DNA of 64,000 nt, from positions 62,001 through 126,000 of IMG/VR virus record IMGVR_UViG_3300048924_000100. One strand, written 5' to 3'. The notes beneath the pieces are model-generated. The model was given only the letters and a program-made list of their open reading frames with translations. It searched no databases and was not told where the DNA came from. Made by a program: the position numbers and the translations under genes. Below, one piece after another: positions 1-64,000 of the stretch (position 1 is the first letter of the stretch; every line of letters begins with the position of its first letter).

Positions 1-3000
1 CCGATGAGGTCTTTGTTGAGTTCCCGGCTAAATACACCCCGGTGATTGGTAGCGGTCGTGCTGTGGCGATCAATGCTCGTCAAGTCATCCAGGGTTATCG
101 TGGGTCGCACTACAAGTACAACTGGACCAAAGACATTGGCACTGTCTACAACAAGGAGAAGGTACTGGTCGTTAAGAGCTACGGTCTTGCCGATATGCTC
201 TGGCATCCACGTGCTTCCTTGTTCATCAACTTCGAGCGGTATTACAACCACTTCAACCTGTTGATGGAAGGTGCCAACGAGGAAGCGGTTAAGGGGCGAC
301 GCAAGCAGTTCTTCCGTATTGACCTGCCGTTGCACCTGCCATCCTTTTCCGACCTGATGATCGATTATGATCACTACGTCGAAAGTTTCCGTGATGGGTT
401 GCCGCTGCCTAGCAACAAGACTGTACGGACCACCAAGCAGGAGAGTTCTTACTGGTTGATGGACTGGATGGCATTCTTGTTCGGTGACTATCAATACAGC
501 CTGCTTAACAAACTGTCCGATAAGGCGATCGAAGATTTCCACCTGATCTTCGTGTTTAACAGCCGCGCGCTCGTTATCCACCTGGGTACACTGAAAGGGT
601 GGCTGGATGCAGAACTCGATAAGAACGTAGCTATCAAGGAAGAGAAGCTGCCAAAGAGTGATCGAGAAAAACACGGTAAGCGCCTTAACGCGTCTAAGCG
701 TGTCTACCTAGCACTGCTTAACCTTACACGTGGTGGTGTCACGGAAGAGGAAGTGGTTAAAGAGGAAGAGTCTAATGAACGAGAAGGAGAAAAAGCCGAG
801 AAGGCTGAGCGTCTGGCTGCAGAAGAGAAGGGAGCTTCGAAAGGGCAAGGCAAAGCATCCGGTGGATCCGGAGAAGGAACGCTTCCTCGCAAAAATGACG
901 GTGGGCGAACTGCTAGTCATCCTGACCCTCTCCGTGATGCTTTCGGTGGCAGTCAAGAAGCTGACGACGGAGTTCCTGAAGGGACACGACAAGAGGGAGA
1001 CGGAACAGATCTTGCGAGCACTGAAGAGTGGACATCACACGTAGACGACCGACTGCTCGAACAAGAGAAGGTTGTCGCCGAAACGTCCGTCAAGAAAGAT
1101 CCGTTTCCCAAGTTTGAAAGCGGTATCGCTGCTGCTCTGGAAGAGCGTGCTCGTGAAGGCAGCCTGACAGTTGCTGAACAGCAGTTCTTCATGCGCAAGG
1201 GTACTCAGGTTTATCACATCGAAATGGAAAACGGTCAGAGTCTGGCTGAATACATGGAGATCAAGCCTGAGTCCCTGAAAGAGCTTACGAGCGACGCTAA
1301 GATCGAGGGTAACTTCCCCACGATCCTGGATCAATCGATGCTCCAGAGCCGCGCCAAGGTCTTGAAGCAGGGGTACGTGGATAAGTTCTTGCTCAAAGAC
1401 ATGGCACAGATGGCAGTGGCGATTCAGAACGCTGGTTTCGCCCTTAACGACTACAAGCATGAGGTTGTTGAAGGCGTTGAAGGTGCTTACGACGTCATCA
1501 CCATTCAGGTTCACCCGGTTGATGGCGAACAGTCGACTCACCCGATCCGTTTCCCACGGGTCAGTAACGACGATGCTTCCTTTACCGTCGATGGTGTGAA
1601 GTCTCACCTGCAACTGCAACGCATGGAGTTACCGATTCGCAAGATCGATTCGGGCACCGTGCTGTTGACCAGTCACTATGACCGCCAGTTGATGGTGACT
1701 CGTAGCAAGAAGGTGGTTGATGACTTGGGCGTGTGGCTGAAGAAGCAGATCCTGCTCCGTGCTATGGCTAATAAGGACATTACGCTGAGTCGTGGTAACG
1801 GTCGTAACCGTGACTACACAGGTCCGCGTATCTACACCATCCTGGCCAGTCGCTTTCAGTGGATCAATGTGGGCGGCTACATGCTGGACTTCCGCATCGA
1901 GAAGCTGTTGGAAGATCACCCTGAGTTCAAGAAGTTCACCAAGCCGGATATGTTCCTGGTGGGCGTCAAGGACAAGAAGCCAATCACGATCGACAGCTAC
2001 GGCAACCTCTACCTGGACGGTGTTGAGTTTAACACCTTTGAAGGGTTGATGGGGATCAACTTCAGCAAAGCACCTAACGAACATGCCGTGGTTAACATCA
2101 GCGGCTTCCTGTTCCCACTGGGTGTGGTGCTGTGCTACTACTTCGGGATTGATGAGCTGTTGAAAGTCATCAAGGCTACTACCCGGACAGTGCCTATGGG
2201 TACCCGCCCTAAACTGGCAGAAGACGAGTACGCCATTCAGTTCAACGACGAGTACCTGATCTTCAACCGTCGTGAGAAGCTCACCACCCTGATCTTTGGT
2301 GGGATGCCTAAGTTGAACAACATCAGTAACTTCAGCCGAAGTGACCTGAACAACAAAGGTATCTGGGGTCCACTGATGGGAGACCCGAAGGTTCGTCCTA
2401 CTCAGTTCCTTGAGATGAACCTGCTTTACAAAATGTTCGTCGACCCGATCACCAAGAAAGAACTGCACCGCATGGGTTACAGTGAGTCGTTCCATCACTT
2501 GCTCATCGATGCGGCTAAGTTGCTGGAAACCGACTACACCCCTCACGAGGTGGAATTGGAAGAACAGCGGATCGTCGGCTACGAACGTTTTGCGGGTCAC
2601 TTCTACAAGGTCATGGTGGGCGCACAGCGTCAGTACTTCAACAAGGGCAAGGGTCGTAAGCAGAAGCTTGAGATCAACCCTGAAGCGGCGATCATGAGCA
2701 TCCTCAAGGACACCTCGGTTAACCGAGTCGAGGAAGTAAACCCGATCCACCAACTGAAGGATCAAGAGGAACTGACCTTTGGTGGTACCGGTGGGCGTAG
2801 TGAGATCACTGTAGTTAAGCGAGCGCGTGTGCAGCTCAAGAGCTACAAGGGCAAGGTCTCTGAGGCGAACAAGGACAGCGGTAAGGTAGGCTTCGTAACC
2901 TACACCACCTCTGACCCACTGGTCCTCGACTACCGTGGCAATATCGACACCAAGAGCAAGCCGTCGCCGACTTCGCTGTATTCGGTAACGGGTAACTTGG

Positions 3001-4139
3001 CGTTTGGTATGAACAAGGATGACACCAAGCGAGGCATGTTTACCTCGACTCAGGCGTCTCAAGCTGTCAGTGCCCAAAACTACACCATGCCGATCACCCG
3101 CACAGGCTATGACAACATCATTGCTCAGCGGACCTCCGAACTCTACAGCAAGGTTGCTAAAGATGCAGGCAAGGTAACGGCAGTCGTAGAGGACCATCTG
3201 GAAATCACCTATAACGACGGGACTGTTGAAAAGTATCCGTTGGGCTTGGTTATCGGTGAAGCCAGTGGTGAGTACCATCGCCACACCCGCGTTACCGATC
3301 TGAAAGTTGGTGACAAGTTTACTAAGGGTGAGGTTCTGGGTTGGGACCAGCAGTGGTTTGCACGGGACCCTTTCTGCCCAGGTCAAGTAGTCTGGAAGAG
3401 CGGTCGTCAAGTTCGCATTGCGTTGGTAGAAGACCAAGACACCTACGAGGACTCCATTGCGGTTTCGAAAGAGATCATGGCTGAATCGATTACCCCGTTC
3501 CTCACGAAGAACTCTTTCGCGGTGGATGTGGATAAGGTTGTGACCTTTAAGGTTAAACAAGGTGACCAAATCGACTACGACGCGATTTTATGCGAAATTG
3601 AAGAGAGCCACCTAGCGGGGGCTGGAGAGGAGACCACTCAGGTTGACGAGATCAACCGCTTGGGTATCAAACAGATCCGCTCCAAGTACCACGGCGAGGT
3701 GGTGAAGATCGAGGTGACTTACAACTCACCTGTGGAAAAGATGTCTGACAGTGTGCGTAAACTGATCGCTACCTCGGATAAAGAACGCAAGCGCATGTCC
3801 TCTATTGACGGCAGTTTTCCAACAGGTAGCGTGGGTAACAACCTTAACGTTGCTAAACCTGTTTTGTCGCCAGGCAAGGTATTGTTTACTGTATACGTCG
3901 AATCCATGGATGGTTCCACCACCTCGGACAAATACGTTATCGGTAACCAGATGAAGGGTACAGTCAACGGTGTAATGAAGAAGCCGTTGATGACTCAGGA
4001 CGGTCGAGTGGTTGACGTCAAGTGTAGCTTTAAAGGCGGCTTCAACCGCATGGTACTGAGCTTACGGGACCGTCTGGGCACAAGTGAACTGGCGGTTGGA
4101 GTTACCAAACAGGCTATTGCCATTTACAGAGGTAAGTAA
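1..4139 (+). CDS. Virion RNA polymerase beta subunit (phiKZ gp178-like), 5'-truncated
   Basis: The frame is open from base 3, so the true start lies before the window. RpoB-like motifs: SEANKDSGKVG, STQASQAV (MQRQA-like), TYEDSIAVS, DKYVIGNQMKGTV. Confidence 0.9.
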   Translation, partial: DEVFVEFPAKYTPVIGSGRAVAINARQVIQGYRGSHYKYNWTKDIGTVYNKEKVLVVKSYGLADMLWHPRASLFINFERYYNHFNLLMEGANEEAVKGRRKQFFRIDLPLHLPSFSDLMIDYDHYVESFRDGLPLPSNKTVRTTKQESSYWLMDWMAFLFGDYQYSLLNKLSDKAIEDFHLIFVFNSRALVIHLGTLKGWLDAELDKNVAIKEEKLPKSDREKHGKRLNASKRVYLALLNLTRGGVTEEEVVKEEESNEREGEKAEKAERLAAEEKGASKGQGKASGGSGEGTLPRKNDGGRTASHPDPLRDAFGGSQEADDGVPEGTRQEGDGTDLASTEEWTSHVDDRLLEQEKVVAETSVKKDPFPKFESGIAAALEERAREGSLTVAEQQFFMRKGTQVYHIEMENGQSLAEYMEIKPESLKELTSDAKIEGNFPTILDQSMLQSRAKVLKQGYVDKFLLKDMAQMAVAIQNAGFALNDYKHEVVEGVEGAYDVITIQVHPVDGEQSTHPIRFPRVSNDDASFTVDGVKSHLQLQRMELPIRKIDSGTVLLTSHYDRQLMVTRSKKVVDDLGVWLKKQILLRAMANKDITLSRGNGRNRDYTGPRIYTILASRFQWINVGGYMLDFRIEKLLEDHPEFKKFTKPDMFLVGVKDKKPITIDSYGNLYLDGVEFNTFEGLMGINFSKAPNEHAVVNISGFLFPLGVVLCYYFGIDELLKVIKATTRTVPMGTRPKLAEDEYAIQFNDEYLIFNRREKLTTLIFGGMPKLNNISNFSRSDLNNKGIWGPLMGDPKVRPTQFLEMNLLYKMFVDPITKKELHRMGYSESFHHLLIDAAKLLETDYTPHEVELEEQRIVGYERFAGHFYKVMVGAQRQYFNKGKGRKQKLEINPEAAIMSILKDTSVNRVEEVNPIHQLKDQEELTFGGTGGRSEITVVKRARVQLKSYKGKVSEANKDSGKVGFVTYTTSDPLVLDYRGNIDTKSKPSPTSLYSVTGNLAFGMNKDDTKRGMFTSTQASQAVSAQNYTMPITRTGYDNIIAQRTSELYSKVAKDAGKVTAVVEDHLEITYNDGTVEKYPLGLVIGEASGEYHRHTRVTDLKVGDKFTKGEVLGWDQQWFARDPFCPGQVVWKSGRQVRIALVEDQDTYEDSIAVSKEIMAESITPFLTKNSFAVDVDKVVTFKVKQGDQIDYDAILCEIEESHLAGAGEETTQVDEINRLGIKQIRSKYHGEVVKIEVTYNSPVEKMSDSVRKLIATSDKERKRMSSIDGSFPTGSVGNNLNVAKPVLSPGKVLFTVYVESMDGSTTSDKYVIGNQMKGTVNGVMKKPLMTQDGRVVDVKCSFKGGFNRMVLSLRDRLGTSELAVGVTKQAIAIYRGK

Positions 4140-4141
4140 AG

Positions 4142-5068
4142 ATGAGCTTCCAGACAGTCAACGGGGTTAAAGACATTCAAGTGGTCCTCCAAGAGGGTCA
4201 GGTCTACTCCGGCGGTATTGACGGTGTCTGGGGTGCTGGTTCAGCGAATGGGGTCCTGACGCTTCTTCAGGACTACCATTTGTTTCTGAATGGGGGGCGC
4301 TCTGTGCCCCTCCCAGTTACCTCGGCTAAGGGTTTCGACGCTGCCGTTCAGGGTGTCAAGGATATTCAGAGCAACCTGAAACTGGTGGGTCTCTACACTG
4401 GTGCAGTCGACGGCATTACAGGTGCTGGTAGCCTGGGTGGTTTGCGTCAGGCATTGTTCAGCTACAGCAAGCGCAAGCAACTGCCGTTCTACGACCTGGG
4501 TTGGAGTACTCGTGTTCCTGCGGCCTTCACCATGAAGGTTCGTAACTGGTGCACCAAGCAAAACATGTTCCCGGGCGCAGCCTCTGCACTGATGGCCTGC
4601 ATGTGCTTCGAATCGGGCGGTACCTTCCGTCCTGATAAACAGAACAACGGTGGCAGTAACTACTTCGGTCTGATTCAGTTCGGTACTGCGGCAGTGGAAG
4701 ACCTGGCCAAGACGTACGGGTTGAAGATCACCCTGAACGACGTCAAGGCGATGAGTCAGCTTGACCAGCTCGACCTGGTGTTCAAGTATTTCGAGATGTG
4801 GCAGAAGCGCGGTAAGGTTTACAAACGTCTCGAGGATTTCTACCTGACGATCTTCTATCCTGCTGCGGTAGGTAAGGGTCCAGACGAAGTCCTGTTCACC
4901 AAGGATTCACCGGTGCCTATCAATGCCAAGTCTTACCTGCAAAACAGCGGGTTCGATGTGGACAAAGATGGCGACATCACCGTCGGCGAGATCTGTACTC
5001 GGCTCTACGACATGTATTACCAAGGCATGGCGGTTGCAAACCGTACCAGCAGTCCTTCTCCACTCTAA
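4142..5068 (+). CDS. Modular endolysin: peptidoglycan-binding repeats plus lysozyme/SLT-like catalytic domain
   Basis: Two PG-binding-like repeats (IQVVL..YSGGIDGVWG; IQSNL..YTGAVDGITG), catalytic-like segment MCFESGG...YFGLIQF, and a C-terminal EF-hand-like loop. Confidence 0.85.
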   Translation: MSFQTVNGVKDIQVVLQEGQVYSGGIDGVWGAGSANGVLTLLQDYHLFLNGGRSVPLPVTSAKGFDAAVQGVKDIQSNLKLVGLYTGAVDGITGAGSLGGLRQALFSYSKRKQLPFYDLGWSTRVPAAFTMKVRNWCTKQNMFPGAASALMACMCFESGGTFRPDKQNNGGSNYFGLIQFGTAAVEDLAKTYGLKITLNDVKAMSQLDQLDLVFKYFEMWQKRGKVYKRLEDFYLTIFYPAAVGKGPDEVLFTKDSPVPINAKSYLQNSGFDVDKDGDITVGEICTRLYDMYYQGMAVANRTSSPSPL

Positions 5069-5092
5069 CCCCCCTACCAGGAGATCGGTCCG

Positions 5093-5269
5093 ATGACTGA
5101 TAAAGAGCAACTCATCACCAACATTGTCACGGTAGCCAATACCGTGGAAGTGGTTAAAAAGACCCTCGCCAAAGTAGGGTTGCAATACCTGGCTCCGCTG
5201 GGCGAATCCGTCATGGACGAGAAGATCAGCAAGGCCATCGTCGCCCGTGTTAAAGGAGTATCGAAATGA
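5093..5269 (+). CDS. Small hypothetical protein (58 aa), absent from the ORF track
   Basis: CAGGAG RBS, then ATG at 5093 (MTDKEQLITNIV...). The TGA overlaps the next ATG (ATGA). Confidence 0.65.
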   Translation: MTDKEQLITNIVTVANTVEVVKKTLAKVGLQYLAPLGESVMDEKISKAIVARVKGVSK

Positions 5270-6801
5270 TTCGTGAATCCAGCGTTGCACTTGCTGAGCT
5301 GATCGTGGTCGGCGGCGGTAACTTCCGCCCAAGTCAAGTGATTGCCGGTCTGAACGGTGAGTCCGGTGGTGCCATGGCCTTTACTGACAATTTCCGTGAG
5401 GAGATTCTCCAGGCCAGCCAAGGTAACATGCACACCGAAACTGTCGAGGGTGCTTCTGAGCGTCTGGGCGAGATCATCCGTGACTCGCTGACGAACATCC
5501 GTACCTACGGTGTGCCTATGGCCCGTCGTGTGTTGAAAGACACCCGTCTGCTGTACTCCCGTAAACAACTGAAAGACCTGACCGAGCAGTTGATTGACGT
5601 TCAGTACGTTAACGTCGACAACGGTTTCTTCGAGTCCCCGCTGTACCCGACTGAAGTGCGTGACAAGTCGATCACCTACACCGGTGTTGACCTGGGCATG
5701 GCCAAGTCGCTGAAATGGAGCTGGCCTGATCGCAAGGAAATCCTCGACTTCATCGGGGCTAACCACGCTGACCTGCTGGCTATCCTCGACGACGAAGACG
5801 AGTGCATCAGCCAGGCGGCCAACTTCATCTCCGAGCTGGATGAGTTGAGCAGTCTGTTCGTCAACAAAGATGGCATCTACGATTTCTCGCAGATCAAGTC
5901 TGTGCGCTTTGTGCTGCTGTTGAAGATGTACGTCCTGTTGACCAAGATGTACTTCTCCGAAGATCCTGCACCGTGGTTGAAGACCGGCGAGCTGGCTACT
6001 TATCGCAGCTACGTCAGCCAACTGTGGAACGGCATGACCCTGTACCTTATCAAGCTGAAGCAAGTGGTACTGACCTACCGCGCGCGTCAACTGGTGATCG
6101 TGGCCGAGAAACAACCTGTTCTGACCGCTCACAACCAGGCTCAGTACGGCGACACTCGCTTCATGCAGGCCAAGCTGAAGGTGTTCTACACCAACGGTAT
6201 CCTGGACAAGATCCAGGCGGCCAACGTTGGCTTCACTGAAGCGATCATGGGTTACTACTGGGGTGCCTTGACTGGTAGCCCGATGACCATCCTCGAGTTC
6301 ATCGCTGACGTGAGCAAAGGTCAGAACCTGGCCAAGGCGTACTACAGCCATATCCACGAGAAGCTGTCGACTCAATCGAACCAGCTGTTCATCAAGAGCG
6401 GTATCAAGGCGATCAACGATTTCATCAATGAAAGCCCTGTGCTGCTCGATCGTGTAAACGGTCTGCGTGGCGACAACCAGATGTTGATCAGCTGGGTGCA
6501 GGAGAAGTTCGCCGGCGAGCTGGAGAAGGCACACTACATCCTGGCCGATCGTCACAACTGCGATGACGTTGCTGGTGAGATCGTGGGTGGCGCTGATGAC
6601 GGTGGTGACCCTCGTCTGGACACTCTGCTGGAAACCCGTCTGATCCCGTCGTTCCTGCGTGCTTGCGGTGCCTCGTTGACTGCTGACATCATCGAATCCA
6701 CTTTCGTGGACACGAGCAAAGAAGACAACGTCATGGACAAGCGTGAGCGTCTTACCGTTGCGGTCATCACTGAACTCGTGAACCGCCTGCTCGAGGCATA
6801 A
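5266..6801 (+). CDS. Conserved phiKZ-like virion/hypothetical protein (gp177-like)
   Basis: 511 aa ORF with AAGGAG RBS and phage codon bias, located between the vRNAP beta and prohead protease genes. Confidence 0.65.
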   Translation: MIRESSVALAELIVVGGGNFRPSQVIAGLNGESGGAMAFTDNFREEILQASQGNMHTETVEGASERLGEIIRDSLTNIRTYGVPMARRVLKDTRLLYSRKQLKDLTEQLIDVQYVNVDNGFFESPLYPTEVRDKSITYTGVDLGMAKSLKWSWPDRKEILDFIGANHADLLAILDDEDECISQAANFISELDELSSLFVNKDGIYDFSQIKSVRFVLLLKMYVLLTKMYFSEDPAPWLKTGELATYRSYVSQLWNGMTLYLIKLKQVVLTYRARQLVIVAEKQPVLTAHNQAQYGDTRFMQAKLKVFYTNGILDKIQAANVGFTEAIMGYYWGALTGSPMTILEFIADVSKGQNLAKAYYSHIHEKLSTQSNQLFIKSGIKAINDFINESPVLLDRVNGLRGDNQMLISWVQEKFAGELEKAHYILADRHNCDDVAGEIVGGADDGGDPRLDTLLETRLIPSFLRACGASLTADIIESTFVDTSKEDNVMDKRERLTVAVITELVNRLLEA

Positions 6802-6804
6802 TCG

Positions 6805-7530
6805 ATGGACGTCGGCAATCTCAAGCACGACCCCAAGATTGCAGACCGTCTGTTTACTGAATTGGAGGATGGCTCCGTTATTGCTAAACGCGATTTCGAA
6901 GTCCATCTTCCAAAGCGGTTTGTTGACAGCGGTATGGCAGAGGTAGGGGAAACAGTCACAACGCCTGCGGTGCTTGGGTTGGTGATACCGGGGGATAGTT
7001 ACGCTCCCCTGATGTCATTGATGAACATTACCCTCGTGCCGTTGAGCATTCGTGAAGTTGCAATCAAGGGCACTCAGTACCTGGTGTTGGAGTTTACCAA
7101 AGGCGACACGGTAATCGAGAACACCAACGTGCTGCAAGAGCCCAACCAACCGTACGCGTATTACATGGAGTTCCTCTACTACGCCAAACGTCCTTGGTAT
7201 GTCACCGAGAATGCGCTGTCGTCGATGTTTGACTTGGCGGCGACTCAAAGTGGCGATCCGGTCGGTAGCAGTCCCCAGGTAATGCGTGTTTACATGTCAT
7301 TAATGTTCCGTGATCCAGACAACCTGGAGAAGCCGTACCGGTACAGTAAGGCGATGTTGGAAGGACGACCTCCAGTTATTGTGGGTCTTAACAACAGTGG
7401 GCTCTTGATCGACGGTACTTTCCCGAAAATCATGGGTGGTTACCAACGCGACAACACGGTAGCGGCTATTGTGAACCCTGATGACCGTGTTACTGACCTG
7501 GAGAAGATTATTAAAGGGGTCCCAGTATGA
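6805..7530 (+). CDS. Conserved hypothetical protein (gp176-like)
   Basis: 241 aa ORF in the same operon, immediately upstream of the protease. Confidence 0.6.
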   Translation: MDVGNLKHDPKIADRLFTELEDGSVIAKRDFEVHLPKRFVDSGMAEVGETVTTPAVLGLVIPGDSYAPLMSLMNITLVPLSIREVAIKGTQYLVLEFTKGDTVIENTNVLQEPNQPYAYYMEFLYYAKRPWYVTENALSSMFDLAATQSGDPVGSSPQVMRVYMSLMFRDPDNLEKPYRYSKAMLEGRPPVIVGLNNSGLLIDGTFPKIMGGYQRDNTVAAIVNPDDRVTDLEKIIKGVPV

Positions 7531-8387
7531 GCCAGATACTTACATTTGGTAGCACGGTGTTGGAAGGTAGTGGTAAACGGGGCATCCTCAAACCGATGGA
7601 GCCCGGTGGTAATTACTACCTGATGAACTCGGGTGGTTTCAACATCCAGAATCGTGGTGGCGTCGGTTATCGCTTCAACGATTACATCAAAGAGTGCATG
7701 CACCCTGACAGCGACCTCAACCGTCGTGCAGCGGAAAACCAGCTCTGGTGTGAGTTGGGGCATCCTCCGCAATACTTCTGGACTCGTGAGGGCGGTCGCA
7801 TCATTCAAACGCCTATCACGGATCTGTATCAGTGGATTCACCGTTTGCGTACAGTGTTGGAACCCAACGTCTGTGCAGCGATCCGGAAGATTCACTGGAT
7901 CATGACTGGCGGCGATAAAGACCCGGTACACAACAAAGTAGAGATCCGTTCTTTCGGTCCTCTCAAAGATGTGTTCCAGGACAGCATCGACGATCCAGAC
8001 ATGAACACCGCGATCTCCATCCGCACGGTGACCAAGCCGCAGCAGATGGGCGACCGTAACCGTGAGGTGGAATACTTCACTGGTTATGACGTAGTGATGG
8101 AGCAGGGCATGTTGAACGCCTGTAAACATCGCTCCGCTGGTCTGGAGGACTTCTTGTCTTCTGCGCTCTACGACTCGACGCCAGCTGAAGTAGTGGCAAC
8201 GGTTGACGAGTTCCTGTTCATGTGCAAGCAGACAGTAAACAACGAAGCAGCTAAGGCCCGCTTTGCTGGTACTGAAAGCCTGGAACGGGTTTCCTCGATG
8301 ATCCGTGAAGTAGAACAGCGTCTTCGTGGTCAGCATGACAAGAAGATTCAGATTGTTCGCAGCAGCTCTTTGTCTGTTTTCAAATAA
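7527..8387 (+). CDS. Prohead maturation protease (phiKZ gp175 / T4 gp21-like)
   Basis: ELGHP His motif, AISIR Ser motif and YDVV Asp motif. A C-terminal GLE fits the S/A/G-X-E autocleavage consensus. Confidence 0.85.
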   Translation: MSQILTFGSTVLEGSGKRGILKPMEPGGNYYLMNSGGFNIQNRGGVGYRFNDYIKECMHPDSDLNRRAAENQLWCELGHPPQYFWTREGGRIIQTPITDLYQWIHRLRTVLEPNVCAAIRKIHWIMTGGDKDPVHNKVEIRSFGPLKDVFQDSIDDPDMNTAISIRTVTKPQQMGDRNREVEYFTGYDVVMEQGMLNACKHRSAGLEDFLSSALYDSTPAEVVATVDEFLFMCKQTVNNEAAKARFAGTESLERVSSMIREVEQRLRGQHDKKIQIVRSSSLSVFK

Positions 8388-8395
8388 GACGCCAT

Positions 8396-8436
8396 TAACC
8401 CCTACCGGCCCTCAAGCTGGTAGGGGTTATATTTAT
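8396..8436 (+). terminator. Intrinsic terminator
   Basis: Stem TAACCCCTACCGGC / GCTGGTAGGGGTTA followed by a T-rich tail. Confidence 0.75.
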
Positions 8437-8498
8437 TAACGGGTTAACCATACCTATAGCCATTAGTGCATTTTGCCATAAACCAAGAGGAAGAAGTA

Positions 8499-9458
8499 AT
8501 GGATACTCAATCTCGTGCAGCTACCCAGCTGTTGGAAACACTGTCGTTCGTCAACACGCTGCGCGAAACCACCGGCGGTGTTAACGTTCTTCACGCTTTG
8601 CTGGAAACGTCGTCTAAGGAGTGGGAGAACTCCAAGGATGCTAACACCGACACTCACCTGATTAAGGGTGTGCACGTTAACAGCAAGAAGACCGACGCGA
8701 TCCACGTTTACATCGCTAAGCTGGTGGCTCAGCACATGCGCTCTGTGGGCAATCGTCTGACGGCCTGGACCAAGGCTACCATTGCCTCCGAAAACCACAC
8801 CAACGTCGCTGTGTCCAACCGTGTGGCCACTGCTGACTTCGACAACCACCAGCAACTGTTCAAAATGGTCGCCGGTCGTCTGATGGGCTACGACGATGCA
8901 GTAATCGACATCGCTCTGGCTGACGGTCCACGCGCTCGGGCTGAAGCACTGGTCGCCTATCTGGCTACGCGCTTTGATCTGGCAGAAGACCGCAACGCCG
9001 CACTGGAAGGTTACGCCAGCGCAGTTGAAATGTTCGAAGTTATGTTCGACGGCACCGGTTTCACACCTGAGTACTTCCTGAAAACCATCGGTCAAGTGAT
9101 CGCCTACTATAAGGCTCCGGTGACTGAGGGTACGATCCTGCTAGACAACCCGCTCGATCTGTTGGACGCGCTGGCCACTGACAGCCAGTACGACAACCTG
9201 CTCAGCTGCGCTGATGCACTGTTGGGTGTTAGTGTTCACACTGTTATCCTCGATAAGGATGACGCAGATCCAGTCGGTACTATCGCAGAAGTCCGCAAGA
9301 TCTTCGGCGAGAACGTGAAGATCGTCACCCCGAGTGGCGAACTGGATCTGGGTGTAGCGGGTGAGCTGGCGCTTCAATCCGGTGGTACGGTTGAAACCAA
9401 AGTTAAGGGTGTCGACGAAATCATCCCTGCCGGTATCCGCAGCACATTGATTGGTTAA
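8499..9458 (+). CDS. Conserved hypothetical/virion protein (gp174-like)
   Basis: GAGG RBS before ATG 8499; strong codon bias. Confidence 0.65.
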   Translation: MDTQSRAATQLLETLSFVNTLRETTGGVNVLHALLETSSKEWENSKDANTDTHLIKGVHVNSKKTDAIHVYIAKLVAQHMRSVGNRLTAWTKATIASENHTNVAVSNRVATADFDNHQQLFKMVAGRLMGYDDAVIDIALADGPRARAEALVAYLATRFDLAEDRNAALEGYASAVEMFEVMFDGTGFTPEYFLKTIGQVIAYYKAPVTEGTILLDNPLDLLDALATDSQYDNLLSCADALLGVSVHTVILDKDDADPVGTIAEVRKIFGENVKIVTPSGELDLGVAGELALQSGGTVETKVKGVDEIIPAGIRSTLIG

Positions 9459-9493
9459 GTAGGTGCTGTCAGGTCTGTTGCTCAAGCAAGAAT

Positions 9494-9511
9494 ATTTGAA
9501 GTCTATATTAC
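9494..9511 (+). promoter_or_regulatory. Early (virion RNAP) promoter
   Basis: ATTTGAAGTCTATATTAC contains the phiKZ early consensus TATATTAC; 7 related copies occur in the window. Confidence 0.75.
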
Positions 9512-9605
9512 TAGATTGAGCAACAGACTTACCGTCTGGGGGGACGTGGACACCACCTCTTCTTGCTTCCTAATTTCTCACACACCTGTACTCACGAGGT
9601 TTACA

Positions 9606-10046
9606 ATGAGCTTGAATAAAGAATACTTTGCAGCACAAGACGCAGCCGTTAAAGAACTGGTGGAAAACGTCACTTACAACAAGGCCACCAACCACGCTAC
9701 GTTCGATGCTGCGAAACTGGATCTGCCGGAAGACATCACCCCGGAATCGATGCAGGCTCACGTGTCCTTCATCAATCAGCTGTCTGGCCAGGTTGAAGTT
9801 GCTACCGCACAAGTAGCGCGGGATCAATTCGCTGACAACAACAAACTGACCACCATCGACGGTACCCTGGACTTCGGCGGTTTCACCATCAACTCCCAGC
9901 ACCACCTGCAACAGCAAGTGGGCGACGATCACCTGTACGGCGTATCGACCACTGTGGTTGATTACTACCACGCCGAAGAACAAACCGACTGGCTGCAAGA
10001 ACACCGCGACCAGCACATCACCATGGCTACCAAGCTGTTCGGCTAA
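9606..10046 (+). CDS. Hypothetical early protein
   Basis: GAGG RBS and ATG 9606, flanked by an early promoter and a terminator. Confidence 0.75.
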   Translation: MSLNKEYFAAQDAAVKELVENVTYNKATNHATFDAAKLDLPEDITPESMQAHVSFINQLSGQVEVATAQVARDQFADNNKLTTIDGTLDFGGFTINSQHHLQQQVGDDHLYGVSTTVVDYYHAEEQTDWLQEHRDQHITMATKLFG

Positions 10047-10053
10047 TACCACA

Positions 10054-10114
10054 GTAGTACGGATGGCTAGGGAGAGATCCTTAGTCATCCACTATTACGC
10101 ATTTTCCTTTTTTT
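10054..10114 (+). terminator. Intrinsic terminator
   Basis: GGATGGCTAGGG / CCTTAGTCATCC stem plus T tract. Confidence 0.7.
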
Positions 10115-10129
10115 ATTTGGGTCACTGTC

Positions 10130-10465
10130 ATGAGCCATGACTACAAGAAGCTTCATGCAGCGCTAAGGGAGGTGGGGTTCTTTACCGATCTTAAATGCGA
10201 GGCGGTAATAAACGGTTTCCGTATTGATCGTAATTTCACCTTTGGTATGGTACCTCATGGCATTCATGTCACCTGCGCGATTCCTGGTTATAACCGTAGC
10301 AAGGGAAAGACCACCATTCCCAATGTACGTGTTGTCGAGTTCTACTCTGATGGCACTGCATGGATTGCTCAACCTGGTAAGCTAGATGGTGCTGTACAGG
10401 CTATTGAAGGTCTTATCGAACAACGCAAGGTAAGAGTTAATAATGGACACGTATCAACTGGTTGA
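10130..10465 (+). CDS. Hypothetical protein
   Basis: 111 aa ORF filling the gap; it overlaps the next ORF. Confidence 0.55.
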   Translation: MSHDYKKLHAALREVGFFTDLKCEAVINGFRIDRNFTFGMVPHGIHVTCAIPGYNRSKGKTTIPNVRVVEFYSDGTAWIAQPGKLDGAVQAIEGLIEQRKVRVNNGHVSTG

Positions 10466-11420
10466 ATTGCTTGTCAAAATGGGTGTCTTCTTTGGCCGCA
10501 AGGACAGGTTTGTAATAAAGGACTACCTGGTAACACTGTTTACTGTACCGGACTTCGATGGGAACCGTTTGGAAGTGTCCGAGCGTCATCCGGTACTTAC
10601 TGGTGGTTTTATTCCCTGGTACAGCTACGACCATGGTGAGCACAAAGGCCATTGCTTCCACACTCAGGTGCTTAACGCCCAGGTCCTGCGGCAGGTGTTA
10701 TCCGCAGCTATCATCAAGTGGTACAGTGCTACAGCCGTGGACATGGTGACTAAACCTGGTACCTACCTGGAGCTTATCGACAAGGCCTTAACCCTGGATC
10801 CTGATTTCAAAGGTCACATCAGGACAGTAGAAGTTGATCCTCGTATGGAAGCCCTCTCGAGGCTGTTACCGTACGGTGAACTACGAAAAATTGTGGACGA
10901 GCACTTACTCAAACTTCCTTTCGAGGAAGCCCATTCTTGGGGTATGCCGTTAACCCCTTATTCTGGAGGGATCCATGTGAACGCTAAACTCAATAAGGCA
11001 GATACCAAAATGCCACCTAAAAGCTATGAAGAATGTCTCGAGGGGCTGGACGATCGTGAACGGCTCCGCATAGACAACAACCACTACAATCCGACCAAGG
11101 GTGAGCCTAGTCCTTTTGGCGAAGCTCCTCTTGATTGTGAGCATCCATGGACTGCTTGGCGCCGTAATCACTTCTCCACCCCGGTGGGTCTTAAGGGTGA
11201 TGAGTTGCGCAAGCAGCTGTGTGCAGTATTGGAAGCTGAACCGTATCGCCCTCTGACTATCGTCAGCCTGATCAACGACCACGGGCTGGAATGTGACGGT
11301 CATCTTACACTGGGCTGGGTTATCTCTATGTACTACAACTTCGGTCGTAAGTCCTGGGAAGAGATTCACCAGGTAGGCCTTGAACGCATCAAATACTATC
11401 GTCGTAAACAGGAGCAATAA
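10443..11420 (+). CDS. Hypothetical protein
   Basis: 325 aa ORF in the operon; no recognised motif. Confidence 0.65.
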   Translation: MDTYQLVELLVKMGVFFGRKDRFVIKDYLVTLFTVPDFDGNRLEVSERHPVLTGGFIPWYSYDHGEHKGHCFHTQVLNAQVLRQVLSAAIIKWYSATAVDMVTKPGTYLELIDKALTLDPDFKGHIRTVEVDPRMEALSRLLPYGELRKIVDEHLLKLPFEEAHSWGMPLTPYSGGIHVNAKLNKADTKMPPKSYEECLEGLDDRERLRIDNNHYNPTKGEPSPFGEAPLDCEHPWTAWRRNHFSTPVGLKGDELRKQLCAVLEAEPYRPLTIVSLINDHGLECDGHLTLGWVISMYYNFGRKSWEEIHQVGLERIKYYRRKQEQ

Positions 11421-11423
11421 AAC

Positions 11424-12224
11424 ATGCTGTTGAAGTCTATCCCTAAAGGCGCTGAATTCACTTACGGTGTTCACGGTCCATCGCTGGCCACCATCGTTCC
11501 TGACAACGCGTTCACGCTGGTTCCGCAAGACGAGCTCCACACCTACCTGCGTGAAATCGACGCCTTTGTCATGGGCTCTGTACGCGCGCTGAACACCAAG
11601 TTCGAACTGTTGCGTCAAGGCATCGGTTACACCCTGTTCTACCGCATCGTTCTCGACGGTGCAGGCAAGAAGTCGGTCCAGTTCCTGGTCTACCGTCGTA
11701 ACAAGTCCAACGGCGAAGGTCGTCTGGCTTCCAAGCTCAGTCTGGGTGCCGGTGGTCATATCGAAGGCATCGACGTTTCGTATCACCAGGAAATTCTGGG
11801 CGAGCTGCTGTGTTCGACTGCGCTGATCGACATGCTCGAAACCACCGACGACTCCGTCGAGCGTGAAGGCTGTGAAGAAGTTCGTCTGTATGCAAAAGAC
11901 GGTACCGACATCACTGATGAAATCATCGTCGATTCTAAAGAAGCCCTCTTCCAGAAAGTCGGTTTCGTCATGGACAGCAAACCAGAAGCTGGTTACGTCG
12001 GCAACATCCACTACGGTGTGGTGTACGCCATCGACGCCAGCGCTGCGCACAGCTTTGACATGGCTGAGCCGCAGAACGACGCCGTGGCATGGGCGTCTGC
12101 TGAAGACCTGCGTTCCAACCTGGGTGTCTTTGGCGATAAGGACGTTCCTTTCGAACCTTGGTCGCAAATGATCGTTGATCAGATCGACGCACTCGAAGCG
12201 TACATCCTGAAGAACTTCGACTAA
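11424..12224 (+). CDS. NUDIX-family hydrolase (phosphoesterase type)
   Basis: SLGAGGHIE...REGCEEV is a Nudix-box variant; also has VGNIHYGVVY and FEPWSQ. Confidence 0.75.
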   Translation: MLLKSIPKGAEFTYGVHGPSLATIVPDNAFTLVPQDELHTYLREIDAFVMGSVRALNTKFELLRQGIGYTLFYRIVLDGAGKKSVQFLVYRRNKSNGEGRLASKLSLGAGGHIEGIDVSYHQEILGELLCSTALIDMLETTDDSVEREGCEEVRLYAKDGTDITDEIIVDSKEALFQKVGFVMDSKPEAGYVGNIHYGVVYAIDASAAHSFDMAEPQNDAVAWASAEDLRSNLGVFGDKDVPFEPWSQMIVDQIDALEAYILKNFD

Positions 12225-12239
12225 GCAACATAGTGCAAC

Positions 12240-12275
12240 ACACTGCCCTCTTCGGAGGGTGGTGTTTATTTTTTT
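12240..12275 (+). terminator. Intrinsic terminator
   Basis: ACACTGCCCTC-TTCG-GAGGGTGGTGT followed by a T tract. Confidence 0.85.
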
Positions 12276-12295
12276 GTCCTAAGGGGGGTTTATTA

Positions 12296-13258
12296 ATGTC
12301 ACAGGTTAACATTGCGTTCAGCTCGGGTATTGATTCTACTGCTTTGCTTATGCTTGCATTACGCAGAGGGTTCGATGTAAACCTGCACATGATCAACGTG
12401 TCGGGTATCCCTGAAACCATGATGTACGAGATGTACACGATGGGGCGTATTGTAGAAGAGGTCAAGAAGATAACCTTTAAGACGGGCTGCATCAACACTG
12501 TTTCTTACGCCATGGCGACGCCCTTCCCAGCCCGTATGAAAAGCGGTAGTTCCGATAACCCAATCTGCAACTCCATCACTCAGCAGCTGGCAACTGTGTT
12601 CGGCATGGCTGATATTCGTCGTATGAACTATGACGATTGCCCTGGAACCTGGATTGGTTGGAACAGAGCCGATGCTTCTGAGTCGTCGCTTATTGAGTGG
12701 GACCATTCCGAACAGGATTACCACGACCTGTGCAATCTGGTACCGAGTGTGATCGGTCGTCTAGGTAATGCGGACAATCTGGAAACTCCTTTCCGCATGC
12801 CTTTGTGGGACATGGAGAAGAAAGAAATCTACGCCATGCTGCCACAAGCGTTAAAGGACCTGGTGTTGGTAAACGGCAAGGCCCATGTGTACGCCCATGA
12901 GAACAAGGCTGTGTATAACGCCTATCCGCACAAGCTCAAGGAACTCTCCCATCAGTTGGACATGGAGATGCCTGAGCATTGGGAAGTAAAGCTGACGGAT
13001 ATTCCTGCACACATTCGCATCATGTGTGGTTACGGGCTGCCATCTGATGTGGGTCTTCCAGATGAAGCGAACCACTTGGTACTCGAATTGAGTAAGTTGT
13101 TCTCTTGGAAGTACGACGTCACTTTCGATAAATGGGAACGTAACAACGTTTCTAACTTTAAACTTTTCGTGGAAGATCACATCAAGATGGTCGGGGAACT
13201 CTCGACCTGGAAATGGGTGGCTGAAGCGGAAAAACTTAACGGGGAAGTAGTTGCATGA
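12296..13258 (+). CDS. PP-loop ATPase, QueC-like
   Basis: N-terminal IAFSSGIDSTALL (SxGxDS PP-loop) and PLWDMEKKEI. The real start is probably ATG 12296, after a GGGGGG RBS. Confidence 0.65.
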   Translation: MSQVNIAFSSGIDSTALLMLALRRGFDVNLHMINVSGIPETMMYEMYTMGRIVEEVKKITFKTGCINTVSYAMATPFPARMKSGSSDNPICNSITQQLATVFGMADIRRMNYDDCPGTWIGWNRADASESSLIEWDHSEQDYHDLCNLVPSVIGRLGNADNLETPFRMPLWDMEKKEIYAMLPQALKDLVLVNGKAHVYAHENKAVYNAYPHKLKELSHQLDMEMPEHWEVKLTDIPAHIRIMCGYGLPSDVGLPDEANHLVLELSKLFSWKYDVTFDKWERNNVSNFKLFVEDHIKMVGELSTWKWVAEAEKLNGEVVA

Positions 13259-13914
13259 AAGGGGAATTCTGGGTAGTAGACGGTCTTGACGGTTCTGGCA
13301 AGACCGGGTTGATGGACAGGATAAAGACGTTTCTTACCGTCCACCGTATTCCATTTATCTGGTCACGCGAACCCGGCGGTACTCCGTTTGCGGAGATGTT
13401 GCGTGACGGCCTGAAGTTCGGTTTCCACGGGTTGGGGGATTACGAACTGTCGCCCATGACACAGACCATGCTGTTTAACGCAGCGCGTGTGGATCACATC
13501 GAAAAGGTGATCAAGCCGCACATGGCTCAAGGCAAGATCGTATTGTGTGATCGCTACAAGGATTCCACCTTTGCGTACCAGGGTGGTGCTGGCGGCATCA
13601 ACGCGTCCAAGCTTACAACGATCCATGACTTGGTCTGTGGATTCAACCCTGACATGGTCTTCATGATGGACGGCGATCCAAAGGTATTCGCTGAGCGCAT
13701 GGTAGGTCGTGGACAACCGGATAAACTGGATAAGCTCCAGTTGGAAAAGGCTGATGAGATGCGCGACGTTTACCAGTATCGGGCCAGCCTTGAGCCGGAC
13801 GTATACCGGGTGATTGACGCGACTCAGAGCGAAGAACAGGTCTGGGCTCAGGTTCTCCCCCATCTGATGGAGCGACTCAATCAGTTAAAGCAACGGCCTA
13901 AAGCTGAGGCCTGA
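13255..13914 (+). CDS. tmk: Thymidylate kinase
   Basis: DGLDGSGKT P-loop, REPGGT and LCDRYKDSTFAYQG. Confidence 0.95.
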   Translation: MKGEFWVVDGLDGSGKTGLMDRIKTFLTVHRIPFIWSREPGGTPFAEMLRDGLKFGFHGLGDYELSPMTQTMLFNAARVDHIEKVIKPHMAQGKIVLCDRYKDSTFAYQGGAGGINASKLTTIHDLVCGFNPDMVFMMDGDPKVFAERMVGRGQPDKLDKLQLEKADEMRDVYQYRASLEPDVYRVIDATQSEEQVWAQVLPHLMERLNQLKQRPKAEA

Positions 13915-13953
13915 CGGGCCGGATGTTATAGTCCAACACAAGAGATTAGGATT

Positions 13954-14142
13954 ATGACACCTGATGACGAAATGCGCCAACGGCTACACCTGGATGCTCT
14001 GGGGAAGGTCTATTCGACTGTACCACCAGAGCGTCAACCTTGGAGTCCTCAGGGGCTTAAGGAAGATCCAAACTTCGTAAAGCGTGCTGAACCGCCTAAG
14101 CAGTTTGGTTACGGCATGGAACTGAACCTACCGAAGAAATAG
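13954..14142 (+). CDS. Small hypothetical protein
   Basis: AGGA RBS; 62 aa. Confidence 0.5.
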   Translation: MTPDDEMRQRLHLDALGKVYSTVPPERQPWSPQGLKEDPNFVKRAEPPKQFGYGMELNLPKK

Positions 14143-14150
14143 GGAACGGT

Positions 14151-14762
14151 ATGAAACTCTACCATTACTCCGATAAGCATTACGATCAGCTACAAAGTCG
14201 TCGCGTGTCGGGGCTCCCAGTTCCTGAGGGCGTTCGGGTTTCTGATGACTACCTCGATCACATTTCGTTCTTCTTCGATCCGATCCCTTCCAAGCTGATG
14301 CCTCAGATCTTTGATAAGGGGCACCCGTTCTGGTACAAGGGTCACAAGCTTTACGAGTATGTGATCGACGTTGATGATCTGGAAGATGAGTTCAACTTCC
14401 GTGTCGTAGAAAGTGAACGTAAGACTGCGTTGCTGGATGAGTTCTCCAAAGAGCATGATTGGGAAAGTCACGACCCAAAGAAGCTTGCTCTGTGGAAAGC
14501 AGAACTGTTCAAGATGCAGAAGAAGCACGGTGAGATCGGTTTCAATAAAGCTGCCTTCAAGGCATTTCTGAAAACCCTGCCGCGTGACACTACACGATAC
14601 GGTTACCTGACTGCCAAGGCTAGGGATGATTTCGATTGGGGATACAACAAGTATGCAGCGAATGTCCCGCATGTCATGCTGTATCCGTCTACGGGCATCA
14701 TCCCGGTTAAAGAAGTGTTTGAGTTGACCATTGGTAGTGAACACCGCAAGAAAGTTGTTTAG
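14151..14762 (+). CDS. Hypothetical protein
   Basis: 203 aa ORF followed by a terminator. Confidence 0.7.
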   Translation: MKLYHYSDKHYDQLQSRRVSGLPVPEGVRVSDDYLDHISFFFDPIPSKLMPQIFDKGHPFWYKGHKLYEYVIDVDDLEDEFNFRVVESERKTALLDEFSKEHDWESHDPKKLALWKAELFKMQKKHGEIGFNKAAFKAFLKTLPRDTTRYGYLTAKARDDFDWGYNKYAANVPHVMLYPSTGIIPVKEVFELTIGSEHRKKVV

Positions 14763-14769
14763 ACGTCAC

Positions 14770-14812
14770 TATAACCCCTCCTAGCCTGTTTGGGCTAGGA
14801 GGGGTTATATTT
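14770..14812 (+). terminator. Intrinsic terminator
   Basis: TATAACCCCTCCTAGCC / GGCTAGGAGGGGTTATA inverted repeat. Confidence 0.8.
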
Positions 14813-14825
14813 AAGATACATCGCG

Positions 14826-14842
14826 TTTCAAGTCTATATTAC
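14826..14842 (+). promoter_or_regulatory. Early promoter
   Basis: TTTCAAGTCTATATTAC. Confidence 0.75.
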
Positions 14843-14888
14843 TCATGTGATTAAGACAATTAAGTCTTTCATACTCCGGAGTAATACC

Positions 14889-15251
14889 ATGTCTCATTTC
14901 AACGCTGGCCAGTTCGACGAAATCGTAGAAGTTGTTAAAGCTAACAACGGCGTGATAGGTGACGACCACAACTGCGGTACCCGCACCATGACCATTGCTG
15001 GTCTGGGTATCTTCCGTAAGCCAGGTGTACAGAAAGGTATTGTGGTTCCTCTGTGCAGCAGCAAGGTGGGTTTCTGTCTGAACCACATGTACCTGGAAAA
15101 CGGTGAAGTTCGTGTCTCCCGCAACTCGGTGGGTGGCCTGATCGAAACCGGTAAACACGCCAACCTGCAAGCCGCAGTGGAAGCGTTCAACGCCGACCAA
15201 GAACACAACCAATGGTCCATGGGTGTTCTGGAACGTGTTGTATATCTGTAA
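14889..15251 (+). CDS. Hypothetical early protein
   Basis: GGAG RBS and ATG 14889; monocistronic between a promoter and a terminator. Confidence 0.7.
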   Translation: MSHFNAGQFDEIVEVVKANNGVIGDDHNCGTRTMTIAGLGIFRKPGVQKGIVVPLCSSKVGFCLNHMYLENGEVRVSRNSVGGLIETGKHANLQAAVEAFNADQEHNQWSMGVLERVVYL

Positions 15252-15263
15252 GTAACCATCGTG

Positions 15264-15299
15264 AAAGACAGGGGGTAATTCCTCTGTCTTTTATTTTTT
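15264..15299 (+). terminator. Intrinsic terminator
   Basis: AAAGACAGGGG / CCTCTGTCTTT plus T tract. Confidence 0.75.
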
Positions 15300-15339
15300 G
15301 GGGGATTAGGAATATTCCCCTTTATCAAAGGAGTTAGCT

Positions 15340-15816
15340 ATGCGCGTGTTTACTGCACTGTTATTGGCGGTGTTTGCTTCGGTTGGTTGTGCTGCTGCCA
15401 ATGCAGATATCATGGCTGGGATACCAAAGGACAAACAAGAAGAAGTTCTGTTGAGTTGTGACACAGAGGCTGGCAAGAGTCTGCTTGTTCTGCGTGATGC
15501 CGCAACAGATACCTTCACGATCCTGTACGGTAAGGATTTGATCCAGCCTGAACACGTCATTGCCAAACTGGGTAATGACATGGGTACCTCCTACCACCAC
15601 TCCGCGTCGGAAGCAACCGACACTCGAGAGATCTACTCGGCGGATGGTCAAGAGTTCACTACCGTGGGCTACATGGATAAGGCAGGCGTCATCTCGGCGT
15701 ATTACAAGTTACAGTCGGGTGTGACGGTAATAATCTCTGACAAGTGTACTGCCCGCAGTGTGAGCAGTGCATTTGATTTCTCTGAGAAGTTCGCAAACAT
15801 GACCGAAGTTGATTAA
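15340..15816 (+). CDS. Secreted/periplasmic (possibly lipo-) protein
   Basis: Signal peptide MRVFTALLLAVFASVGCAAANA; AAGGAG RBS. Confidence 0.7.
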   Translation: MRVFTALLLAVFASVGCAAANADIMAGIPKDKQEEVLLSCDTEAGKSLLVLRDAATDTFTILYGKDLIQPEHVIAKLGNDMGTSYHHSASEATDTREIYSADGQEFTTVGYMDKAGVISAYYKLQSGVTVIISDKCTARSVSSAFDFSEKFANMTEVD

Positions 15817-15817
15817 G

Positions 15818-15863
15818 GCAGGGGGAGGGTTTCCTCCCCCTTGCTCTTTCTTTATTTTTTTTT
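15818..15863 (+). terminator. Intrinsic terminator
   Basis: GCAGGGGGAGG / CCTCCCCCTTGC plus T tract. Confidence 0.75.
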
Positions 15864-15884
15864 GCCATAAAACAGGGGTAGACT

Positions 15885-16619
15885 ATGAACCGCTTCCGTG
15901 CGGCGGACCGACAGAACTTTGAACTCTTCCAGGGGACTCTTAACGTTGTAGGTAACTACCTACCTTTAGACTTTATCTTCCGTGTTTTCAACCACATTAA
16001 GAAGAACCCAGAAGGTTACGACCATGCATGGCTCTACAACGCGCTGCGGGCTACCAAGGACCTCTCGCAGCTGCATTCCCTACCTGAGGGTGCTCTTCAC
16101 GTAATGTACGCTGTAACGATGCTCATGGAGGCTGGTAGGACCTATGACGGTTCTACACCCACAGACGCGGCGGGGGCGTTTGCTGTAGTCTTTCTGAGTG
16201 AGCACGCTGGTGGCTTCTTCAGTCACGATGAGTTACAAACTATTTACCGGGTGAGTCGCAGGGTTAGTGTCATGAACCTGCGTCCGTCGGTTGATACCAC
16301 CATTGCTGTAATTGCCAACGAAGTCAGGTTGTTAACGGATGTCCTATATCCTGACCCTACAAAGATGGTGGTGGAACTCGTTAGAAACAATTCTACGCCT
16401 AATCTTGCCCCCATGGAACCAGATGAATGGTGTCAGGCTTTGGCGCATAGTTTTGCCGAACGCTTTGGCCGACGTGGAACGGCGTGGAAAACGCTGCCCG
16501 TTATGGTCCTCAACAACAAGCAGGAGCAGTTAAGAAACTTCCAATTACTTGCTGATGACGAGAATTACATTGGCGAGCTTGTGAAGAACAACTATAACCG
16601 CATTTTTGCTCACAGGTAA
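15885..16619 (+). CDS. Hypothetical protein (possibly a degenerate HD-like fold)
   Basis: 244 aa helical ORF; the function is not established. Confidence 0.55.
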   Translation: MNRFRAADRQNFELFQGTLNVVGNYLPLDFIFRVFNHIKKNPEGYDHAWLYNALRATKDLSQLHSLPEGALHVMYAVTMLMEAGRTYDGSTPTDAAGAFAVVFLSEHAGGFFSHDELQTIYRVSRRVSVMNLRPSVDTTIAVIANEVRLLTDVLYPDPTKMVVELVRNNSTPNLAPMEPDEWCQALAHSFAERFGRRGTAWKTLPVMVLNNKQEQLRNFQLLADDENYIGELVKNNYNRIFAHR

Positions 16620-16625
16620 AAAAGT

Positions 16626-17054
16626 ATGTCACACTTAATCGAAGATTTAGTGGTGACGCTGGTCTGGTTGGTTGCCATTGTCTTACTGGTAGTCAGGCAC
16701 AAGGAACTCCGTGGATTACTCTACGGTTTGACTCTAACCGATGACGGTTTGACGTTCTGGTATCGATTGGGAATCTATGCTGGTACGGTAACAATGATTC
16801 GTGATATGGACGTAAAGGAACCTCAGCTGACCGGAAATGTATTAGGTTGGCGTTGTCGGTTCCCTGTCCGTTATACGAACAAAGAGATGTGCACCTACAT
16901 TCGGGAGTACGCCCCTCAGTGTTCGGATAAGCAACCGCACTCTAAGGACCTCTGGATCTTTAATGAGGTGGTTAATCGAAACAACAATGCCTTAATCAGC
17001 ATTAATTGTCAGATTTTTGCATTCGACAATAGCGACGGTAAAGGCTTTTATTGA
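16626..17054 (+). CDS. Membrane-anchored hypothetical protein
   Basis: N-terminal hydrophobic helix LVVTLVWLVAIVLLVV. Confidence 0.6.
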   Translation: MSHLIEDLVVTLVWLVAIVLLVVRHKELRGLLYGLTLTDDGLTFWYRLGIYAGTVTMIRDMDVKEPQLTGNVLGWRCRFPVRYTNKEMCTYIREYAPQCSDKQPHSKDLWIFNEVVNRNNNALISINCQIFAFDNSDGKGFY

Positions 17055-17062
17055 AAAGCAGC

Positions 17063-17105
17063 TATAAGCCCCTCTACCCCGCAAAGGGTAGAGGGGCTTA
17101 TATTT
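17063..17105. terminator. Bidirectional terminator between convergent genes
   Basis: TATAAGCCCCTCTACCC / GGGTAGAGGGGCTTATA perfect stem. Confidence 0.85.
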
Positions 17106-17116
17106 ACGCCTGGTGT

Positions 17117-18025
17117 TTAACCCAGGTAGTCCCCGTTCTCGGCAGCAACCGTAGCCTTGGCCATGGTCATGCGTTCGATGGTACCAGCGGCGGCCAGGTT
17201 TTCCAGAACCGAAGTACGTTCCTGGAAGCCCGCCGGCGCAGTTACCGCGTCAGGGTTGAACAGTGGAAGCAGTTGCAGCATTTTGCGAGCGATCTGTTTC
17301 ACCGCGAGGGTGTCCATTTCGATCACGCCGGTGAATTCCATTTCGATAGAACGGATTTGGTTTTCGTCGGCTTTGTTGCGCTTGATCTCGATCGGAACGG
17401 TCGTGGTCGGCTGACCAGCAACAAGGATCGCGGCGTGAGCTACGTCCTTCATGTTGCGGGTTGGCTCGAAGTAGATCGCCGAGTACGAGGTGTCGTCGAG
17501 CAACATGTCTCCTGGATCGTCCAGAATCACCATTTTGGCGTTCAGGATTTCAGGGTCCATTACACCCCAACGCGACCAGGTCTTCAACATGTGAGTGAAT
17601 ACTTCACCTTCCACGTCGTAGGCCTTGTGGGTCACGCTACCCAGAGAACGGGTAGCACCTGTTGCCACGGACATTTTGTGACCTGTCCACTCCATCGAAC
17701 CGAAGTTGATTTCTGTGGAGTCACGGATGCCGCTCCATTCCTGCGAACGGTTCTCGAAGAACGCCTTGCACAGGGAATGGAGTTTGTTGCCGCCTGGGAG
17801 GCGGGAGAAGAACGCAGGGGTGCTCAGAACAATACACCAGCCCTGTTGAGACACATGAGGCTGAGCCGACATGTACTCGAAGATGTTGCCTGCCCAGCCG
17901 TACATGCCACCGGCGTCGCCATCGATGACGGGGCGGTTGCCAAGGTCCAAGGCCTCGACAAACGGGTCACTCGCTGGCATCAGCGTCGTGTCTGTACGGT
18001 GCGGGTAGTTAGTATCAGAAGCCAT
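17117..18025 (-). CDS. Tail tube protein (phiKZ gp30-like)
   Basis: 302 aa, directly downstream of the sheath gene, as in the phiKZ gp29-gp30 arrangement. Confidence 0.75.
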   Translation of the reverse strand: MASDTNYPHRTDTTLMPASDPFVEALDLGNRPVIDGDAGGMYGWAGNIFEYMSAQPHVSQQGWCIVLSTPAFFSRLPGGNKLHSLCKAFFENRSQEWSGIRDSTEINFGSMEWTGHKMSVATGATRSLGSVTHKAYDVEGEVFTHMLKTWSRWGVMDPEILNAKMVILDDPGDMLLDDTSYSAIYFEPTRNMKDVAHAAILVAGQPTTTVPIEIKRNKADENQIRSIEMEFTGVIEMDTLAVKQIARKMLQLLPLFNPDAVTAPAGFQERTSVLENLAAAGTIERMTMAKATVAAENGDYLG

Positions 18026-18038
18026 AACTACTTACTCC

Positions 18039-20213
18039 TTACGAGTTGGTGGCCAGATCTTCTTCGTTGTAGGCGAAGAGGTCCAGGTTCATCATGTACT
18101 TACCCTTGTTGAAGTAAGCATGGGCGATTGTGTTCATCACAGCACGACCACCCGGTTGGGTTTCGTCGTAGCTTGGTACGAACGTGATGGACTTGCACAG
18201 GCCACCGAGGCGATCGCGGCATTTGCGTTCCGCGCCGTCTTTGAAGTTCGCCACGTAGTCGGAAGCCGACAGCGAGGTGTCACCGCAGACGTTGTTCCAC
18301 TCGTCTTGTGCAATCTTTTCGATGCACACGCAGAGGAAGTTGGTCACCAGGTCCTTCAGCACGGAATCCGCGTTCGGGTACAGGGTGATCAGGGACGGAC
18401 GGAACAGGGTTTCAACGTTGCGCGGACGCAGCGTGATACCACCGTTGGTGAAGTTATCACCGGCTACGAAGTCTTCCTCGAACTCGATGTTAGGCGAGTG
18501 CATGGTACGCAGGTTACGGTTGTCTTTGCTGTCCGGGCTGAAAGCAGCGCGGATAACGCCAGACGAGTTACCGGCGAACAGAGCAAACGCGTAAGCCAGG
18601 TCGAGGTTACCCGACATTGCTTCGCCACTTGCTTCATCGATAACGTAAGCTTCGATGAGGTTGATCGACGAACGGCAGGACGGAGTGCCCCAGTAGGTCG
18701 ATTCCGGGAACAGCTTGGCTTGTGCGGACAGCGAAGTGAATCGCGAGTACACGTCTGCCAGCTTGTTGGTTTGCCCTGGTACAAAGACGGTCGCATCAGG
18801 AATCACGATGATGTCTTTACGGCTAGCCAGCAACTGCACCGCGAGGTCTTTCACTTCTTGGGAGAAACCAACGTCCCAGTAGAAGGATTGACGGTTCTTG
18901 GTGTAGTTCTTGGTTTCGGTGCCCGCGAGGTACTCGGTCATGTCCAAAGCCATCAGCTTGTTGTTCACTTGCCAGGCTTGTTCGGTCGTGATCGGGAACT
19001 TGGCGTTAGCCAAAACGTTGAACGGGTCATCGACCACAGGAACGTCGACGTACTCAGGCAGTTCGCCGTCGGCCGTCAGGAATGGCGAAACGCCGCCCTT
19101 GGCTTTAACCGAACCAGTCATGTCCCAGGACACAGCGCCGGAGTTAACCAGAGCGTAGTACGGAGCACCCGTGTGGTTCTGGCAGGTGAACGGGTTCATC
19201 TGCTGATACGGGAACTGGCTTGCGTCAACCAGGGTGGTGTTGTTCGGTTCTTCAACCGCGTACATCGCCTGGCACAGTGCAGTGATCGACTCTTCGTAGA
19301 TATGCACCGAGTTGAACGGCTGCTGAATCGGAACAACCTTACGGTTGAGATTCGTGCCGGTGAATTGACCGAAGGCGTCTTTGATGCCGTACTTGGTCTT
19401 GTTCAGTTCAGTCTTGAACAAGGTGTAGGAAACGGTTTCGAGACGTTTAGGCGTCTTGGCGTAGGAACGCGCGCCGACTTCGCTTTCGGTGAACATCTTC
19501 AGGTCGAACGGGAACACGCCCGTAGCCGTCACGAAGTCCGAGATTTGACGCCAGTTGACTTGGCTATCCAGAACGCCAGTGACCAGGCCACCTTTGTTGT
19601 AGGCATCGCCCACGCCGGCTACCGCTTCGTAAAGCGGGTAAACGATGATCTCAGGCACAGCCGGGGTCGGACCGTTGGCTGGAATAGCAGCGATGGTACG
19701 GCGTTGCAGTGCACCGACAGCCACGCCTTTCTTCGCTTCAGGATCAGGTTTGATCTCGATGCTCAGTGCAGTGGTGAAGGTATCGCCGGTTGGGATTTTC
19801 GCACCCTGGGCGTCACGCTTGAATTTGCCGGCCAGGTCACGCTCGTAGTCTGGCAGTTCTACCAGCTGAACGAACGCAGAGATCGCCACACGGGCAATTT
19901 CTTTGTTGGCAGACAAACGACGCACACCAATAGCCGCTTGCTGGCCGTTGTTGAGAGCGGTGATCAGCGCAGCGTTCGGATTGTAGAACGGCGTGGTGTG
20001 ATCGAAAACGTTACCGAACTTCTTAGCGAAGTCGGCTGTGGCGATCCACTGAGTACCTTTGTCGTCAGCCAGATCACCCACGGGGGTCACCATGGAAATC
20101 ACTGGAAGGTGCAGCGGATATGTCGGCTCGGAGACGGTGTAATCGGGGATCGACTTGTCGTTGATACCACGATTATTCACTTTCCCCGGAATGATGCTGT
20201 TAAGAACAGTCAT
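18039..20213 (-). CDS. Contractile tail sheath protein (phiKZ gp29-like)
   Basis: 724 aa with N-terminal RGINDKS..PLHLP; divergent from the gp28-gp25 block as in phiKZ. Confidence 0.8.
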   Translation of the reverse strand: MTVLNSIIPGKVNNRGINDKSIPDYTVSEPTYPLHLPVISMVTPVGDLADDKGTQWIATADFAKKFGNVFDHTTPFYNPNAALITALNNGQQAAIGVRRLSANKEIARVAISAFVQLVELPDYERDLAGKFKRDAQGAKIPTGDTFTTALSIEIKPDPEAKKGVAVGALQRRTIAAIPANGPTPAVPEIIVYPLYEAVAGVGDAYNKGGLVTGVLDSQVNWRQISDFVTATGVFPFDLKMFTESEVGARSYAKTPKRLETVSYTLFKTELNKTKYGIKDAFGQFTGTNLNRKVVPIQQPFNSVHIYEESITALCQAMYAVEEPNNTTLVDASQFPYQQMNPFTCQNHTGAPYYALVNSGAVSWDMTGSVKAKGGVSPFLTADGELPEYVDVPVVDDPFNVLANAKFPITTEQAWQVNNKLMALDMTEYLAGTETKNYTKNRQSFYWDVGFSQEVKDLAVQLLASRKDIIVIPDATVFVPGQTNKLADVYSRFTSLSAQAKLFPESTYWGTPSCRSSINLIEAYVIDEASGEAMSGNLDLAYAFALFAGNSSGVIRAAFSPDSKDNRNLRTMHSPNIEFEEDFVAGDNFTNGGITLRPRNVETLFRPSLITLYPNADSVLKDLVTNFLCVCIEKIAQDEWNNVCGDTSLSASDYVANFKDGAERKCRDRLGGLCKSITFVPSYDETQPGGRAVMNTIAHAYFNKGKYMMNLDLFAYNEEDLATNS

Positions 20214-20331
20214 GGAGAACCTCGTAGATGTCCTGTTTGTGGGTCCTAAAACAATCGTATGCTAGCCATTTCTGGGCCGTACAGTGTGTTATACCACTGG
20301 CACATAACATGTTATTTTTAGAGGCAACCCC

Positions 20332-21210
20332 ATGCTGATCAACGCCTATGACACCACGGTCGGGAAACCTTTCAGGGCTTCTGACAAGGTCGAGAGTACT
20401 ATCAAGACCCTTCACGTCACCCGTAACCTGACTCCGACAAAGAAGCCGGGAGTGTTCGTGGTAACCCATGAAACCGACCTCCCCATCCCTATTTTCGCCT
20501 TTCCTATCACCATGGAAGGGTTCAATCGTCAACTGATCACCGTCTATGACGAACGTCCGTTCCGTAACAAAAGTAACGCGATCGTTAACCAGAACGAAAT
20601 CACCATCATGCGTCTCGCTGCGTTCCTGCAACATGACGTAGCTGAAGGCGATGTAGTGCCATTAAAGAGTTGCAGACTGATGGCAACCAAGGCATTTGCT
20701 GAAGCTTTTGGTAGTCGTTTGTCTCGTCGTGCTGGTCTGGACCTTAACGCTGGCATGACCCTCAAGGTACTGTTGGCCTACTTCATGATCTGCACTCAAG
20801 AAGAAGTGACTGCTGATCTGGAGTTGTTGTCGTTGAACGTTATTCGTTCGATCTACGGCAGCGAGAAAGGTTACATCCTGGGTATCGTGGAAGGGCTGCC
20901 TAAGTTGGCTACTCTGCAAGACCTGTTCGATGCCATCCGCGCCAACCCTGTGTTGTATCAACTGAAGGGTGTCGAGTTCAAGGACTTCATGGCCTTGCTG
21001 GGTGGTATCACCTTCATGGCGCTGGGTAGCAAGGTGATCATTGCCGCTGCTGAAGCGCCAGCCCTGTTTACTGCATTGGTGTATGGTGCAGCTCGTTACA
21101 AACTGTACGCTAAGACCCCGTTGGGGATGGCGTTGGATCCTAAATACAACAAGGGTGTATTGGAGTCGTTTACTAAACACATCGACTACACCTACGACCT
21201 CAACGGGTAA
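20332..21210 (+). CDS. Virion structural protein (gp28-like)
   Basis: GAGG RBS; synteny with the sheath and terminase genes. Confidence 0.6.
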   Translation: MLINAYDTTVGKPFRASDKVESTIKTLHVTRNLTPTKKPGVFVVTHETDLPIPIFAFPITMEGFNRQLITVYDERPFRNKSNAIVNQNEITIMRLAAFLQHDVAEGDVVPLKSCRLMATKAFAEAFGSRLSRRAGLDLNAGMTLKVLLAYFMICTQEEVTADLELLSLNVIRSIYGSEKGYILGIVEGLPKLATLQDLFDAIRANPVLYQLKGVEFKDFMALLGGITFMALGSKVIIAAAEAPALFTALVYGAARYKLYAKTPLGMALDPKYNKGVLESFTKHIDYTYDLNG

Positions 21211-21215
21211 ACATC

Positions 21216-23885
21216 ATGGGTATTCGTGGACCGGAAGACAATACGCCGCTGGTTCGATACACGGACGATCATCTCTGGTCTAATCCGGAAGAGAACCAGC
21301 AGTACCAGGTAAAGCTTAATCGCATTACCGAAGAGTACGGTTACAGTTCCAATTTCAGTTACATGAACAAGTGGCGAGCCCTGCCGAAGAAGGATACCTT
21401 CTTCCACGTGTTCTCGGTAGGGGGTCTGCATCCTGGGTTCTGGAACTTCAAGAACAACACCCTGCGTCGCAATCCACTGGATCGTTGGGTTAACTTGGGC
21501 TTGTTGTGTAAAGCCCGTGGTTTGCTGACCGACGTGTATTCGAACAAGGGTTACATGCAGAGCCGTAGCCATTGCTGGATCATGGTCACCTACGACGGCC
21601 TGGTGTTGCTGGCTATTCAGAAGCTGGCGGAAACTCCGGTCATGGATGGCGACGACATGCACTTCCGTTGCTACACGCCTTCGGTGCTGGTGGACAAGAG
21701 TCGTGCGGTTATCAACGAAGTCGGTAACCCGTTCATCTTCGAAACGTGTGTGTACGAGAACCCGAGTGAGTACGCCTCGTTCCTGGGTCGTTACAACACC
21801 GTAAAGGCGCGTCCTGGTTATACCGGGTTGTACCATAACGGTGTAGCGGTTAACGGCGGGCCTGTTGATGTCAATCCGATTGCTCCGGGTGATGTCATTG
21901 AGTTCTGGCACGACCCTACCGTGTTGCGCACCGAGCTGTATGCGTACAACACGCTCCAGTCGTTCTACTCGGAGATGGACCAGAAGCACAAGGTCATCGT
22001 TCACCCACCGAAGATCAAAGGCGATTTCACCATTCGCTACTTCGATGACAATGATTACTTCCTGATCGGACTTAATCGTCATGGGTTGTACTTCCCTCGT
22101 AACAACGAGACCGCGGTTCGTCAGCTGACTCATGCGGACGTGGCCATCGCCGATGACATGATCCAGGCTGCGAGCAACTACCATCCTGAAATGTCTGATC
22201 CATTGGACATAAAGATCCTGGTGTTGATTCGCGAGACGGCGTGGGAGTTCCAGTGGCCTCATGAACATCAACGTATCCGTTACCTGTACCGGATGCCTGA
22301 TATCGACATCATGCGAGCCATGGTGGATGCACGGGCTAACATGCCTGAGTGGACGGCCAAGGAACTGGAACAAGGTCCGGTGATGTCGTTGCTGCGTAAG
22401 CAGTGGAAGACTGTCAAGCGTGATGATGCGATCATGTCGGTAGGCTACAACGCCGCCACACGCGTTCTAAGCGAGACACCGCTCCGAGCCACCTACTTGC
22501 TGGGCAGTCGGGGTATCGAGGTCCCAGTGACCTACCAGGAGGCTTGTACTGCCTGGGAACACGATGCCGACGGCAAGCTGTTGGAATGGCGCAACATGAC
22601 GGGTATCCTGTACTACTCGCCTAACAACCCGGCCTGTGCCATGGTGGAGTTTACCATGGGCGAGACTGGTCGTGAGTTGGACATGCTCATCACCAACCAG
22701 GACGTACCGGTCAGCAAGGATTGGGACTACCAGGTCTACACCGTTAGTTGGAACATCAACATCCAGGATATCGTAGGCCCTTGGGTCAACGTCACTGGCG
22801 ATGCGACCAAGTACCGGATCGAAGACGGTGTGTTGATCTGGACTGGATTGGACCGTATCAACAAGCGCGGCATCCTGATCAGTAACAAGAAGATCCTGGG
22901 CTACCAATTCCAATTGGAGCACCTTGATCACAGCTTGGCCTTTGCTATCACGGATATCTATCCTGACGGCGGGCATCTGACCGGGTTGACGTGGGCACAG
23001 ATCGACATCTGGATAAACGGCCATCCGTTGATTGACAAGGTAGATTGGATCTATGACGAGCAGTACTGCTACATCAACAACAAAGAGTTCCTCGTCGACG
23101 GCCCGCAAGACATTGTTGTACGGGCGATGGGTCTTGATAAAACTGTGGTGCTACCGAACTCTGACACCGAACTCGGATTTGTGGATGGCGGGGTTATTGG
23201 CCGCGTCGATCGCTACAATCTGCGCGGGGATCGAGTTACTCGTACGGTTATTAATGGGGGCCTTTACCTGACCGATGAAGTTCCACGGGCAGAGCGAGAC
23301 GTTCCAGACGATCAGGCTAACCCCCTGAACGGCAGACCGTACATGGTCAAGCACACCTGGTGTCCAATTCGATTTGTGGAGGACTACGATGAACTCCCTT
23401 ATCGTCAACGCAGTCGCGATGTGGATCAACGGGTAAGTGATTACCTCACCGTGTGGTTGCCTAAGCCGCAAACCAACGACGAAGAGATTCACTGGGAGAA
23501 TGGGGATCCTCACCGCCCAGACGGTTCCGGTTCGGCGGTTATCGCAAACCTGCAAGACAAGTACCGGTTGTACAGTCCGTTCATGAACGTCGTGGTAAAC
23601 GGTGTGCTGAATGGTTTGATTGCACTGCCTCCCAAGGCAGATGGGGAAACCTACTACAGTGACCAGGACATTCGGGATGCGGTACAACCCTACGTTTGGT
23701 GGCTGCGGTATGACCCAATCGTTCGTAACTATGATCGTCGTTACTTTGCGATCACCCCGTTTGCTAACTTCGGTAAGCTGACCGTCTCGGACAAACAACT
23801 CATTTTCTTCAAACAGGTTAACGATCTCTACCTGAGTTCGGTTACTGTGATTGAGGGCTATTTCGAGGTAACCCCTAATGTTTGA
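21216..23885 (+). CDS. Virion structural protein (gp27-like, probably baseplate)
   Basis: 889 aa ORF; synteny. Confidence 0.65.
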   Translation: MGIRGPEDNTPLVRYTDDHLWSNPEENQQYQVKLNRITEEYGYSSNFSYMNKWRALPKKDTFFHVFSVGGLHPGFWNFKNNTLRRNPLDRWVNLGLLCKARGLLTDVYSNKGYMQSRSHCWIMVTYDGLVLLAIQKLAETPVMDGDDMHFRCYTPSVLVDKSRAVINEVGNPFIFETCVYENPSEYASFLGRYNTVKARPGYTGLYHNGVAVNGGPVDVNPIAPGDVIEFWHDPTVLRTELYAYNTLQSFYSEMDQKHKVIVHPPKIKGDFTIRYFDDNDYFLIGLNRHGLYFPRNNETAVRQLTHADVAIADDMIQAASNYHPEMSDPLDIKILVLIRETAWEFQWPHEHQRIRYLYRMPDIDIMRAMVDARANMPEWTAKELEQGPVMSLLRKQWKTVKRDDAIMSVGYNAATRVLSETPLRATYLLGSRGIEVPVTYQEACTAWEHDADGKLLEWRNMTGILYYSPNNPACAMVEFTMGETGRELDMLITNQDVPVSKDWDYQVYTVSWNINIQDIVGPWVNVTGDATKYRIEDGVLIWTGLDRINKRGILISNKKILGYQFQLEHLDHSLAFAITDIYPDGGHLTGLTWAQIDIWINGHPLIDKVDWIYDEQYCYINNKEFLVDGPQDIVVRAMGLDKTVVLPNSDTELGFVDGGVIGRVDRYNLRGDRVTRTVINGGLYLTDEVPRAERDVPDDQANPLNGRPYMVKHTWCPIRFVEDYDELPYRQRSRDVDQRVSDYLTVWLPKPQTNDEEIHWENGDPHRPDGSGSAVIANLQDKYRLYSPFMNVVVNGVLNGLIALPPKADGETYYSDQDIRDAVQPYVWWLRYDPIVRNYDRRYFAITPFANFGKLTVSDKQLIFFKQVNDLYLSSVTVIEGYFEVTPNV

Positions 23886-25596
23886 CCAATCACCGTTGTC
23901 TAACGCGGTTGCTGCTGTGGCGGGGACGAACATCAGTCCTCTCAACACCGGTGAACGCAAGAACTTCCACTACATTGAAAACGTCTACGATCCGGATATC
24001 CATCCGCCTAGTGACCTGACGAAGTACGTGGTTCCTCAGGAAGGGGAGTTGGTATTCGACACCCCTAACGGCATGATCTACTATGTGGCTAAAGTGGATT
24101 GGCAGGCTACCCTGAAGTCGACTCTGGTACCATGGCGTCTCCAGAACGCTGACGAAGGCACTACCAGTGACCAGGACTACATCTACGGTCTCCGTGGTGG
24201 TCCGATGGCGGGTGAGGCCCTGCTGTCTATCGACTACTCGGTACGTCCGAACGTAGCGCGCGTGGATTCCACCATCATGCGTCCGGGTGCAACCCATGCA
24301 TTCGTGTACCTGGGTAGTGCGGCAGTTGAGGGTAACATCATCTCGGCTCAGTACGACCAATCGATGAACATGATCAGCAAGACCGTTCCGGTTAAGCTGG
24401 CCTTGATCAACGAGTACTCGAACAAGTCGATCATGACCACCGGTCCGTTCAGTGTTACCAAGAACGAACTGGCGTTGCCTGATGGCACTCGTGCCTGGTT
24501 GGTGTTCTTCGAGGGTGATAACTTCATCCCGCCTGCTCAGCCGTTGATGGTTCAGCATTCGGCGTACATGAAAGACCACAACATCGGCGTCAAGTATGTC
24601 ACTGGTGTTGAGCTGTTGTCTCCATGGTTCACCCACATCAGTGATCGTGATCGTCTGATCATTCCGGTTAACGTTCAGCTGTCGGCAGTCGAGTTGCGTG
24701 CAATTACGCATTACTCTGACGGTTCGACTTCTGATCCAGAGCCGGTTAACGGTGGCGAGTACAGCCTGTTTGGTGTTAACGAGTACCGTCCTAAGTTCCC
24801 TGGTCAAACCGCTGATGTGGTATTGGTCAAGAAGCTGGCGGTGAACGAACAACACTACGAGGCTCAGCCGGGTAACCCGAACTTCGTGCGTCACTCGTAT
24901 ACCTTCGAGGCCGGTGCGTCCAAGGGTGCTTACAGCCCACGGATCTTCACCTACCCTCAATGGGATGCGTCGCTCAACGGTTATCGTCTGCAGCACTTCC
25001 TGTACGACCTGGACCGCAGAACGTTCGTCGACGTCACTGCCGTTGTTACTTACAACGACAAGAGCCCAGCCTACAAGCCGTCCTCGTACGGCCTGTCGCA
25101 GTCGCTCATCTTCAACATCAACCTCAAGGACGTCGCTCCGACGTACGAAAGTGTGCCGTTCATTCAGCATACTGAGATTGTGTTGCTGAAGGATGTCAAC
25201 GGTCCGGGCAATCGCTGGAGTGTGAACTACACCTACGGCAAGCCTACTTACACTGCGAAGAATGTCGTGGCGGCTAACAACGGGGTTAACACCCGGTTCA
25301 GTCTCGTCAACGGTCAGGATGCGCTGGACGAGTGGCTGGATGTGATGTACTGGTCGATCTACCCGAGCTACGACGTCTTCAACGAAGACAAAGCTCCAAC
25401 CCCAACGCACTTCGATCTGATGCATGAAGATGGCCGCAAGTGGCGCTTCCCGGTTACCGCCTGGAATCAAAACAACGCGATCACCATTGCCATGCAGAAG
25501 GGCAAGACCTGGTACATCAACTGGGTCAACAAAGACGTGGCTGGCGTTGAGCTGCAACTCGGCATGACCGGCGTTACGGTGGAAGTGGCACCTTAA
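23878..25596 (+). CDS. Virion structural protein (gp26-like)
   Basis: 572 aa beta-rich ORF overlapping the previous gene; synteny. Confidence 0.65.
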   Translation: MFDQSPLSNAVAAVAGTNISPLNTGERKNFHYIENVYDPDIHPPSDLTKYVVPQEGELVFDTPNGMIYYVAKVDWQATLKSTLVPWRLQNADEGTTSDQDYIYGLRGGPMAGEALLSIDYSVRPNVARVDSTIMRPGATHAFVYLGSAAVEGNIISAQYDQSMNMISKTVPVKLALINEYSNKSIMTTGPFSVTKNELALPDGTRAWLVFFEGDNFIPPAQPLMVQHSAYMKDHNIGVKYVTGVELLSPWFTHISDRDRLIIPVNVQLSAVELRAITHYSDGSTSDPEPVNGGEYSLFGVNEYRPKFPGQTADVVLVKKLAVNEQHYEAQPGNPNFVRHSYTFEAGASKGAYSPRIFTYPQWDASLNGYRLQHFLYDLDRRTFVDVTAVVTYNDKSPAYKPSSYGLSQSLIFNINLKDVAPTYESVPFIQHTEIVLLKDVNGPGNRWSVNYTYGKPTYTAKNVVAANNGVNTRFSLVNGQDALDEWLDVMYWSIYPSYDVFNEDKAPTPTHFDLMHEDGRKWRFPVTAWNQNNAITIAMQKGKTWYINWVNKDVAGVELQLGMTGVTVEVAP

Positions 25597-25629
25597 TGTT
25601 ATACACGTAATCCCTCATCGGAGAAATGT

Positions 25630-25824
25630 ATGACCTCGCAAGTTAAAGTGTCGGCTCATTGTGCTGCTAACAAGGAAGTTGTCGCTCGTGTTGTTAACGT
25701 GGTGACCAACGAACAGCTGGAAGAAGTGGTTCTGCAAGACGGCGAAAGTCGTGACTTGCTGATCTACGACGACCGTGCGGTAATCACGCATGAGCGTGTT
25801 AAAGAAGTCGCTGTAGCCGAGTAA
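25630..25824 (+). CDS. Small hypothetical protein
   Basis: GGAG RBS; 64 aa; followed by a terminator. Confidence 0.65.
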   Translation: MTSQVKVSAHCAANKEVVARVVNVVTNEQLEEVVLQDGESRDLLIYDDRAVITHERVKEVAVAE

Positions 25825-25835
25825 CGCCGTTACAA

Positions 25836-25873
25836 CAGGCCTGGGGGTAACACCCTGGGCCTGCTTTATTCTT
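25836..25873 (+). terminator. Intrinsic terminator
   Basis: CAGGCCTGGGG / CCCTGGGCCTG plus T-rich tail. Confidence 0.7.
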
Positions 25874-25917
25874 AATGCGTTATATTTATTTTTTGATATG
25901 TGTAATGGGAACTTATC

Positions 25918-28900
25918 ATGGAAACAGTTGACAGTGACAACACGGCAAAAGACAGTACGTTAAAGTTTGCAAAAGAGTTGATGAACTACCTGGGTGCACA
26001 GAACCTCCCCAAGGAACTTATCGACGACCGCAAGAAACGAGTGGACTGGGAGAAGCGCACTGATGATGAGTTGGTCATGGCGCACTTCGACGAAGACAGC
26101 TTGTCCAAGATCAAGACGGTTCGTTTCCTCAAGGACTTTGCCCGCTACAAAGCACAGCCTGACCGTACTACCAAGAACACCAGCTTCTTGCGGACAGCAG
26201 AGATCTTCCGTCAGCAGGGGATCAAGAACTACTACTTCCTCCTGCAACTGAACAACCCGGCTTTGATCGGGGTAGACCCGTATGACGAGAACTTGACCAA
26301 CGAACAGAAGGTCATGATCATGCACGAATCGGAGACCAACTTCTGGTACTTCCTTCGTGAGGTGTGTAAGCTCCGGGCTGACCGTCAGTTCTTAGCGAAC
26401 CGGGGTAACATCAGTTTCATCTGGAACTACCTGAACCACATTACCCAGTACATGATCATGCCTCGTCAGCAGGGCAAGTATCAGGATGACAACAACAAGG
26501 TTCGTATCGCTACGGCTAACGGTAAGGTGAACGAGCCTAAGGACGCCTGGGTACGTATTGGTGACCTTAAAGCGGGTGATGAGGTTATCGACCGTTATGG
26601 CAAGAAGTGTACAGTTATCGGTATCCATCCTCAGGGTATCAAACGACTGTACCGGGTTTACGCCAGCGATGGTCGTTATGTGGACGCGGGCCCTGAGCAC
26701 CTCTGGACGCTGGCTGACCACAGCCGTAAGGTGAACGATGATCCGATCTGGGATGACTACACCACTGCAGAGATGATTGACAAGCTCAAGTCTGATGTGA
26801 TCCTTGAGTTTCCGTTGATCGAAGCCGAACAAGGGGTTGCTAAAACCCTGGCGATTGATCCGTATGTGATGGGTACCTTGATTGGTGGCCAACGTATCGG
26901 TGGGTTCATTCTGATCAAGAAGGTTTCTGAAGCGGCTGATGCTTGGATTGAAGAGAACCTGCCTGAAGGTCTTGAGCTGGTTAAGAAGGGCAATCGTCGT
27001 GAGATCCATTCGACAGACGAGAATGTCAAGATTACCTTCGATCCAGACATGGGTGTGCCGTCGCACTACCTGGAAGGTGCTCTGTCAGATCGCCTGGCGC
27101 TCCTACAAGCGTTTCTGGACCAAGGAGCCATCGGTGAGGAGGGTGTGGTCTACAACACCACTAGCAGGCTTGTAGGCGGTCATGTTCAATACCTGGCGCG
27201 TGGCTTGGGTGGTACTGCTTCCAAATCGAGTAACAAGATCACCGTAACCCTGCCGCATTCGATGGCGTTGTTTAAGTACAAGCATGTCGAGGACGAGTTC
27301 GTTTATCAGAACCAACTGTTTGTGGAACGCATCGAGTATCAGGGCGAAGCACCTTGCACCTGCATCGAGGTCGACAACGAGGATCACCTCTACGTCACTG
27401 ATGACTTCCTGGTCACTCACAACACCGTGTCGGTACAGGTTATTGCTTTCTGGCTGACGTACATCATGGGTCGGGGCTACAAGTCTCACCTGGTAACGCT
27501 GAAGTCGGATAACCGGGCTCAGTTCATTGACGCAATCAAGAAGATCCGAACGTGTCTGCCGAAGTACCTGGTTAACCCAACTTGGAAGGACAAGGATGCG
27601 GGTAACTACCTGACGTATAAAGCGTTTGGGGAGGAGCACGTGAACACCCTGACCATCTCAGTACCCCAGATGGGCGAAGACGCCGCAGGCGACCTTGGAC
27701 GGGGTCTCACGGTAGGTACCACGAACTACGACGAGCCAGGTTACATCAACTGGATCGAGGCGATCATCAACGGATGCTCTCCTTCTGCTTTGACAGAGAT
27801 GGAGATTTGTCGTGACAGCGGCATTCCTTACGGGATCAGTTATATCACGACACCGAATACGACCCTGCATCCAAGTGGTGCATTCATGTTCGAGAAGTTG
27901 ATGACATCGACCGAGTGGCGTGAGAAGTTCTTCGACTCGTACAGCGAAAGTCATCTGAAGATGCGCTTGCTTAAAGCCTCTCCGAAGAAGACCACCTCGC
28001 CTTCTGTGGCCCTTGTGTATAACTACCTGCAACTGGGTAAAGACAAGGCCTGGGTACGGGAGACTATCGACAGCCTCAACCTCAGCCTTGCTAAGGCGAA
28101 GATCGACTTGCTCCTCATGTGGGTTGAAGACGGTGAGAACCGTGTGTTCGACGACGTGACGCGTGAAGCGATTAACAACGTTAAGCGGGATAAGGTTTGG
28201 AGTAAGGAGTATCGTGACACGGGTCTGTTTATCGACTTCTTTGTCACGCAGCAAGAACTGCTAGAGATGGCGAAGAAGAGTTATAATGACTTCTTCCTCA
28301 TTGGGGTGGATACCTCGTCGGCTATCAACAAGGATGCCTGTACGCTGATCATCCGCAGTATCAAGACCGGTAAGGTCATTGGGGTGGGTCGTTATCAGTT
28401 GGCGTTCCTGGATGACGTGACGGGCATTATCGTCGACATGCTGACTACCTTCGAGAACAGCCTGTTGGTGATTGAGCGCAACTATGCTCACCACATGATC
28501 GACAACCTGCTGGTGATGCTGCCAGCTAAAGGGATGGATCCATTCACTCGAATCTACAACACGGTCTTCCAAGATCCTGTTAACCATTCGAAGGAATATG
28601 AGGCAGTTCAGAACACCAAGTTTGCTCACCGCAGTAAAAGCTTCTACCTGAAGTACAAACAGTTCTTCGGGTTCGTCACCACCCAGACATCGCGTCAAGT
28701 GCTGTACGGGCTGATTCAGGAAGCTGTGGGTAACACGGGGTATGGTCTGAACTACGACAGGCTTGCTGACGAGCTTATCAACCTCAAGACGCGGGGCGAT
28801 CGAATCGACCACGATAGCAAACAGCACGATGACTTGGTTATCGCCTGGTTGTTGACTTACTGGTTTATCAAGCTGGGGCAGAACAAGCCGATGTACGGGA

Positions 28901-29211
28901 TTCCTACCGGGATTGCGTTGTCGGAAACTCGTAACCTGCTGGACGCTGGTAAGAACCGCAATGCTCCTGAAGTCGATCCAAGTATTGTCTCGTTTATGGA
29001 CAACATCAGGAAGCGTGTACAGAAGCTTACAGATGAGTTGTTGAACACCAACGACAACATCCTGGCCATGCGACTGGAAGCCGAGATCAACAAGCTCAGC
29101 AAACTGCTTCCGGTTGAGACGGCTAAACTTCTTACCGTGGATACCTTAATCGAAACAGCTAAGCTTGAGCGTGCCAAGCGGATGCTCAGAGAACGTAAAC
29201 GTGCTGCGTAA
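25918..29211 (+). CDS. terL: Terminase large subunit (gp25-like) with intein
   Basis: Walker A PRQQGK|T split by an intein, Walker B NYDE, coupling motif ITTP, and nuclease motifs IGVDTS and HDDLVIAW. Confidence 0.9.
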   Translation: METVDSDNTAKDSTLKFAKELMNYLGAQNLPKELIDDRKKRVDWEKRTDDELVMAHFDEDSLSKIKTVRFLKDFARYKAQPDRTTKNTSFLRTAEIFRQQGIKNYYFLLQLNNPALIGVDPYDENLTNEQKVMIMHESETNFWYFLREVCKLRADRQFLANRGNISFIWNYLNHITQYMIMPRQQGKYQDDNNKVRIATANGKVNEPKDAWVRIGDLKAGDEVIDRYGKKCTVIGIHPQGIKRLYRVYASDGRYVDAGPEHLWTLADHSRKVNDDPIWDDYTTAEMIDKLKSDVILEFPLIEAEQGVAKTLAIDPYVMGTLIGGQRIGGFILIKKVSEAADAWIEENLPEGLELVKKGNRREIHSTDENVKITFDPDMGVPSHYLEGALSDRLALLQAFLDQGAIGEEGVVYNTTSRLVGGHVQYLARGLGGTASKSSNKITVTLPHSMALFKYKHVEDEFVYQNQLFVERIEYQGEAPCTCIEVDNEDHLYVTDDFLVTHNTVSVQVIAFWLTYIMGRGYKSHLVTLKSDNRAQFIDAIKKIRTCLPKYLVNPTWKDKDAGNYLTYKAFGEEHVNTLTISVPQMGEDAAGDLGRGLTVGTTNYDEPGYINWIEAIINGCSPSALTEMEICRDSGIPYGISYITTPNTTLHPSGAFMFEKLMTSTEWREKFFDSYSESHLKMRLLKASPKKTTSPSVALVYNYLQLGKDKAWVRETIDSLNLSLAKAKIDLLLMWVEDGENRVFDDVTREAINNVKRDKVWSKEYRDTGLFIDFFVTQQELLEMAKKSYNDFFLIGVDTSSAINKDACTLIIRSIKTGKVIGVGRYQLAFLDDVTGIIVDMLTTFENSLLVIERNYAHHMIDNLLVMLPAKGMDPFTRIYNTVFQDPVNHSKEYEAVQNTKFAHRSKSFYLKYKQFFGFVTTQTSRQVLYGLIQEAVGNTGYGLNYDRLADELINLKTRGDRIDHDSKQHDDLVIAWLLTYWFIKLGQNKPMYGIPTGIALSETRNLLDAGKNRNAPEVDPSIVSFMDNIRKRVQKLTDELLNTNDNILAMRLEAEINKLSKLLPVETAKLLTVDTLIETAKLERAKRMLRERKRAA
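26479..27423 (+). mobile_element. Class 3 intein (315 aa) with LAGLIDADG-like endonuclease remnant in terL
   Basis: Inserted at GK|T. Block B GPEHLW, block F CTCIEV, and C-terminus LVTHN followed by Thr+1. Confidence 0.9.
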
Positions 29212-29231
29212 CCCAACTCCCTGGAGAAACC

Positions 29232-29912
29232 ATGTCTGTTGACATCACCAAGTTCCTCATTGCTACACCACTGCCCGTTTCGGATACCAATCCGGTGGCA
29301 CTTGAACTCATGGGCGATTTGGCTCTAATTCAGTGTCCGGAAGTTATCTCGTTACTGGAAGGTGGCGCTGTGAGGTTTACCGCTCCTACCCAAGGAGCTT
29401 CCAGCAAAAGCACCAAACGCACTCGCTGTGAATGGAAGGAACCTGAGTACTGGGCTCTGGCTAGTGCTGCGCGACATTGGAGTCGTCAAGAGATTACACT
29501 TGAGAAAGTCAACTCAGCGCAGAAGGTAGTTATCGGGCAGATCCATGTCAAAGACGCTACCACTCCTCCGCTGAAGGTGTTCTGGAACAAGGGCAAGATC
29601 ACCATCGGGTTTCGTCGTAGCTTTGCCAGCCCTGATATCGTCAACACTGTGATCCATAACAGCGTACCTTTGGGTGCTACGTTTAAACTCAGTATTGGCG
29701 TGACCTCTAACGGGTCGGTATCGATCAACGTCCTGTGCAATGGCGTGCCGTCGATCAAGCTGTCCTGGAAACTGGATGACACTTGGCAAGATCAGGTGCT
29801 TCAGTTCCATGGCGGCTTGTACAACCAGATCGATTATGCCGATGATACTCCAGCAGAAGACGGATCAGTGACTGTGATCTCTGAACTGACGGTTACCCAC
29901 GGCGCTGTGTAA
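29232..29912 (+). CDS. Polysaccharide lyase family 7 (alginate lyase-like)
   Basis: The three PL7 motifs are present: RTRCEW (RxEL-like), QIH and FHGGLYNQ (FKAGxYxQ-like). Confidence 0.8.
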   Translation: MSVDITKFLIATPLPVSDTNPVALELMGDLALIQCPEVISLLEGGAVRFTAPTQGASSKSTKRTRCEWKEPEYWALASAARHWSRQEITLEKVNSAQKVVIGQIHVKDATTPPLKVFWNKGKITIGFRRSFASPDIVNTVIHNSVPLGATFKLSIGVTSNGSVSINVLCNGVPSIKLSWKLDDTWQDQVLQFHGGLYNQIDYADDTPAEDGSVTVISELTVTHGAV

Positions 29913-29926
29913 TTCCCCATCAACCG

Positions 29927-29970
29927 ACCATAACCCTACCCTGGCCTTACGGCTGGGGTAGGGGTGGTTT
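29927..29970. terminator. Terminator between convergent genes
   Basis: CCCTACCCTGGCC-TTAC-GGCTGGGGTAGGG hairpin. Confidence 0.7.
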
Positions 29971-29988
29971 AAAGAGATTTACATAAAA

Positions 29989-30420
29989 TTAAAACCACTC
30001 AGTGCGCTCAGTGATCACATTGAGTGTTGCTTCCATACAGGACAGTTGGGTTACCATCAGCTGTATTTCCCATTCAGTGACGTGGAACGGCTCCAGGTCA
30101 TTGATCTCTTGTTTCAGTGTCGCGATGTCATTCTCCAGTTGAACCTTCTTGGCGAAGACCCGTTGTTGCTCTGGAGTGTACTTACCCATGTTGCCCATTT
30201 TTAGGTAAGCATTTTCGTGCTGTTCTTTTGGCGCCCAGGAGATGTACCCCTGATGGTCCGGATGGTTTGGTTTCCCGCCATCCAAGTATTCGACCAAATA
30301 GCCCTGATCGCCGCCATCTTCGTCAGCGGGGAGTTCCCATCCCCGATAGCTAATGTACTCTTGGCGAGTCATAGCCTTTGACTTGACGATTTTCGTTCCT
30401 ACGAAGTGATGAAGAACCAT
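29989..30420 (-). CDS. Two-domain phage protein (GYLVEY..GYISW domain plus helical crAss001_48-like domain)
   Basis: GTKIVK..MTR..Y..YRGW..GYLVEYLDGG..GYISWAPKE motif; C-terminal QQRV..QL..ME..L..I.ER. Confidence 0.7.
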   Translation of the reverse strand: MVLHHFVGTKIVKSKAMTRQEYISYRGWELPADEDGGDQGYLVEYLDGGKPNHPDHQGYISWAPKEQHENAYLKMGNMGKYTPEQQRVFAKKVQLENDIATLKQEINDLEPFHVTEWEIQLMVTQLSCMEATLNVITERTEWF

Positions 30421-30435
30421 AACTGGTCTCCGGTG

Positions 30436-31002
30436 TTATGAGTTAAGTAATGGGGTTACCTCCCAACCTTGGGTGTCACCCAGCGTGTAGTGCAGACATT
30501 TGAAACGCGACATGGCGTCACCCATGCGACATGCACGTTCAGAAAACCGTTCAGCGTAATCTTCAACGATGCAGTCCTCCCCAAGCTTATCGGCCAGGAT
30601 AACTCCGGCAGGATAAGCGACTCCGCCCAGGGATTGCAACATCTCGAGATTTTCCTTCAGCACTGTTTGAAACGAATCGATCTGGTAATCCATCCACCGC
30701 ATATCGTGGATGATCCCTCCCCGGACCAAAACGATCTCGTACTCTCCCAGTGCAGGAAGGAGTATCTCTTTGTAGAACTTTGAACGTGCATCAAGCAACG
30801 CTGCAATTTTTGCCTCGTTGCTTTTCTCAGGATGAGTAAGGACCAACCAGAGTTCCCGGTTGTCCAACAATGCATTTTCTCCGACGCCGACGTCAGAACA
30901 GATCCCGACCTTCTTACCTTGCAGGGTGAGTAGATCACTAAGTTTCGAAATACAAGCCGACACAGTTTGGTCTGACTGGCCATCAACGTTGAAGTAGTGC
31001 AT
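30436..31002 (-). CDS. Degenerate dNMP/thymidylate kinase-like protein
   Basis: YFNVDGQSDQTVS at the P-loop position and ILPALGEYEIVLVRG resemble TMK, but GKT and DR are missing. Confidence 0.5.
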   Translation of the reverse strand: MHYFNVDGQSDQTVSACISKLSDLLTLQGKKVGICSDVGVGENALLDNRELWLVLTHPEKSNEAKIAALLDARSKFYKEILLPALGEYEIVLVRGGIIHDMRWMDYQIDSFQTVLKENLEMLQSLGGVAYPAGVILADKLGEDCIVEDYAERFSERACRMGDAMSRFKCLHYTLGDTQGWEVTPLLNS

Positions 31003-31011
31003 CGTTCCTCC

Positions 31012-32394
31012 TTACTCAAAGTAGTCCTTGCTCAGGATACGCAGCACGATGTAGAGACACAGTGCCGTGCGTACCAGTTGCACGGTTTGCTGGGTTTTTA
31101 CCCCAGTTTGTTCTTTGACGATTTCGTCACCAAGGGTTCGAATAACCTTGACGGTATCGTTCTTGCTTCGAGGGGCGCCGTAGGCGCCGCGCATCTTGAT
31201 CAAGACGTCGTACACGTTAGTTTTCTTAATACCATTGGTGTGCAGGTATTCAAACATGTGCTGGAGAACGGCATCCGCAAACTGTTTGTATTCCGGCTTC
31301 TTCGGGTTGTTGTACAGCTTCGGAAACTGCTGAATCACGTACGCCAACTTGTCACGGGGAGTACCCTCTAGGGCATCCGCTGAGTACTTGATCAGCTCGT
31401 CTTTGTAGAACGAGGTGTCCTCGGTGAGGATGCGATCAAGGTAGAGACCATACTGGGTGATCTCTTTGGTCTGAGACTTCAGCGCCAACTCATCGCCAAG
31501 GTTAACCTTTGCACCGTCGATACGCACGATGTTGGTTTTGTTCTTGACGTCGTGAAAGACTTTGTTGATGTCGTTAATCGCCCGACGCAAACGGTTCTGG
31601 ATATCCCCGACCATGTAGACGATTTTCTTGTCGTCATCCATTTTGCTGAAAGCGTCGTAGTGGATACCCGTCTTCGGGTTGATGATGAACTCAGCCCGAG
31701 CCTCGATCAGCATCCGCCAGCTACCGTAACGCTTGATGTCGTATTTCAGACTCAGGCGGTTGTAGGTTTCCAGCACCACTTCTTTCCGTGCCATAAACGG
31801 ATAGTCGTTGTGGATGATCGAAGTCAAACACTTGTAGTGGTACATCGACAGGATATCGATCAGGGCCTGGTGTTTGGTATCCTTGCTCAGGCTTGAACGG
31901 TTAACCCGGTACAGCAGGTAGGGAATGGTCAGGTTGAAGGTATCGCCCACAACACTCCATTCCTTGTTCACCGCTTTGGCTGCGTGCAGGTTTTCCTTGA
32001 GTTCCTCTTCGTCAACGTCGAAGATCTCAGAGAACCACTGGTTACGGTCAGCCGTGGTGAAGGTGATCTTGTGCAAACCGAGATACGGAGAACCAAAGAA
32101 CTCCATATGGCTGACCACGCCCACACTTCGAGTTACGAACGAGTAGACGTAGCGACGCAGCACCTTGGCCCACTTCTCATCAACAACCAGGAAGTCACCA
32201 AACTTGTTGCAGATGTCCAGGATGGCGTGGTTACTGTCGAAGTCAATGCCCGACAGCAACGCCTCAGTACCCGTAACCGATTGGATCTCATGCGGATCCA
32301 TCGGAAACAGATACAGCCCATCTTTGGCCAGGATTGAGTGATCTTCCATGCCTTCAAACAAACTGAAGATCGACGGTTCAAGAAACGATGTCAT
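31012..32394 (-). CDS. Conserved phiKZ-like protein (probable virion component)
   Basis: 460 aa; N-terminal GME and GTE fit the S/A/G-X-E prohead-protease sites. Confidence 0.6.
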   Translation of the reverse strand: MTSFLEPSIFSLFEGMEDHSILAKDGLYLFPMDPHEIQSVTGTEALLSGIDFDSNHAILDICNKFGDFLVVDEKWAKVLRRYVYSFVTRSVGVVSHMEFFGSPYLGLHKITFTTADRNQWFSEIFDVDEEELKENLHAAKAVNKEWSVVGDTFNLTIPYLLYRVNRSSLSKDTKHQALIDILSMYHYKCLTSIIHNDYPFMARKEVVLETYNRLSLKYDIKRYGSWRMLIEARAEFIINPKTGIHYDAFSKMDDDKKIVYMVGDIQNRLRRAINDINKVFHDVKNKTNIVRIDGAKVNLGDELALKSQTKEITQYGLYLDRILTEDTSFYKDELIKYSADALEGTPRDKLAYVIQQFPKLYNNPKKPEYKQFADAVLQHMFEYLHTNGIKKTNVYDVLIKMRGAYGAPRSKNDTVKVIRTLGDEIVKEQTGVKTQQTVQLVRTALCLYIVLRILSKDYFE

Positions 32395-33239
32395 CAGAAT
32401 CTCCTTGGTACGGAACGACGAACGGCGTCGGTTACCCGCTGACGGTCACTGTAGGCCATCCGCTTGGTCCATTCACCGGTGAGGTATTCGTGGTAATCTT
32501 TCCAGGCATCACGATACTCCATGATGTCATCCTTGATGTCGCTCAAGGAAACACCGCTACGGATAATCGCTTCCTGGGTAGGGCGACGGCAGGAACGGTA
32601 GATGTATGCCTTGACTGCCAGTTCTACCAGATGAGCAAAGTGTTCGTGTTGGCGCGTCGAAATACTGCTCAGGCCTTCATCGAACTCCAGGATCATCTTG
32701 GCTGACATCGAGTAAGTACCCGAGTTCAAACCAAAGATCACAAAGCAGTTGTTACCCGTCATGTGGATGTTGTTGTAGGTCACCGGCATCTGACGGTTAG
32801 AACTGAGGCTGTCGATCAGCGCCTCGGTCATGTCCGTGATAGAACCCTGACCACACATGTCGTTGGTGTTGGTACTCATCCCCAACATACCCGTCGACGA
32901 AGTCATCGAACCCAGGTAGATCTCGGTTACCGAAATGATCTTGCGACCACCGGTGACGATATCGGGTACGTTCACTTCAATGCAGGCGTTACCCAAGTCG
33001 CGGATACGCGCTCCGCTCAGATCGATCAACTCGGTCTTACCGCCGTTGGCATTACAAGCCGGCAGTACCGTACGGTGAATCACTTTTTCGCGAATGCCTT
33101 GTTCCACTGTGGTGTGGTTAACGAGGTTGTACCAGTTGCCTGCGAAGTTACCGTTGGGTGATTCGAAAGCCAACTTCAAGAGGTAATCGTCGATGTCACA
33201 ATTGGTGACCCGATTGATGGCGTAATCCACCGCGTTCAT
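32394..33239 (-). CDS. Conserved phiKZ-like virion/hypothetical protein
   Basis: 281 aa; GGAG RBS; translationally coupled to the next gene. Confidence 0.65.
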   Translation of the reverse strand: MNAVDYAINRVTNCDIDDYLLKLAFESPNGNFAGNWYNLVNHTTVEQGIREKVIHRTVLPACNANGGKTELIDLSGARIRDLGNACIEVNVPDIVTGGRKIISVTEIYLGSMTSSTGMLGMSTNTNDMCGQGSITDMTEALIDSLSSNRQMPVTYNNIHMTGNNCFVIFGLNSGTYSMSAKMILEFDEGLSSISTRQHEHFAHLVELAVKAYIYRSCRRPTQEAIIRSGVSLSDIKDDIMEYRDAWKDYHEYLTGEWTKRMAYSDRQRVTDAVRRSVPRRF

Positions 33240-33630
33240 AATCTGGTACTCCTGAGAGACGGTGTAAATAAATTGGGTTAAGAGGGGTCATAGCATCCTG
33301 CTTCGACCTTCTGAGTCGAAAGGTACCGACCCTCTAAAAACGTCTCAGAGAAACGGTTCTCCAAAACTAGTACCGTAGGGTACCTGACATACAGAAAACC
33401 GCTAGGATCGTTTCCTAGACAGCTTAGAACGGATCCTGAGAGGGGTGATTGAGGTGAATAGAAACCCTCACTCAGACTCTCATAATTAAATTGCATTCTA
33501 CCTATATATTCTATTTGAGATCTGCCGCCGGGCCGGGAGCGGGGTGTTTAAATTTCTTGTTTTTAAAGTTCCTTCGGAAACTCTGTTAAGTTTTTTGTTT
33601 TTCCAATTGGCTAATTTCAAGAAAAACTAT

Positions 33631-33774
33631 TCCCTTCTGTTTACCTCGCGCACACGCGCTCCGTGCGCTAAAGAACCTAATATATATTTATATATATTTA
33701 TTCTTTATTGCTCTTTTAAAGCTTTTAAAAGCAAAGAAACGCCTGCACGCACACGCACGAGGTATACAGAGGGA
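33631..33774. repeat. Imperfect inverted repeat enclosing an AT-rich core and palindromes
   Basis: TCCCTTCTGTTTACCTCG ... CGAGGTATACAGAGGGA enclosing CGCACACGC x2, (TATATATTTA)x2 and GCTTTTAAAAGC. Confidence 0.7.
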
Positions 33775-33780
33775 TGGAGT

Positions 33781-33801
33781 ATTTCAAACCTAAATTATTA
33801 C
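33781..33801 (+). promoter_or_regulatory. Early promoter variant
   Basis: ATTTCAAACCTAAATTATTAC resembles the other six copies. Confidence 0.6.
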
Positions 33802-33865
33802 TTTGTCACCTAGGAAACCATATTCTAGAAAAACGAATTGCGAAACACATGAGGAGTTAAGATCC

Positions 33866-34429
33866 ATGACGACTGTAGCCTGGAACGGCAAGAAACTGGT
33901 AACGGATTCGCAAGTGTCGCTGGGGACGACGGCGAACCCTGGACCGGTCAAAAAGATTTTCGAACCTGAGGAAGGTGAGTATTGGGAGTGCTACGGCACC
34001 AAGGTCGTGGCATTCGGCATCTCGGGGGATGGCAAAGCAATTGGCTTCATGCGCGATCGACTGCGGGAAGGGATTAGCCACCGTACGCGTTTCGATGACA
34101 TCGAGGAAGTATCGTTCGGCGCGCTGGTGATTACCGAGGACGGCAACTGCTACCGCTGGCAGACCAACAAACGGAATGGCCGGCCACAGCACCAAGACCT
34201 GTTGCAACTCATGCCACCTTGCACCGTCGGTTCTGGTCACGCCTATGCCTTGGGGGTCATGTGGATTGGCAAGGACATCGAGACTGCTGTGAAGGCTGCG
34301 ATCAAACTGGACAAGTGGTCAGGTGGAGACTTACAAATCTGGGAACTTCCACCTAAGCCGGACGTCAAGTCTGTTCGTCCCGTCGCACCAACCGCACAAA
34401 CACAAGTGGCCGAAACACCAGCCGCCTAA
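33866..34429 (+). CDS. HslV/proteasome-beta-like Ntn hydrolase, copy 1
   Basis: GAGGAG RBS puts the start at M-TTVAWNG (N-terminal Thr). Also has TDSQ, KKIF, GISG, GSG and D..SGG. Confidence 0.8.
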   Translation: MTTVAWNGKKLVTDSQVSLGTTANPGPVKKIFEPEEGEYWECYGTKVVAFGISGDGKAIGFMRDRLREGISHRTRFDDIEEVSFGALVITEDGNCYRWQTNKRNGRPQHQDLLQLMPPCTVGSGHAYALGVMWIGKDIETAVKAAIKLDKWSGGDLQIWELPPKPDVKSVRPVAPTAQTQVAETPAA

Positions 34430-34443
34430 CCTGGAATAAATCT

Positions 34444-35040
34444 ATGAGCACCATAGCGTTCGACGGAAAACAACTGGTCACGGACTCGTCGGTTTCGATT
34501 GACGAGACGATCAGCCAAACCCAGTTCCGCAAGATCTTTACACCGATTGACGATAACGAGTACTGGGAGATCAACGGTGTACGGGCGTTGGCGTTCGCAG
34601 CTTTCTCGCTACCGATCATCAACCTGGAACTTCGCAAAGCTTTGCAGAAGGGATTGAACGAAGGGGACGACTCAAGCTGCTTCAGCGAAAACTTTGACGC
34701 GATCGTTATCGACGAGACAGGTCTGGCTTACCAGATTGTGGCGGTTTGGGTGGCGTATGGGGACGATCGAAAGCTTCGCATCAGCTTCATCCCGACTACT
34801 GGCATCGTCGCAATTGGGACGGGTGATCAATACGCACTGGCAGTGATGGCTGTGGGTAAATCTGCTCGGTCGGCGATCAAGGCAGCAATTGCCCTGAACG
34901 TTGATTCGGCCGGTAACCTGCAAAGCTTCGAAGTTCCACCGAAACCTGAAACACCATCGAAGCGCCCTCCGGCGGACACCACTACTGAAGCTGGCAAGTG
35001 GATCGACGTCGGTCAGCTGGATCCGGTTGTCAAGTTGTAA
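34444..35040 (+). CDS. HslV/proteasome-beta-like paralog, copy 2 (degenerate)
   Basis: M-STIAFDG, TDSS, RKIF, GTG and N..SAG; clearly homologous to copy 1. Confidence 0.75.
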   Translation: MSTIAFDGKQLVTDSSVSIDETISQTQFRKIFTPIDDNEYWEINGVRALAFAAFSLPIINLELRKALQKGLNEGDDSSCFSENFDAIVIDETGLAYQIVAVWVAYGDDRKLRISFIPTTGIVAIGTGDQYALAVMAVGKSARSAIKAAIALNVDSAGNLQSFEVPPKPETPSKRPPADTTTEAGKWIDVGQLDPVVKL

Positions 35041-35054
35041 ATCTCCTATGCTAT

Positions 35055-35280
35055 GTGAACTCGTGAGTTTGCTCCTGCTTGAAGATAGTTAGCCCTGGCG
35101 TCCCCGTGGGAATAGTTTGGAGTCCCTACCCACATCAGTCAGTCGTCCCCCATTAACGATTGGCTGTCCCGGCAAAGCATCGCTGGGAAAAGCTCCACCT
35201 GCCAACTTAGTCTCATCGTGTCCGGACATCCCACTGTGGTGTCCGGATGCGGTGGGATTATTTCGCATTTTGTTTTTTGT
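35055..35280 (+). ncRNA. Candidate structured non-coding RNA
   Basis: No credible ORF. It starts at a TATG late-promoter-like motif and ends in a ~23-bp G-U-rich hairpin plus T tract. Confidence 0.4.
35208..35280 (+). terminator. Long-stem terminator
   Basis: 35208-35230 pairs with 35238-35260 using several G-U pairs, followed by T tracts. Confidence 0.7.
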
Positions 35281-35424
35281 TACCGGATGGATATATTTTA
35301 TACTTGCACACGTCTTTCGGTTTTTCTCATAGCTGGGTTTTCCGATGATGTGGATTGGAGGTGGGTCCTACTGTCCTTCGGTTAGCAGGTGCTTCTCTCA
35401 CAGGTGCAGCCTTTCTGAGGACAT

Positions 35425-35484
35425 CCCCTGTTGCGGAGTTTCTTGGGCATGCCAAGCACTCTACTTGCGACAGGGGTTATTTTT
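35425..35484 (+). terminator. Intrinsic terminator
   Basis: CCCCTGTTGC ... GCGACAGGGG plus TTATTTTT. Confidence 0.65.
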
Positions 35485-35540
35485 CATCTGTGGATAGATT
35501 CTTGGGCGATGTAGGCAATGGGTTGAAGTCATGTAAAAAG

Positions 35541-35558
35541 ATTTCAAGCCTACATTAC
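35541..35558 (+). promoter_or_regulatory. Early promoter of phuZ
   Basis: ATTTCAAGCCTACATTAC. Confidence 0.7.
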
Positions 35559-35622
35559 TAACACGTTGACCCAATTGGTCTAACGAATTCTTTCAACTGG
35601 TAACTCAAAGAGAACATTTCAC

Positions 35623-36621
35623 ATGAATGCAAATACTTCGGATCTGGCATACTTCCTCTGCGGTGGTACCGGTATTAACATCGGCGTGGCTCTGAAAAAG
35701 GGTACTCACACCGACAACAACAAAAACGCTTTCTTCGTCGGTCTGGATTCCTCGGATCGTAACAGCTCCGGCGACTTGTTCGAAGTTGTGCAGATGGCCG
35801 TTGCCAACGACCCTGACCAGAAGGCCAAGGGTTCGGGTAAAGTCAAAGCAACCAACTACCCACAAGCTGAACAGTTCATCAACCAGTTCCTGACCAAGCA
35901 CAAGCCACGTGATTACAACATCATCGTCTGCTCCACCGGCGGTGGTACTGGTTCGATGCTGGCTTTCGTTCTGGCGCGCATGCTGTTCGAACGCGATCAA
36001 CTGGTCGTGCTGTGCTTCATCAACGACAAGACCTCGCAGGTTGAAGAGATCAACGTCGTGAACAGCTACCGTTCGTACGCGTCGCTGACCACTCCTGGTT
36101 CGCTGAACCGCGTGGTTCCGTACATGGAGTTCGACAACACCCTGACCAACACTCGTGGTGAAGTCAACCAAATGGTCATCGACAAGCTCGATGTGGCCAG
36201 CCTGTTCCTGAGCAACGTCAACAAGGAACAAGACCACACTGACATGAAGAACCTGCTGAACTTCAGCAAGCACTACGGCGTTCCACCGTCCATGTCGCGT
36301 ATTCGCTTCTACGACGAGAAAGGTGTTGCAGACTTCAAGGGCAAGGTGCCGGTTGCAGTCTCTTCCCTGTTCGAAAGCAGCGATGCAGTCATCCCACGTT
36401 TCAACGGCACCGTGATCCGTTCCACCGGCGTGTTCGCTGACGGCGTTAAGCGTCCAAGCAACGCCCAGGAACTGCACATGGTCCTGGACCACGGCGAAGC
36501 TCTGAAAGAGCTGGAGAAACACATCGAAGCAATGGAAACCCGCAAGGTTGAAACTTCGTCGACCTTCACCCAGCAGAAAGATCTCTCTGCCGGTGCGGAT
36601 GACAAAGGCTTCTTCATGTAA
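35623..36621 (+). CDS. phuZ: Phage tubulin PhuZ
   Basis: CGGTGINIG and the GGGTGS tubulin signature; D..D..N T7 loop; acidic C-terminal tail (ADDKGFFM). Confidence 0.95.
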   Translation: MNANTSDLAYFLCGGTGINIGVALKKGTHTDNNKNAFFVGLDSSDRNSSGDLFEVVQMAVANDPDQKAKGSGKVKATNYPQAEQFINQFLTKHKPRDYNIIVCSTGGGTGSMLAFVLARMLFERDQLVVLCFINDKTSQVEEINVVNSYRSYASLTTPGSLNRVVPYMEFDNTLTNTRGEVNQMVIDKLDVASLFLSNVNKEQDHTDMKNLLNFSKHYGVPPSMSRIRFYDEKGVADFKGKVPVAVSSLFESSDAVIPRFNGTVIRSTGVFADGVKRPSNAQELHMVLDHGEALKELEKHIEAMETRKVETSSTFTQQKDLSAGADDKGFFM

Positions 36622-36629
36622 GTCCGCTT

Positions 36630-36689
36630 AGCTAGTGTAGGGTACCGGGGAGTGATCCTCGGTACCTTATAGCTGCTATATTGTTTTTT
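36630..36689 (+). terminator. Intrinsic terminator
   Basis: AGGGTACCGGGG / CCTCGGTACCTT plus T tract. Confidence 0.7.
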
Positions 36690-36753
36690 GATATCTTTTT
36701 CTACCGGCATCCTCATTACTATGAGGCATGGTTTTTATAAAGGGGTCAAGAAG

Positions 36754-37050
36754 GTGTCTAGAAGCTTCTCTCTGGATTTAAAATCCTATACCCTGGACGT
36801 ACCATTGGGTGCAGAACCAACGGTCTTAAATCGGACCGTAACCACGCTTGATCTGCATGCAATGCTCGTTGATGAAGGGTTTAATTCATTCGAGGTCCCC
36901 AGAGGGTATCACCGTCTTTGGGGAAATGACATTAACGCGTTAAGGGATCAGGTAGCTAGTAAGCTGTTGGGGGTACCTAGAGACGCTGTAGTCTGCATAA
37001 AGACTTTTGGGAAACTTCGGCAGCAAGTACTGGTTACACTGAAATACTAA
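36754..37050 (+). CDS. Hypothetical protein
   Basis: ORF in the conserved post-phuZ cluster; the start codon is uncertain. Confidence 0.5.
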   Translation: MSRSFSLDLKSYTLDVPLGAEPTVLNRTVTTLDLHAMLVDEGFNSFEVPRGYHRLWGNDINALRDQVASKLLGVPRDAVVCIKTFGKLRQQVLVTLKY

Positions 37051-37063
37051 GAAGGGGCGAGCA

Positions 37064-37615
37064 GTGATCAGATATGACGTCATGAACTTGGCTAATAGCT
37101 TTGTCATGGAAGTGGAAGACATTCCAGCAGTCAGGGAGTCAATCGCTGTACGGATGCTCGAAGCTGCCGTGGAGATTATTAATTATCCATCGCGTGAAGA
37201 CAGCATCCTTGATCAATTGGGGAGAGTGTACGAAGATCATTACGAGATGCTGACACCGGATCTTGTAATCATCAAGGTTAAAGAAGCACTGCAAAAGGAA
37301 ATGAAGCGGCGGTCGTGGGATAAGCGACTCCATGTTCAGATCCGTTTTAACAAGGTCTCCCACGCGTTTCATCAGGCCCTTATTGACATGGACCTGGATG
37401 CTACGTTGAGAGCTGCAGCTAAGCCTAAGCCAGTTCAGCGCATTACACGGGCTAAGGTAACAGGCGACACTATCAACGACAATCCAAGTCAGGAGGCCCT
37501 CAATGAATTCCTTGAAACTGTTGAGCGTCGGAGTCTTCGGCGAACTCCGCAGCTTTCAGATCGACAACCGACAGTTGTTAGAGAACCTTTTGAGCGAGAT
37601 CTCAGAAATTACTAA
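37064..37615 (+). CDS. Hypothetical protein
   Basis: GTG start after AAGGGG; 183 aa. Confidence 0.6.
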   Translation: MIRYDVMNLANSFVMEVEDIPAVRESIAVRMLEAAVEIINYPSREDSILDQLGRVYEDHYEMLTPDLVIIKVKEALQKEMKRRSWDKRLHVQIRFNKVSHAFHQALIDMDLDATLRAAAKPKPVQRITRAKVTGDTINDNPSQEALNEFLETVERRSLRRTPQLSDRQPTVVREPFERDLRNY

Positions 37616-38000
37616 CGATTACGTTCCCCATCTACATCGGGAAATGGCCTGGGGTTTGCTTGAGATGGGTGTTGAACAGCTCACGTATTCCAAAGGTGTT
37701 AATCGTAACGACTGTCATTACAATCAGAAAGCCGCTCGTTGCTACACGTACAAAGATGAGAGAGACGATATCCTTGCCACCATTATCTCTCACCTATCGA
37801 CACAGATAGGCAACGCGACCAATAGAACGTCACTGGATCATCCTTTTTTATACCAGATCCTTGCAAACGGGGACGTAATGGTTAGTGTGGATGTCCGGGA
37901 CCTAGAGCCCCTGGCAGACGATTTCATCAGTCAGGAGGAAAGCGGTTATGAGCAAGATTCTTGGCATACCACTGGGGTGCATACCGATAGCCTTTGGTGA
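37503..38000 (+). CDS. Hypothetical protein
   Basis: GGAGG RBS before ATG 37503; overlaps both neighbours. Confidence 0.55.
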   Translation: MNSLKLLSVGVFGELRSFQIDNRQLLENLLSEISEITNDYVPHLHREMAWGLLEMGVEQLTYSKGVNRNDCHYNQKAARCYTYKDERDDILATIISHLSTQIGNATNRTSLDHPFLYQILANGDVMVSVDVRDLEPLADDFISQEESGYEQDSWHTTGVHTDSLW

Positions 38001-38310
38001 ACGCGGTTTCCACCCAGCAGAAATAACAAACCTGATCACATTGTTAATGGGAGTGTGCAGGTATAATGAGGTGGAGTACATCCCCTCGGTGATTGCGGAG
38101 TATATCCGTACGGAGATGGATCTGGATCCACTGCATGCCCAGATCCTGATCCTGGATGCTTTGCCCATGTTACTCGACGTGGGTACACAGTTTAGAAGGA
38201 TGGCCGCTACAGGCTGTCTGCAACGTTATGTTGTGCATAGCCACATCATTTTACTGGAAGTAGACGATGACTACCAAGACCATTACGCATACAGTGATGC
38301 TGCCCCCTAA
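37948..38310 (+). CDS. Hypothetical protein
   Basis: GGAGG RBS; 120 aa. Confidence 0.6.
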   Translation: MSKILGIPLGCIPIAFGERGFHPAEITNLITLLMGVCRYNEVEYIPSVIAEYIRTEMDLDPLHAQILILDALPMLLDVGTQFRRMAATGCLQRYVVHSHIILLEVDDDYQDHYAYSDAAP

Positions 38311-38578
38311 CACTGACGTAACACAATTCATCGGGGTTCACCGCAACCTTATGGAGTCAATGCAAATCCCGCACACGCTGGATTTCTTTGAGAATGTGGA
38401 TGGATTTACTCATCCTATTCCAGAATGTCAGGAGCAGCTAAAGGTGGGTTTCTTCGAATTCTTCCGCCAGCTGCAAGACCTCAAAATGATGTACGGTTCG
38501 GTACAGTGCATTAACGCCACAGTGGGTAACAGCACCGTGACGTTTGTCTTTACCTATCAAGATTTGTCCTCTGCATAA
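38267..38578 (+). CDS. Hypothetical protein
   Basis: 103 aa; GGAAG RBS. Confidence 0.55.
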   Translation: MTTKTITHTVMLPPNTDVTQFIGVHRNLMESMQIPHTLDFFENVDGFTHPIPECQEQLKVGFFEFFRQLQDLKMMYGSVQCINATVGNSTVTFVFTYQDLSSA

Positions 38579-38588
38579 AGAGACCATC

Positions 38589-38948
38589 ATGTGGAAACGC
38601 ATCCTACCAATTGACTACGAAGAGCTGGCCGACCACTTGTTGGCGGTGTATGCAATGGATTGCAGCGACATGCCAGCCGAGCCATTTGATTTTCAGATGG
38701 CGAAGAATGTTTTGATCGATCAAGTGGAAGCCATCATGGAAGACGGCGAGTGCTGCGAAGACACCCACCTGACGGACCTGTTGTTTAAGCATCACATTTA
38801 TGGGTCGGTTAAATCCATGCACGTAACGAGTCTTCCAGGTACGGTCGTGTTTCGAGACGGACATCCTTTGAAGCTTCCGTTGGTTATTATCGAACTCGAT
38901 TCGCAAGGAGAACTCCCGTATGGCAACCCTGAATCCTTCACGTGGTGA
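38589..38948 (+). CDS. Hypothetical protein
   Basis: Probable start is ATG 38589 (MWKRILP), after AAGAGA. Confidence 0.55.
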   Translation: MWKRILPIDYEELADHLLAVYAMDCSDMPAEPFDFQMAKNVLIDQVEAIMEDGECCEDTHLTDLLFKHHIYGSVKSMHVTSLPGTVVFRDGHPLKLPLVIIELDSQGELPYGNPESFTW

Positions 38949-39333
38949 CATCGTTTCATTTCAGCTGGTGAAGAACGGCATCAACGGTGGAGACCGTATT
39001 GACGTAAAAGTCGACGGTATCCTCCAGTATGCAACGGCTCGAATGATTGACCCACAGTTGGCCATCAAGCACAAAAACCTTTTCCCGTACTTCCAGGATA
39101 AGGTAGGCAACGTCGACGATCCAAACACCTACGGGTATTTGGCGTTGCTGGGTCGTAATGACAAACTGGAGATCATCGGGATTCCATGGATCAATGATTC
39201 GACCTTCCAGCTTATCGATGGGCGTAACGCCAACCTCGTGGTTACGAACTGGCGTGAAGATTTCCGTTCCCCGCTGGCTACATTCATGCAGAGCATCGGG
39301 GCGTCTTACACCCTCACGGTTTTTGACAAGTAA
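38920..39333 (+). CDS. Conserved hypothetical protein (gp49-like)
   Basis: AAGGAG RBS; immediately upstream of the DNA polymerase gene as in phiKZ. Confidence 0.65.
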   Translation: MATLNPSRGDIVSFQLVKNGINGGDRIDVKVDGILQYATARMIDPQLAIKHKNLFPYFQDKVGNVDDPNTYGYLALLGRNDKLEIIGIPWINDSTFQLIDGRNANLVVTNWREDFRSPLATFMQSIGASYTLTVFDK

Positions 39334-39342
39334 GGGTAAACT

Positions 39343-39392
39343 GTCACTACATTCCTCATTCATAGGGGAGTGTAGTGACTATTTTCTTTTTT
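39343..39392 (+). terminator. Intrinsic terminator
   Basis: GTCACTACATTCC / GGAGTGTAGTGAC plus T tract. Confidence 0.75.
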
Positions 39393-39446
39393 GCAATCTG
39401 ATTTTTATTTCTTAATTAATTTGCTTATTCTGAGAGTGTTAACCTG

Positions 39447-41531
39447 ATGACTGCCGCAGCTAAACACACATCTCCTTTCCTAGCAGAGGAGTATATACCC
39501 AATCGTAACTTGCTCCAGAACTACCACTACATGGCCGCCGCTTATTTGACGGCTCTTTACAAGTGGGACTACAACACAGTACTGGAGTTGGTAGAGAAAG
39601 TATTTGTACCCAACCAGAACGGCTTTAAGGAAGCCAAGTTCAGAGTCTTTAAGAAGAACAAGTACGGCGACCGTGTTCCTGACATCATGCCGGCTCGTGA
39701 GTTCTTCCAGACAGTTCAGGATAATAACTGGCACCTGTCTCCGTCGTTTGTGGCTTACACGCACACCAACCAAGAACAGTCGATCAACTCGATTGGTACT
39801 GAAACCTTTATCGAATTCCGTCGCCTTTATAAAGGCAAGATGAAAGAAGCTATTTCGTCTGGCGATAAAGAAGCTGCACAAGCGTTTGATGAAATCCAGA
39901 AGGCCCTGAAGATCTTTAACAACGCCCAGTCTGGTGCGATGTCGTCTTCCGGTACTCCGCTGATGAACAAGTCGGGTCACACTACTCTGACCTCTATCTG
40001 CCGTTCCCTGACCTCCGTCGCCAACCTGATGAACGAGCGACTGATTACGGGTAACCGGTTGCTACTCAGTTACAACAAGTCCATGGAACTGTTTATCAGT
40101 ACCCTGGCGTTTGCTAAGCGGGACAAGATCCAGGCGGTAATCGACAAGTACGAAATGAGTTACGCCACCGTAGACCAGGTCATGGACATGGTGAAACGTT
40201 GCGCGTCGTACTACTGGAGCAACCCGACCCAGATCGCAGCTATCCGTACCTTTATGGAAATGCTGTCACCTCTGGAGCTGACAATCATCCTCTGCACCAT
40301 GGACCTCCGTGGGCTGTACACCACCAACCAAGCACTGATCAAACGGTTCTTCGATGAATGGTGCAAAGTTCCTGAGATGCCAACGTCGTTTGAAAACGTT
40401 ACTACCATCAAGGCAGCTAACGACGACTACAAGACACTCTGCACTACCAAGCTGGGCAAAGGGGCGACGGCAGATCAGACCGCGTATCTCAACGCTTACC
40501 ACGTCAGCCTGGAAGTTAAATGGCGAGACTTCATTGAAGCTTTCTTGAAAGCCGATATCCCGCCGTCTGGTGTATTCAGCGTTAAGGAGTTGGTACGTGA
40601 GAACGTTGTAACCTCCGACACTGACTCGATGATCTATTCGGTAGACGCCATCATTGATGACTACATTACCGATAAGAAAGACGAGCTGGCATTTAACGGG
40701 GTACTGACGTACTTCATTCGTTGCATTGCCGTAGACCAGCATGCGCGTCTTAGCACCAACATGAACGTGGCTAAGAAGTTCCGTTATCGTCTGAACATGA
40801 AGAACGAATACCTCTTCAGTTCGTACGTGACTACTTCGATGTCCAAGCACTACTATGCGTTGCAGTTGATGCTGGAGGGTATTCTCTACGATAACCCTAA
40901 ACTGGAACTCAAGGGCGTGCACCTCAGGGGGATCAAGATCGCACTCAAGGTCCGGGAGTTCACGAACAAGCTGATGCGCGATGTGTTGAATGCCATTTAC
41001 ACCAACCAGCAACTGGATGCTCCAGAGTTGTTAAAAGGTGTGGGTGATTTGGAACGCGCTCTGTTTGAAGAACTGGAGAAGGGTGGTTGGAGCTGGTTGA
41101 CCAAGAACGGAATCAAAGAAGAGACGGCCTACAGCAACGCTGATTCGTCGATCTACTTCTACCACGAGATGTGGAAGCAGGTGTTCGCCGATACCTATGG
41201 CGACGCACCAGAGCTGCCGTACCGTGCGTATAAGGTCAACGTTACACTGGACAACAAGACCAAGGTCAAGAAGTTTACTGAGACCTACGGGGAAAGCGAT
41301 GTGGTCAAGAAGATGATGGCTTACATTGAGGCGCGTGGATCGCTAACCTCCGTGTATGTTCCGATTGACATGATCGAATCGATTGGTGGTATCCCGAAAG
41401 AGATCCTACCGATTGTGGATACACGCTTGCTTATTGCACAGAACTTCAAGTCCATCTACGCCATTCTGGAATCCTTGGGCTTGTACATCATGAACAGCAA
41501 GGTAACTCGTCTGGTATCTGACGAGCATTAA
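39447..41531 (+). CDS. Family B DNA polymerase, polymerase subunit (phiKZ gp50-like)
   Basis: Motif B QKALKIFNNAQSG, motif C SDTDSMIY, plus KHYY and ELKGV. Confidence 0.85.
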   Translation: MTAAAKHTSPFLAEEYIPNRNLLQNYHYMAAAYLTALYKWDYNTVLELVEKVFVPNQNGFKEAKFRVFKKNKYGDRVPDIMPAREFFQTVQDNNWHLSPSFVAYTHTNQEQSINSIGTETFIEFRRLYKGKMKEAISSGDKEAAQAFDEIQKALKIFNNAQSGAMSSSGTPLMNKSGHTTLTSICRSLTSVANLMNERLITGNRLLLSYNKSMELFISTLAFAKRDKIQAVIDKYEMSYATVDQVMDMVKRCASYYWSNPTQIAAIRTFMEMLSPLELTIILCTMDLRGLYTTNQALIKRFFDEWCKVPEMPTSFENVTTIKAANDDYKTLCTTKLGKGATADQTAYLNAYHVSLEVKWRDFIEAFLKADIPPSGVFSVKELVRENVVTSDTDSMIYSVDAIIDDYITDKKDELAFNGVLTYFIRCIAVDQHARLSTNMNVAKKFRYRLNMKNEYLFSSYVTTSMSKHYYALQLMLEGILYDNPKLELKGVHLRGIKIALKVREFTNKLMRDVLNAIYTNQQLDAPELLKGVGDLERALFEELEKGGWSWLTKNGIKEETAYSNADSSIYFYHEMWKQVFADTYGDAPELPYRAYKVNVTLDNKTKVKKFTETYGESDVVKKMMAYIEARGSLTSVYVPIDMIESIGGIPKEILPIVDTRLLIAQNFKSIYAILESLGLYIMNSKVTRLVSDEH

Positions 41532-41541
41532 GGAGCACGTA

Positions 41542-41913
41542 ATGACTAAATTGACCAAGGCTGATAACTTCATGTTTTTCAAGGATAGTGCCACTGGTTT
41601 GGTATTTGCAGGGGAGGGGGCTTTCCTGTATCCGGAAAATATGAAGATCATGGTTCAGCCAACGGTGACTGTCGCCATGACCGACGAGATGCATGTCGAA
41701 AAGGGCGTGTACGTTACCTTCAACTATTGTGACCACGATCACGCCTTCTACGTGGGTAAACCAGAAGAAGTCCCTAAGCTGTTGAAAGCACTGTGGGAAG
41801 GTCGTGAATCCAAGATCGTGGTAGAACCTGACTACTACAGCTACCTGATGGATGTCAAGCATCAGGCGCATCTGGATTCCTGGTCGCGTTCTCCTGATCG
41901 GATGGGGAGTTAA
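41542..41913 (+). CDS. Hypothetical protein
   Basis: AAGGAG RBS; 123 aa. Confidence 0.65.
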   Translation: MTKLTKADNFMFFKDSATGLVFAGEGAFLYPENMKIMVQPTVTVAMTDEMHVEKGVYVTFNYCDHDHAFYVGKPEEVPKLLKALWEGRESKIVVEPDYYSYLMDVKHQAHLDSWSRSPDRMGS

Positions 41914-41918
41914 TCATC

Positions 41919-42236
41919 GTGGGTACAGTACATTACTTACCCACTTCCCGGAACAAGGAACACCTTGAACAAGTACTCAGTGAACGTCAGTTCCGAACGG
42001 TAGTACTGGGTAGCCGTCTGGGTAGTTACACTGACGCTACAGCCAGCATGATAAAAGCTCGGGATGAGTTGGACAAGTGGTATGGGTTCTTTGGGCCTGT
42101 CCTGCGTTTCTTAAATCCGATGCAGCACATGTTGGCGGTAGAAACGTTTGCCAGGGCCGAACACAAACAACGGGAAGCTTACAGGGAGTTCATGAGGGCT
42201 AAGAACAAGCTACAAGAGCAGTGGCACCTGAAGTAA
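41919..42236 (+). CDS. Hypothetical protein
   Basis: GGGGAG RBS, GTG start. Confidence 0.55.
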   Translation: MGTVHYLPTSRNKEHLEQVLSERQFRTVVLGSRLGSYTDATASMIKARDELDKWYGFFGPVLRFLNPMQHMLAVETFARAEHKQREAYREFMRAKNKLQEQWHLK

Positions 42237-42250
42237 CAACCAGCCATAAA

Positions 42251-42294
42251 CCTATAACTCCTACTACTCCTTGCGGAGTAGTAGGAGTATAAGG
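42251..42294. terminator. Bidirectional terminator
   Basis: ACTCCTACTACTCC-TTGC-GGAGTAGTAGGAGT between convergent genes. Confidence 0.8.
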
Positions 42295-42351
42295 AAATCA
42301 ATCTTTTTAAATTTTTATATTAAATATGGGATCACTTCGTCGGATTAACCG

Positions 42352-43485
42352 TTAAGTCTGTTCCCGTATAATGAAAACACCCTTCGAATTGAGATCATTC
42401 AACACTTTTACTTCTTCGAGCAGATTACCCAGATGTTCTCTGAAGTACGCTTCAGGGATATTCTTTTGACGATTGGCAATCTGACGATACAGACGGTCGA
42501 ACTCAACGTTGATGTCCGGGCACTTGTACTTCATGCGGTTAGCAATCGACAAGTAGATGGCACAGACCTTCAGCATACCAGGCTCAAAAGCCCAACCGGT
42601 CTGAGCAAACAACGCCTGGTCATGCGGATCGATGTAGTTGGTATAAGGATAACCCCGATACAAACTGTCGATCTGTTTCAGCATCATCGACACATCCTGC
42701 AGACGACGCCCCGTCAGCACATCTATAAGGAAGAACATGTACTGCTTAAAAAGCTTCTCCTCATTCAACGTGGTGAAGGTAACCGACTCAGTAATGATCA
42801 GGTCGTTGAGGTCTTTCTCCTTAACGAAGAACTCGTAGAGGACGTTGATGACCGACAACTGGTTCTGGTAGAAGGTCGCCTGATAGAGCGGGTACTGACA
42901 GACATACGAGGCAATCCCCGTGCTGACTTCCCGCTTCTCACGCATGAACATCCACCAGCCTACCGCCAAGGCTACCAGGTCCAAACCAATGATGGCCACG
43001 TCTGTGATCACATTGTTAGCACCCGGTTTCTTCTCAACAGTATGTTTGTACCCACGATCCAATACTGTTGAATAGAGGGGGATGACCGAACGCAAATCTT
43101 CCAGTTTCAGCTTATCCACATCAAACGTCTGGAAAGAATCGAGGAGTACCCAGTGCTCTCTGACGTTACGGCGGTAGAAGCCATCCGGCTCTGCATTGCC
43201 AATCCGGTTGATAGATGTGATGTGATAAATCGTGCACAGTGAATTAGCACGGAAGCGAGTATTATCTACAACCTCCTGCAAGCTCCACTCAGGGTCGATC
43301 GCCAGATGGCGAAGAATCCCTACCAGCTTGTGTTGGTCTTCGAGGTGGAAAGGCGTACGGTCTACGTAGGCCCGATAGTCTCGGCGGTTGAACTCTGTTA
43401 CACGGAGTAGGTTCCCCAAGTCACCGAAGTTGCTGCGGGGATACTTCCGGCTGATATCCTCAGCGGGATAGGTAAAGATGGGCAT
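42352..43485 (-). CDS. Conserved virion protein (gp52-like)
   Basis: Probable start MPIFTYP at 43485; on the opposite strand just upstream of chmA, as in phiKZ. Confidence 0.6.
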   Translation of the reverse strand: MPIFTYPAEDISRKYPRSNFGDLGNLLRVTEFNRRDYRAYVDRTPFHLEDQHKLVGILRHLAIDPEWSLQEVVDNTRFRANSLCTIYHITSINRIGNAEPDGFYRRNVREHWVLLDSFQTFDVDKLKLEDLRSVIPLYSTVLDRGYKHTVEKKPGANNVITDVAIIGLDLVALAVGWWMFMREKREVSTGIASYVCQYPLYQATFYQNQLSVINVLYEFFVKEKDLNDLIITESVTFTTLNEEKLFKQYMFFLIDVLTGRRLQDVSMMLKQIDSLYRGYPYTNYIDPHDQALFAQTGWAFEPGMLKVCAIYLSIANRMKYKCPDINVEFDRLYRQIANRQKNIPEAYFREHLGNLLEEVKVLNDLNSKGVFIIREQT

Positions 43486-43685
43486 AGTAGTTATCCGAAA
43501 CAAATGATGGGGATGTAAGAATAAAGTATTACTGCAATCTCCTATCTTATGTGAACAAGTCACATCAGAGGAAGTGTCCTCTACTGGGGACCATTGCGCA
43601 ATTCGAGAATTAGTGATATGATTAGAAGTTGATTACTCTATATCATCCCTGCTGAAAAGTAGGGTGATTTCAGTGGGGTAAGAAA

Positions 43686-43703
43686 ATTTCAAACCCATAT
43701 TAC
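43686..43703 (+). promoter_or_regulatory. Early promoter of chmA
   Basis: ATTTCAAACCCATATTAC. Confidence 0.7.
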
Positions 43704-43789
43704 CAATGTGATTAGTAATACAGATGTTCCACATCGGTAAAGATAATCACGCTATAGCAAACTATCTTCGTACACAAGGAAAACAACTC

Positions 43790-45808
43790 ATGAGTCTGAA
43801 TAACGGTTCCGAAAGCACCTCCTGGAACGAAAACAACGAAAAGCCGAACTCCAATCAGGCTCCAGGCGCCTCGGGCACCATGGCTCCTCTGGACGGTCTG
43901 GCTGGTCTGCTGCGTCTGCCGTCGATGACGAGCGATAACCGCAACCTGAAAGAGGTTAGCGAAACCATCGAGAAACTCGAGGCGATCTACGAGAACGCCA
44001 AGAAATCCACCACCAACGAACTCCAGCGCAAAATCGTTCCGACGGTTGAAATGCTGACTCCGTCCATCTCGGCTCAACTGCCAGGTGTCGGCCTGTACGT
44101 CGTCTTCGACGGCACCATGTACGTGATGGCTGCTCTGTTCTACAACCGCACGCTGAGCATCGGCGTAGAGCGCATCACCGTCAACACCAACAACATCGTC
44201 CAGCAGATGTCCGCGCCACTGACTCCAGCTCAGTACCCGAACAGCCTGTTCCTGGAAAAGCTGACCTCGCACTACACCAAGGTTGCCGAAGCCCTGGGCG
44301 TGAAGAACGTCAGCGTGATCAACATGATCGTTTGCGATCTGGAAATGCTGCACCACGCAGAAGCCGGCGATCCGAAAGACTACGCCCACCGTCAGGCGAA
44401 CTACATCGCCTCCGAGTGGGAAGAAGCGATCATGGTCAAGACCGTGCGCGAAATCGTGGGCAAGGGCTACCAAGTTCCGGTTCCGTTCGCTACTCCTGAT
44501 CAGCCGTACGGCAAAGATGGCTGCGCCGAAGCTCGCGTTAACGCAATCGCTTTCCGCACCAGCAAGGCCGGCACTCTGACTCCGGACAACATGGAAGTTA
44601 TTGTTAGCACCATCAACAATAACAACCAGAACACCGGCAACTTCCAGGCCAACTCGAAAGAGCTGATCCGGGTTACTGGTGCGGTCAGCCTGAACGGCGT
44701 GTCGTGGGAAGATCACCAGCGTTTCATGATGTCGCACCGCTCGCAAGAGCAAATGAACTCGCTGCAACAGTTCCTCGGCAACAGCATGGGCATGGGCGCA
44801 TACCCACAAGGCTTCAAGCCACTGCGTCCAGTTATCACCATCGGCACCGTGCAAGCTGGTGAGCAACTGTGCAACAACGGCGGCCTGTTCCCGTTCTTCA
44901 GCGGCCTGTACGCGCTGATGGCGACGAACAACCAGTACGTCTGGTCTGAAGCTCTGCGTCGTCACTCGGTAGGTGCTCGTGGTAACCTGGCCGACCTGGA
45001 AACTCGTGTTGATCAAATGGTCAGCCAGATCCCAGGCGGTTTCCAGAACCCACAACGCATCCGCCTCGACGAGAAGAAGATGTCGGACACCGAGCTGGTT
45101 AACAACTGGATTCGCCAGAACGTTAGCCCGCACGCAACCTTCCAGATCAACCTGATCCCGGCAGGTCCGAACGCGTCCATCAACAACTTCTTCTTCCAGC
45201 TGGCCAAGGTCGGTCAGAACGCCGCTGAAATCAAGGTAGTCATCGCTCTGATCGACTCCATGACCAAAGGCGCGTTCTCGGAAGTGATCCGCGGCAACGT
45301 TACCTCGCAACAAGGTTGGGTGCCTTCCAAGCCAGTGCTGATCCCGACTGGCATGATCGCAGTCAACGGCATGGCTGAATACGCCGGCAAGAAGTTCAAC
45401 ACCCAGGAACTGGACGAGATGATGATCTCGCACATCAAGGGCCCGAAAGGTCAGCTCGCAGCCGAAAGCCTGCTGTCGACCATGTACGGCACCATCCCGG
45501 GTGAGGAATTTAAACAGCGGGCACAAAAGCTGCGCGTGGAAACCTCGTCGTCGCTGTTCGACGGTCAGGTTCACATCAACGGCTGGGCTCAGCCTCACAT
45601 CTGGGCGCCTGACTTCATGGCCGCCATGTCGAAAGCCATGGACACCATCGGTCAGCTGAACGTTGCCAACAACCTGGGCAGCTGGCGCAACACCAGCCTG
45701 GCTTCGACGCCTGGCATCGGTCTGGCTACCCTCGTGGGCGCTGGTTCGAACAACGCGACCGGCAACGGTCTCGGTGTTGCATACAACATGAACATGCCAT
45801 TCATGTAA
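43790..45808 (+). CDS. chmA: Chimallin, major phage nuclear shell protein
   Basis: 672 aa with extreme codon bias, its own early promoter and terminator, and flexible termini. It lies directly upstream of nvRNAP beta'N, the phiKZ gp54 position. Confidence 0.85.
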   Translation: MSLNNGSESTSWNENNEKPNSNQAPGASGTMAPLDGLAGLLRLPSMTSDNRNLKEVSETIEKLEAIYENAKKSTTNELQRKIVPTVEMLTPSISAQLPGVGLYVVFDGTMYVMAALFYNRTLSIGVERITVNTNNIVQQMSAPLTPAQYPNSLFLEKLTSHYTKVAEALGVKNVSVINMIVCDLEMLHHAEAGDPKDYAHRQANYIASEWEEAIMVKTVREIVGKGYQVPVPFATPDQPYGKDGCAEARVNAIAFRTSKAGTLTPDNMEVIVSTINNNNQNTGNFQANSKELIRVTGAVSLNGVSWEDHQRFMMSHRSQEQMNSLQQFLGNSMGMGAYPQGFKPLRPVITIGTVQAGEQLCNNGGLFPFFSGLYALMATNNQYVWSEALRRHSVGARGNLADLETRVDQMVSQIPGGFQNPQRIRLDEKKMSDTELVNNWIRQNVSPHATFQINLIPAGPNASINNFFFQLAKVGQNAAEIKVVIALIDSMTKGAFSEVIRGNVTSQQGWVPSKPVLIPTGMIAVNGMAEYAGKKFNTQELDEMMISHIKGPKGQLAAESLLSTMYGTIPGEEFKQRAQKLRVETSSSLFDGQVHINGWAQPHIWAPDFMAAMSKAMDTIGQLNVANNLGSWRNTSLASTPGIGLATLVGAGSNNATGNGLGVAYNMNMPFM

Positions 45809-45827
45809 TTGTTGTAGCCTGCAATGG

Positions 45828-45875
45828 ATTGGTGGGCGAGGGGGTTAACACCCTCTCGCTCGCTGGTTCTTTTTT
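45828..45875 (+). terminator. Intrinsic terminator after chmA
   Basis: GGCGAGGGGG / CCCTCTCGCT plus T tract. Confidence 0.8.
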
Positions 45876-45901
45876 CTGTTTTCTCTTTTTTGGAGCCGGC
45901 T

Positions 45902-47539
45902 ATGGGCAATATGTATCTACCGGAACTCACTCCGTCAAATGAGCTAGCTATTAAGAAGCTCACGCAGTACAGCGAAGCAAACCTGGATCCAATGCCGTTC
46001 TTTAATCGCTATGCGGCAGCCTTTGGCAAATCGTTGGAAGATGATCCTCGTTATTCGGAACCGCTGTACTGGGACTTCGAAGATTACGACTACCTGCACG
46101 ACACCAGTCGATTCAAGCCAATCTACCTGAACGAGTTCGACTTCAACATTCAGGAAGACCGTGAGGCTATCGAGCGCTTAACGCGTATGGAGTTCGTCGG
46201 TAACTCATTCGACACGGTGGCAAGCTGTAACCCAGCGTGTGGCTACTATCGTGGTAACTACCGCCTGAAGCAGGGTAAAGCCTGTCCTAAGTGCGGTGAA
46301 GTGCCAGAGCTGTTTCTCGATCGGGGTGAAGACACCCGGTTGTGGCTGAAGCTACCGGAAGGGGTAAAGGGTTTTGTTAACTTGGGTTTCTTTTCGACCT
46401 TCTTTAACAAGATCGGTATCGGTAGTCCAAAGGTCTGTGTACCTCGATACTTTATCGACCCGATCTATCGGGCGCAGATCAACAAGCAGAAGAACACAAC
46501 GGTTAACCTGATCCGCAACATGTTGGAAGAGCTTCAGATTACTGAAGTCAACATGAACGGCTTCCAGGATCGTTGTGACGACATCATGCACTGGATGCTG
46601 GTAGGTAATGGCAAACGTCATTGCACCACCTCGCACGAAGGTGTGGTGTTGATGGAAGTGTACCAGAAGAACAAGCACATCGCGTTCTCCAAGTACATGA
46701 AGGTACCGAATCGCTATGCAACCATTCTGGAGAAGTCGGGCAAAGATACATACGCCTATCCTCACCAGCCAGTGACTGCACAGCTGTACACCGCGATTGC
46801 TGATACCAAACGCTCCAACCCTGTGGTTAAGCTTAACGCTGCTGACAAGCGCCGTAACGTGGACATCGTGGGCAAGAACCTGGTTAAGCTGGCCGACCAA
46901 TACCGTAAGGTGAACAACCCGAAAGCGTTGTTTGGTAAACCGGCGATCAACCGTAAACACGTGGCCTCTGGTGCAGTTCCGTTTACCGGTCGTTCCGTAG
47001 TGACGTCGGTAACAGGTATCCTGAACCCGGACGAGTGGATGGTTCCGTGGAAGATGTGTCTGGCTATTCTGGACTACCACATCACGGGCTTCCTGTATCG
47101 TCGTGGGCATACACCGTATCAGGCCATTCAGCGTATCAGTCGAGCTGCTTATTGGATCGACCCGCTGATTGATGAATTCTTCCGCGACATGGAAGACAAC
47201 AACAAGGCCATCATCCAGAGTGGGCGTAACCCGTCGATTGAGTTCCTCAGTCTGCGTAGTGCGTTCCTGCGGGTTAACCGCGATCTCCGCGATGAAAGTA
47301 TCCGGGTACCGATTCTGGCTGTTAGTGAATCGAACACCGACTTTGACGGCGACAACCATTATATCGTCCTTATGGCTGATAACGAGTCGAAAGCAAAAGC
47401 TTACGGCGCATGGGGTCACCACCAGACGTTGGACCGCAACATTCCGTTTACAGTGGGCGACTACGCCGGTCAGGCGGCTACTAACCTCATGAACCTTAAC
47501 ACGCTCATGGCGCAGACCGTCATCATCGACGCAGCCTAA
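45902..47539 (+). CDS. Non-virion RNAP beta' N-terminal subunit (gp55/56.1-like)
   Basis: Zn-finger Cys (CNPAC..CPKC), GRSVV, GRNPS and the catalytic NTDFDGD. Confidence 0.9.
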   Translation: MGNMYLPELTPSNELAIKKLTQYSEANLDPMPFFNRYAAAFGKSLEDDPRYSEPLYWDFEDYDYLHDTSRFKPIYLNEFDFNIQEDREAIERLTRMEFVGNSFDTVASCNPACGYYRGNYRLKQGKACPKCGEVPELFLDRGEDTRLWLKLPEGVKGFVNLGFFSTFFNKIGIGSPKVCVPRYFIDPIYRAQINKQKNTTVNLIRNMLEELQITEVNMNGFQDRCDDIMHWMLVGNGKRHCTTSHEGVVLMEVYQKNKHIAFSKYMKVPNRYATILEKSGKDTYAYPHQPVTAQLYTAIADTKRSNPVVKLNAADKRRNVDIVGKNLVKLADQYRKVNNPKALFGKPAINRKHVASGAVPFTGRSVVTSVTGILNPDEWMVPWKMCLAILDYHITGFLYRRGHTPYQAIQRISRAAYWIDPLIDEFFRDMEDNNKAIIQSGRNPSIEFLSLRSAFLRVNRDLRDESIRVPILAVSESNTDFDGDNHYIVLMADNESKAKAYGAWGHHQTLDRNIPFTVGDYAGQAATNLMNLNTLMAQTVIIDAA

Positions 47540-47561
47540 CACAGGCTAAGAGGTAAACACG

Positions 47562-48203
47562 ATGAACAGTGCTCAGGCATTTAGCTATGCGGTCTCGGGT
47601 AGTTATACCGAGAATCAGATGCAGAAGTACGCCGAGTATGTGAACAACTCCACTCAGGCGTTTCAACAAGCCGGTGGGTGGTTAGCACAACAAGCTACAA
47701 ACGCGATGGAAGGGTTTAACAACTACCTGACATCTCGTGCCTGGGAAATGGGTAAACGACTGCTGGGTAAGTCTGACGGCGATTACGTTGGACGGTTCGA
47801 AGTTGGTTACCTGGGTTCTGTGGCAGGTCTTCAAGGTGCACAAGGTTTCATGCGTGATTACATCATGGCGCATGAAGGACTGCATCAGGATTACCTGGAC
47901 GAGAAGATCCATGGTTACGATGGTGTGTTCAGTCCGCTCAACACAGGCATTGGCGAGGAGAACATTTTCTGGCGTCGTGCAATGAACGGCGTGTTGCAGA
48001 TGGAAACCAAAGACGACCTGACTCGGTTGAAGCATGCTCACTATCTGGAAAGTTCAGGTGGTGGTCTGTCATTCCGCGAACGTGTCGATATCCAGAAAAC
48101 TTGGAACGCTATTGGTCTTCATCGGACAAAGAACCTGTTCGACATCACCAGTGAAACGAACCAGGCCTTGAAGGGTGCTGAGAAGCCTCCAGAGGCCGAA
48201 TAG
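47562..48203 (+). CDS. Conserved hypothetical protein
   Basis: GAGG RBS; part of the chimallivirus core block. Confidence 0.7.
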   Translation: MNSAQAFSYAVSGSYTENQMQKYAEYVNNSTQAFQQAGGWLAQQATNAMEGFNNYLTSRAWEMGKRLLGKSDGDYVGRFEVGYLGSVAGLQGAQGFMRDYIMAHEGLHQDYLDEKIHGYDGVFSPLNTGIGEENIFWRRAMNGVLQMETKDDLTRLKHAHYLESSGGGLSFRERVDIQKTWNAIGLHRTKNLFDITSETNQALKGAEKPPEAE

Positions 48204-48218
48204 TGCCACGTAGATAAA

Positions 48219-48254
48219 CAGGAGGGGGTAACACCCTTCCTGCTTTATTTTTTT
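48219..48254 (+). terminator. Intrinsic terminator
   Basis: CAGGAGGGG / CCCTTCCTG plus T tract. Confidence 0.75.
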
Positions 48255-48326
48255 GCTATACGCTATCTTACAGCGCTGTCTGTAAATCTATTCTTATAGA
48301 GGTTATTTCTATAAAGGGAAAGCGAT

Positions 48327-48734
48327 ATGGCAACTTTTTGTGTGGCTAGTATGTCAACTCGCAATGGCTGGGAGATCAAATCCCCCCAAGAAGCGATGGC
48401 ACTGCATTTCATGTATTGGTTTACCTCCCGTCGTGACCAGGGCAAGGTTATCGGTCAAGTACCCAGTTTTTATTTTCTCTGGGCAACCCATGGTACGACG
48501 CCAGAAACCATGGTTGAAAGAACGCAACAAGAATTCGACTCCTACATGAAAGAACTGTTCCCACAGTCCGAAGTGTTGGTGCAGAAACAAGTGGTGCAGG
48601 GCGAAATAAATAACTACCATCTACTGATCTCGGCAAGAGCAATCGTTGATGGTGTGTCTTACGATCTGTCCGAAGTGGTAGTAGTTACGGGCAGCAAATA
48701 TGAAGTGTTGGATAAGGCGAGGTTGGGTAAATGA
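48327..48734 (+). CDS. Conserved hypothetical protein
   Basis: 135 aa; AGGGA RBS. Confidence 0.6.
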   Translation: MATFCVASMSTRNGWEIKSPQEAMALHFMYWFTSRRDQGKVIGQVPSFYFLWATHGTTPETMVERTQQEFDSYMKELFPQSEVLVQKQVVQGEINNYHLLISARAIVDGVSYDLSEVVVVTGSKYEVLDKARLGK

Positions 48735-49519
48735 GTCAGATGACAAAGCAGGATCGCGAAGATATTCTCCAGGAAGACTTTGCCTTTCTTCAAACCGTTA
48801 AAGTACAAGACGTCAACGGCAAGTTGATGATGAGTGACGGCGAAGTTCCATTCAACGTGGAAACCGTCCTCTACGAGAAAGAATTCGTACGCGACTGGCT
48901 GATGCCTTTCGCCATCGGTAATGATCTGGGCAAGAACTACTTCAAAGTCAACGAGTGGTTCCAGATCTCCGGTAACGGTACCCGTGCTGTCATGGTAGTG
49001 GATGACGACCACAAGCCAGTGCTGATCATTGCACCGATGATCAACCACAACCTGACCGAACGCGAATACCGCATGATGGAACAGGCCAGCCGGATGATCC
49101 ACAGTCACAGCGCCGACACCATGAAGAAGAACGATCCCAACGCCAACCTTAGTCTGGCCAAGGCACTGACAGCGGCGCTGGACAAGAAGAAGCGCGTTAC
49201 GCTTACTGAAATGATCGCGCCTGAGTTCTACGCCAAGCACGGCGTTATCCCTGAAGCTGAAAAGCAGATCTACTACATCAAGGATAACCTGAACAACAAC
49301 AGCCGCGACATCAAGGACATCAATGCGATTCGTCCTACGCTCTATGCAAACCATCGCAAAGAGCCGGTAACCCAGGAACAGGTCGAACAGGTTAACGCCT
49401 TGATGACCGGTAACACCGAGTTCCACTTCAACGAAGAATCCATCAAAGACGCCAAGAAAAGTGTCAGTGTTCGTCGCTCCGATGACCGGGAAGTTCCGTC
49501 CGACCCGCTGGAGTGCTAA
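48731..49519 (+). CDS. Conserved hypothetical protein
   Basis: 262 aa; coupled to the previous gene by an ATGA overlap. Confidence 0.7.
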   Translation: MSQMTKQDREDILQEDFAFLQTVKVQDVNGKLMMSDGEVPFNVETVLYEKEFVRDWLMPFAIGNDLGKNYFKVNEWFQISGNGTRAVMVVDDDHKPVLIIAPMINHNLTEREYRMMEQASRMIHSHSADTMKKNDPNANLSLAKALTAALDKKKRVTLTEMIAPEFYAKHGVIPEAEKQIYYIKDNLNNNSRDIKDINAIRPTLYANHRKEPVTQEQVEQVNALMTGNTEFHFNEESIKDAKKSVSVRRSDDREVPSDPLEC

Positions 49520-49540
49520 TTACCATTAGGGGATTTATAA

Positions 49541-50662
49541 GTGCGTTTTCTCTGGAGCTCTGATCAACACACGCTGCACCAAGTAACACCCACGCCGCAT
49601 ATCCTAAGTAACCTGACTACCTTTCTCCAGAAAGAAAATGATCTGGCTAAAGTAGACTTGGTAGGGTTTGGTGGCGACTTCATGGAACGCATGGTTGAGT
49701 CCCCTAACGCTGACATGTTTAAAGTCAAAGACTGGGGGCGTGACTTCCTCCATGATGCCTTTGATGCTAACCCCAAGATTACAGTGATCTGGTTAGCGGG
49801 CACTGAATCTCACGACGCAGGTCAACCCCGACACTTTGTAAACCTCGCACCCCGAGGCATGGATGTCCGGTACATTGACACGTTGTCGATTGAGGTGCTC
49901 CCACACCTAGATAACTTGTCCATTATGTTTGTTCCAGACAACATGGGCAGTATGTCGCCAGATGAGATCTGGGAGCGGGCACTCCAGGTCTTAAAGGCAA
50001 ACGACATGGACAAGGTCGATATGATCTGGTTCCATGGCGGGTTTACTTTTCAGTTACACGCCGCAGCCCAAAAGCACGCACACCTGTTGGAGCGGTGGGA
50101 AACTATCGTTCACTTCGGTATCTTTGCAGGCCATATTCACAAGCCGGTGCAAAAGGGGAAACTCTATACGTCCGGTTCGTTTGACCGTACTGCTCATGGC
50201 GAAGAACATCCCAAGGGCGGCTATGTGGTGGACCTGGATAAGAAGAAGAACACCTTCTTACCAACGTTCTGGGAAAACAAGAATGCTTTGCCGTTCCTCA
50301 CAATGCACGTGGCTTCCGATATCACGCCTGAAAAGCTGATCACGGATTTCCACACCTTTGTTGCAGCCCGTAGACTTCCTCCCTTTTCGCAAGTGCGTAT
50401 TAAAGGAGGCAAGGCTGAGATCGTTAACCCGATCGTTGAAGTCATGAAAAAAGACTACCCCATGTTTGGGATCAAGGCAGAGAACGAAGTCGAGAAGGGC
50501 GTCAGTATTGACGAGACTTTGTTTGATGCTAAGGCCTATGAGGGGGTTTCATTAACTAAAGATAACTTAAACGACTCGCTTCGACCTGAAGTCGAAGATC
50601 GGTTCCTGGAGTTGGGGATTGATTTAGAAGAGGCGTTTGAGGTGCTTGAGGAGTTCAAATGA
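49541..50662 (+). CDS. sbcD: SbcD/Mre11-like metallophosphoesterase nuclease
   Basis: SDQH, GGDF, GTESHD, FHG and GHIH motifs. Confidence 0.85.
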   Translation: MRFLWSSDQHTLHQVTPTPHILSNLTTFLQKENDLAKVDLVGFGGDFMERMVESPNADMFKVKDWGRDFLHDAFDANPKITVIWLAGTESHDAGQPRHFVNLAPRGMDVRYIDTLSIEVLPHLDNLSIMFVPDNMGSMSPDEIWERALQVLKANDMDKVDMIWFHGGFTFQLHAAAQKHAHLLERWETIVHFGIFAGHIHKPVQKGKLYTSGSFDRTAHGEEHPKGGYVVDLDKKKNTFLPTFWENKNALPFLTMHVASDITPEKLITDFHTFVAARRLPPFSQVRIKGGKAEIVNPIVEVMKKDYPMFGIKAENEVEKGVSIDETLFDAKAYEGVSLTKDNLNDSLRPEVEDRFLELGIDLEEAFEVLEEFK

Positions 50663-51453
50663 GAGCACTGGGTGCGTTAGGCATGTCGGTGGGGACTTCA
50701 CTGGCATTAGAACTCGGCGGGGATGCTATTCGTTCTGCGGATACCCTGCTGTTCAATCTCAGGACATTAATACGTAACGCCCAAGCGGCTTACGAGAAAG
50801 ATGATGCTGGTTCGGATGACGTTAATACGTTGACCAAAGATGTTGAAGAAGACCTCGTCAAGTTAGGCCAGTATCTCGAAGGGCTGCGTAAAGGTAAGCC
50901 TATCGCGATGGTGGTCTACTATCCGTCGTATAAGGGGTTGAAAAGCCGGTACAAGTACGCCGAGCTGACCGACTTCCTTAATAACGGTACGGAGAAGCAG
51001 AAGAAGTTTGCACGCCTTACCAAAGACGTTGCGTCCGCTCTAATGAGCAAGCACGCTAAGATCCTCACGGCTACTGATATTGGTATGCCTGATTTTAAGG
51101 GGAACGGCGTTGTCATGACGCACCACGTGGTCGACCTTGCAGAAGCACCAGGGTACGGCCGTCTCTTCCTCTTGGAATCTTACACCGGGGTATTAAAACC
51201 ATTCACGGGGTGGTACACCAAGTTGACGGGTGGTGAGGATTTGCACTACATGCCGTTCAACCGTCTCACTATTCAAATCTTTGGTGATCGCTCAACCAAC
51301 TTTAAATCTTCCTCTAAGGCGATTAAAGACCTGGTTAAGAAGACGGCCATTGATGGCAAATGGACTTCAGCCACATCGTTGAGTCGGGTGAGGAACACTA
51401 TCATGAACTTAGACAACCAAGTCGACAAGGCTGGACTCTTGATGATGCTGTAA
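50659..51453 (+). CDS. Conserved hypothetical protein (gp66-like)
   Basis: 264 aa; coupled to sbcD; synteny. Confidence 0.65.
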   Translation: MRALGALGMSVGTSLALELGGDAIRSADTLLFNLRTLIRNAQAAYEKDDAGSDDVNTLTKDVEEDLVKLGQYLEGLRKGKPIAMVVYYPSYKGLKSRYKYAELTDFLNNGTEKQKKFARLTKDVASALMSKHAKILTATDIGMPDFKGNGVVMTHHVVDLAEAPGYGRLFLLESYTGVLKPFTGWYTKLTGGEDLHYMPFNRLTIQIFGDRSTNFKSSSKAIKDLVKKTAIDGKWTSATSLSRVRNTIMNLDNQVDKAGLLMML

Positions 51454-51550
51454 GGACCAGAATACGTGGTAAGTTAACATTCCACTGCACCACCATTCAT
51501 ATAGACTAAACCACCAATTTCCCCCAGTTTGAAAAAGAAGGTAAACTGCT

Positions 51551-52276
51551 ATGAACGGACAACGCCCTCAAGGTGCTCCAAATGGTCAGAAGCGTAAAAA
51601 GACGTTCCTGAACGACTACCGCCAGGCGCATCCTGCAACGGACGCTCCTATCAACGGTGGTAAATACCCCGCTCAACTGATGTTCGAGCAAAAGATCACC
51701 GGCCAAATCGTGCTGAAGATCAACGACGGCGTGTTCTCCGAAGGCAAGTCGACACACAAAGAAGTCGAACTCGATGCCTACGACCGCGGTCAGTTGTTCG
51801 AAGCACTGAAAGACGCCGCTGACCTTACCGGCAACCCGAACTTCAAAGCTGCCAAGGTTATCCCGGCTAAGCACCAGTTCGTGTTCCAAGGCGGTTCGGG
51901 TCGCATGTCCGACAAGCCAGTCGTGCAGTGCAACTTCACCATCACCCGTGAAGACAACGGCGAGATCACCCTGGGCTACAGCAAGGGCGACTACAAAGCA
52001 CTGATCCGCTTCAAAGGTCCTCGCAGCATGACCGTAATGATGCGTACTCCGTCGGGCGAAGTGGTCGACGACAAAGGCATCATGTCCCGCTGGGCTGTGC
52101 GTCACTGGGTGGGCTTCATGAAGCCGGTTCTGGAACGTATGGAACTCGAAGGTTGGGAACCACCTAAGCCTCGTAACACCGACGGCGGTAACGGCGGTGG
52201 TGGCGGTGGTCGTAACAACAACGACAGCAACAGTTCCTCTGGCAGTGCCACTGACGACTTCGACGACGAATTCTAA
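51551..52276 (+). CDS. chmC: ChmC-like nucleic-acid-binding protein (gp67-like)
   Basis: Position upstream of the gp68-like gene; Gly/Asn-rich disordered tail ending in acidic DDFDDEF. Confidence 0.55.
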   Translation: MNGQRPQGAPNGQKRKKTFLNDYRQAHPATDAPINGGKYPAQLMFEQKITGQIVLKINDGVFSEGKSTHKEVELDAYDRGQLFEALKDAADLTGNPNFKAAKVIPAKHQFVFQGGSGRMSDKPVVQCNFTITREDNGEITLGYSKGDYKALIRFKGPRSMTVMMRTPSGEVVDDKGIMSRWAVRHWVGFMKPVLERMELEGWEPPKPRNTDGGNGGGGGGRNNNDSNSSSGSATDDFDDEF

Positions 52277-52357
52277 TCGTCCAAATGCTGATAAGAGCGG
52301 AGGGCGTTCCTCCGTTCTACCAAACCCTATGGCTGATAACTGATTATCGGAGGCTTT

Positions 52358-52789
52358 ATGGCTCGTCCCGAAAACCTTGCTATTAACCGAGCTGCCTGGG
52401 ACGCGCTACCGCCTACCCAAACTCTCGACATGATAATACCAGGACTAGACCCATTTACTGTCAGACTGGTCCGCCCTGACCTTAAGCAAGATCTCGGAGA
52501 ATGGAATACCTGCTACATCATTTATTTCGAGGGTAAACCACCGCTTGGTTATGATAAGCGATACGACAAGTTGGGGTGTATCATTTTAATAAACAAGAAT
52601 GGGACATCGGATACGGAGTTCTACATCACCATTGAAGAGCCAGAAATCTCTACGGGGAAATCTTGGGGTACTCCAGTGGATCTGCGTTACAATCCTTTCC
52701 GTGCAAACCCTCAAGCATTTACTGACCAAGTTCTGGACTATCTGTACGCTAAGGCGAGTGAGCTGGGCAAGCTCAGAGTGGTTAGCTAA
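52358..52789 (+). CDS. Hypothetical protein
   Basis: GGAGG RBS; 143 aa; more AT-rich than its neighbours. Confidence 0.6.
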   Translation: MARPENLAINRAAWDALPPTQTLDMIIPGLDPFTVRLVRPDLKQDLGEWNTCYIIYFEGKPPLGYDKRYDKLGCIILINKNGTSDTEFYITIEEPEISTGKSWGTPVDLRYNPFRANPQAFTDQVLDYLYAKASELGKLRVVS

Positions 52790-52793
52790 AAAG

Positions 52794-52811
52794 ATTTAAA
52801 ACCTACATTAT
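52794..52811 (+). promoter_or_regulatory. Early promoter variant
   Basis: ATTTAAAACCTACATTAT. Confidence 0.55.
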
Positions 52812-52848
52812 TTGCCTGTAGACGCTATTACTGTTTGGAGTTAGCATC

Positions 52849-54408
52849 ATGCTTGAGTTCGCTATACGTCGCACATCCAGCAAGAAGTTCGAAGGGATCC
52901 TGATCACGTTCAACGATCAGATTATTAAGTTCAATGGCGAGGCAGCCATCAAGCTGGAACGCACAATCAAGGATCGCAGCGACGCCACCTACAATCTGTT
53001 CGACTGCCTTAACGATTACATCGCAGGCACGATGGACCACGAGCAGCAGAAAGAGCTGTTCAACCTGTACAACAAAGCTCACGTGATTGTTGACAGCGGC
53101 AAGTTCCAGGATTACAACGATGACCTGGCTCAGCTGAAACCGATTACTGATGAGATCCTCGATTTCATTAACGTACCTAAGTACTGCTCGTTCATCCATT
53201 ACTCCAAGTACATGAAGATCCCCAAAGATCTGAGTGAAGCGGCGAGTAAAGGCGACTACCCAGAACAAACCACCATCCGCGACCACGACTACGTCGAGCA
53301 GGTTAAGTTGGCGTTTGTTGCTCGGGTTATCTATCCGATCGTCTTCGGCTTGCAAGCACGATTCGAAGTGGTCATGGGCAGCGGTGGTTTCAGTGATCTG
53401 GCCTGCGGTAACCTGATCAAGGACAACCCATGGATCATCAACTTGCCGGGTTGGCACAAGCTGGTTGGCTATGTCAAGTTCGCATTTGACAAGCGCGGTA
53501 TTCCTACCCAGCCTGACAGCGTCACCAGTGTTGAGAACTTTGTTGATAAAGTACTTTTTAACACGGTGTTCAATCGTTTATGTTGTGCGGCTATTCCTGA
53601 AACGGAAGAAGGCAAGAACATTGCCACTGCTATCAACGCCTCGGTTAAGCAGCACGAGTCTTTGGGCGGTAACTTCACGCAACGGGATTACCCAAGCGAG
53701 TCGGACGATGACAAACGTTCGATGCTGGACAAACACCAGATCAGTGAAGAAGTGCGTTCAACTGACGATACAGTAGCGGCTGAGTTCTTCAGCTTCACAC
53801 TGTTCGACGAAGAAGACAATCCTCGTTATAAGGATCGCTTCAAGTATACCTGCCAAGCGCTGGGTATTCAGAACGTTGAGTTGGTGGAAAAGATCTACGA
53901 CAACCTGTCGCCTCATTGGGACTTCGAGTTGGAAGATCATATCCTCAAACTCCTGCAACTGGTCTTTGCATTTGAGGTCTCGCCGTTTGCTTTTGAAGCA
54001 GCCGGTTATGATCAGTTAATGGCGGCTATCTGTGTGGCACAGGTACGACTGCACGAGCAGGGCTACAAATACCTGCCGTCAGTGATTGGCGCGATCAAGG
54101 ATCCTAACGGTGAATTGTCGTTGCCAGATGGATTCAGCTTGAGCGAAGAAGATCGTCAGTTCATGGCATCTATCTGCGAGATCCAGAGCCGTAACAATGA
54201 AGGCCGCTCGTTTAACGAAGCGGTACAAGCCGCGCAATCGTTCCTTGATAAGTTCGGTCGCGGCATCTGGCAGTCCAACTTGGAATATGGGGTGTTGGAC
54301 ACACCAGAGACTTACGCACTCGTGCGCCCAGGCAAACTCTTTGCCCTGGAAATCAGTGTTGAAGTTAAGAACGAATTCATGGCGTTGAACCGTAAAGTAA
54401 ACGCCTGA
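52849..54408 (+). CDS. Non-virion RNAP promoter-specificity (sigma-like) subunit, gp68-like
   Basis: 519 aa; size and position in the nvRNAP block match phiKZ gp68. Confidence 0.7.
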   Translation: MLEFAIRRTSSKKFEGILITFNDQIIKFNGEAAIKLERTIKDRSDATYNLFDCLNDYIAGTMDHEQQKELFNLYNKAHVIVDSGKFQDYNDDLAQLKPITDEILDFINVPKYCSFIHYSKYMKIPKDLSEAASKGDYPEQTTIRDHDYVEQVKLAFVARVIYPIVFGLQARFEVVMGSGGFSDLACGNLIKDNPWIINLPGWHKLVGYVKFAFDKRGIPTQPDSVTSVENFVDKVLFNTVFNRLCCAAIPETEEGKNIATAINASVKQHESLGGNFTQRDYPSESDDDKRSMLDKHQISEEVRSTDDTVAAEFFSFTLFDEEDNPRYKDRFKYTCQALGIQNVELVEKIYDNLSPHWDFELEDHILKLLQLVFAFEVSPFAFEAAGYDQLMAAICVAQVRLHEQGYKYLPSVIGAIKDPNGELSLPDGFSLSEEDRQFMASICEIQSRNNEGRSFNEAVQAAQSFLDKFGRGIWQSNLEYGVLDTPETYALVRPGKLFALEISVEVKNEFMALNRKVNA

Positions 54409-54443
54409 GCAATTAAAGCAAGACTATCTTCGAGGTTAGCAAC

Positions 54444-55877
54444 ATGGCTGAAATTACATTGATCAAAGCCGTATTCGGCATGGGCAACAAGAACCACGAC
54501 CATGTTCATCGGCACAACATCCTGGACATGTCCACTTACAACATCGACACCGTGAAGATGGAACAGCACCAGGGTGGCGTAACTGCTAACACCCTGAACT
54601 CCATTGCAGCACAGTCGGGTGGTTTGACCACGAAGCCATTGGGTTACGTCAACATCGAAGACGGGTTCAACACTCGCCGTGGTCTCGGCATGCTTAGCTT
54701 CCTCATTACCAACAACTCGATCGAAACAGCTGAGTTAGCCGTACTGGGTTACATGACAGGCGGTCAGGCCAGTCACGAAGGTATTGAACCGCAGACCATG
54801 TTTGTACCGGTTCGCTGCTGGGATACACGTACTACCCAGAAGTTCGACAACATGGGTATGCCGATGGCGTCGACTGTTATTACTGGTTCGCACCAGTTCT
54901 TGATGGGTGACCCAACTGGTCGTGATGAACTTAAGTCGGTTCGTCCTATCGACATGGCTCAGGAAGTACTGGGTTACATGGCCAGTACTGCAGACGGCAT
55001 GGATGATGGCTTCGATGGCATCTTGGCAGCTGACCTGCGTAACAACGTAGTGATGTCCAAGACCGACAACCTCAACCCAACTCACCACGCTCGTGAGCTG
55101 TTGAAGATTGCCGCGGCCACTACGACTGAAGGCCAGTACACCGGTATTGCGAATGCTATCGGCGATGCAATGATTGGTCCTGGCATTGGTGAAGAAGCGC
55201 TGACGTCTAACGAGTTCTTCAAGACCATGATGTCGGCTGGTGGTAGCTTCTCCATGGCTAACTTCATGGGCTGGAGCATGGCTGAGATCCACTCGGTCTT
55301 CACCAACCTGCCAGACGTGATGAACATCACCCTGCTGGATCCAAACGCTACTGTGGGCGTAGACCACACGTTGGACTCCACTGAGTATGGTGGCGCTAAC
55401 AGCTTCGAGACAATCGCCTCCGAGCTGGCTTACCTGACTGTGCACATGCTGATCAAGTGCGGTCTGACTCACCTGGTGTTCAGTGCCACCAACAACCCAC
55501 ATCACTTCAGCGGCCTGGAAGGTTCTGATACGGGTGTGGAAGTGGTAACCGGTACATTCGGTTCGGTGCTCGATCACGATGACACCGCTATCAACCGTGT
55601 TGAACGTTTCAAGGATCTGCTGCGGTCGTTGTTCTTCAGCAAGTACTCGACTCAGTTCGTACACACCTCCACGCTGTTGAGTGTGCAGGTTAGCTGTCAC
55701 CTGTTCGGTGAAACCGACGTCACTGTGTTCTTCAACGGTGAAGAAAACAAACAGCGTAAGTACGTTAATGCTACGTACAACGTTAACCGGACCAGTACAA
55801 ACATCACCAGCAGCCAAGCTGGTCTGAATGAAGCGCAAAACTTCATGCAGAACATCACCGACTACTTTACGAAATAA
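54444..55877 (+). CDS. picA: Phage-nucleus protein import factor PicA/Imp1 (gp69-like)
   Basis: 477 aa; immediately downstream of the gp68-like gene; assigned by synteny only. Confidence 0.6.
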   Translation: MAEITLIKAVFGMGNKNHDHVHRHNILDMSTYNIDTVKMEQHQGGVTANTLNSIAAQSGGLTTKPLGYVNIEDGFNTRRGLGMLSFLITNNSIETAELAVLGYMTGGQASHEGIEPQTMFVPVRCWDTRTTQKFDNMGMPMASTVITGSHQFLMGDPTGRDELKSVRPIDMAQEVLGYMASTADGMDDGFDGILAADLRNNVVMSKTDNLNPTHHARELLKIAAATTTEGQYTGIANAIGDAMIGPGIGEEALTSNEFFKTMMSAGGSFSMANFMGWSMAEIHSVFTNLPDVMNITLLDPNATVGVDHTLDSTEYGGANSFETIASELAYLTVHMLIKCGLTHLVFSATNNPHHFSGLEGSDTGVEVVTGTFGSVLDHDDTAINRVERFKDLLRSLFFSKYSTQFVHTSTLLSVQVSCHLFGETDVTVFFNGEENKQRKYVNATYNVNRTSTNITSSQAGLNEAQNFMQNITDYFTK

Positions 55878-55886
55878 GGATCCGTC

Positions 55887-57353
55887 ATGAATGAATTGAA
55901 CAAGTTGTATAAAGCCATGCTAATGTCGTGGGGCTCCGTGATCAAGGATGACGCACGCATCGTGGTCTCCATCAACGGTGACGAGATCCCTGTTCGTATC
56001 GACGACATGGACCTGTACCTGCCGCAGTCCGAAGTACTGGACGGCAACTGCATCGACAAGGTGTTCTTCCACCCGGCCTGTGAGAACGTCACCTCCAAGG
56101 AAACTGAAGTCTTCAAGGTGATCCGTCGCCTGTCGACCCTCAAGCTCCTGACCACGTTCTCCGAATACGTACCGATCATGTTCGGTGTGGCCAGCAAGAA
56201 CACCAAGCAAGCCTGGCGCCAGAACATCCTCGACATGCTCGAGCCTCTGAAGTCGGCGAAGCGTGTCTACCGTGATGAGTTGAAGAAACTCTTCCAGCAG
56301 ATGCAGGTAGAAGTCAACGACAACGGTGTGGACAACCGGTTCATTCACATCAAGGTCACCAAAGGCGGTGGTCGTGGCAAGACTGGTGAGAAGGTCTACT
56401 ACAAAGCCAAGCCGGTGTTCCCGTTCTACAACGAGATCGTCAAGCGCCTGGCTCGCTCTGAAGGCCAGTCCGAGAACCAGACCGTTGAACTGAACGGCTA
56501 CAGCGTATCCATCGGTGCTCTAAAGCTGGCGGCTCACCTGTTCAAGGAAATCCTGCCAATCGTAGAAACCCCGGACGATCTCGAAGTCGAGGCAACCAGT
56601 CAAGTGGCTGCGCGTCTGTGTGCTTACCTGGGTTGCTACTACGAACTGGCTGAACAGCTGAATCGTATCCAGAACACTTTCCGTGCTGACTTCGACAAGG
56701 CCGGTGTCTACCCAATCGACACCAACTGGTACGAACACCTGGACGAGCTGCCAGAAATCTATCGTCAGGTGCCTACGCTTGATTATAATAGCCACAACAC
56801 CCAAGACGAAGAAGTTCAGCAGAGCACTACCCAACGCAACAACCAAAACCTGTTCTCGGTCAGCGGTAGCGGCAATCGCAACCAGAACAATAACAACAAC
56901 CAAAACAACAACCAGGGTAACAACAATAACAACAACAAAGGCGGCAATAACCAGGCCAATGTTGTTGGTGGTAATGATGGTAGCTACGACACCACTGTTC
57001 CAGCAATGGAATACGGCGACAACTATGTCAAGACCGAGATCGACTACATGGCCGGTCACGTCAACCACTACGCCATGAACAACAATGGCAACCAGGTCAT
57101 CTATCAGTGCACTCGTCACGGTAACGTGCTGCGTCGTATCGAAAGCAGCATGAACAACATGATGGGTGGGATGAACAACATGATGGGCGGCATGGGTGGC
57201 ATGATGGGTGGTGGCCAGCAATTGGCTAACGGCATGATCCTGCTTCCTAACGGCATGACGGTAATGCCACAGCAACTGCAACAAATGATGCGTCCATCGA
57301 CAGCTGCCAGTGCACCAGGCGGTTCTGTTGATTACTCGGCCACGACTTTCTAA
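55887..57353 (+). CDS. Conserved protein (gp70-like) with N/Q- and M/G-rich low-complexity tail
   Basis: FFHPACEN motif, synteny and a prion-like C-terminus. Confidence 0.7.
   Translation: MNELNKLYKAMLMSWGSVIKDDARIVVSINGDEIPVRIDDMDLYLPQSEVLDGNCIDKVFFHPACENVTSKETEVFKVIRRLSTLKLLTTFSEYVPIMFGVASKNTKQAWRQNILDMLEPLKSAKRVYRDELKKLFQQMQVEVNDNGVDNRFIHIKVTKGGGRGKTGEKVYYKAKPVFPFYNEIVKRLARSEGQSENQTVELNGYSVSIGALKLAAHLFKEILPIVETPDDLEVEATSQVAARLCAYLGCYYELAEQLNRIQNTFRADFDKAGVYPIDTNWYEHLDELPEIYRQVPTLDYNSHNTQDEEVQQSTTQRNNQNLFSVSGSGNRNQNNNNNQNNNQGNNNNNNKGGNNQANVVGGNDGSYDTTVPAMEYGDNYVKTEIDYMAGHVNHYAMNNNGNQVIYQCTRHGNVLRRIESSMNNMMGGMNNMMGGMGGMMGGGQQLANGMILLPNGMTVMPQQLQQMMRPSTAASAPGGSVDYSATTF
57150..57215 (+). repeat. 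Coding tandem repeat (MNNMMGG)x2 + MGG/MMGG
   Basis: ATGAACAACATGATGGGYGGS repeated. Confidence 0.8.
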
Positions 57354-57369
57354 AGCGGCCATAAGGCTA

Positions 57370-57411
57370 GCGGGCTGGGGATATCCCCAGCCCGCAATAC
57401 CCTTTCTTTTT
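57370..57411. terminator. Terminator between convergent genes
   Basis: GCGGGCTGGGG-ATAT-CCCCAGCCCGC. Confidence 0.8.
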
Positions 57412-57751
57412 AAGCTTTTACTGTATTGGCTCTGGCTATGGCTTTGTTCAGATCGCTCTCGTTGATCAACTGAAACGAGTGAAGGTTGGACACATCCTGA
57501 TTGGGATCAATGATGTCGTTAATATACGCTGTGGCCCAACGCAGATGCGCAGGAACATTCATCGACCGCATTACCCGATAGAAGTCAGTGCGGAAGGCAA
57601 ACAGCATCGCACGGTCTACGATTGGGATGGTCTGAGAACCACGCAGCAGTATTTCTTTTTCAGAGCGTACTAGAATCTTGAAGGCATCGGTATAGAACAG
57701 CTCTTTACCGTTGTCAGCTTCATTGTTTGGAATTGGCATGGTCCTCTCCAA
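57410..57751 (-). CDS. Hypothetical protein
   Basis: ~110 aa with a GGAGAGG RBS; the probable start is ATG 57739. Confidence 0.6.
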   Translation of the reverse strand: MERTMPIPNNEADNGKELFYTDAFKILVRSEKEILLRGSQTIPIVDRAMLFAFRTDFYRVMRSMNVPAHLRWATAYINDIIDPNQDVSNLHSFQLINESDLNKAIARANTVKA

Positions 57752-57813
57752 GCTAAATGTTAACTGGCTGCCCCATCCTTTATTGCTATAAGCGATATGG
57801 CAACCCTAATAAA

Positions 57814-57830
57814 ACTTAAACCTATATCAT
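57814..57830 (+). promoter_or_regulatory. Early promoter variant
   Basis: ACTTAAACCTATATCAT upstream of nvRNAP betaC. Confidence 0.45.
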
Positions 57831-57892
57831 CTTGATGAATGGGTAGTCAGATCTCTTTGTAGATCAAGTTTAAGATAATAGGAGAAAGCATT

Positions 57893-60169
57893 GTGAGTAA
57901 GAAAGAGATAGATTCTCCTGTCGTGGTACCTGAGGTAGGATTGGGAAGATTCAAGAAATGGGCCTACCTCGGCGAAAACCAACTGCACCCAGCGGTAATG
58001 GGTGTTTGTGCAAACTTGGTTGTGTTCCCATGGGTATCGTCACCTACCCGTATTTACATGGTGGGCAACATGATCCCGAAGTCGGTTGTTACTTCGGGTG
58101 CCAGTGAGCGCAAACTCAAAACCGGTAACGAATACCAGTACGCCGAAACAACTCGCTGCATCAAAGCACCATCGAACATGATCATCGAGGAAATCTTCTA
58201 CGCTCAGTCCATCAGTGGCGGGGAAGGTGACACCGATAAATGGGCTCCGGTGTATGTGGTGTTCCGTAACGAGGAAAAGGGCAAGTACGATATCCTGGAA
58301 TTCCCACGGTATAACGTACAGAACTCTTACGTCGGGTTCGAATATGTCTACGACATGAACGTCATGCGCAAACTGCGTAAAGGCGCTGTGTTCGCTAAAG
58401 GTACCATCTTCGCCAAGTCACCTCGCGTCAGTAAAGATGGCGAGTGGATGTTCGGTATGGACCTCAAGGTTGCGCCAGCTTCCTTCCACTATACCGAGGA
58501 GGACGGCATCGGCATCACTGAGACCTGTGCGCGTGAGAAACTGCGTTGCATGTTTGAACATGTGCGTGCTCACGGTTGGAACGAAGACGAGTGGATCCCT
58601 CTGACACTGTACGGAGAGAACCCATTCCCACAGAGTGGCGAACGTATTCGTGAAGACGGTATCGTCATGGGTTTCCGTCGTCGTATCTCTGCTAACGCTC
58701 TGGTGTCGTTGACCAAGAAAGCTTTGACCATCCCTGATGAAACACACGACATCCTGTTCAGGGCGCCGGTGGATTCTGAAGTGATGTCTGTTGAAGTCAT
58801 TTCTGAACGCATGAAGAACAAGGCGAACAACCGTTCGACTGATTACATCAAACAGGCCCACACCAATATGCTGGAGCGTTATGAACGCCGCCAGAATGAC
58901 ATGTGGAACGAGGTGATCCGTTGGCACAGTGGTCGCGTAGCGGCTAACCGTGGTAACGACATTGCCATGACCCGTCCTCTGAATCGGTTCATCCGCTTCG
59001 CTAAGGGCAACTTCACGATCAACCCTAACACCGGTAAGCCTAACCCGCTGTTCCGTGCAGTCAAGCGCGTACGCGTTAAAGACTGGAGTGTTACCATCCG
59101 CCTGCGTGAGATCGTTTCTGGTCGTGCCAAGTTCAAGATGTCCGGCATGAACGGGGACAAAGGTGTAATCGTTCGGATTATTCCAGACGAAGATGCACCG
59201 CGTTATGATGACGGTACTGTGTGTGACGTGGTTGTTAACAACACACCAGCCTTCCGTCGTCAGATCTTCTCGATGCTGATGGAACAGTCGATCAACTTCA
59301 TTAACATTAATATCCACAAAGAAGTGGTGCAATGTCATAAAGAAGGCGACTACGTAACAGCAATGGAAAAGCTGATGCTGTTCTACGAGACTGGGTTCCC
59401 AGAGTTCGCAGAGCTGGTACAGCAGACCATGGTGACCCGCGAGGACATCGTCGAGTACGTCAACGAGATCGTGGCTACTCAGATCAGTGTGCATGTGCGC
59501 AGCGACACCAAGCTGTATGGCGTTGAGATTATCAAAGCCTTGCGTAAGGTCTACAGCTACAAGCCAGAGCACATCACCTTCCGGGATTCCCTCGGTGAGA
59601 TGGTGCGGTCGGTTAACCCGGTACTGATCACCCACCAGCACTTCATGCTGTTGGACAAGTTCGGTACTGACATGTCGGCTCAGTCGCTGCCAATGTCTAA
59701 CCCGTTCGGTATGCCAGCCAAACTTAACGAAGCCAACAAGTACTCCAGTTGGTTGCGGATGGTCTGGAACCGTAACAAGGGTGAAACGGAAGCACGTCTG
59801 TCACTCAGTCAGACTGGGGCAAAGGAAACGGTCAAGCAATTGGCCATGGGTTACGCTCCTGAACTCCGTACGCGGATGGCACAGCGTATTGTTCGGGCTG
59901 ACGATGGGTTTAACATCAACCAGATCATCAAGCCTGAAGAGTATGGGTTGAACCGGGCAGTGCAAATGTCGCAGAGCATGCTCAGTGACTCCGGTTATAC
60001 CTTGCGTCGTGAACTGCCAACGGATCGTTCTGATTATGAGGCGCCTGACGTAATGATCCCGCGTGAACGTATGGACGAACCTTTGGCGGGTGGCAAGACT
60101 GTTAACCCAGCCGGGCTCCGAGCAGATGATGAGTTCGAGAAAGAGTTTTTGCATAAGGAGATTGTGTAA
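57893..60169 (+). CDS. Non-virion RNAP beta C-terminal subunit (gp71-73-like)
   Basis: EEDG, KMSGMNGDKGVI, CDVVVN..AFRR and GETE motifs. Confidence 0.9.
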   Translation: MSKKEIDSPVVVPEVGLGRFKKWAYLGENQLHPAVMGVCANLVVFPWVSSPTRIYMVGNMIPKSVVTSGASERKLKTGNEYQYAETTRCIKAPSNMIIEEIFYAQSISGGEGDTDKWAPVYVVFRNEEKGKYDILEFPRYNVQNSYVGFEYVYDMNVMRKLRKGAVFAKGTIFAKSPRVSKDGEWMFGMDLKVAPASFHYTEEDGIGITETCAREKLRCMFEHVRAHGWNEDEWIPLTLYGENPFPQSGERIREDGIVMGFRRRISANALVSLTKKALTIPDETHDILFRAPVDSEVMSVEVISERMKNKANNRSTDYIKQAHTNMLERYERRQNDMWNEVIRWHSGRVAANRGNDIAMTRPLNRFIRFAKGNFTINPNTGKPNPLFRAVKRVRVKDWSVTIRLREIVSGRAKFKMSGMNGDKGVIVRIIPDEDAPRYDDGTVCDVVVNNTPAFRRQIFSMLMEQSINFININIHKEVVQCHKEGDYVTAMEKLMLFYETGFPEFAELVQQTMVTREDIVEYVNEIVATQISVHVRSDTKLYGVEIIKALRKVYSYKPEHITFRDSLGEMVRSVNPVLITHQHFMLLDKFGTDMSAQSLPMSNPFGMPAKLNEANKYSSWLRMVWNRNKGETEARLSLSQTGAKETVKQLAMGYAPELRTRMAQRIVRADDGFNINQIIKPEEYGLNRAVQMSQSMLSDSGYTLRRELPTDRSDYEAPDVMIPRERMDEPLAGGKTVNPAGLRADDEFEKEFLHKEIV

Positions 60170-62163
60170 TGGCCTTGCAAATTAGTCTACGGGAGTTTGC
60201 CAACCTGCCTGAACACCAGGTACTGCGTTGGCGCGGTTTCCGTATGGCCGTTGAGGTCACGGACGACCACGGTGAGAAAGTAAAGAGTGACACCTATGCC
60301 ATGCTGTTGACTTGGCAAGGTATGATGATCCACCGAGCTTACAACGATGTACCGTACTCGGTGAAAGAGATCATCCCCACCGGCAAGAGCGTCGTGTATA
60401 ACAACAAGACGCTCGCCATTCCAATGAACTGGATCATGGGAGAGATTGGTCCTAACATCCACGATCCAGTGGCGTGGGATGCAATCAAGATGACCATTCA
60501 CATGTGGCAGACCAAGTTGAATAACTTGATCGTAGTCATGAGTGAGACGTCGGTCATCTCTGCCATGGCGGAGTCGGTAGACGACCTGATTGAAGATCCG
60601 GGTATCCGCGAGATCCATCGCAAGGTACTGGATAAGGAAGTCACGATCGACGAAGGTGAGGACTTGTTCTCGGACTACCTCAAGACGTCTGAGACGTTGG
60701 ATTACAACACGGTAGCTCTGTTGGCACGTACTGGTGGCGTGAGTATCAACCAGGCTTATCAGACGGCGATCATTCGAGGGGCAGTATTCGACCTCGATAA
60801 CACCATTATGCCAAACGCTGTAATGGCGCGCTACGCTGATGGTGTAACCAACTTGGCAGATGCCATTGGCGATAACCGTGGTGCAGGTAAGGCACTGAAC
60901 AGTAACGGCCGTGCACTGAAAGACTCGGAATGGTTTCACCGGAAGATTCACTTGTTCACGGCGATCATCCATTCCATCAATCACATGCACGACTGTGGCT
61001 CGCTTGACACCGTGCCTGCGCGCATTGCGTCGACTGAGATGGCCAAGAGCCTGCTCGGCAAGTATCGCGTCCTAGACGACGGTACAGTTGATCTGATCAG
61101 CGTTAGAAACGTTAAGACGATCAAAGCCGGCGATCTGGTTAACCTACGCAGTGTGGCGTTCTGTAACAGTCCTCTGGGTACTCCGTGTGGCGTTTGTTAC
61201 GGATCGATGAAGTCTGCGATCCCGTACAACCGGATGATGAAGAAAGATGCAAACGTTGGTATGTTTGCTGGCACCACGATCTGTAACCCATTGGGTCAGA
61301 AAATGTTGTCAACCAAACACTTCATCCGAAACGCTACCAGTAAGAAGTTCGTACCACACCACCGCGACAAGGAGATCATCAATTCCAACGGTGACCAGAT
61401 CTTCCTTGACAAAGATCTGTGTAAGGAGGGCACGCGACTGATTCTCCGGTCAACCATTGTGAAAGATTTGTCTGACTTGCGTTCCTTGGACATCATGGAC
61501 GAGATCGCGCTCAGCAAGTTGCCTTACTTTGGTGAAGTGACCTTCCAGTATGAGGTGGAAGACATTATGGTGGGCGGTACCACCACGCAGCAACACCCCG
61601 CACAGACCTCGGTATCTTCTCGCCGTGCCCGCTTTTCTATGGGATTTCTCCAGTATATACTGGACCATGGCTGGACCATGCAGGACAAGAAGTTCATCTC
61701 AGTGGACCTCTCCAAGTGGAACAGCAAAGACCCGATGTTCGTGTTGCCCTATGTTCGTGAGGACTTGGACGCACACCGTGCTCGGGTGGAAAACTTCCTT
61801 ACGTTCAACAAACGTAATGCGGCGTGGAAGAAACAGGTCGTTACTCCTAAAGTCTTCGGCGAAGTACTTGCGGAGTTCTGGACGTTGATCGATGCTGAAA
61901 CTAAAGGCATCAACATGATTTACGTCGAGGTCATTCTGGCCTGTGCACTGACCAAGAATCCAGCAGGGCATTCGTACAAGCTGGCAACGGGTCCTGGTGA
62001 GAAATACTTCACCAGCTTTGTAACTTGCGTGGACAACCGTGGTTCGGGAACAACGGCAATCTTTGAACGCCAGCAGAACATCCTGAACCTTCCGAAAACC
62101 TTCGCGGTTAAAGACCGTCAATCAAGTGTACTGGAATGTTTCCTCCAGCATGCGGTGTCATAA
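60169..62163 (+). CDS. Non-virion RNAP beta' C-terminal subunit (gp74-like)
   Basis: Bridge-helix-like DSEWFHRK, HDCGS, RSVAFC..CGVCYG and GQKMLSTKH. Confidence 0.9.
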   Translation: MALQISLREFANLPEHQVLRWRGFRMAVEVTDDHGEKVKSDTYAMLLTWQGMMIHRAYNDVPYSVKEIIPTGKSVVYNNKTLAIPMNWIMGEIGPNIHDPVAWDAIKMTIHMWQTKLNNLIVVMSETSVISAMAESVDDLIEDPGIREIHRKVLDKEVTIDEGEDLFSDYLKTSETLDYNTVALLARTGGVSINQAYQTAIIRGAVFDLDNTIMPNAVMARYADGVTNLADAIGDNRGAGKALNSNGRALKDSEWFHRKIHLFTAIIHSINHMHDCGSLDTVPARIASTEMAKSLLGKYRVLDDGTVDLISVRNVKTIKAGDLVNLRSVAFCNSPLGTPCGVCYGSMKSAIPYNRMMKKDANVGMFAGTTICNPLGQKMLSTKHFIRNATSKKFVPHHRDKEIINSNGDQIFLDKDLCKEGTRLILRSTIVKDLSDLRSLDIMDEIALSKLPYFGEVTFQYEVEDIMVGGTTTQQHPAQTSVSSRRARFSMGFLQYILDHGWTMQDKKFISVDLSKWNSKDPMFVLPYVREDLDAHRARVENFLTFNKRNAAWKKQVVTPKVFGEVLAEFWTLIDAETKGINMIYVEVILACALTKNPAGHSYKLATGPGEKYFTSFVTCVDNRGSGTTAIFERQQNILNLPKTFAVKDRQSSVLECFLQHAVS

Positions 62164-62223
62164 CTCGAAGTCCTCCTTAGGGGGGACTTCGGTCCCCCTT
62201 TAATGTTTTTGAGGCTTTTTGGT

Positions 62224-64000
62224 ATGAGGCATTCCGCCACTTTATCCTCAGGTCACACCTACCTGCGTATCTTTGGGTATTACGGCGATTTCTGTGCAAA
62301 GGTTATTATTCCTTTCTGCCGTGCTCATTTGTACAAGACTGGTAAGGTTCCATTGCCGGGCACCAATAAACAGGTGTGGAAAGTGACTCACGTGTTCGCT
62401 CAGTCTAACCACGACAAAACTGAGTACCGAATTCCTGTTAGTTTAATGAAAGAGTTCCTGGAGTTTGCACAGTACCGGGGCTACAATACTGCTCGTATTG
62501 CTATTGAAACAGAACCTGAGATCGAAGGCGTAGACTGCGAGTTCGAGTTACGTCCCGAAATGTCCACACCTCTGGCTGAACAAGAGGAATGGATTGAGTA
62601 CCAGTTAGCAGAAGGTGCGATCAAGATCAACAACGCCCCTACAGGCGGTGGTAAGGCTCTGGCTAACGATACACCGGTTAGAACTGTACACGGCTGGCGC
62701 CCTATTGGTCAGATCAAGGTTAACGATCTGGTCATGGCTCCTGACGGCTCCCACACGTACGTTACAGGCGTTTTCCCACAAGGCAAGACCAAGACCTTCC
62801 GTCTGACGTTTGAAGACGGCAGGAACGTTGTAGCGTGCCCTGAGCATCAATGGGAAGTGCGTGCTGAAGGCGAGACCGAATGGCAGGTATTGACAACACA
62901 GCAGTTAGTGGACAGTCAGAAGAATTGGCAGATTCCGCTGACCGCCAGTGAACGCAATGTCGATCGTGGTGATATCATCGATTCTTACTTAATCGGTAAG
63001 ACAGATCGTATCCTGGGTGAGAAGTATCTAGAAGGTTCCCATTCACAACGGATGGGGTTAATACGCGGCTTACTGGATAACACCGGTGAACCACAGCCTG
63101 ATGGATCGATCATCTTCCGGACTGAATACGGTATAACAGCCAAGATGGTTCGTGATCTGGTCCGCAGTATCGGTGGTATCGCCAAGGCAAAGTTTGAAAA
63201 CTTCAACAACGTGGTCTGGATTAAACACCGAACTCCAGAGATCCTGTTTACTGATGAGGACAAGGTAGACAAGCTGTGTGGGAGTGAGAACCGTGACCTG
63301 GGACTGAAGATCTCGGCTATTGTACCTGCCCTGCCCACACATACCACTTGCATCGCTGTAGAACACCCGTCACACTGTTTTGTGATCAAGGACTACCTGG
63401 TCACCCACAACACCTACATGAGCCTCTATACTGCCGTTAAGCTCGGTAAGCGGATCCTCATTACAGTGCAGCCACGTTACATCACCACCTGGATCAACGA
63501 CATCGAGAAAACGTTGATCGTCAAACCAGGCGATATCGTGGTGTGGGAGAACACGTCATTGCCATTACTGGGAGAGAACATCGAGAAGGGACTCATTAAT
63601 CCCAAGATCGTTATCGTTCCGTTCTCCCGGATCTCGGGGTACTTGCGCAATAGTCGTAAGGATCCAACCGCAGTACCGCTTGGCAAGATCTTTGAACAGA
63701 TCAACCCGGGTCTCCGTATTGTGGACGAGGGACATGAATCGTTCCACGAGATCTGTCTGTCACTGTTCCATGGCAACGTTAAGAAGTTGATTACCAACTC
63801 GGCTACATTGAGTGGTGATGATCCATTCATGAACCGGATGTACAACTTGATGCTGCCAATCAGTCTCAGGCTTAAAGAACCTGATCCTGAGAACTACATT
63901 GACATTGTCGCTTACATGTATCACTTGTGTCAGCGCAAGTTCTTCTTGAAGACAATGCAGTTCGGCAGCTACAACGACATGGCGTTGGAGGCGTCCATTC
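62224..64000 (+). CDS. SF2 (DExH) helicase, gp75-like, with intein; 3'-truncated and absent from the ORF track
   Basis: Hand translation from ATG 62224: Walker A APTGGGK|T split by an intein, then IVDEGHE and SAT motifs. The frame is open to the end of the window. Confidence 0.88.
   Translation, partial: MRHSATLSSGHTYLRIFGYYGDFCAKVIIPFCRAHLYKTGKVPLPGTNKQVWKVTHVFAQSNHDKTEYRIPVSLMKEFLEFAQYRGYNTARIAIETEPEIEGVDCEFELRPEMSTPLAEQEEWIEYQLAEGAIKINNAPTGGGKALANDTPVRTVHGWRPIGQIKVNDLVMAPDGSHTYVTGVFPQGKTKTFRLTFEDGRNVVACPEHQWEVRAEGETEWQVLTTQQLVDSQKNWQIPLTASERNVDRGDIIDSYLIGKTDRILGEKYLEGSHSQRMGLIRGLLDNTGEPQPDGSIIFRTEYGITAKMVRDLVRSIGGIAKAKFENFNNVVWIKHRTPEILFTDEDKVDKLCGSENRDLGLKISAIVPALPTHTTCIAVEHPSHCFVIKDYLVTHNTYMSLYTAVKLGKRILITVQPRYITTWINDIEKTLIVKPGDIVVWENTSLPLLGENIEKGLINPKIVIVPFSRISGYLRNSRKDPTAVPLGKIFEQINPGLRIVDEGHESFHEICLSLFHGNVKKLITNSATLSGDDPFMNRMYNLMLPISLRLKEPDPENYIDIVAYMYHLCQRKFFLKTMQFGSYNDMALEASI
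62656..63411 (+). mobile_element. Class 3 intein (252 aa) in the helicase P-loop
   Basis: Starts ALANDTPV; block B CPEHQW; block F TTCIAV; ends LVTHN followed by Thr+1; a partial LAGLIDADG (RGLLDNTG) remains. Confidence 0.9.

What the first reader, a model, noticed from the sequence alone, without database searches (positions are those of the whole stretch)
43536..43685. Second copy of the motif heads a hairpin-rich non-coding stretch upstream of chimallin
Seen: the motif is followed by consecutive short hairpins (TGTGA/TCACA; AGAGG/CCTCT; TGATAT/ATATCA; CCCTGCT/AGTAGGG) before the early promoter of chmA. CACATCAG also occurs in the phuZ-upstream region. Inference: either a paralogous small RNA, or a second (late) promoter and structured leader that co-regulates the two structural genes of the phage nucleus (shell and spindle).
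Basis: partly seen in the sequence, partly recalled or inferred. Interest (0 to 1): 0.6.

Follow-up and report, generated by a model that had tools for sequence, protein, structure and literature searches.

The report
Second promoter and structured leader of chmA
Upstream of the early promoter of the phage-nucleus shell gene, this uncultured jumbo phage has a second, phiKZ-style "TATG" promoter followed by a conserved folded RNA leader, which is the dual early-plus-middle control already mapped for the same gene in phage phiKZ, so it is real but mostly ordinary.

Summary
The 21-mer AATCTCCTAT-NN-TATGTGAAC occurs exactly twice in the 214-kb genome, at window 35040 and 43536.

The motif is not a generic late-gene signal. 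Other intergenic TATG sites share only TATG(TG) with it, and in five related genomes the extended motif again sits only upstream of phuZ and of chmA.

The chmA copy has the architecture of a phiKZ middle/late promoter for the non-virion RNA polymerase (nvRNAP):
- an A-rich stretch plus TACT at -21..-18;
- TATG with its G (43551) as the predicted start.

phiKZ chmA itself is published as having an early primary and a middle-type secondary start site.

The hairpin region is a plus-strand RNA structure: 95% of cells pair, five pairs show compensatory changes, and there are 36 G-U against 6 A-C cells. No real terminator follows it, so it is most likely a roughly 240-nt structured leader reading into chmA.

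It is not a paralogue of the phuZ-upstream RNA, because a covariance model finds no second copy. That other copy drives a terminated non-coding RNA, so co-regulation of phuZ is unsupported. The shared CACATCAG is chance. No transcript data exist, so the start site and polymerase are inferred.

The parts
43520..43533 (+). A-rich stretch plus TACT box (TACT 43530-43533, i.e. -21..-18 from G43551); resembles the upstream element of phiKZ middle promoters
   Evidence: Sequence. AATAAAGTnTnACTGnAAT is nearly invariant in 6 close relatives. RisingSun has TTACC with TTAC at -22..-19, and phiKZ chmA has TACT at -20..-17. The phiKZ middle motif is TACT about 22 nt upstream of the start, preceded by an A-rich repeat (PMC8244752).
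43536..43556 (+). Second copy of the 21-mer AATCTCCTATCTTATGTGAAC; core CTAT-NN-TATG, with TATG at 43548-43551 and predicted start G43551
   Evidence: Only two copies in the genome. In relatives, CTATNNTATGTGAAC occurs only at the phuZ and chmA sites. CTAT-NN-TAT is conserved upstream of chmA in the 66% and 58% clades, EL and RisingSun; phiKp_32 has TAATTATATG at the same place. In phiKZ, TATG with G as +1 is the nvRNAP late promoter (PMC4666361).
43550..43564 (+). Hairpin H1 (TGTGA/TCACA), at the very 5' end of the predicted RNA
   Evidence: Two pairs show compensatory changes in the 66% clade and in L011.
43567..43582 (+). Hairpin H2 (AGAGG/CCTCT); its 3' arm can alternatively pair with GGGGA at 43586-43590
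   Evidence: Three of 4 pairs show compensatory changes (AGAGG/CCTCT, GGGAG/CTCCC, AGGAG/CTCCT; G-U in L007). The alternative hairpin appears in the full-leader fold. EL, RisingSun, phiKp_32 and phiKZ each have an unrelated stable hairpin at the same place.
43586..43602 (+). Conserved unpaired box GGGGACCATTGCGCAAT (contains the palindrome ATTGCGCAAT); function unknown
   Evidence: Invariant in close relatives. The GGGACCA / GAGACCA core is kept in L008, L011, RisingSun and phiKp_32. It is unique in the genome.
43613..43646 (+).
   Evidence: 96-97% of cells pair, but only through G-U/A-U changes. GUGAUR can instead pair with the early-promoter core YAUUAC, with 100% paired and A-U to G-C at one pair.
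43638..43648 (+). Invariant box CTATATCATCC, similar to the early-promoter core
   Evidence: Identical in all 10 aligned relatives out to the 58% clade. It is unique in the genome.
43647..43664 (+). Hairpin H5 (CCCTGCT-GAAA-AGTAGGG) followed by a weak tail TGATTTCAG; not a convincing terminator
   Evidence: G-U to G-C and U-A to U-G changes occur. No terminator-like site is called in 43300-44000. The T-tract is absent in L008 and L011.
43679..43715 (+). Early (vRNAP-type) promoter of chmA: TAAGAAAATTTCAAACC-CATATTAC-caat-GTGATTAG
   Evidence: It matches this genome's early class. TATATTAC occurs 9 times, all upstream of genes. The class has a T-rich/aaacc element before the core, and 9 of 16 members have GTGA 4 nt after it.
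43790..45808 (+). chmA (chimallin, nuclear shell protein), 672 aa
   Evidence: phrog_4795 'nuclear shell protein', E 2.3e-115. The order virion protein(-) | chmA | RNAP beta is the same in EL, RisingSun and phiKZ, and the same gene order is seen in phiKp_32, whose record annotates these genes only as hypothetical proteins.
35040..35060 (+). First copy of the 21-mer (AATCTCCTATGCTATGTGAAC), heading the phuZ-upstream non-coding RNA
   Evidence: In relatives, conservation begins at CTATGTGAAC.

Best explanation
The 21-mer is a promoter for the phage's non-virion RNA polymerase, of the phiKZ middle/late kind. It has TATG with its G (43551) as the start, and in the chmA copy an A-rich/TACT element about 20 nt upstream.

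Transcripts from it run on the plus strand through about 125 nt of conserved stem-loops. They then pass over the early promoter and its 5' UTR and continue into chmA. This gives a second chmA mRNA with a roughly 240-nt structured leader.

The early promoter serves the injected virion polymerase at the start of infection. The upstream promoter would keep shell protein coming once transcription has moved into the phage nucleus. The first stem starts at the 5' end and probably protects the RNA from 5'-end-dependent decay.

Shown: the motif's uniqueness and conservation, the promoter-like architecture, the plus-strand RNA structure, and the lack of a terminator.

Inferred: the start site, the polymerase, the timing and the role of the leader.
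For: 1. Uniqueness. There are two copies only in 214 kb. In five related complete genomes the extended motif occurs only at the same two loci, or only the phuZ one in the 58% relative.

2. Promoter architecture.
- phiKZ late promoters are TATG with G as +1 (PMC4666361).
- phiKZ middle promoters have TACT about 22 nt upstream, preceded by A-rich sequence. phiKZ chmA (PHIKZ054) has an early-motif primary start and a middle-motif secondary start (PMC8244752).
- The window has AATAAAGTATTACT, then N14, then TATG.
- phiKZ chmA upstream reads AAATAATACT, then N13, then TATG-TA-GTGAAC, about 80 nt before its early core.

3. TATG as a signal in this genome.
- TATG is twice as frequent as expected in upstream intergenic DNA (58 against 29).
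- The major head protein and terminase genes are preceded by T-rich sequence plus TATGTGTA.
- So TATGTG is used before bona fide late genes.

4. Start site proxy. At the phuZ copy there is no minus-strand gene to serve, and conservation starts at CTATGTGAAC and runs to a terminator.

5. RNA structure on the plus strand.
- 20 consensus pairs in 4 helices; 95% of cells pair, against 36-59% when partners are slid.
- 5 pairs have compensatory changes (2 of 500 shuffles reach this).
- 0 of 500 shuffles reach the covariation score.
- There are 36 G-U cells against 6 A-C cells, so 95% pair on the plus strand and 80% on the minus strand.
- All 10 sequences fold better on the plus strand (mean -35.2 against -27.4 kcal/mol).

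6. No terminator-like site lies between the motif and chmA.

7. It is not an early promoter. The early class keeps 4 nt between its core and GTGA and has a TTTCAAACC-type upstream element. The motif has neither.
Against: - No transcript data exist. No RNA run holds this phage, so the start site, the polymerase and read-through are inferred.
- The G of TATG is not conserved at the chmA site in more distant relatives: TATA in EL and L011, TATTG in L008. In phiKZ every position of TATG matters.
- The TACT box is absent in L008, L009 and EL, displaced in L011 (about 10 nt closer to the TAT box), and absent from the phuZ copy.
- The box CTAT-NN-TAT also resembles the early core CTATATTAC. Two further similar boxes follow in tandem, so a different reading of these boxes is possible.
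- H5 with its UGAUUUC tail could still terminate part of the transcripts.
- Ten related sequences from about four lineages give limited independent covariation.
Confidence: 0.58

Rival explanations
1. The motif is a promoter, but its product is a separate small RNA of about 115-125 nt (G43551 to about 43672) that ends at hairpin H5. This would be a 5'UTR-derived small RNA like those reported in phiKZ and 201phi2-1, with little read-through into chmA.
For: - phiKZ and 201phi2-1 have many short, abundant RNAs made by premature termination in 5' UTRs (PMC10914365; PMC11512511).
- H5 is a 7-bp GAAA-loop hairpin followed by UGAUUUC(A/U), and it is conserved in close relatives.
- The other copy of the motif does drive a terminated RNA.
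Against: - The tail has only 3-4 U. The scan calls no terminator there, whereas it calls the phuZ-upstream one.
- The U-tract is missing in L008, L009 and L011, although the upstream structure is kept.
- This phage's clear terminators carry TTAT plus long T runs.
Confidence: 0.17
2. The CTAT-NN-TAT box is a variant of the early (virion polymerase) promoter core. The intergenic region then carries tandem early-type promoters (43542, 43638, 43695), and the upstream transcripts are also early.
For: - CTATCTTAT, CTATATCAT and CCATATTAC are alike.
- CTAT..TA[TC] occurs 17 times in the genome, 13 of them in intergenic DNA oriented toward a gene.
- In L011 the presumed early core is CTATATCAC.
- The motif's GTGAAC resembles the GTGATTAAG that follows early cores.
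Against: - Early promoters keep a fixed 4-nt spacer to GTGA and a T-rich/aaacc upstream element. The motif has a 0-nt spacer and AATCTCC instead.
- The phuZ copy in L016 and L017 loses the CTAT box but keeps TATGTGAAC.
- phiKZ chmA's upstream start carries the middle motif, not the early one.
Confidence: 0.1
3. The conserved boxes act at the DNA level. They could be binding sites for a regulator of the divergent gene pair, or the promoter of the minus-strand virion structural gene 42352-43485, which needs a promoter in this intergenic region. On this view the hairpins are a by-product.
For: - The motif lies 21-57 bp from the start codon of the divergent virion gene in all relatives.
- No other minus-strand promoter is recognisable.
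- CTATTATATAG in EL is nearly palindromic, and ATTGCGCAAT is a perfect palindrome.
Against: - The same motif at the phuZ site has no minus-strand gene to serve.
- Compensatory and G-U changes keep the helices only on the plus strand.
- The palindrome is not kept in L008.
Confidence: 0.1
4. The second copy and the hairpins are coincidence in AT-richer intergenic DNA.
For: The single-sequence folding z-score of the 130-nt stretch is only -2.0.
Against: - The expected number of motif hits is 0.02.
- The motif is conserved at both loci in relatives.
- There is covariation.
Confidence: 0.02

Closest known systems
Dual promoters of phiKZ chmA (PHIKZ054): early-motif primary start plus middle-motif secondary start (Wicke et al. 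2021, PMC8244752)
   Same: - Same gene and same synteny.
- An early core (TATATTAC-type) lies next to the gene, and a second upstream site has A-rich sequence plus TACT about 20 nt before TATG.
- The phiKZ sequence even reads TATG-TA-GTGAAC.
   Different: - Here the start site is only predicted.
- The upstream site lies about 150 nt from the early core, against about 80 nt in phiKZ.
- It is followed by a longer structured region conserved across relatives.
- phiKZ has an extra gene (gp53) between the divergent virion gene and chmA.
- I could not see the published phiKZ coordinate, so the match to TATG at 45490 is my inference.
phiKZ late promoter of the non-virion RNA polymerase (TATG, G = +1; P119L; Yakunina et al. 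2015, PMC4666361)
   Same: - TATG core, and T-rich or CTAT sequence just upstream.
- The P119L non-template strand GCTATATTGCTATGTAGAC (from the oligos in PMC7618050) resembles CCTATGCTATGTGAAC.
- Flanks are needed for strength in phiKZ too.
   Different: - A 21-nt conserved context is much longer than anything described for phiKZ late promoters.
- The gene downstream is an early/continuous gene, not a virion gene.
- The polymerase's specificity in this clade is untested.
5'UTR-derived small RNAs of jumbo phages (phiKZ, 201phi2-1; Putzeys et al. 2024, PMC10914365; PMC11512511)
   Same: A promoter is followed at once by a conserved structured RNA upstream of a gene. One such RNA is conserved across genera, upstream of the tail gene gp182.
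   Different: Those are defined by a mapped premature terminator. No convincing terminator is present here. The phuZ-upstream copy fits that class better.

Membership tests
phiKZ-type late promoter (nvRNAP) | [quoted passage not shown] | tested here: met
   TATG lies at 43548-43551 (+), 239 nt before chmA. TATG is kept in the window clade, L009, RisingSun, phiKp_32 and phiKZ, but is TATA or TATTG in EL, L011 and L008.
phiKZ-type late promoter (nvRNAP) | Transcription starts at the G of TATG and depends on nvRNAP | not testable with these tools
   No RNA run holds this phage. Testing needs 5' end mapping or in vitro transcription.
phiKZ-type middle promoter | TACT (AAanTTACc) about 22-24 nt upstream of the start, preceded by A-rich sequence | tested here: met
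   For the chmA copy, AATAAAGTATTACT has TACT at -21..-18, conserved in 6 of 7 close relatives. RisingSun has TTACC at the same spacing and phiKZ has TACT at -20..-17; phiKp_32 has only TTACA, 3 nt closer to the TATG. The phuZ copy has GTTG there, so the feature is not met for that copy.
Early (vRNAP) promoter class of this genome | Core C(C/T)TA(T/C)ATTA(C/T) with a T-rich/aaacc element just upstream and GTGA 4 nt downstream | tested here: not met
   The motif has CTATCTTAT with AATCTCC upstream and GTGA directly abutting it. The true early promoter of chmA is at 43696.
5'UTR-derived small RNA with premature terminator | Intrinsic terminator between the start site and the gene | tested here: not met
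   No terminator-like site is called in 43300-44000. The H5 tail is weak and is lost in L008 and L011.
Paralogue of the phuZ-upstream non-coding RNA | Shared sequence and structure beyond the promoter head | tested here: not met
   Covariance model R1 of the chmA leader matches only 43548-43675 in the whole genome at E<=10. The pairwise alignment shows nothing beyond the 21-mer.
Any Rfam family | Match to a curated covariance model | tested here: not met
   There are no matches at E<=1 in window 33000-46000, on either strand.
Conserved structured RNA (generic) | Base pairs kept through compensatory and G-U changes on one strand | tested here: met
   H1 and H2 have compensatory changes. H4 and H5 have only one-sided (G-U) changes.

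The most novel reading that the evidence does not exclude
The chmA leader is a conserved cis-regulatory RNA of nucleus-forming phages that tunes shell-protein synthesis. Possible mechanisms are a protein bound at the invariant GGGACCA box, or the two sets of mutually exclusive pairings: AGAGG|CCUCU|GGGGA and GUGAUR|UAUCAU|YAUUAC.

The extended 21-nt motif it shares with the phuZ-upstream non-coding RNA would be the recognition site of the still-unknown factor that directs nvRNAP to middle promoters. That would define a small regulon tied to the nucleus and the spindle.
Probability: 0.12. Interest if true: 0.65.

Novelty: new member of a known kind. Interest (0 to 1): 0.33.

Why it matters
Shell protein is needed from the first minutes of infection, when only the injected polymerase works. 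It is still needed later while the nucleus grows and transcription happens inside it. A gene with one promoter for each polymerase is the simple solution, and phiKZ data already show it for chmA.

What this locus adds:
- The arrangement and a folded leader are conserved across several genera.
- The promoter carries an unusually long conserved context, found at only one other place in the genome.

How nvRNAP finds middle promoters is an open question: purified enzyme does not use them (PMC4666361, PMC10612078). A two-member, 21-nt motif gives a concrete sequence to test for a specificity factor.

The value is that of a lead for experiments in cultured relatives, not of a new kind of element.

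Tried and rejected
- Rfam scan of 33000-46000: nothing.
- Near-identity search of phage GenBank records: no match. The distant search gave only the chmA coding region of EL-like and RisingSun-like phages at 66-72% identity.
- Sequencing runs: 11 DNA metagenomes (root, soil, sediment) and no RNA run. Read laying was therefore not used and no start site could be read.
- The metagenome scan for more relatives returned almost only the contigs already held; L037 (a near-identical relative) and L039 (identical upstream region to L008) added no new lineage. The pattern scan of viral contigs added none.
- Paralogous small RNA: rejected by the covariance model search.
- CACATCAG as a shared element: rejected.
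- A conserved small ORF in the intergenic region: rejected.
  - The 15-codon GTG frame in the window is broken by indels in relatives.
  - The 54-aa ORF annotated in EL-like HHBS8_1 has no counterpart here.
  - The in-frame GTG extension of the minus-strand gene to 43563 is broken by non-triplet indels.
- TACTGCAA as a shared middle-promoter word: it is common in coding DNA, so rejected.
- A guessed PHROG accession for the capsid protein was a wasted call. The gene was then identified properly.
- Ceyssens 2014 and the supplementary start-site tables of the phiKZ and 201phi2-1 papers are not held. The published phiKZ secondary start coordinate could therefore not be compared.
- The large protein searches, structure prediction and complex prediction were not needed and were not run.

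Full report
**Where we are.** The window is bases 62001-126000 of a 214,198-bp IMG/VR viral contig. It is a nucleus-forming jumbo phage only distantly related at the DNA level to Pseudomonas phage EL and Erwinia phage RisingSun (no near match; 66-72% identity within chmA). DNA of this phage turns up in root, soil and sediment metagenomes, and no RNA run holds it.

My ORF map and PHROG scans give this order:
- two HslV-like peptidase genes, 33866-35040 (+);
- PhuZ, 35623-36621 (+);
- DNA polymerase, 39510-41531 (+);
- a virion structural protein, 42352-43485 (-);
- ChmA, 43790-45808 (+);
- an RNA polymerase beta-like subunit, 45902-47539 (+).

The finding lies in the 304-bp divergent intergenic region 43486-43789. 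The same arrangement (virion protein on the minus strand, then chmA, then RNAP beta) is found in EL, RisingSun and phiKZ, and the same gene order in phiKp_32, whose record annotates these genes only as hypothetical proteins. phiKZ has one extra gene, gp53.

**The observation.**
- the 21-mer at 43536-43556;
- the four inverted repeats at 43550-64, 43567-82, 43614-45 and 43647-64;
- an early-type promoter core, CATATTAC, at 43696.

The pattern AATCTCCTATNNTATGTGAAC, with up to three mismatches, matches only 35040 and 43536 in the window. The expectation is 0.02. It also matches only those two places in the whole genome.

The 8-mer CACATCAG is indeed shared with the phuZ-upstream region. But it occurs nine times in the genome and is not kept at the phuZ site in relatives. 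I treat it as chance.

**Promoter classes of this phage.** Words enriched in upstream intergenic DNA define an early class. TATATTAC occurs nine times in the genome, always upstream of a gene. TACATTAT is a common variant. The class has a T-rich/aaacc element just before the core, and 9 of 16 members have GTGA exactly four bases after it.

TATG, the phiKZ late promoter with its G as the start (PMC4666361), is twice as common as expected in upstream intergenic DNA (58 against 29). The major head protein and terminase genes are preceded by T-rich sequence plus TATGTGTA. Intergenic TATG sites otherwise share only weak context, with T at -4 and -6.

The 21-mer therefore contains the late core TATGTG, but its remaining bases are not a general feature of late genes.

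**What the chmA copy looks like.** Upstream of TATG (43548-43551) lies AATAAAGTATTACT, with TACT at -21..-18 from G43551. Wicke et al. describe the phiKZ middle promoter as TACT centred about 22 nt upstream of the start and preceded by an A-rich repeat. They report that phiKZ chmA (PHIKZ054) has an early-motif primary start and a middle-motif secondary start (PMC8244752).

The phiKZ sequence upstream of chmA reads AAATAATACT, then N13, then TATG-TA-GTGAAC, then a hairpin, then the early core about 80 nt further on. RisingSun has TTTTTTACC with TTAC at -22..-19 before CTATTATATG. phiKp_32 has TTAC three bases closer.

The chmA copy thus has the architecture of a phiKZ middle promoter that also carries the late TATG. 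Such a combination is known in phiKZ for P62M and P78M. In phiKZ, middle transcripts are thought to be made by nvRNAP inside the nucleus with an unknown helper (PMC10612078).

**Conservation.** Eleven IMG/VR loci encode relatives of ChmA. They include six loci at 92-97% identity over the full protein, three at 66% and one at 58%. A metagenome scan added almost nothing new.

In the close relatives the whole intergenic region is 88% identical. In five related complete genomes, CTATNNTATGTGAAC with at most one mismatch occurs only at the chmA and phuZ sites. One genome has it only at chmA, and the 58% relative only at phuZ.

Within a genome the two copies share 14-19 of 21 bases. The consensus is AATYYYCTAT-NN-TATGTGAAC.

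Further out, the box CTAT-NN-TAT is kept upstream of chmA in every lineage examined except phiKp_32, which has TAATTATATG at that place, but the last base varies:
- TATG in the window clade, L009, RisingSun, phiKp_32 and phiKZ;
- TATA in EL and L011;
- TATTG in L008.

This is the main sequence-level weakness of the TATG reading.

**The hairpins are an RNA structure on the plus strand.**

Counted on that alignment:
- 95% of cells form standard pairs, against 36-59% when partners are slid by 1-3 columns.
- Five pairs have compensatory changes; 2 of 500 shuffles reach this.
- No shuffle reaches the covariation score or the paired percentage.

H1 and H2 carry the compensatory changes. Examples are AGAGG/CCTCT, GGGAG/CTCCC and AGGAG/CTCCT, and GTGA/TCAC against GTAG/CTAC. 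H4 and H5 vary only through G-U.

There are 36 G-U cells against 6 A-C cells. The same helices would therefore pair in only 80% of cells on the minus strand. All ten sequences fold more stably on the plus strand (mean -35.2 against -27.4 kcal/mol), and the consensus energy is -10.6 against -7.0.

In EL, RisingSun, phiKp_32 and phiKZ a stable hairpin of unrelated sequence sits at the place of H2.

The 3' half has competing pairings. It can also pair with the early-promoter core YAUUAC, where one pair switches A-U to G-C in four sequences. The pyrimidine arm of H2 can also pair with the following GGGGA. I cannot decide between these alternatives.

**Leader or small RNA?** The terminator scan finds nothing between the motif and chmA. 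It does find the strong terminator downstream of the other copy. H5 is followed by UGAUUUC(A/U) only, and that tail is missing in L008, L009 and L011.

I therefore favour read-through: a roughly 240-nt leader that contains the early promoter and the early 5' UTR. Partial termination at H5 remains possible. It would make a small RNA of about 120 nt, of the kind described in phiKZ and 201phi2-1 5' UTRs.

**Relation to the phuZ copy.** There the motif follows the stop codon of a plus-strand gene. Conservation begins at CTATGTGAAC. A roughly 215-nt RNA with 68 predicted pairs, 12 of them with compensatory changes, runs to an intrinsic terminator at 35211-35257 plus a U tract. A second conserved block and hairpin/T-tract follow before phuZ's own early promoter.

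Its 5' GUGAA pairs with UUYGC next to the terminator. In the chmA RNA the same GUGA pairs locally with UCAC. Both RNAs would therefore begin inside a helix, which is a known way to slow 5'-end-dependent decay. This is an inference.

A covariance model of the chmA leader matches only itself in the genome at E<=10. It gives only marginal hits at the orthologous sites of phiKp_32 and EL. So the two RNAs are not paralogues; they share a promoter head. Because the phuZ copy's transcript is terminated twice, the motif does not obviously co-regulate phuZ.

**Verdict.** The site is most likely a second, nvRNAP-type (middle/late) promoter with a conserved structured leader for chmA (confidence about 0.58). 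The rivals are:
- a terminated small RNA (0.17);
- a variant early promoter (0.10);
- a DNA-level element or the promoter of the divergent virion gene (0.10);
- chance (0.02).

The dual early/middle control of chmA is already published for phiKZ, so this is a new member of a known kind. The modest new points are the leader's conservation across genera and the unusually long motif that occurs at only two places in the genome.

Noticed in passing
window 35055-35270 (and 35285-35485): A non-coding RNA of about 215 nt lies upstream of phuZ. It is better conserved than the neighbouring coding DNA. It has 68 predicted pairs, 12 with compensatory changes, its 5' and 3' ends are paired, and it ends at a strong intrinsic terminator. 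A second conserved block with its own hairpin and T-tract follows. There is no Rfam match. EL and the 66% clade have a similar long intergenic region with a similar terminator tail (TTTTGTTTT).
   Followed up: partly
window 42352-43485 (-) and 43486-43789: The divergent virion structural gene has no clear Shine-Dalgarno sequence. No conserved TATG lies on the minus strand of the intergenic region, so its promoter is unidentified. The CTAT-NN-TAT box lies 21-57 bp from its start codon in all relatives and is nearly palindromic in EL.
   Followed up: partly
window 43542, 43638, 43695: Three similar boxes lie in tandem on the plus strand: CTATCTTAT, CTATATCAT (invariant out to the 58% relative) and CCATATTAC (the early core). 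GUGAUR at 43613-18 can pair with either of the last two. The pairing with the early core shows an A-U to G-C switch.
   Followed up: partly
window 43586-43602: The box GGGGACCATTGCGCAAT is invariant, apparently unpaired and unique in the genome. It contains the perfect palindrome ATTGCGCAAT. The GGGACCA / GAGACCA core is kept as far as RisingSun and phiKp_32.
   Followed up: no
whole genome G000 (e.g. 14001, 31149, 76835, 170777, 206979): The early promoter class has the core TATATTAC or TACATTAT. Some members carry an upstream TTTAAGATAC about 17 nt before the core. GTGATTAAG lies 4 nt after the core in 9 of 16 members and is probably the start site.
   Followed up: partly
G000 163044 and window 25897: The major head protein and terminase large subunit genes are each preceded by T-rich sequence plus TATGTGTA. 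This suggests an extended late-promoter consensus TATGTG in this clade. phiKZ P119L (GCTATATTGCTATGTAGAC) is similar.
   Followed up: partly
L043 1721-1885 (Pseudomonas phage HHBS8_1): A 54-aa 'hypothetical protein' is annotated across the orthologous chmA-upstream region of an EL-like phage. It has no counterpart in the window clade and is probably a false gene call over the leader.
   Followed up: partly
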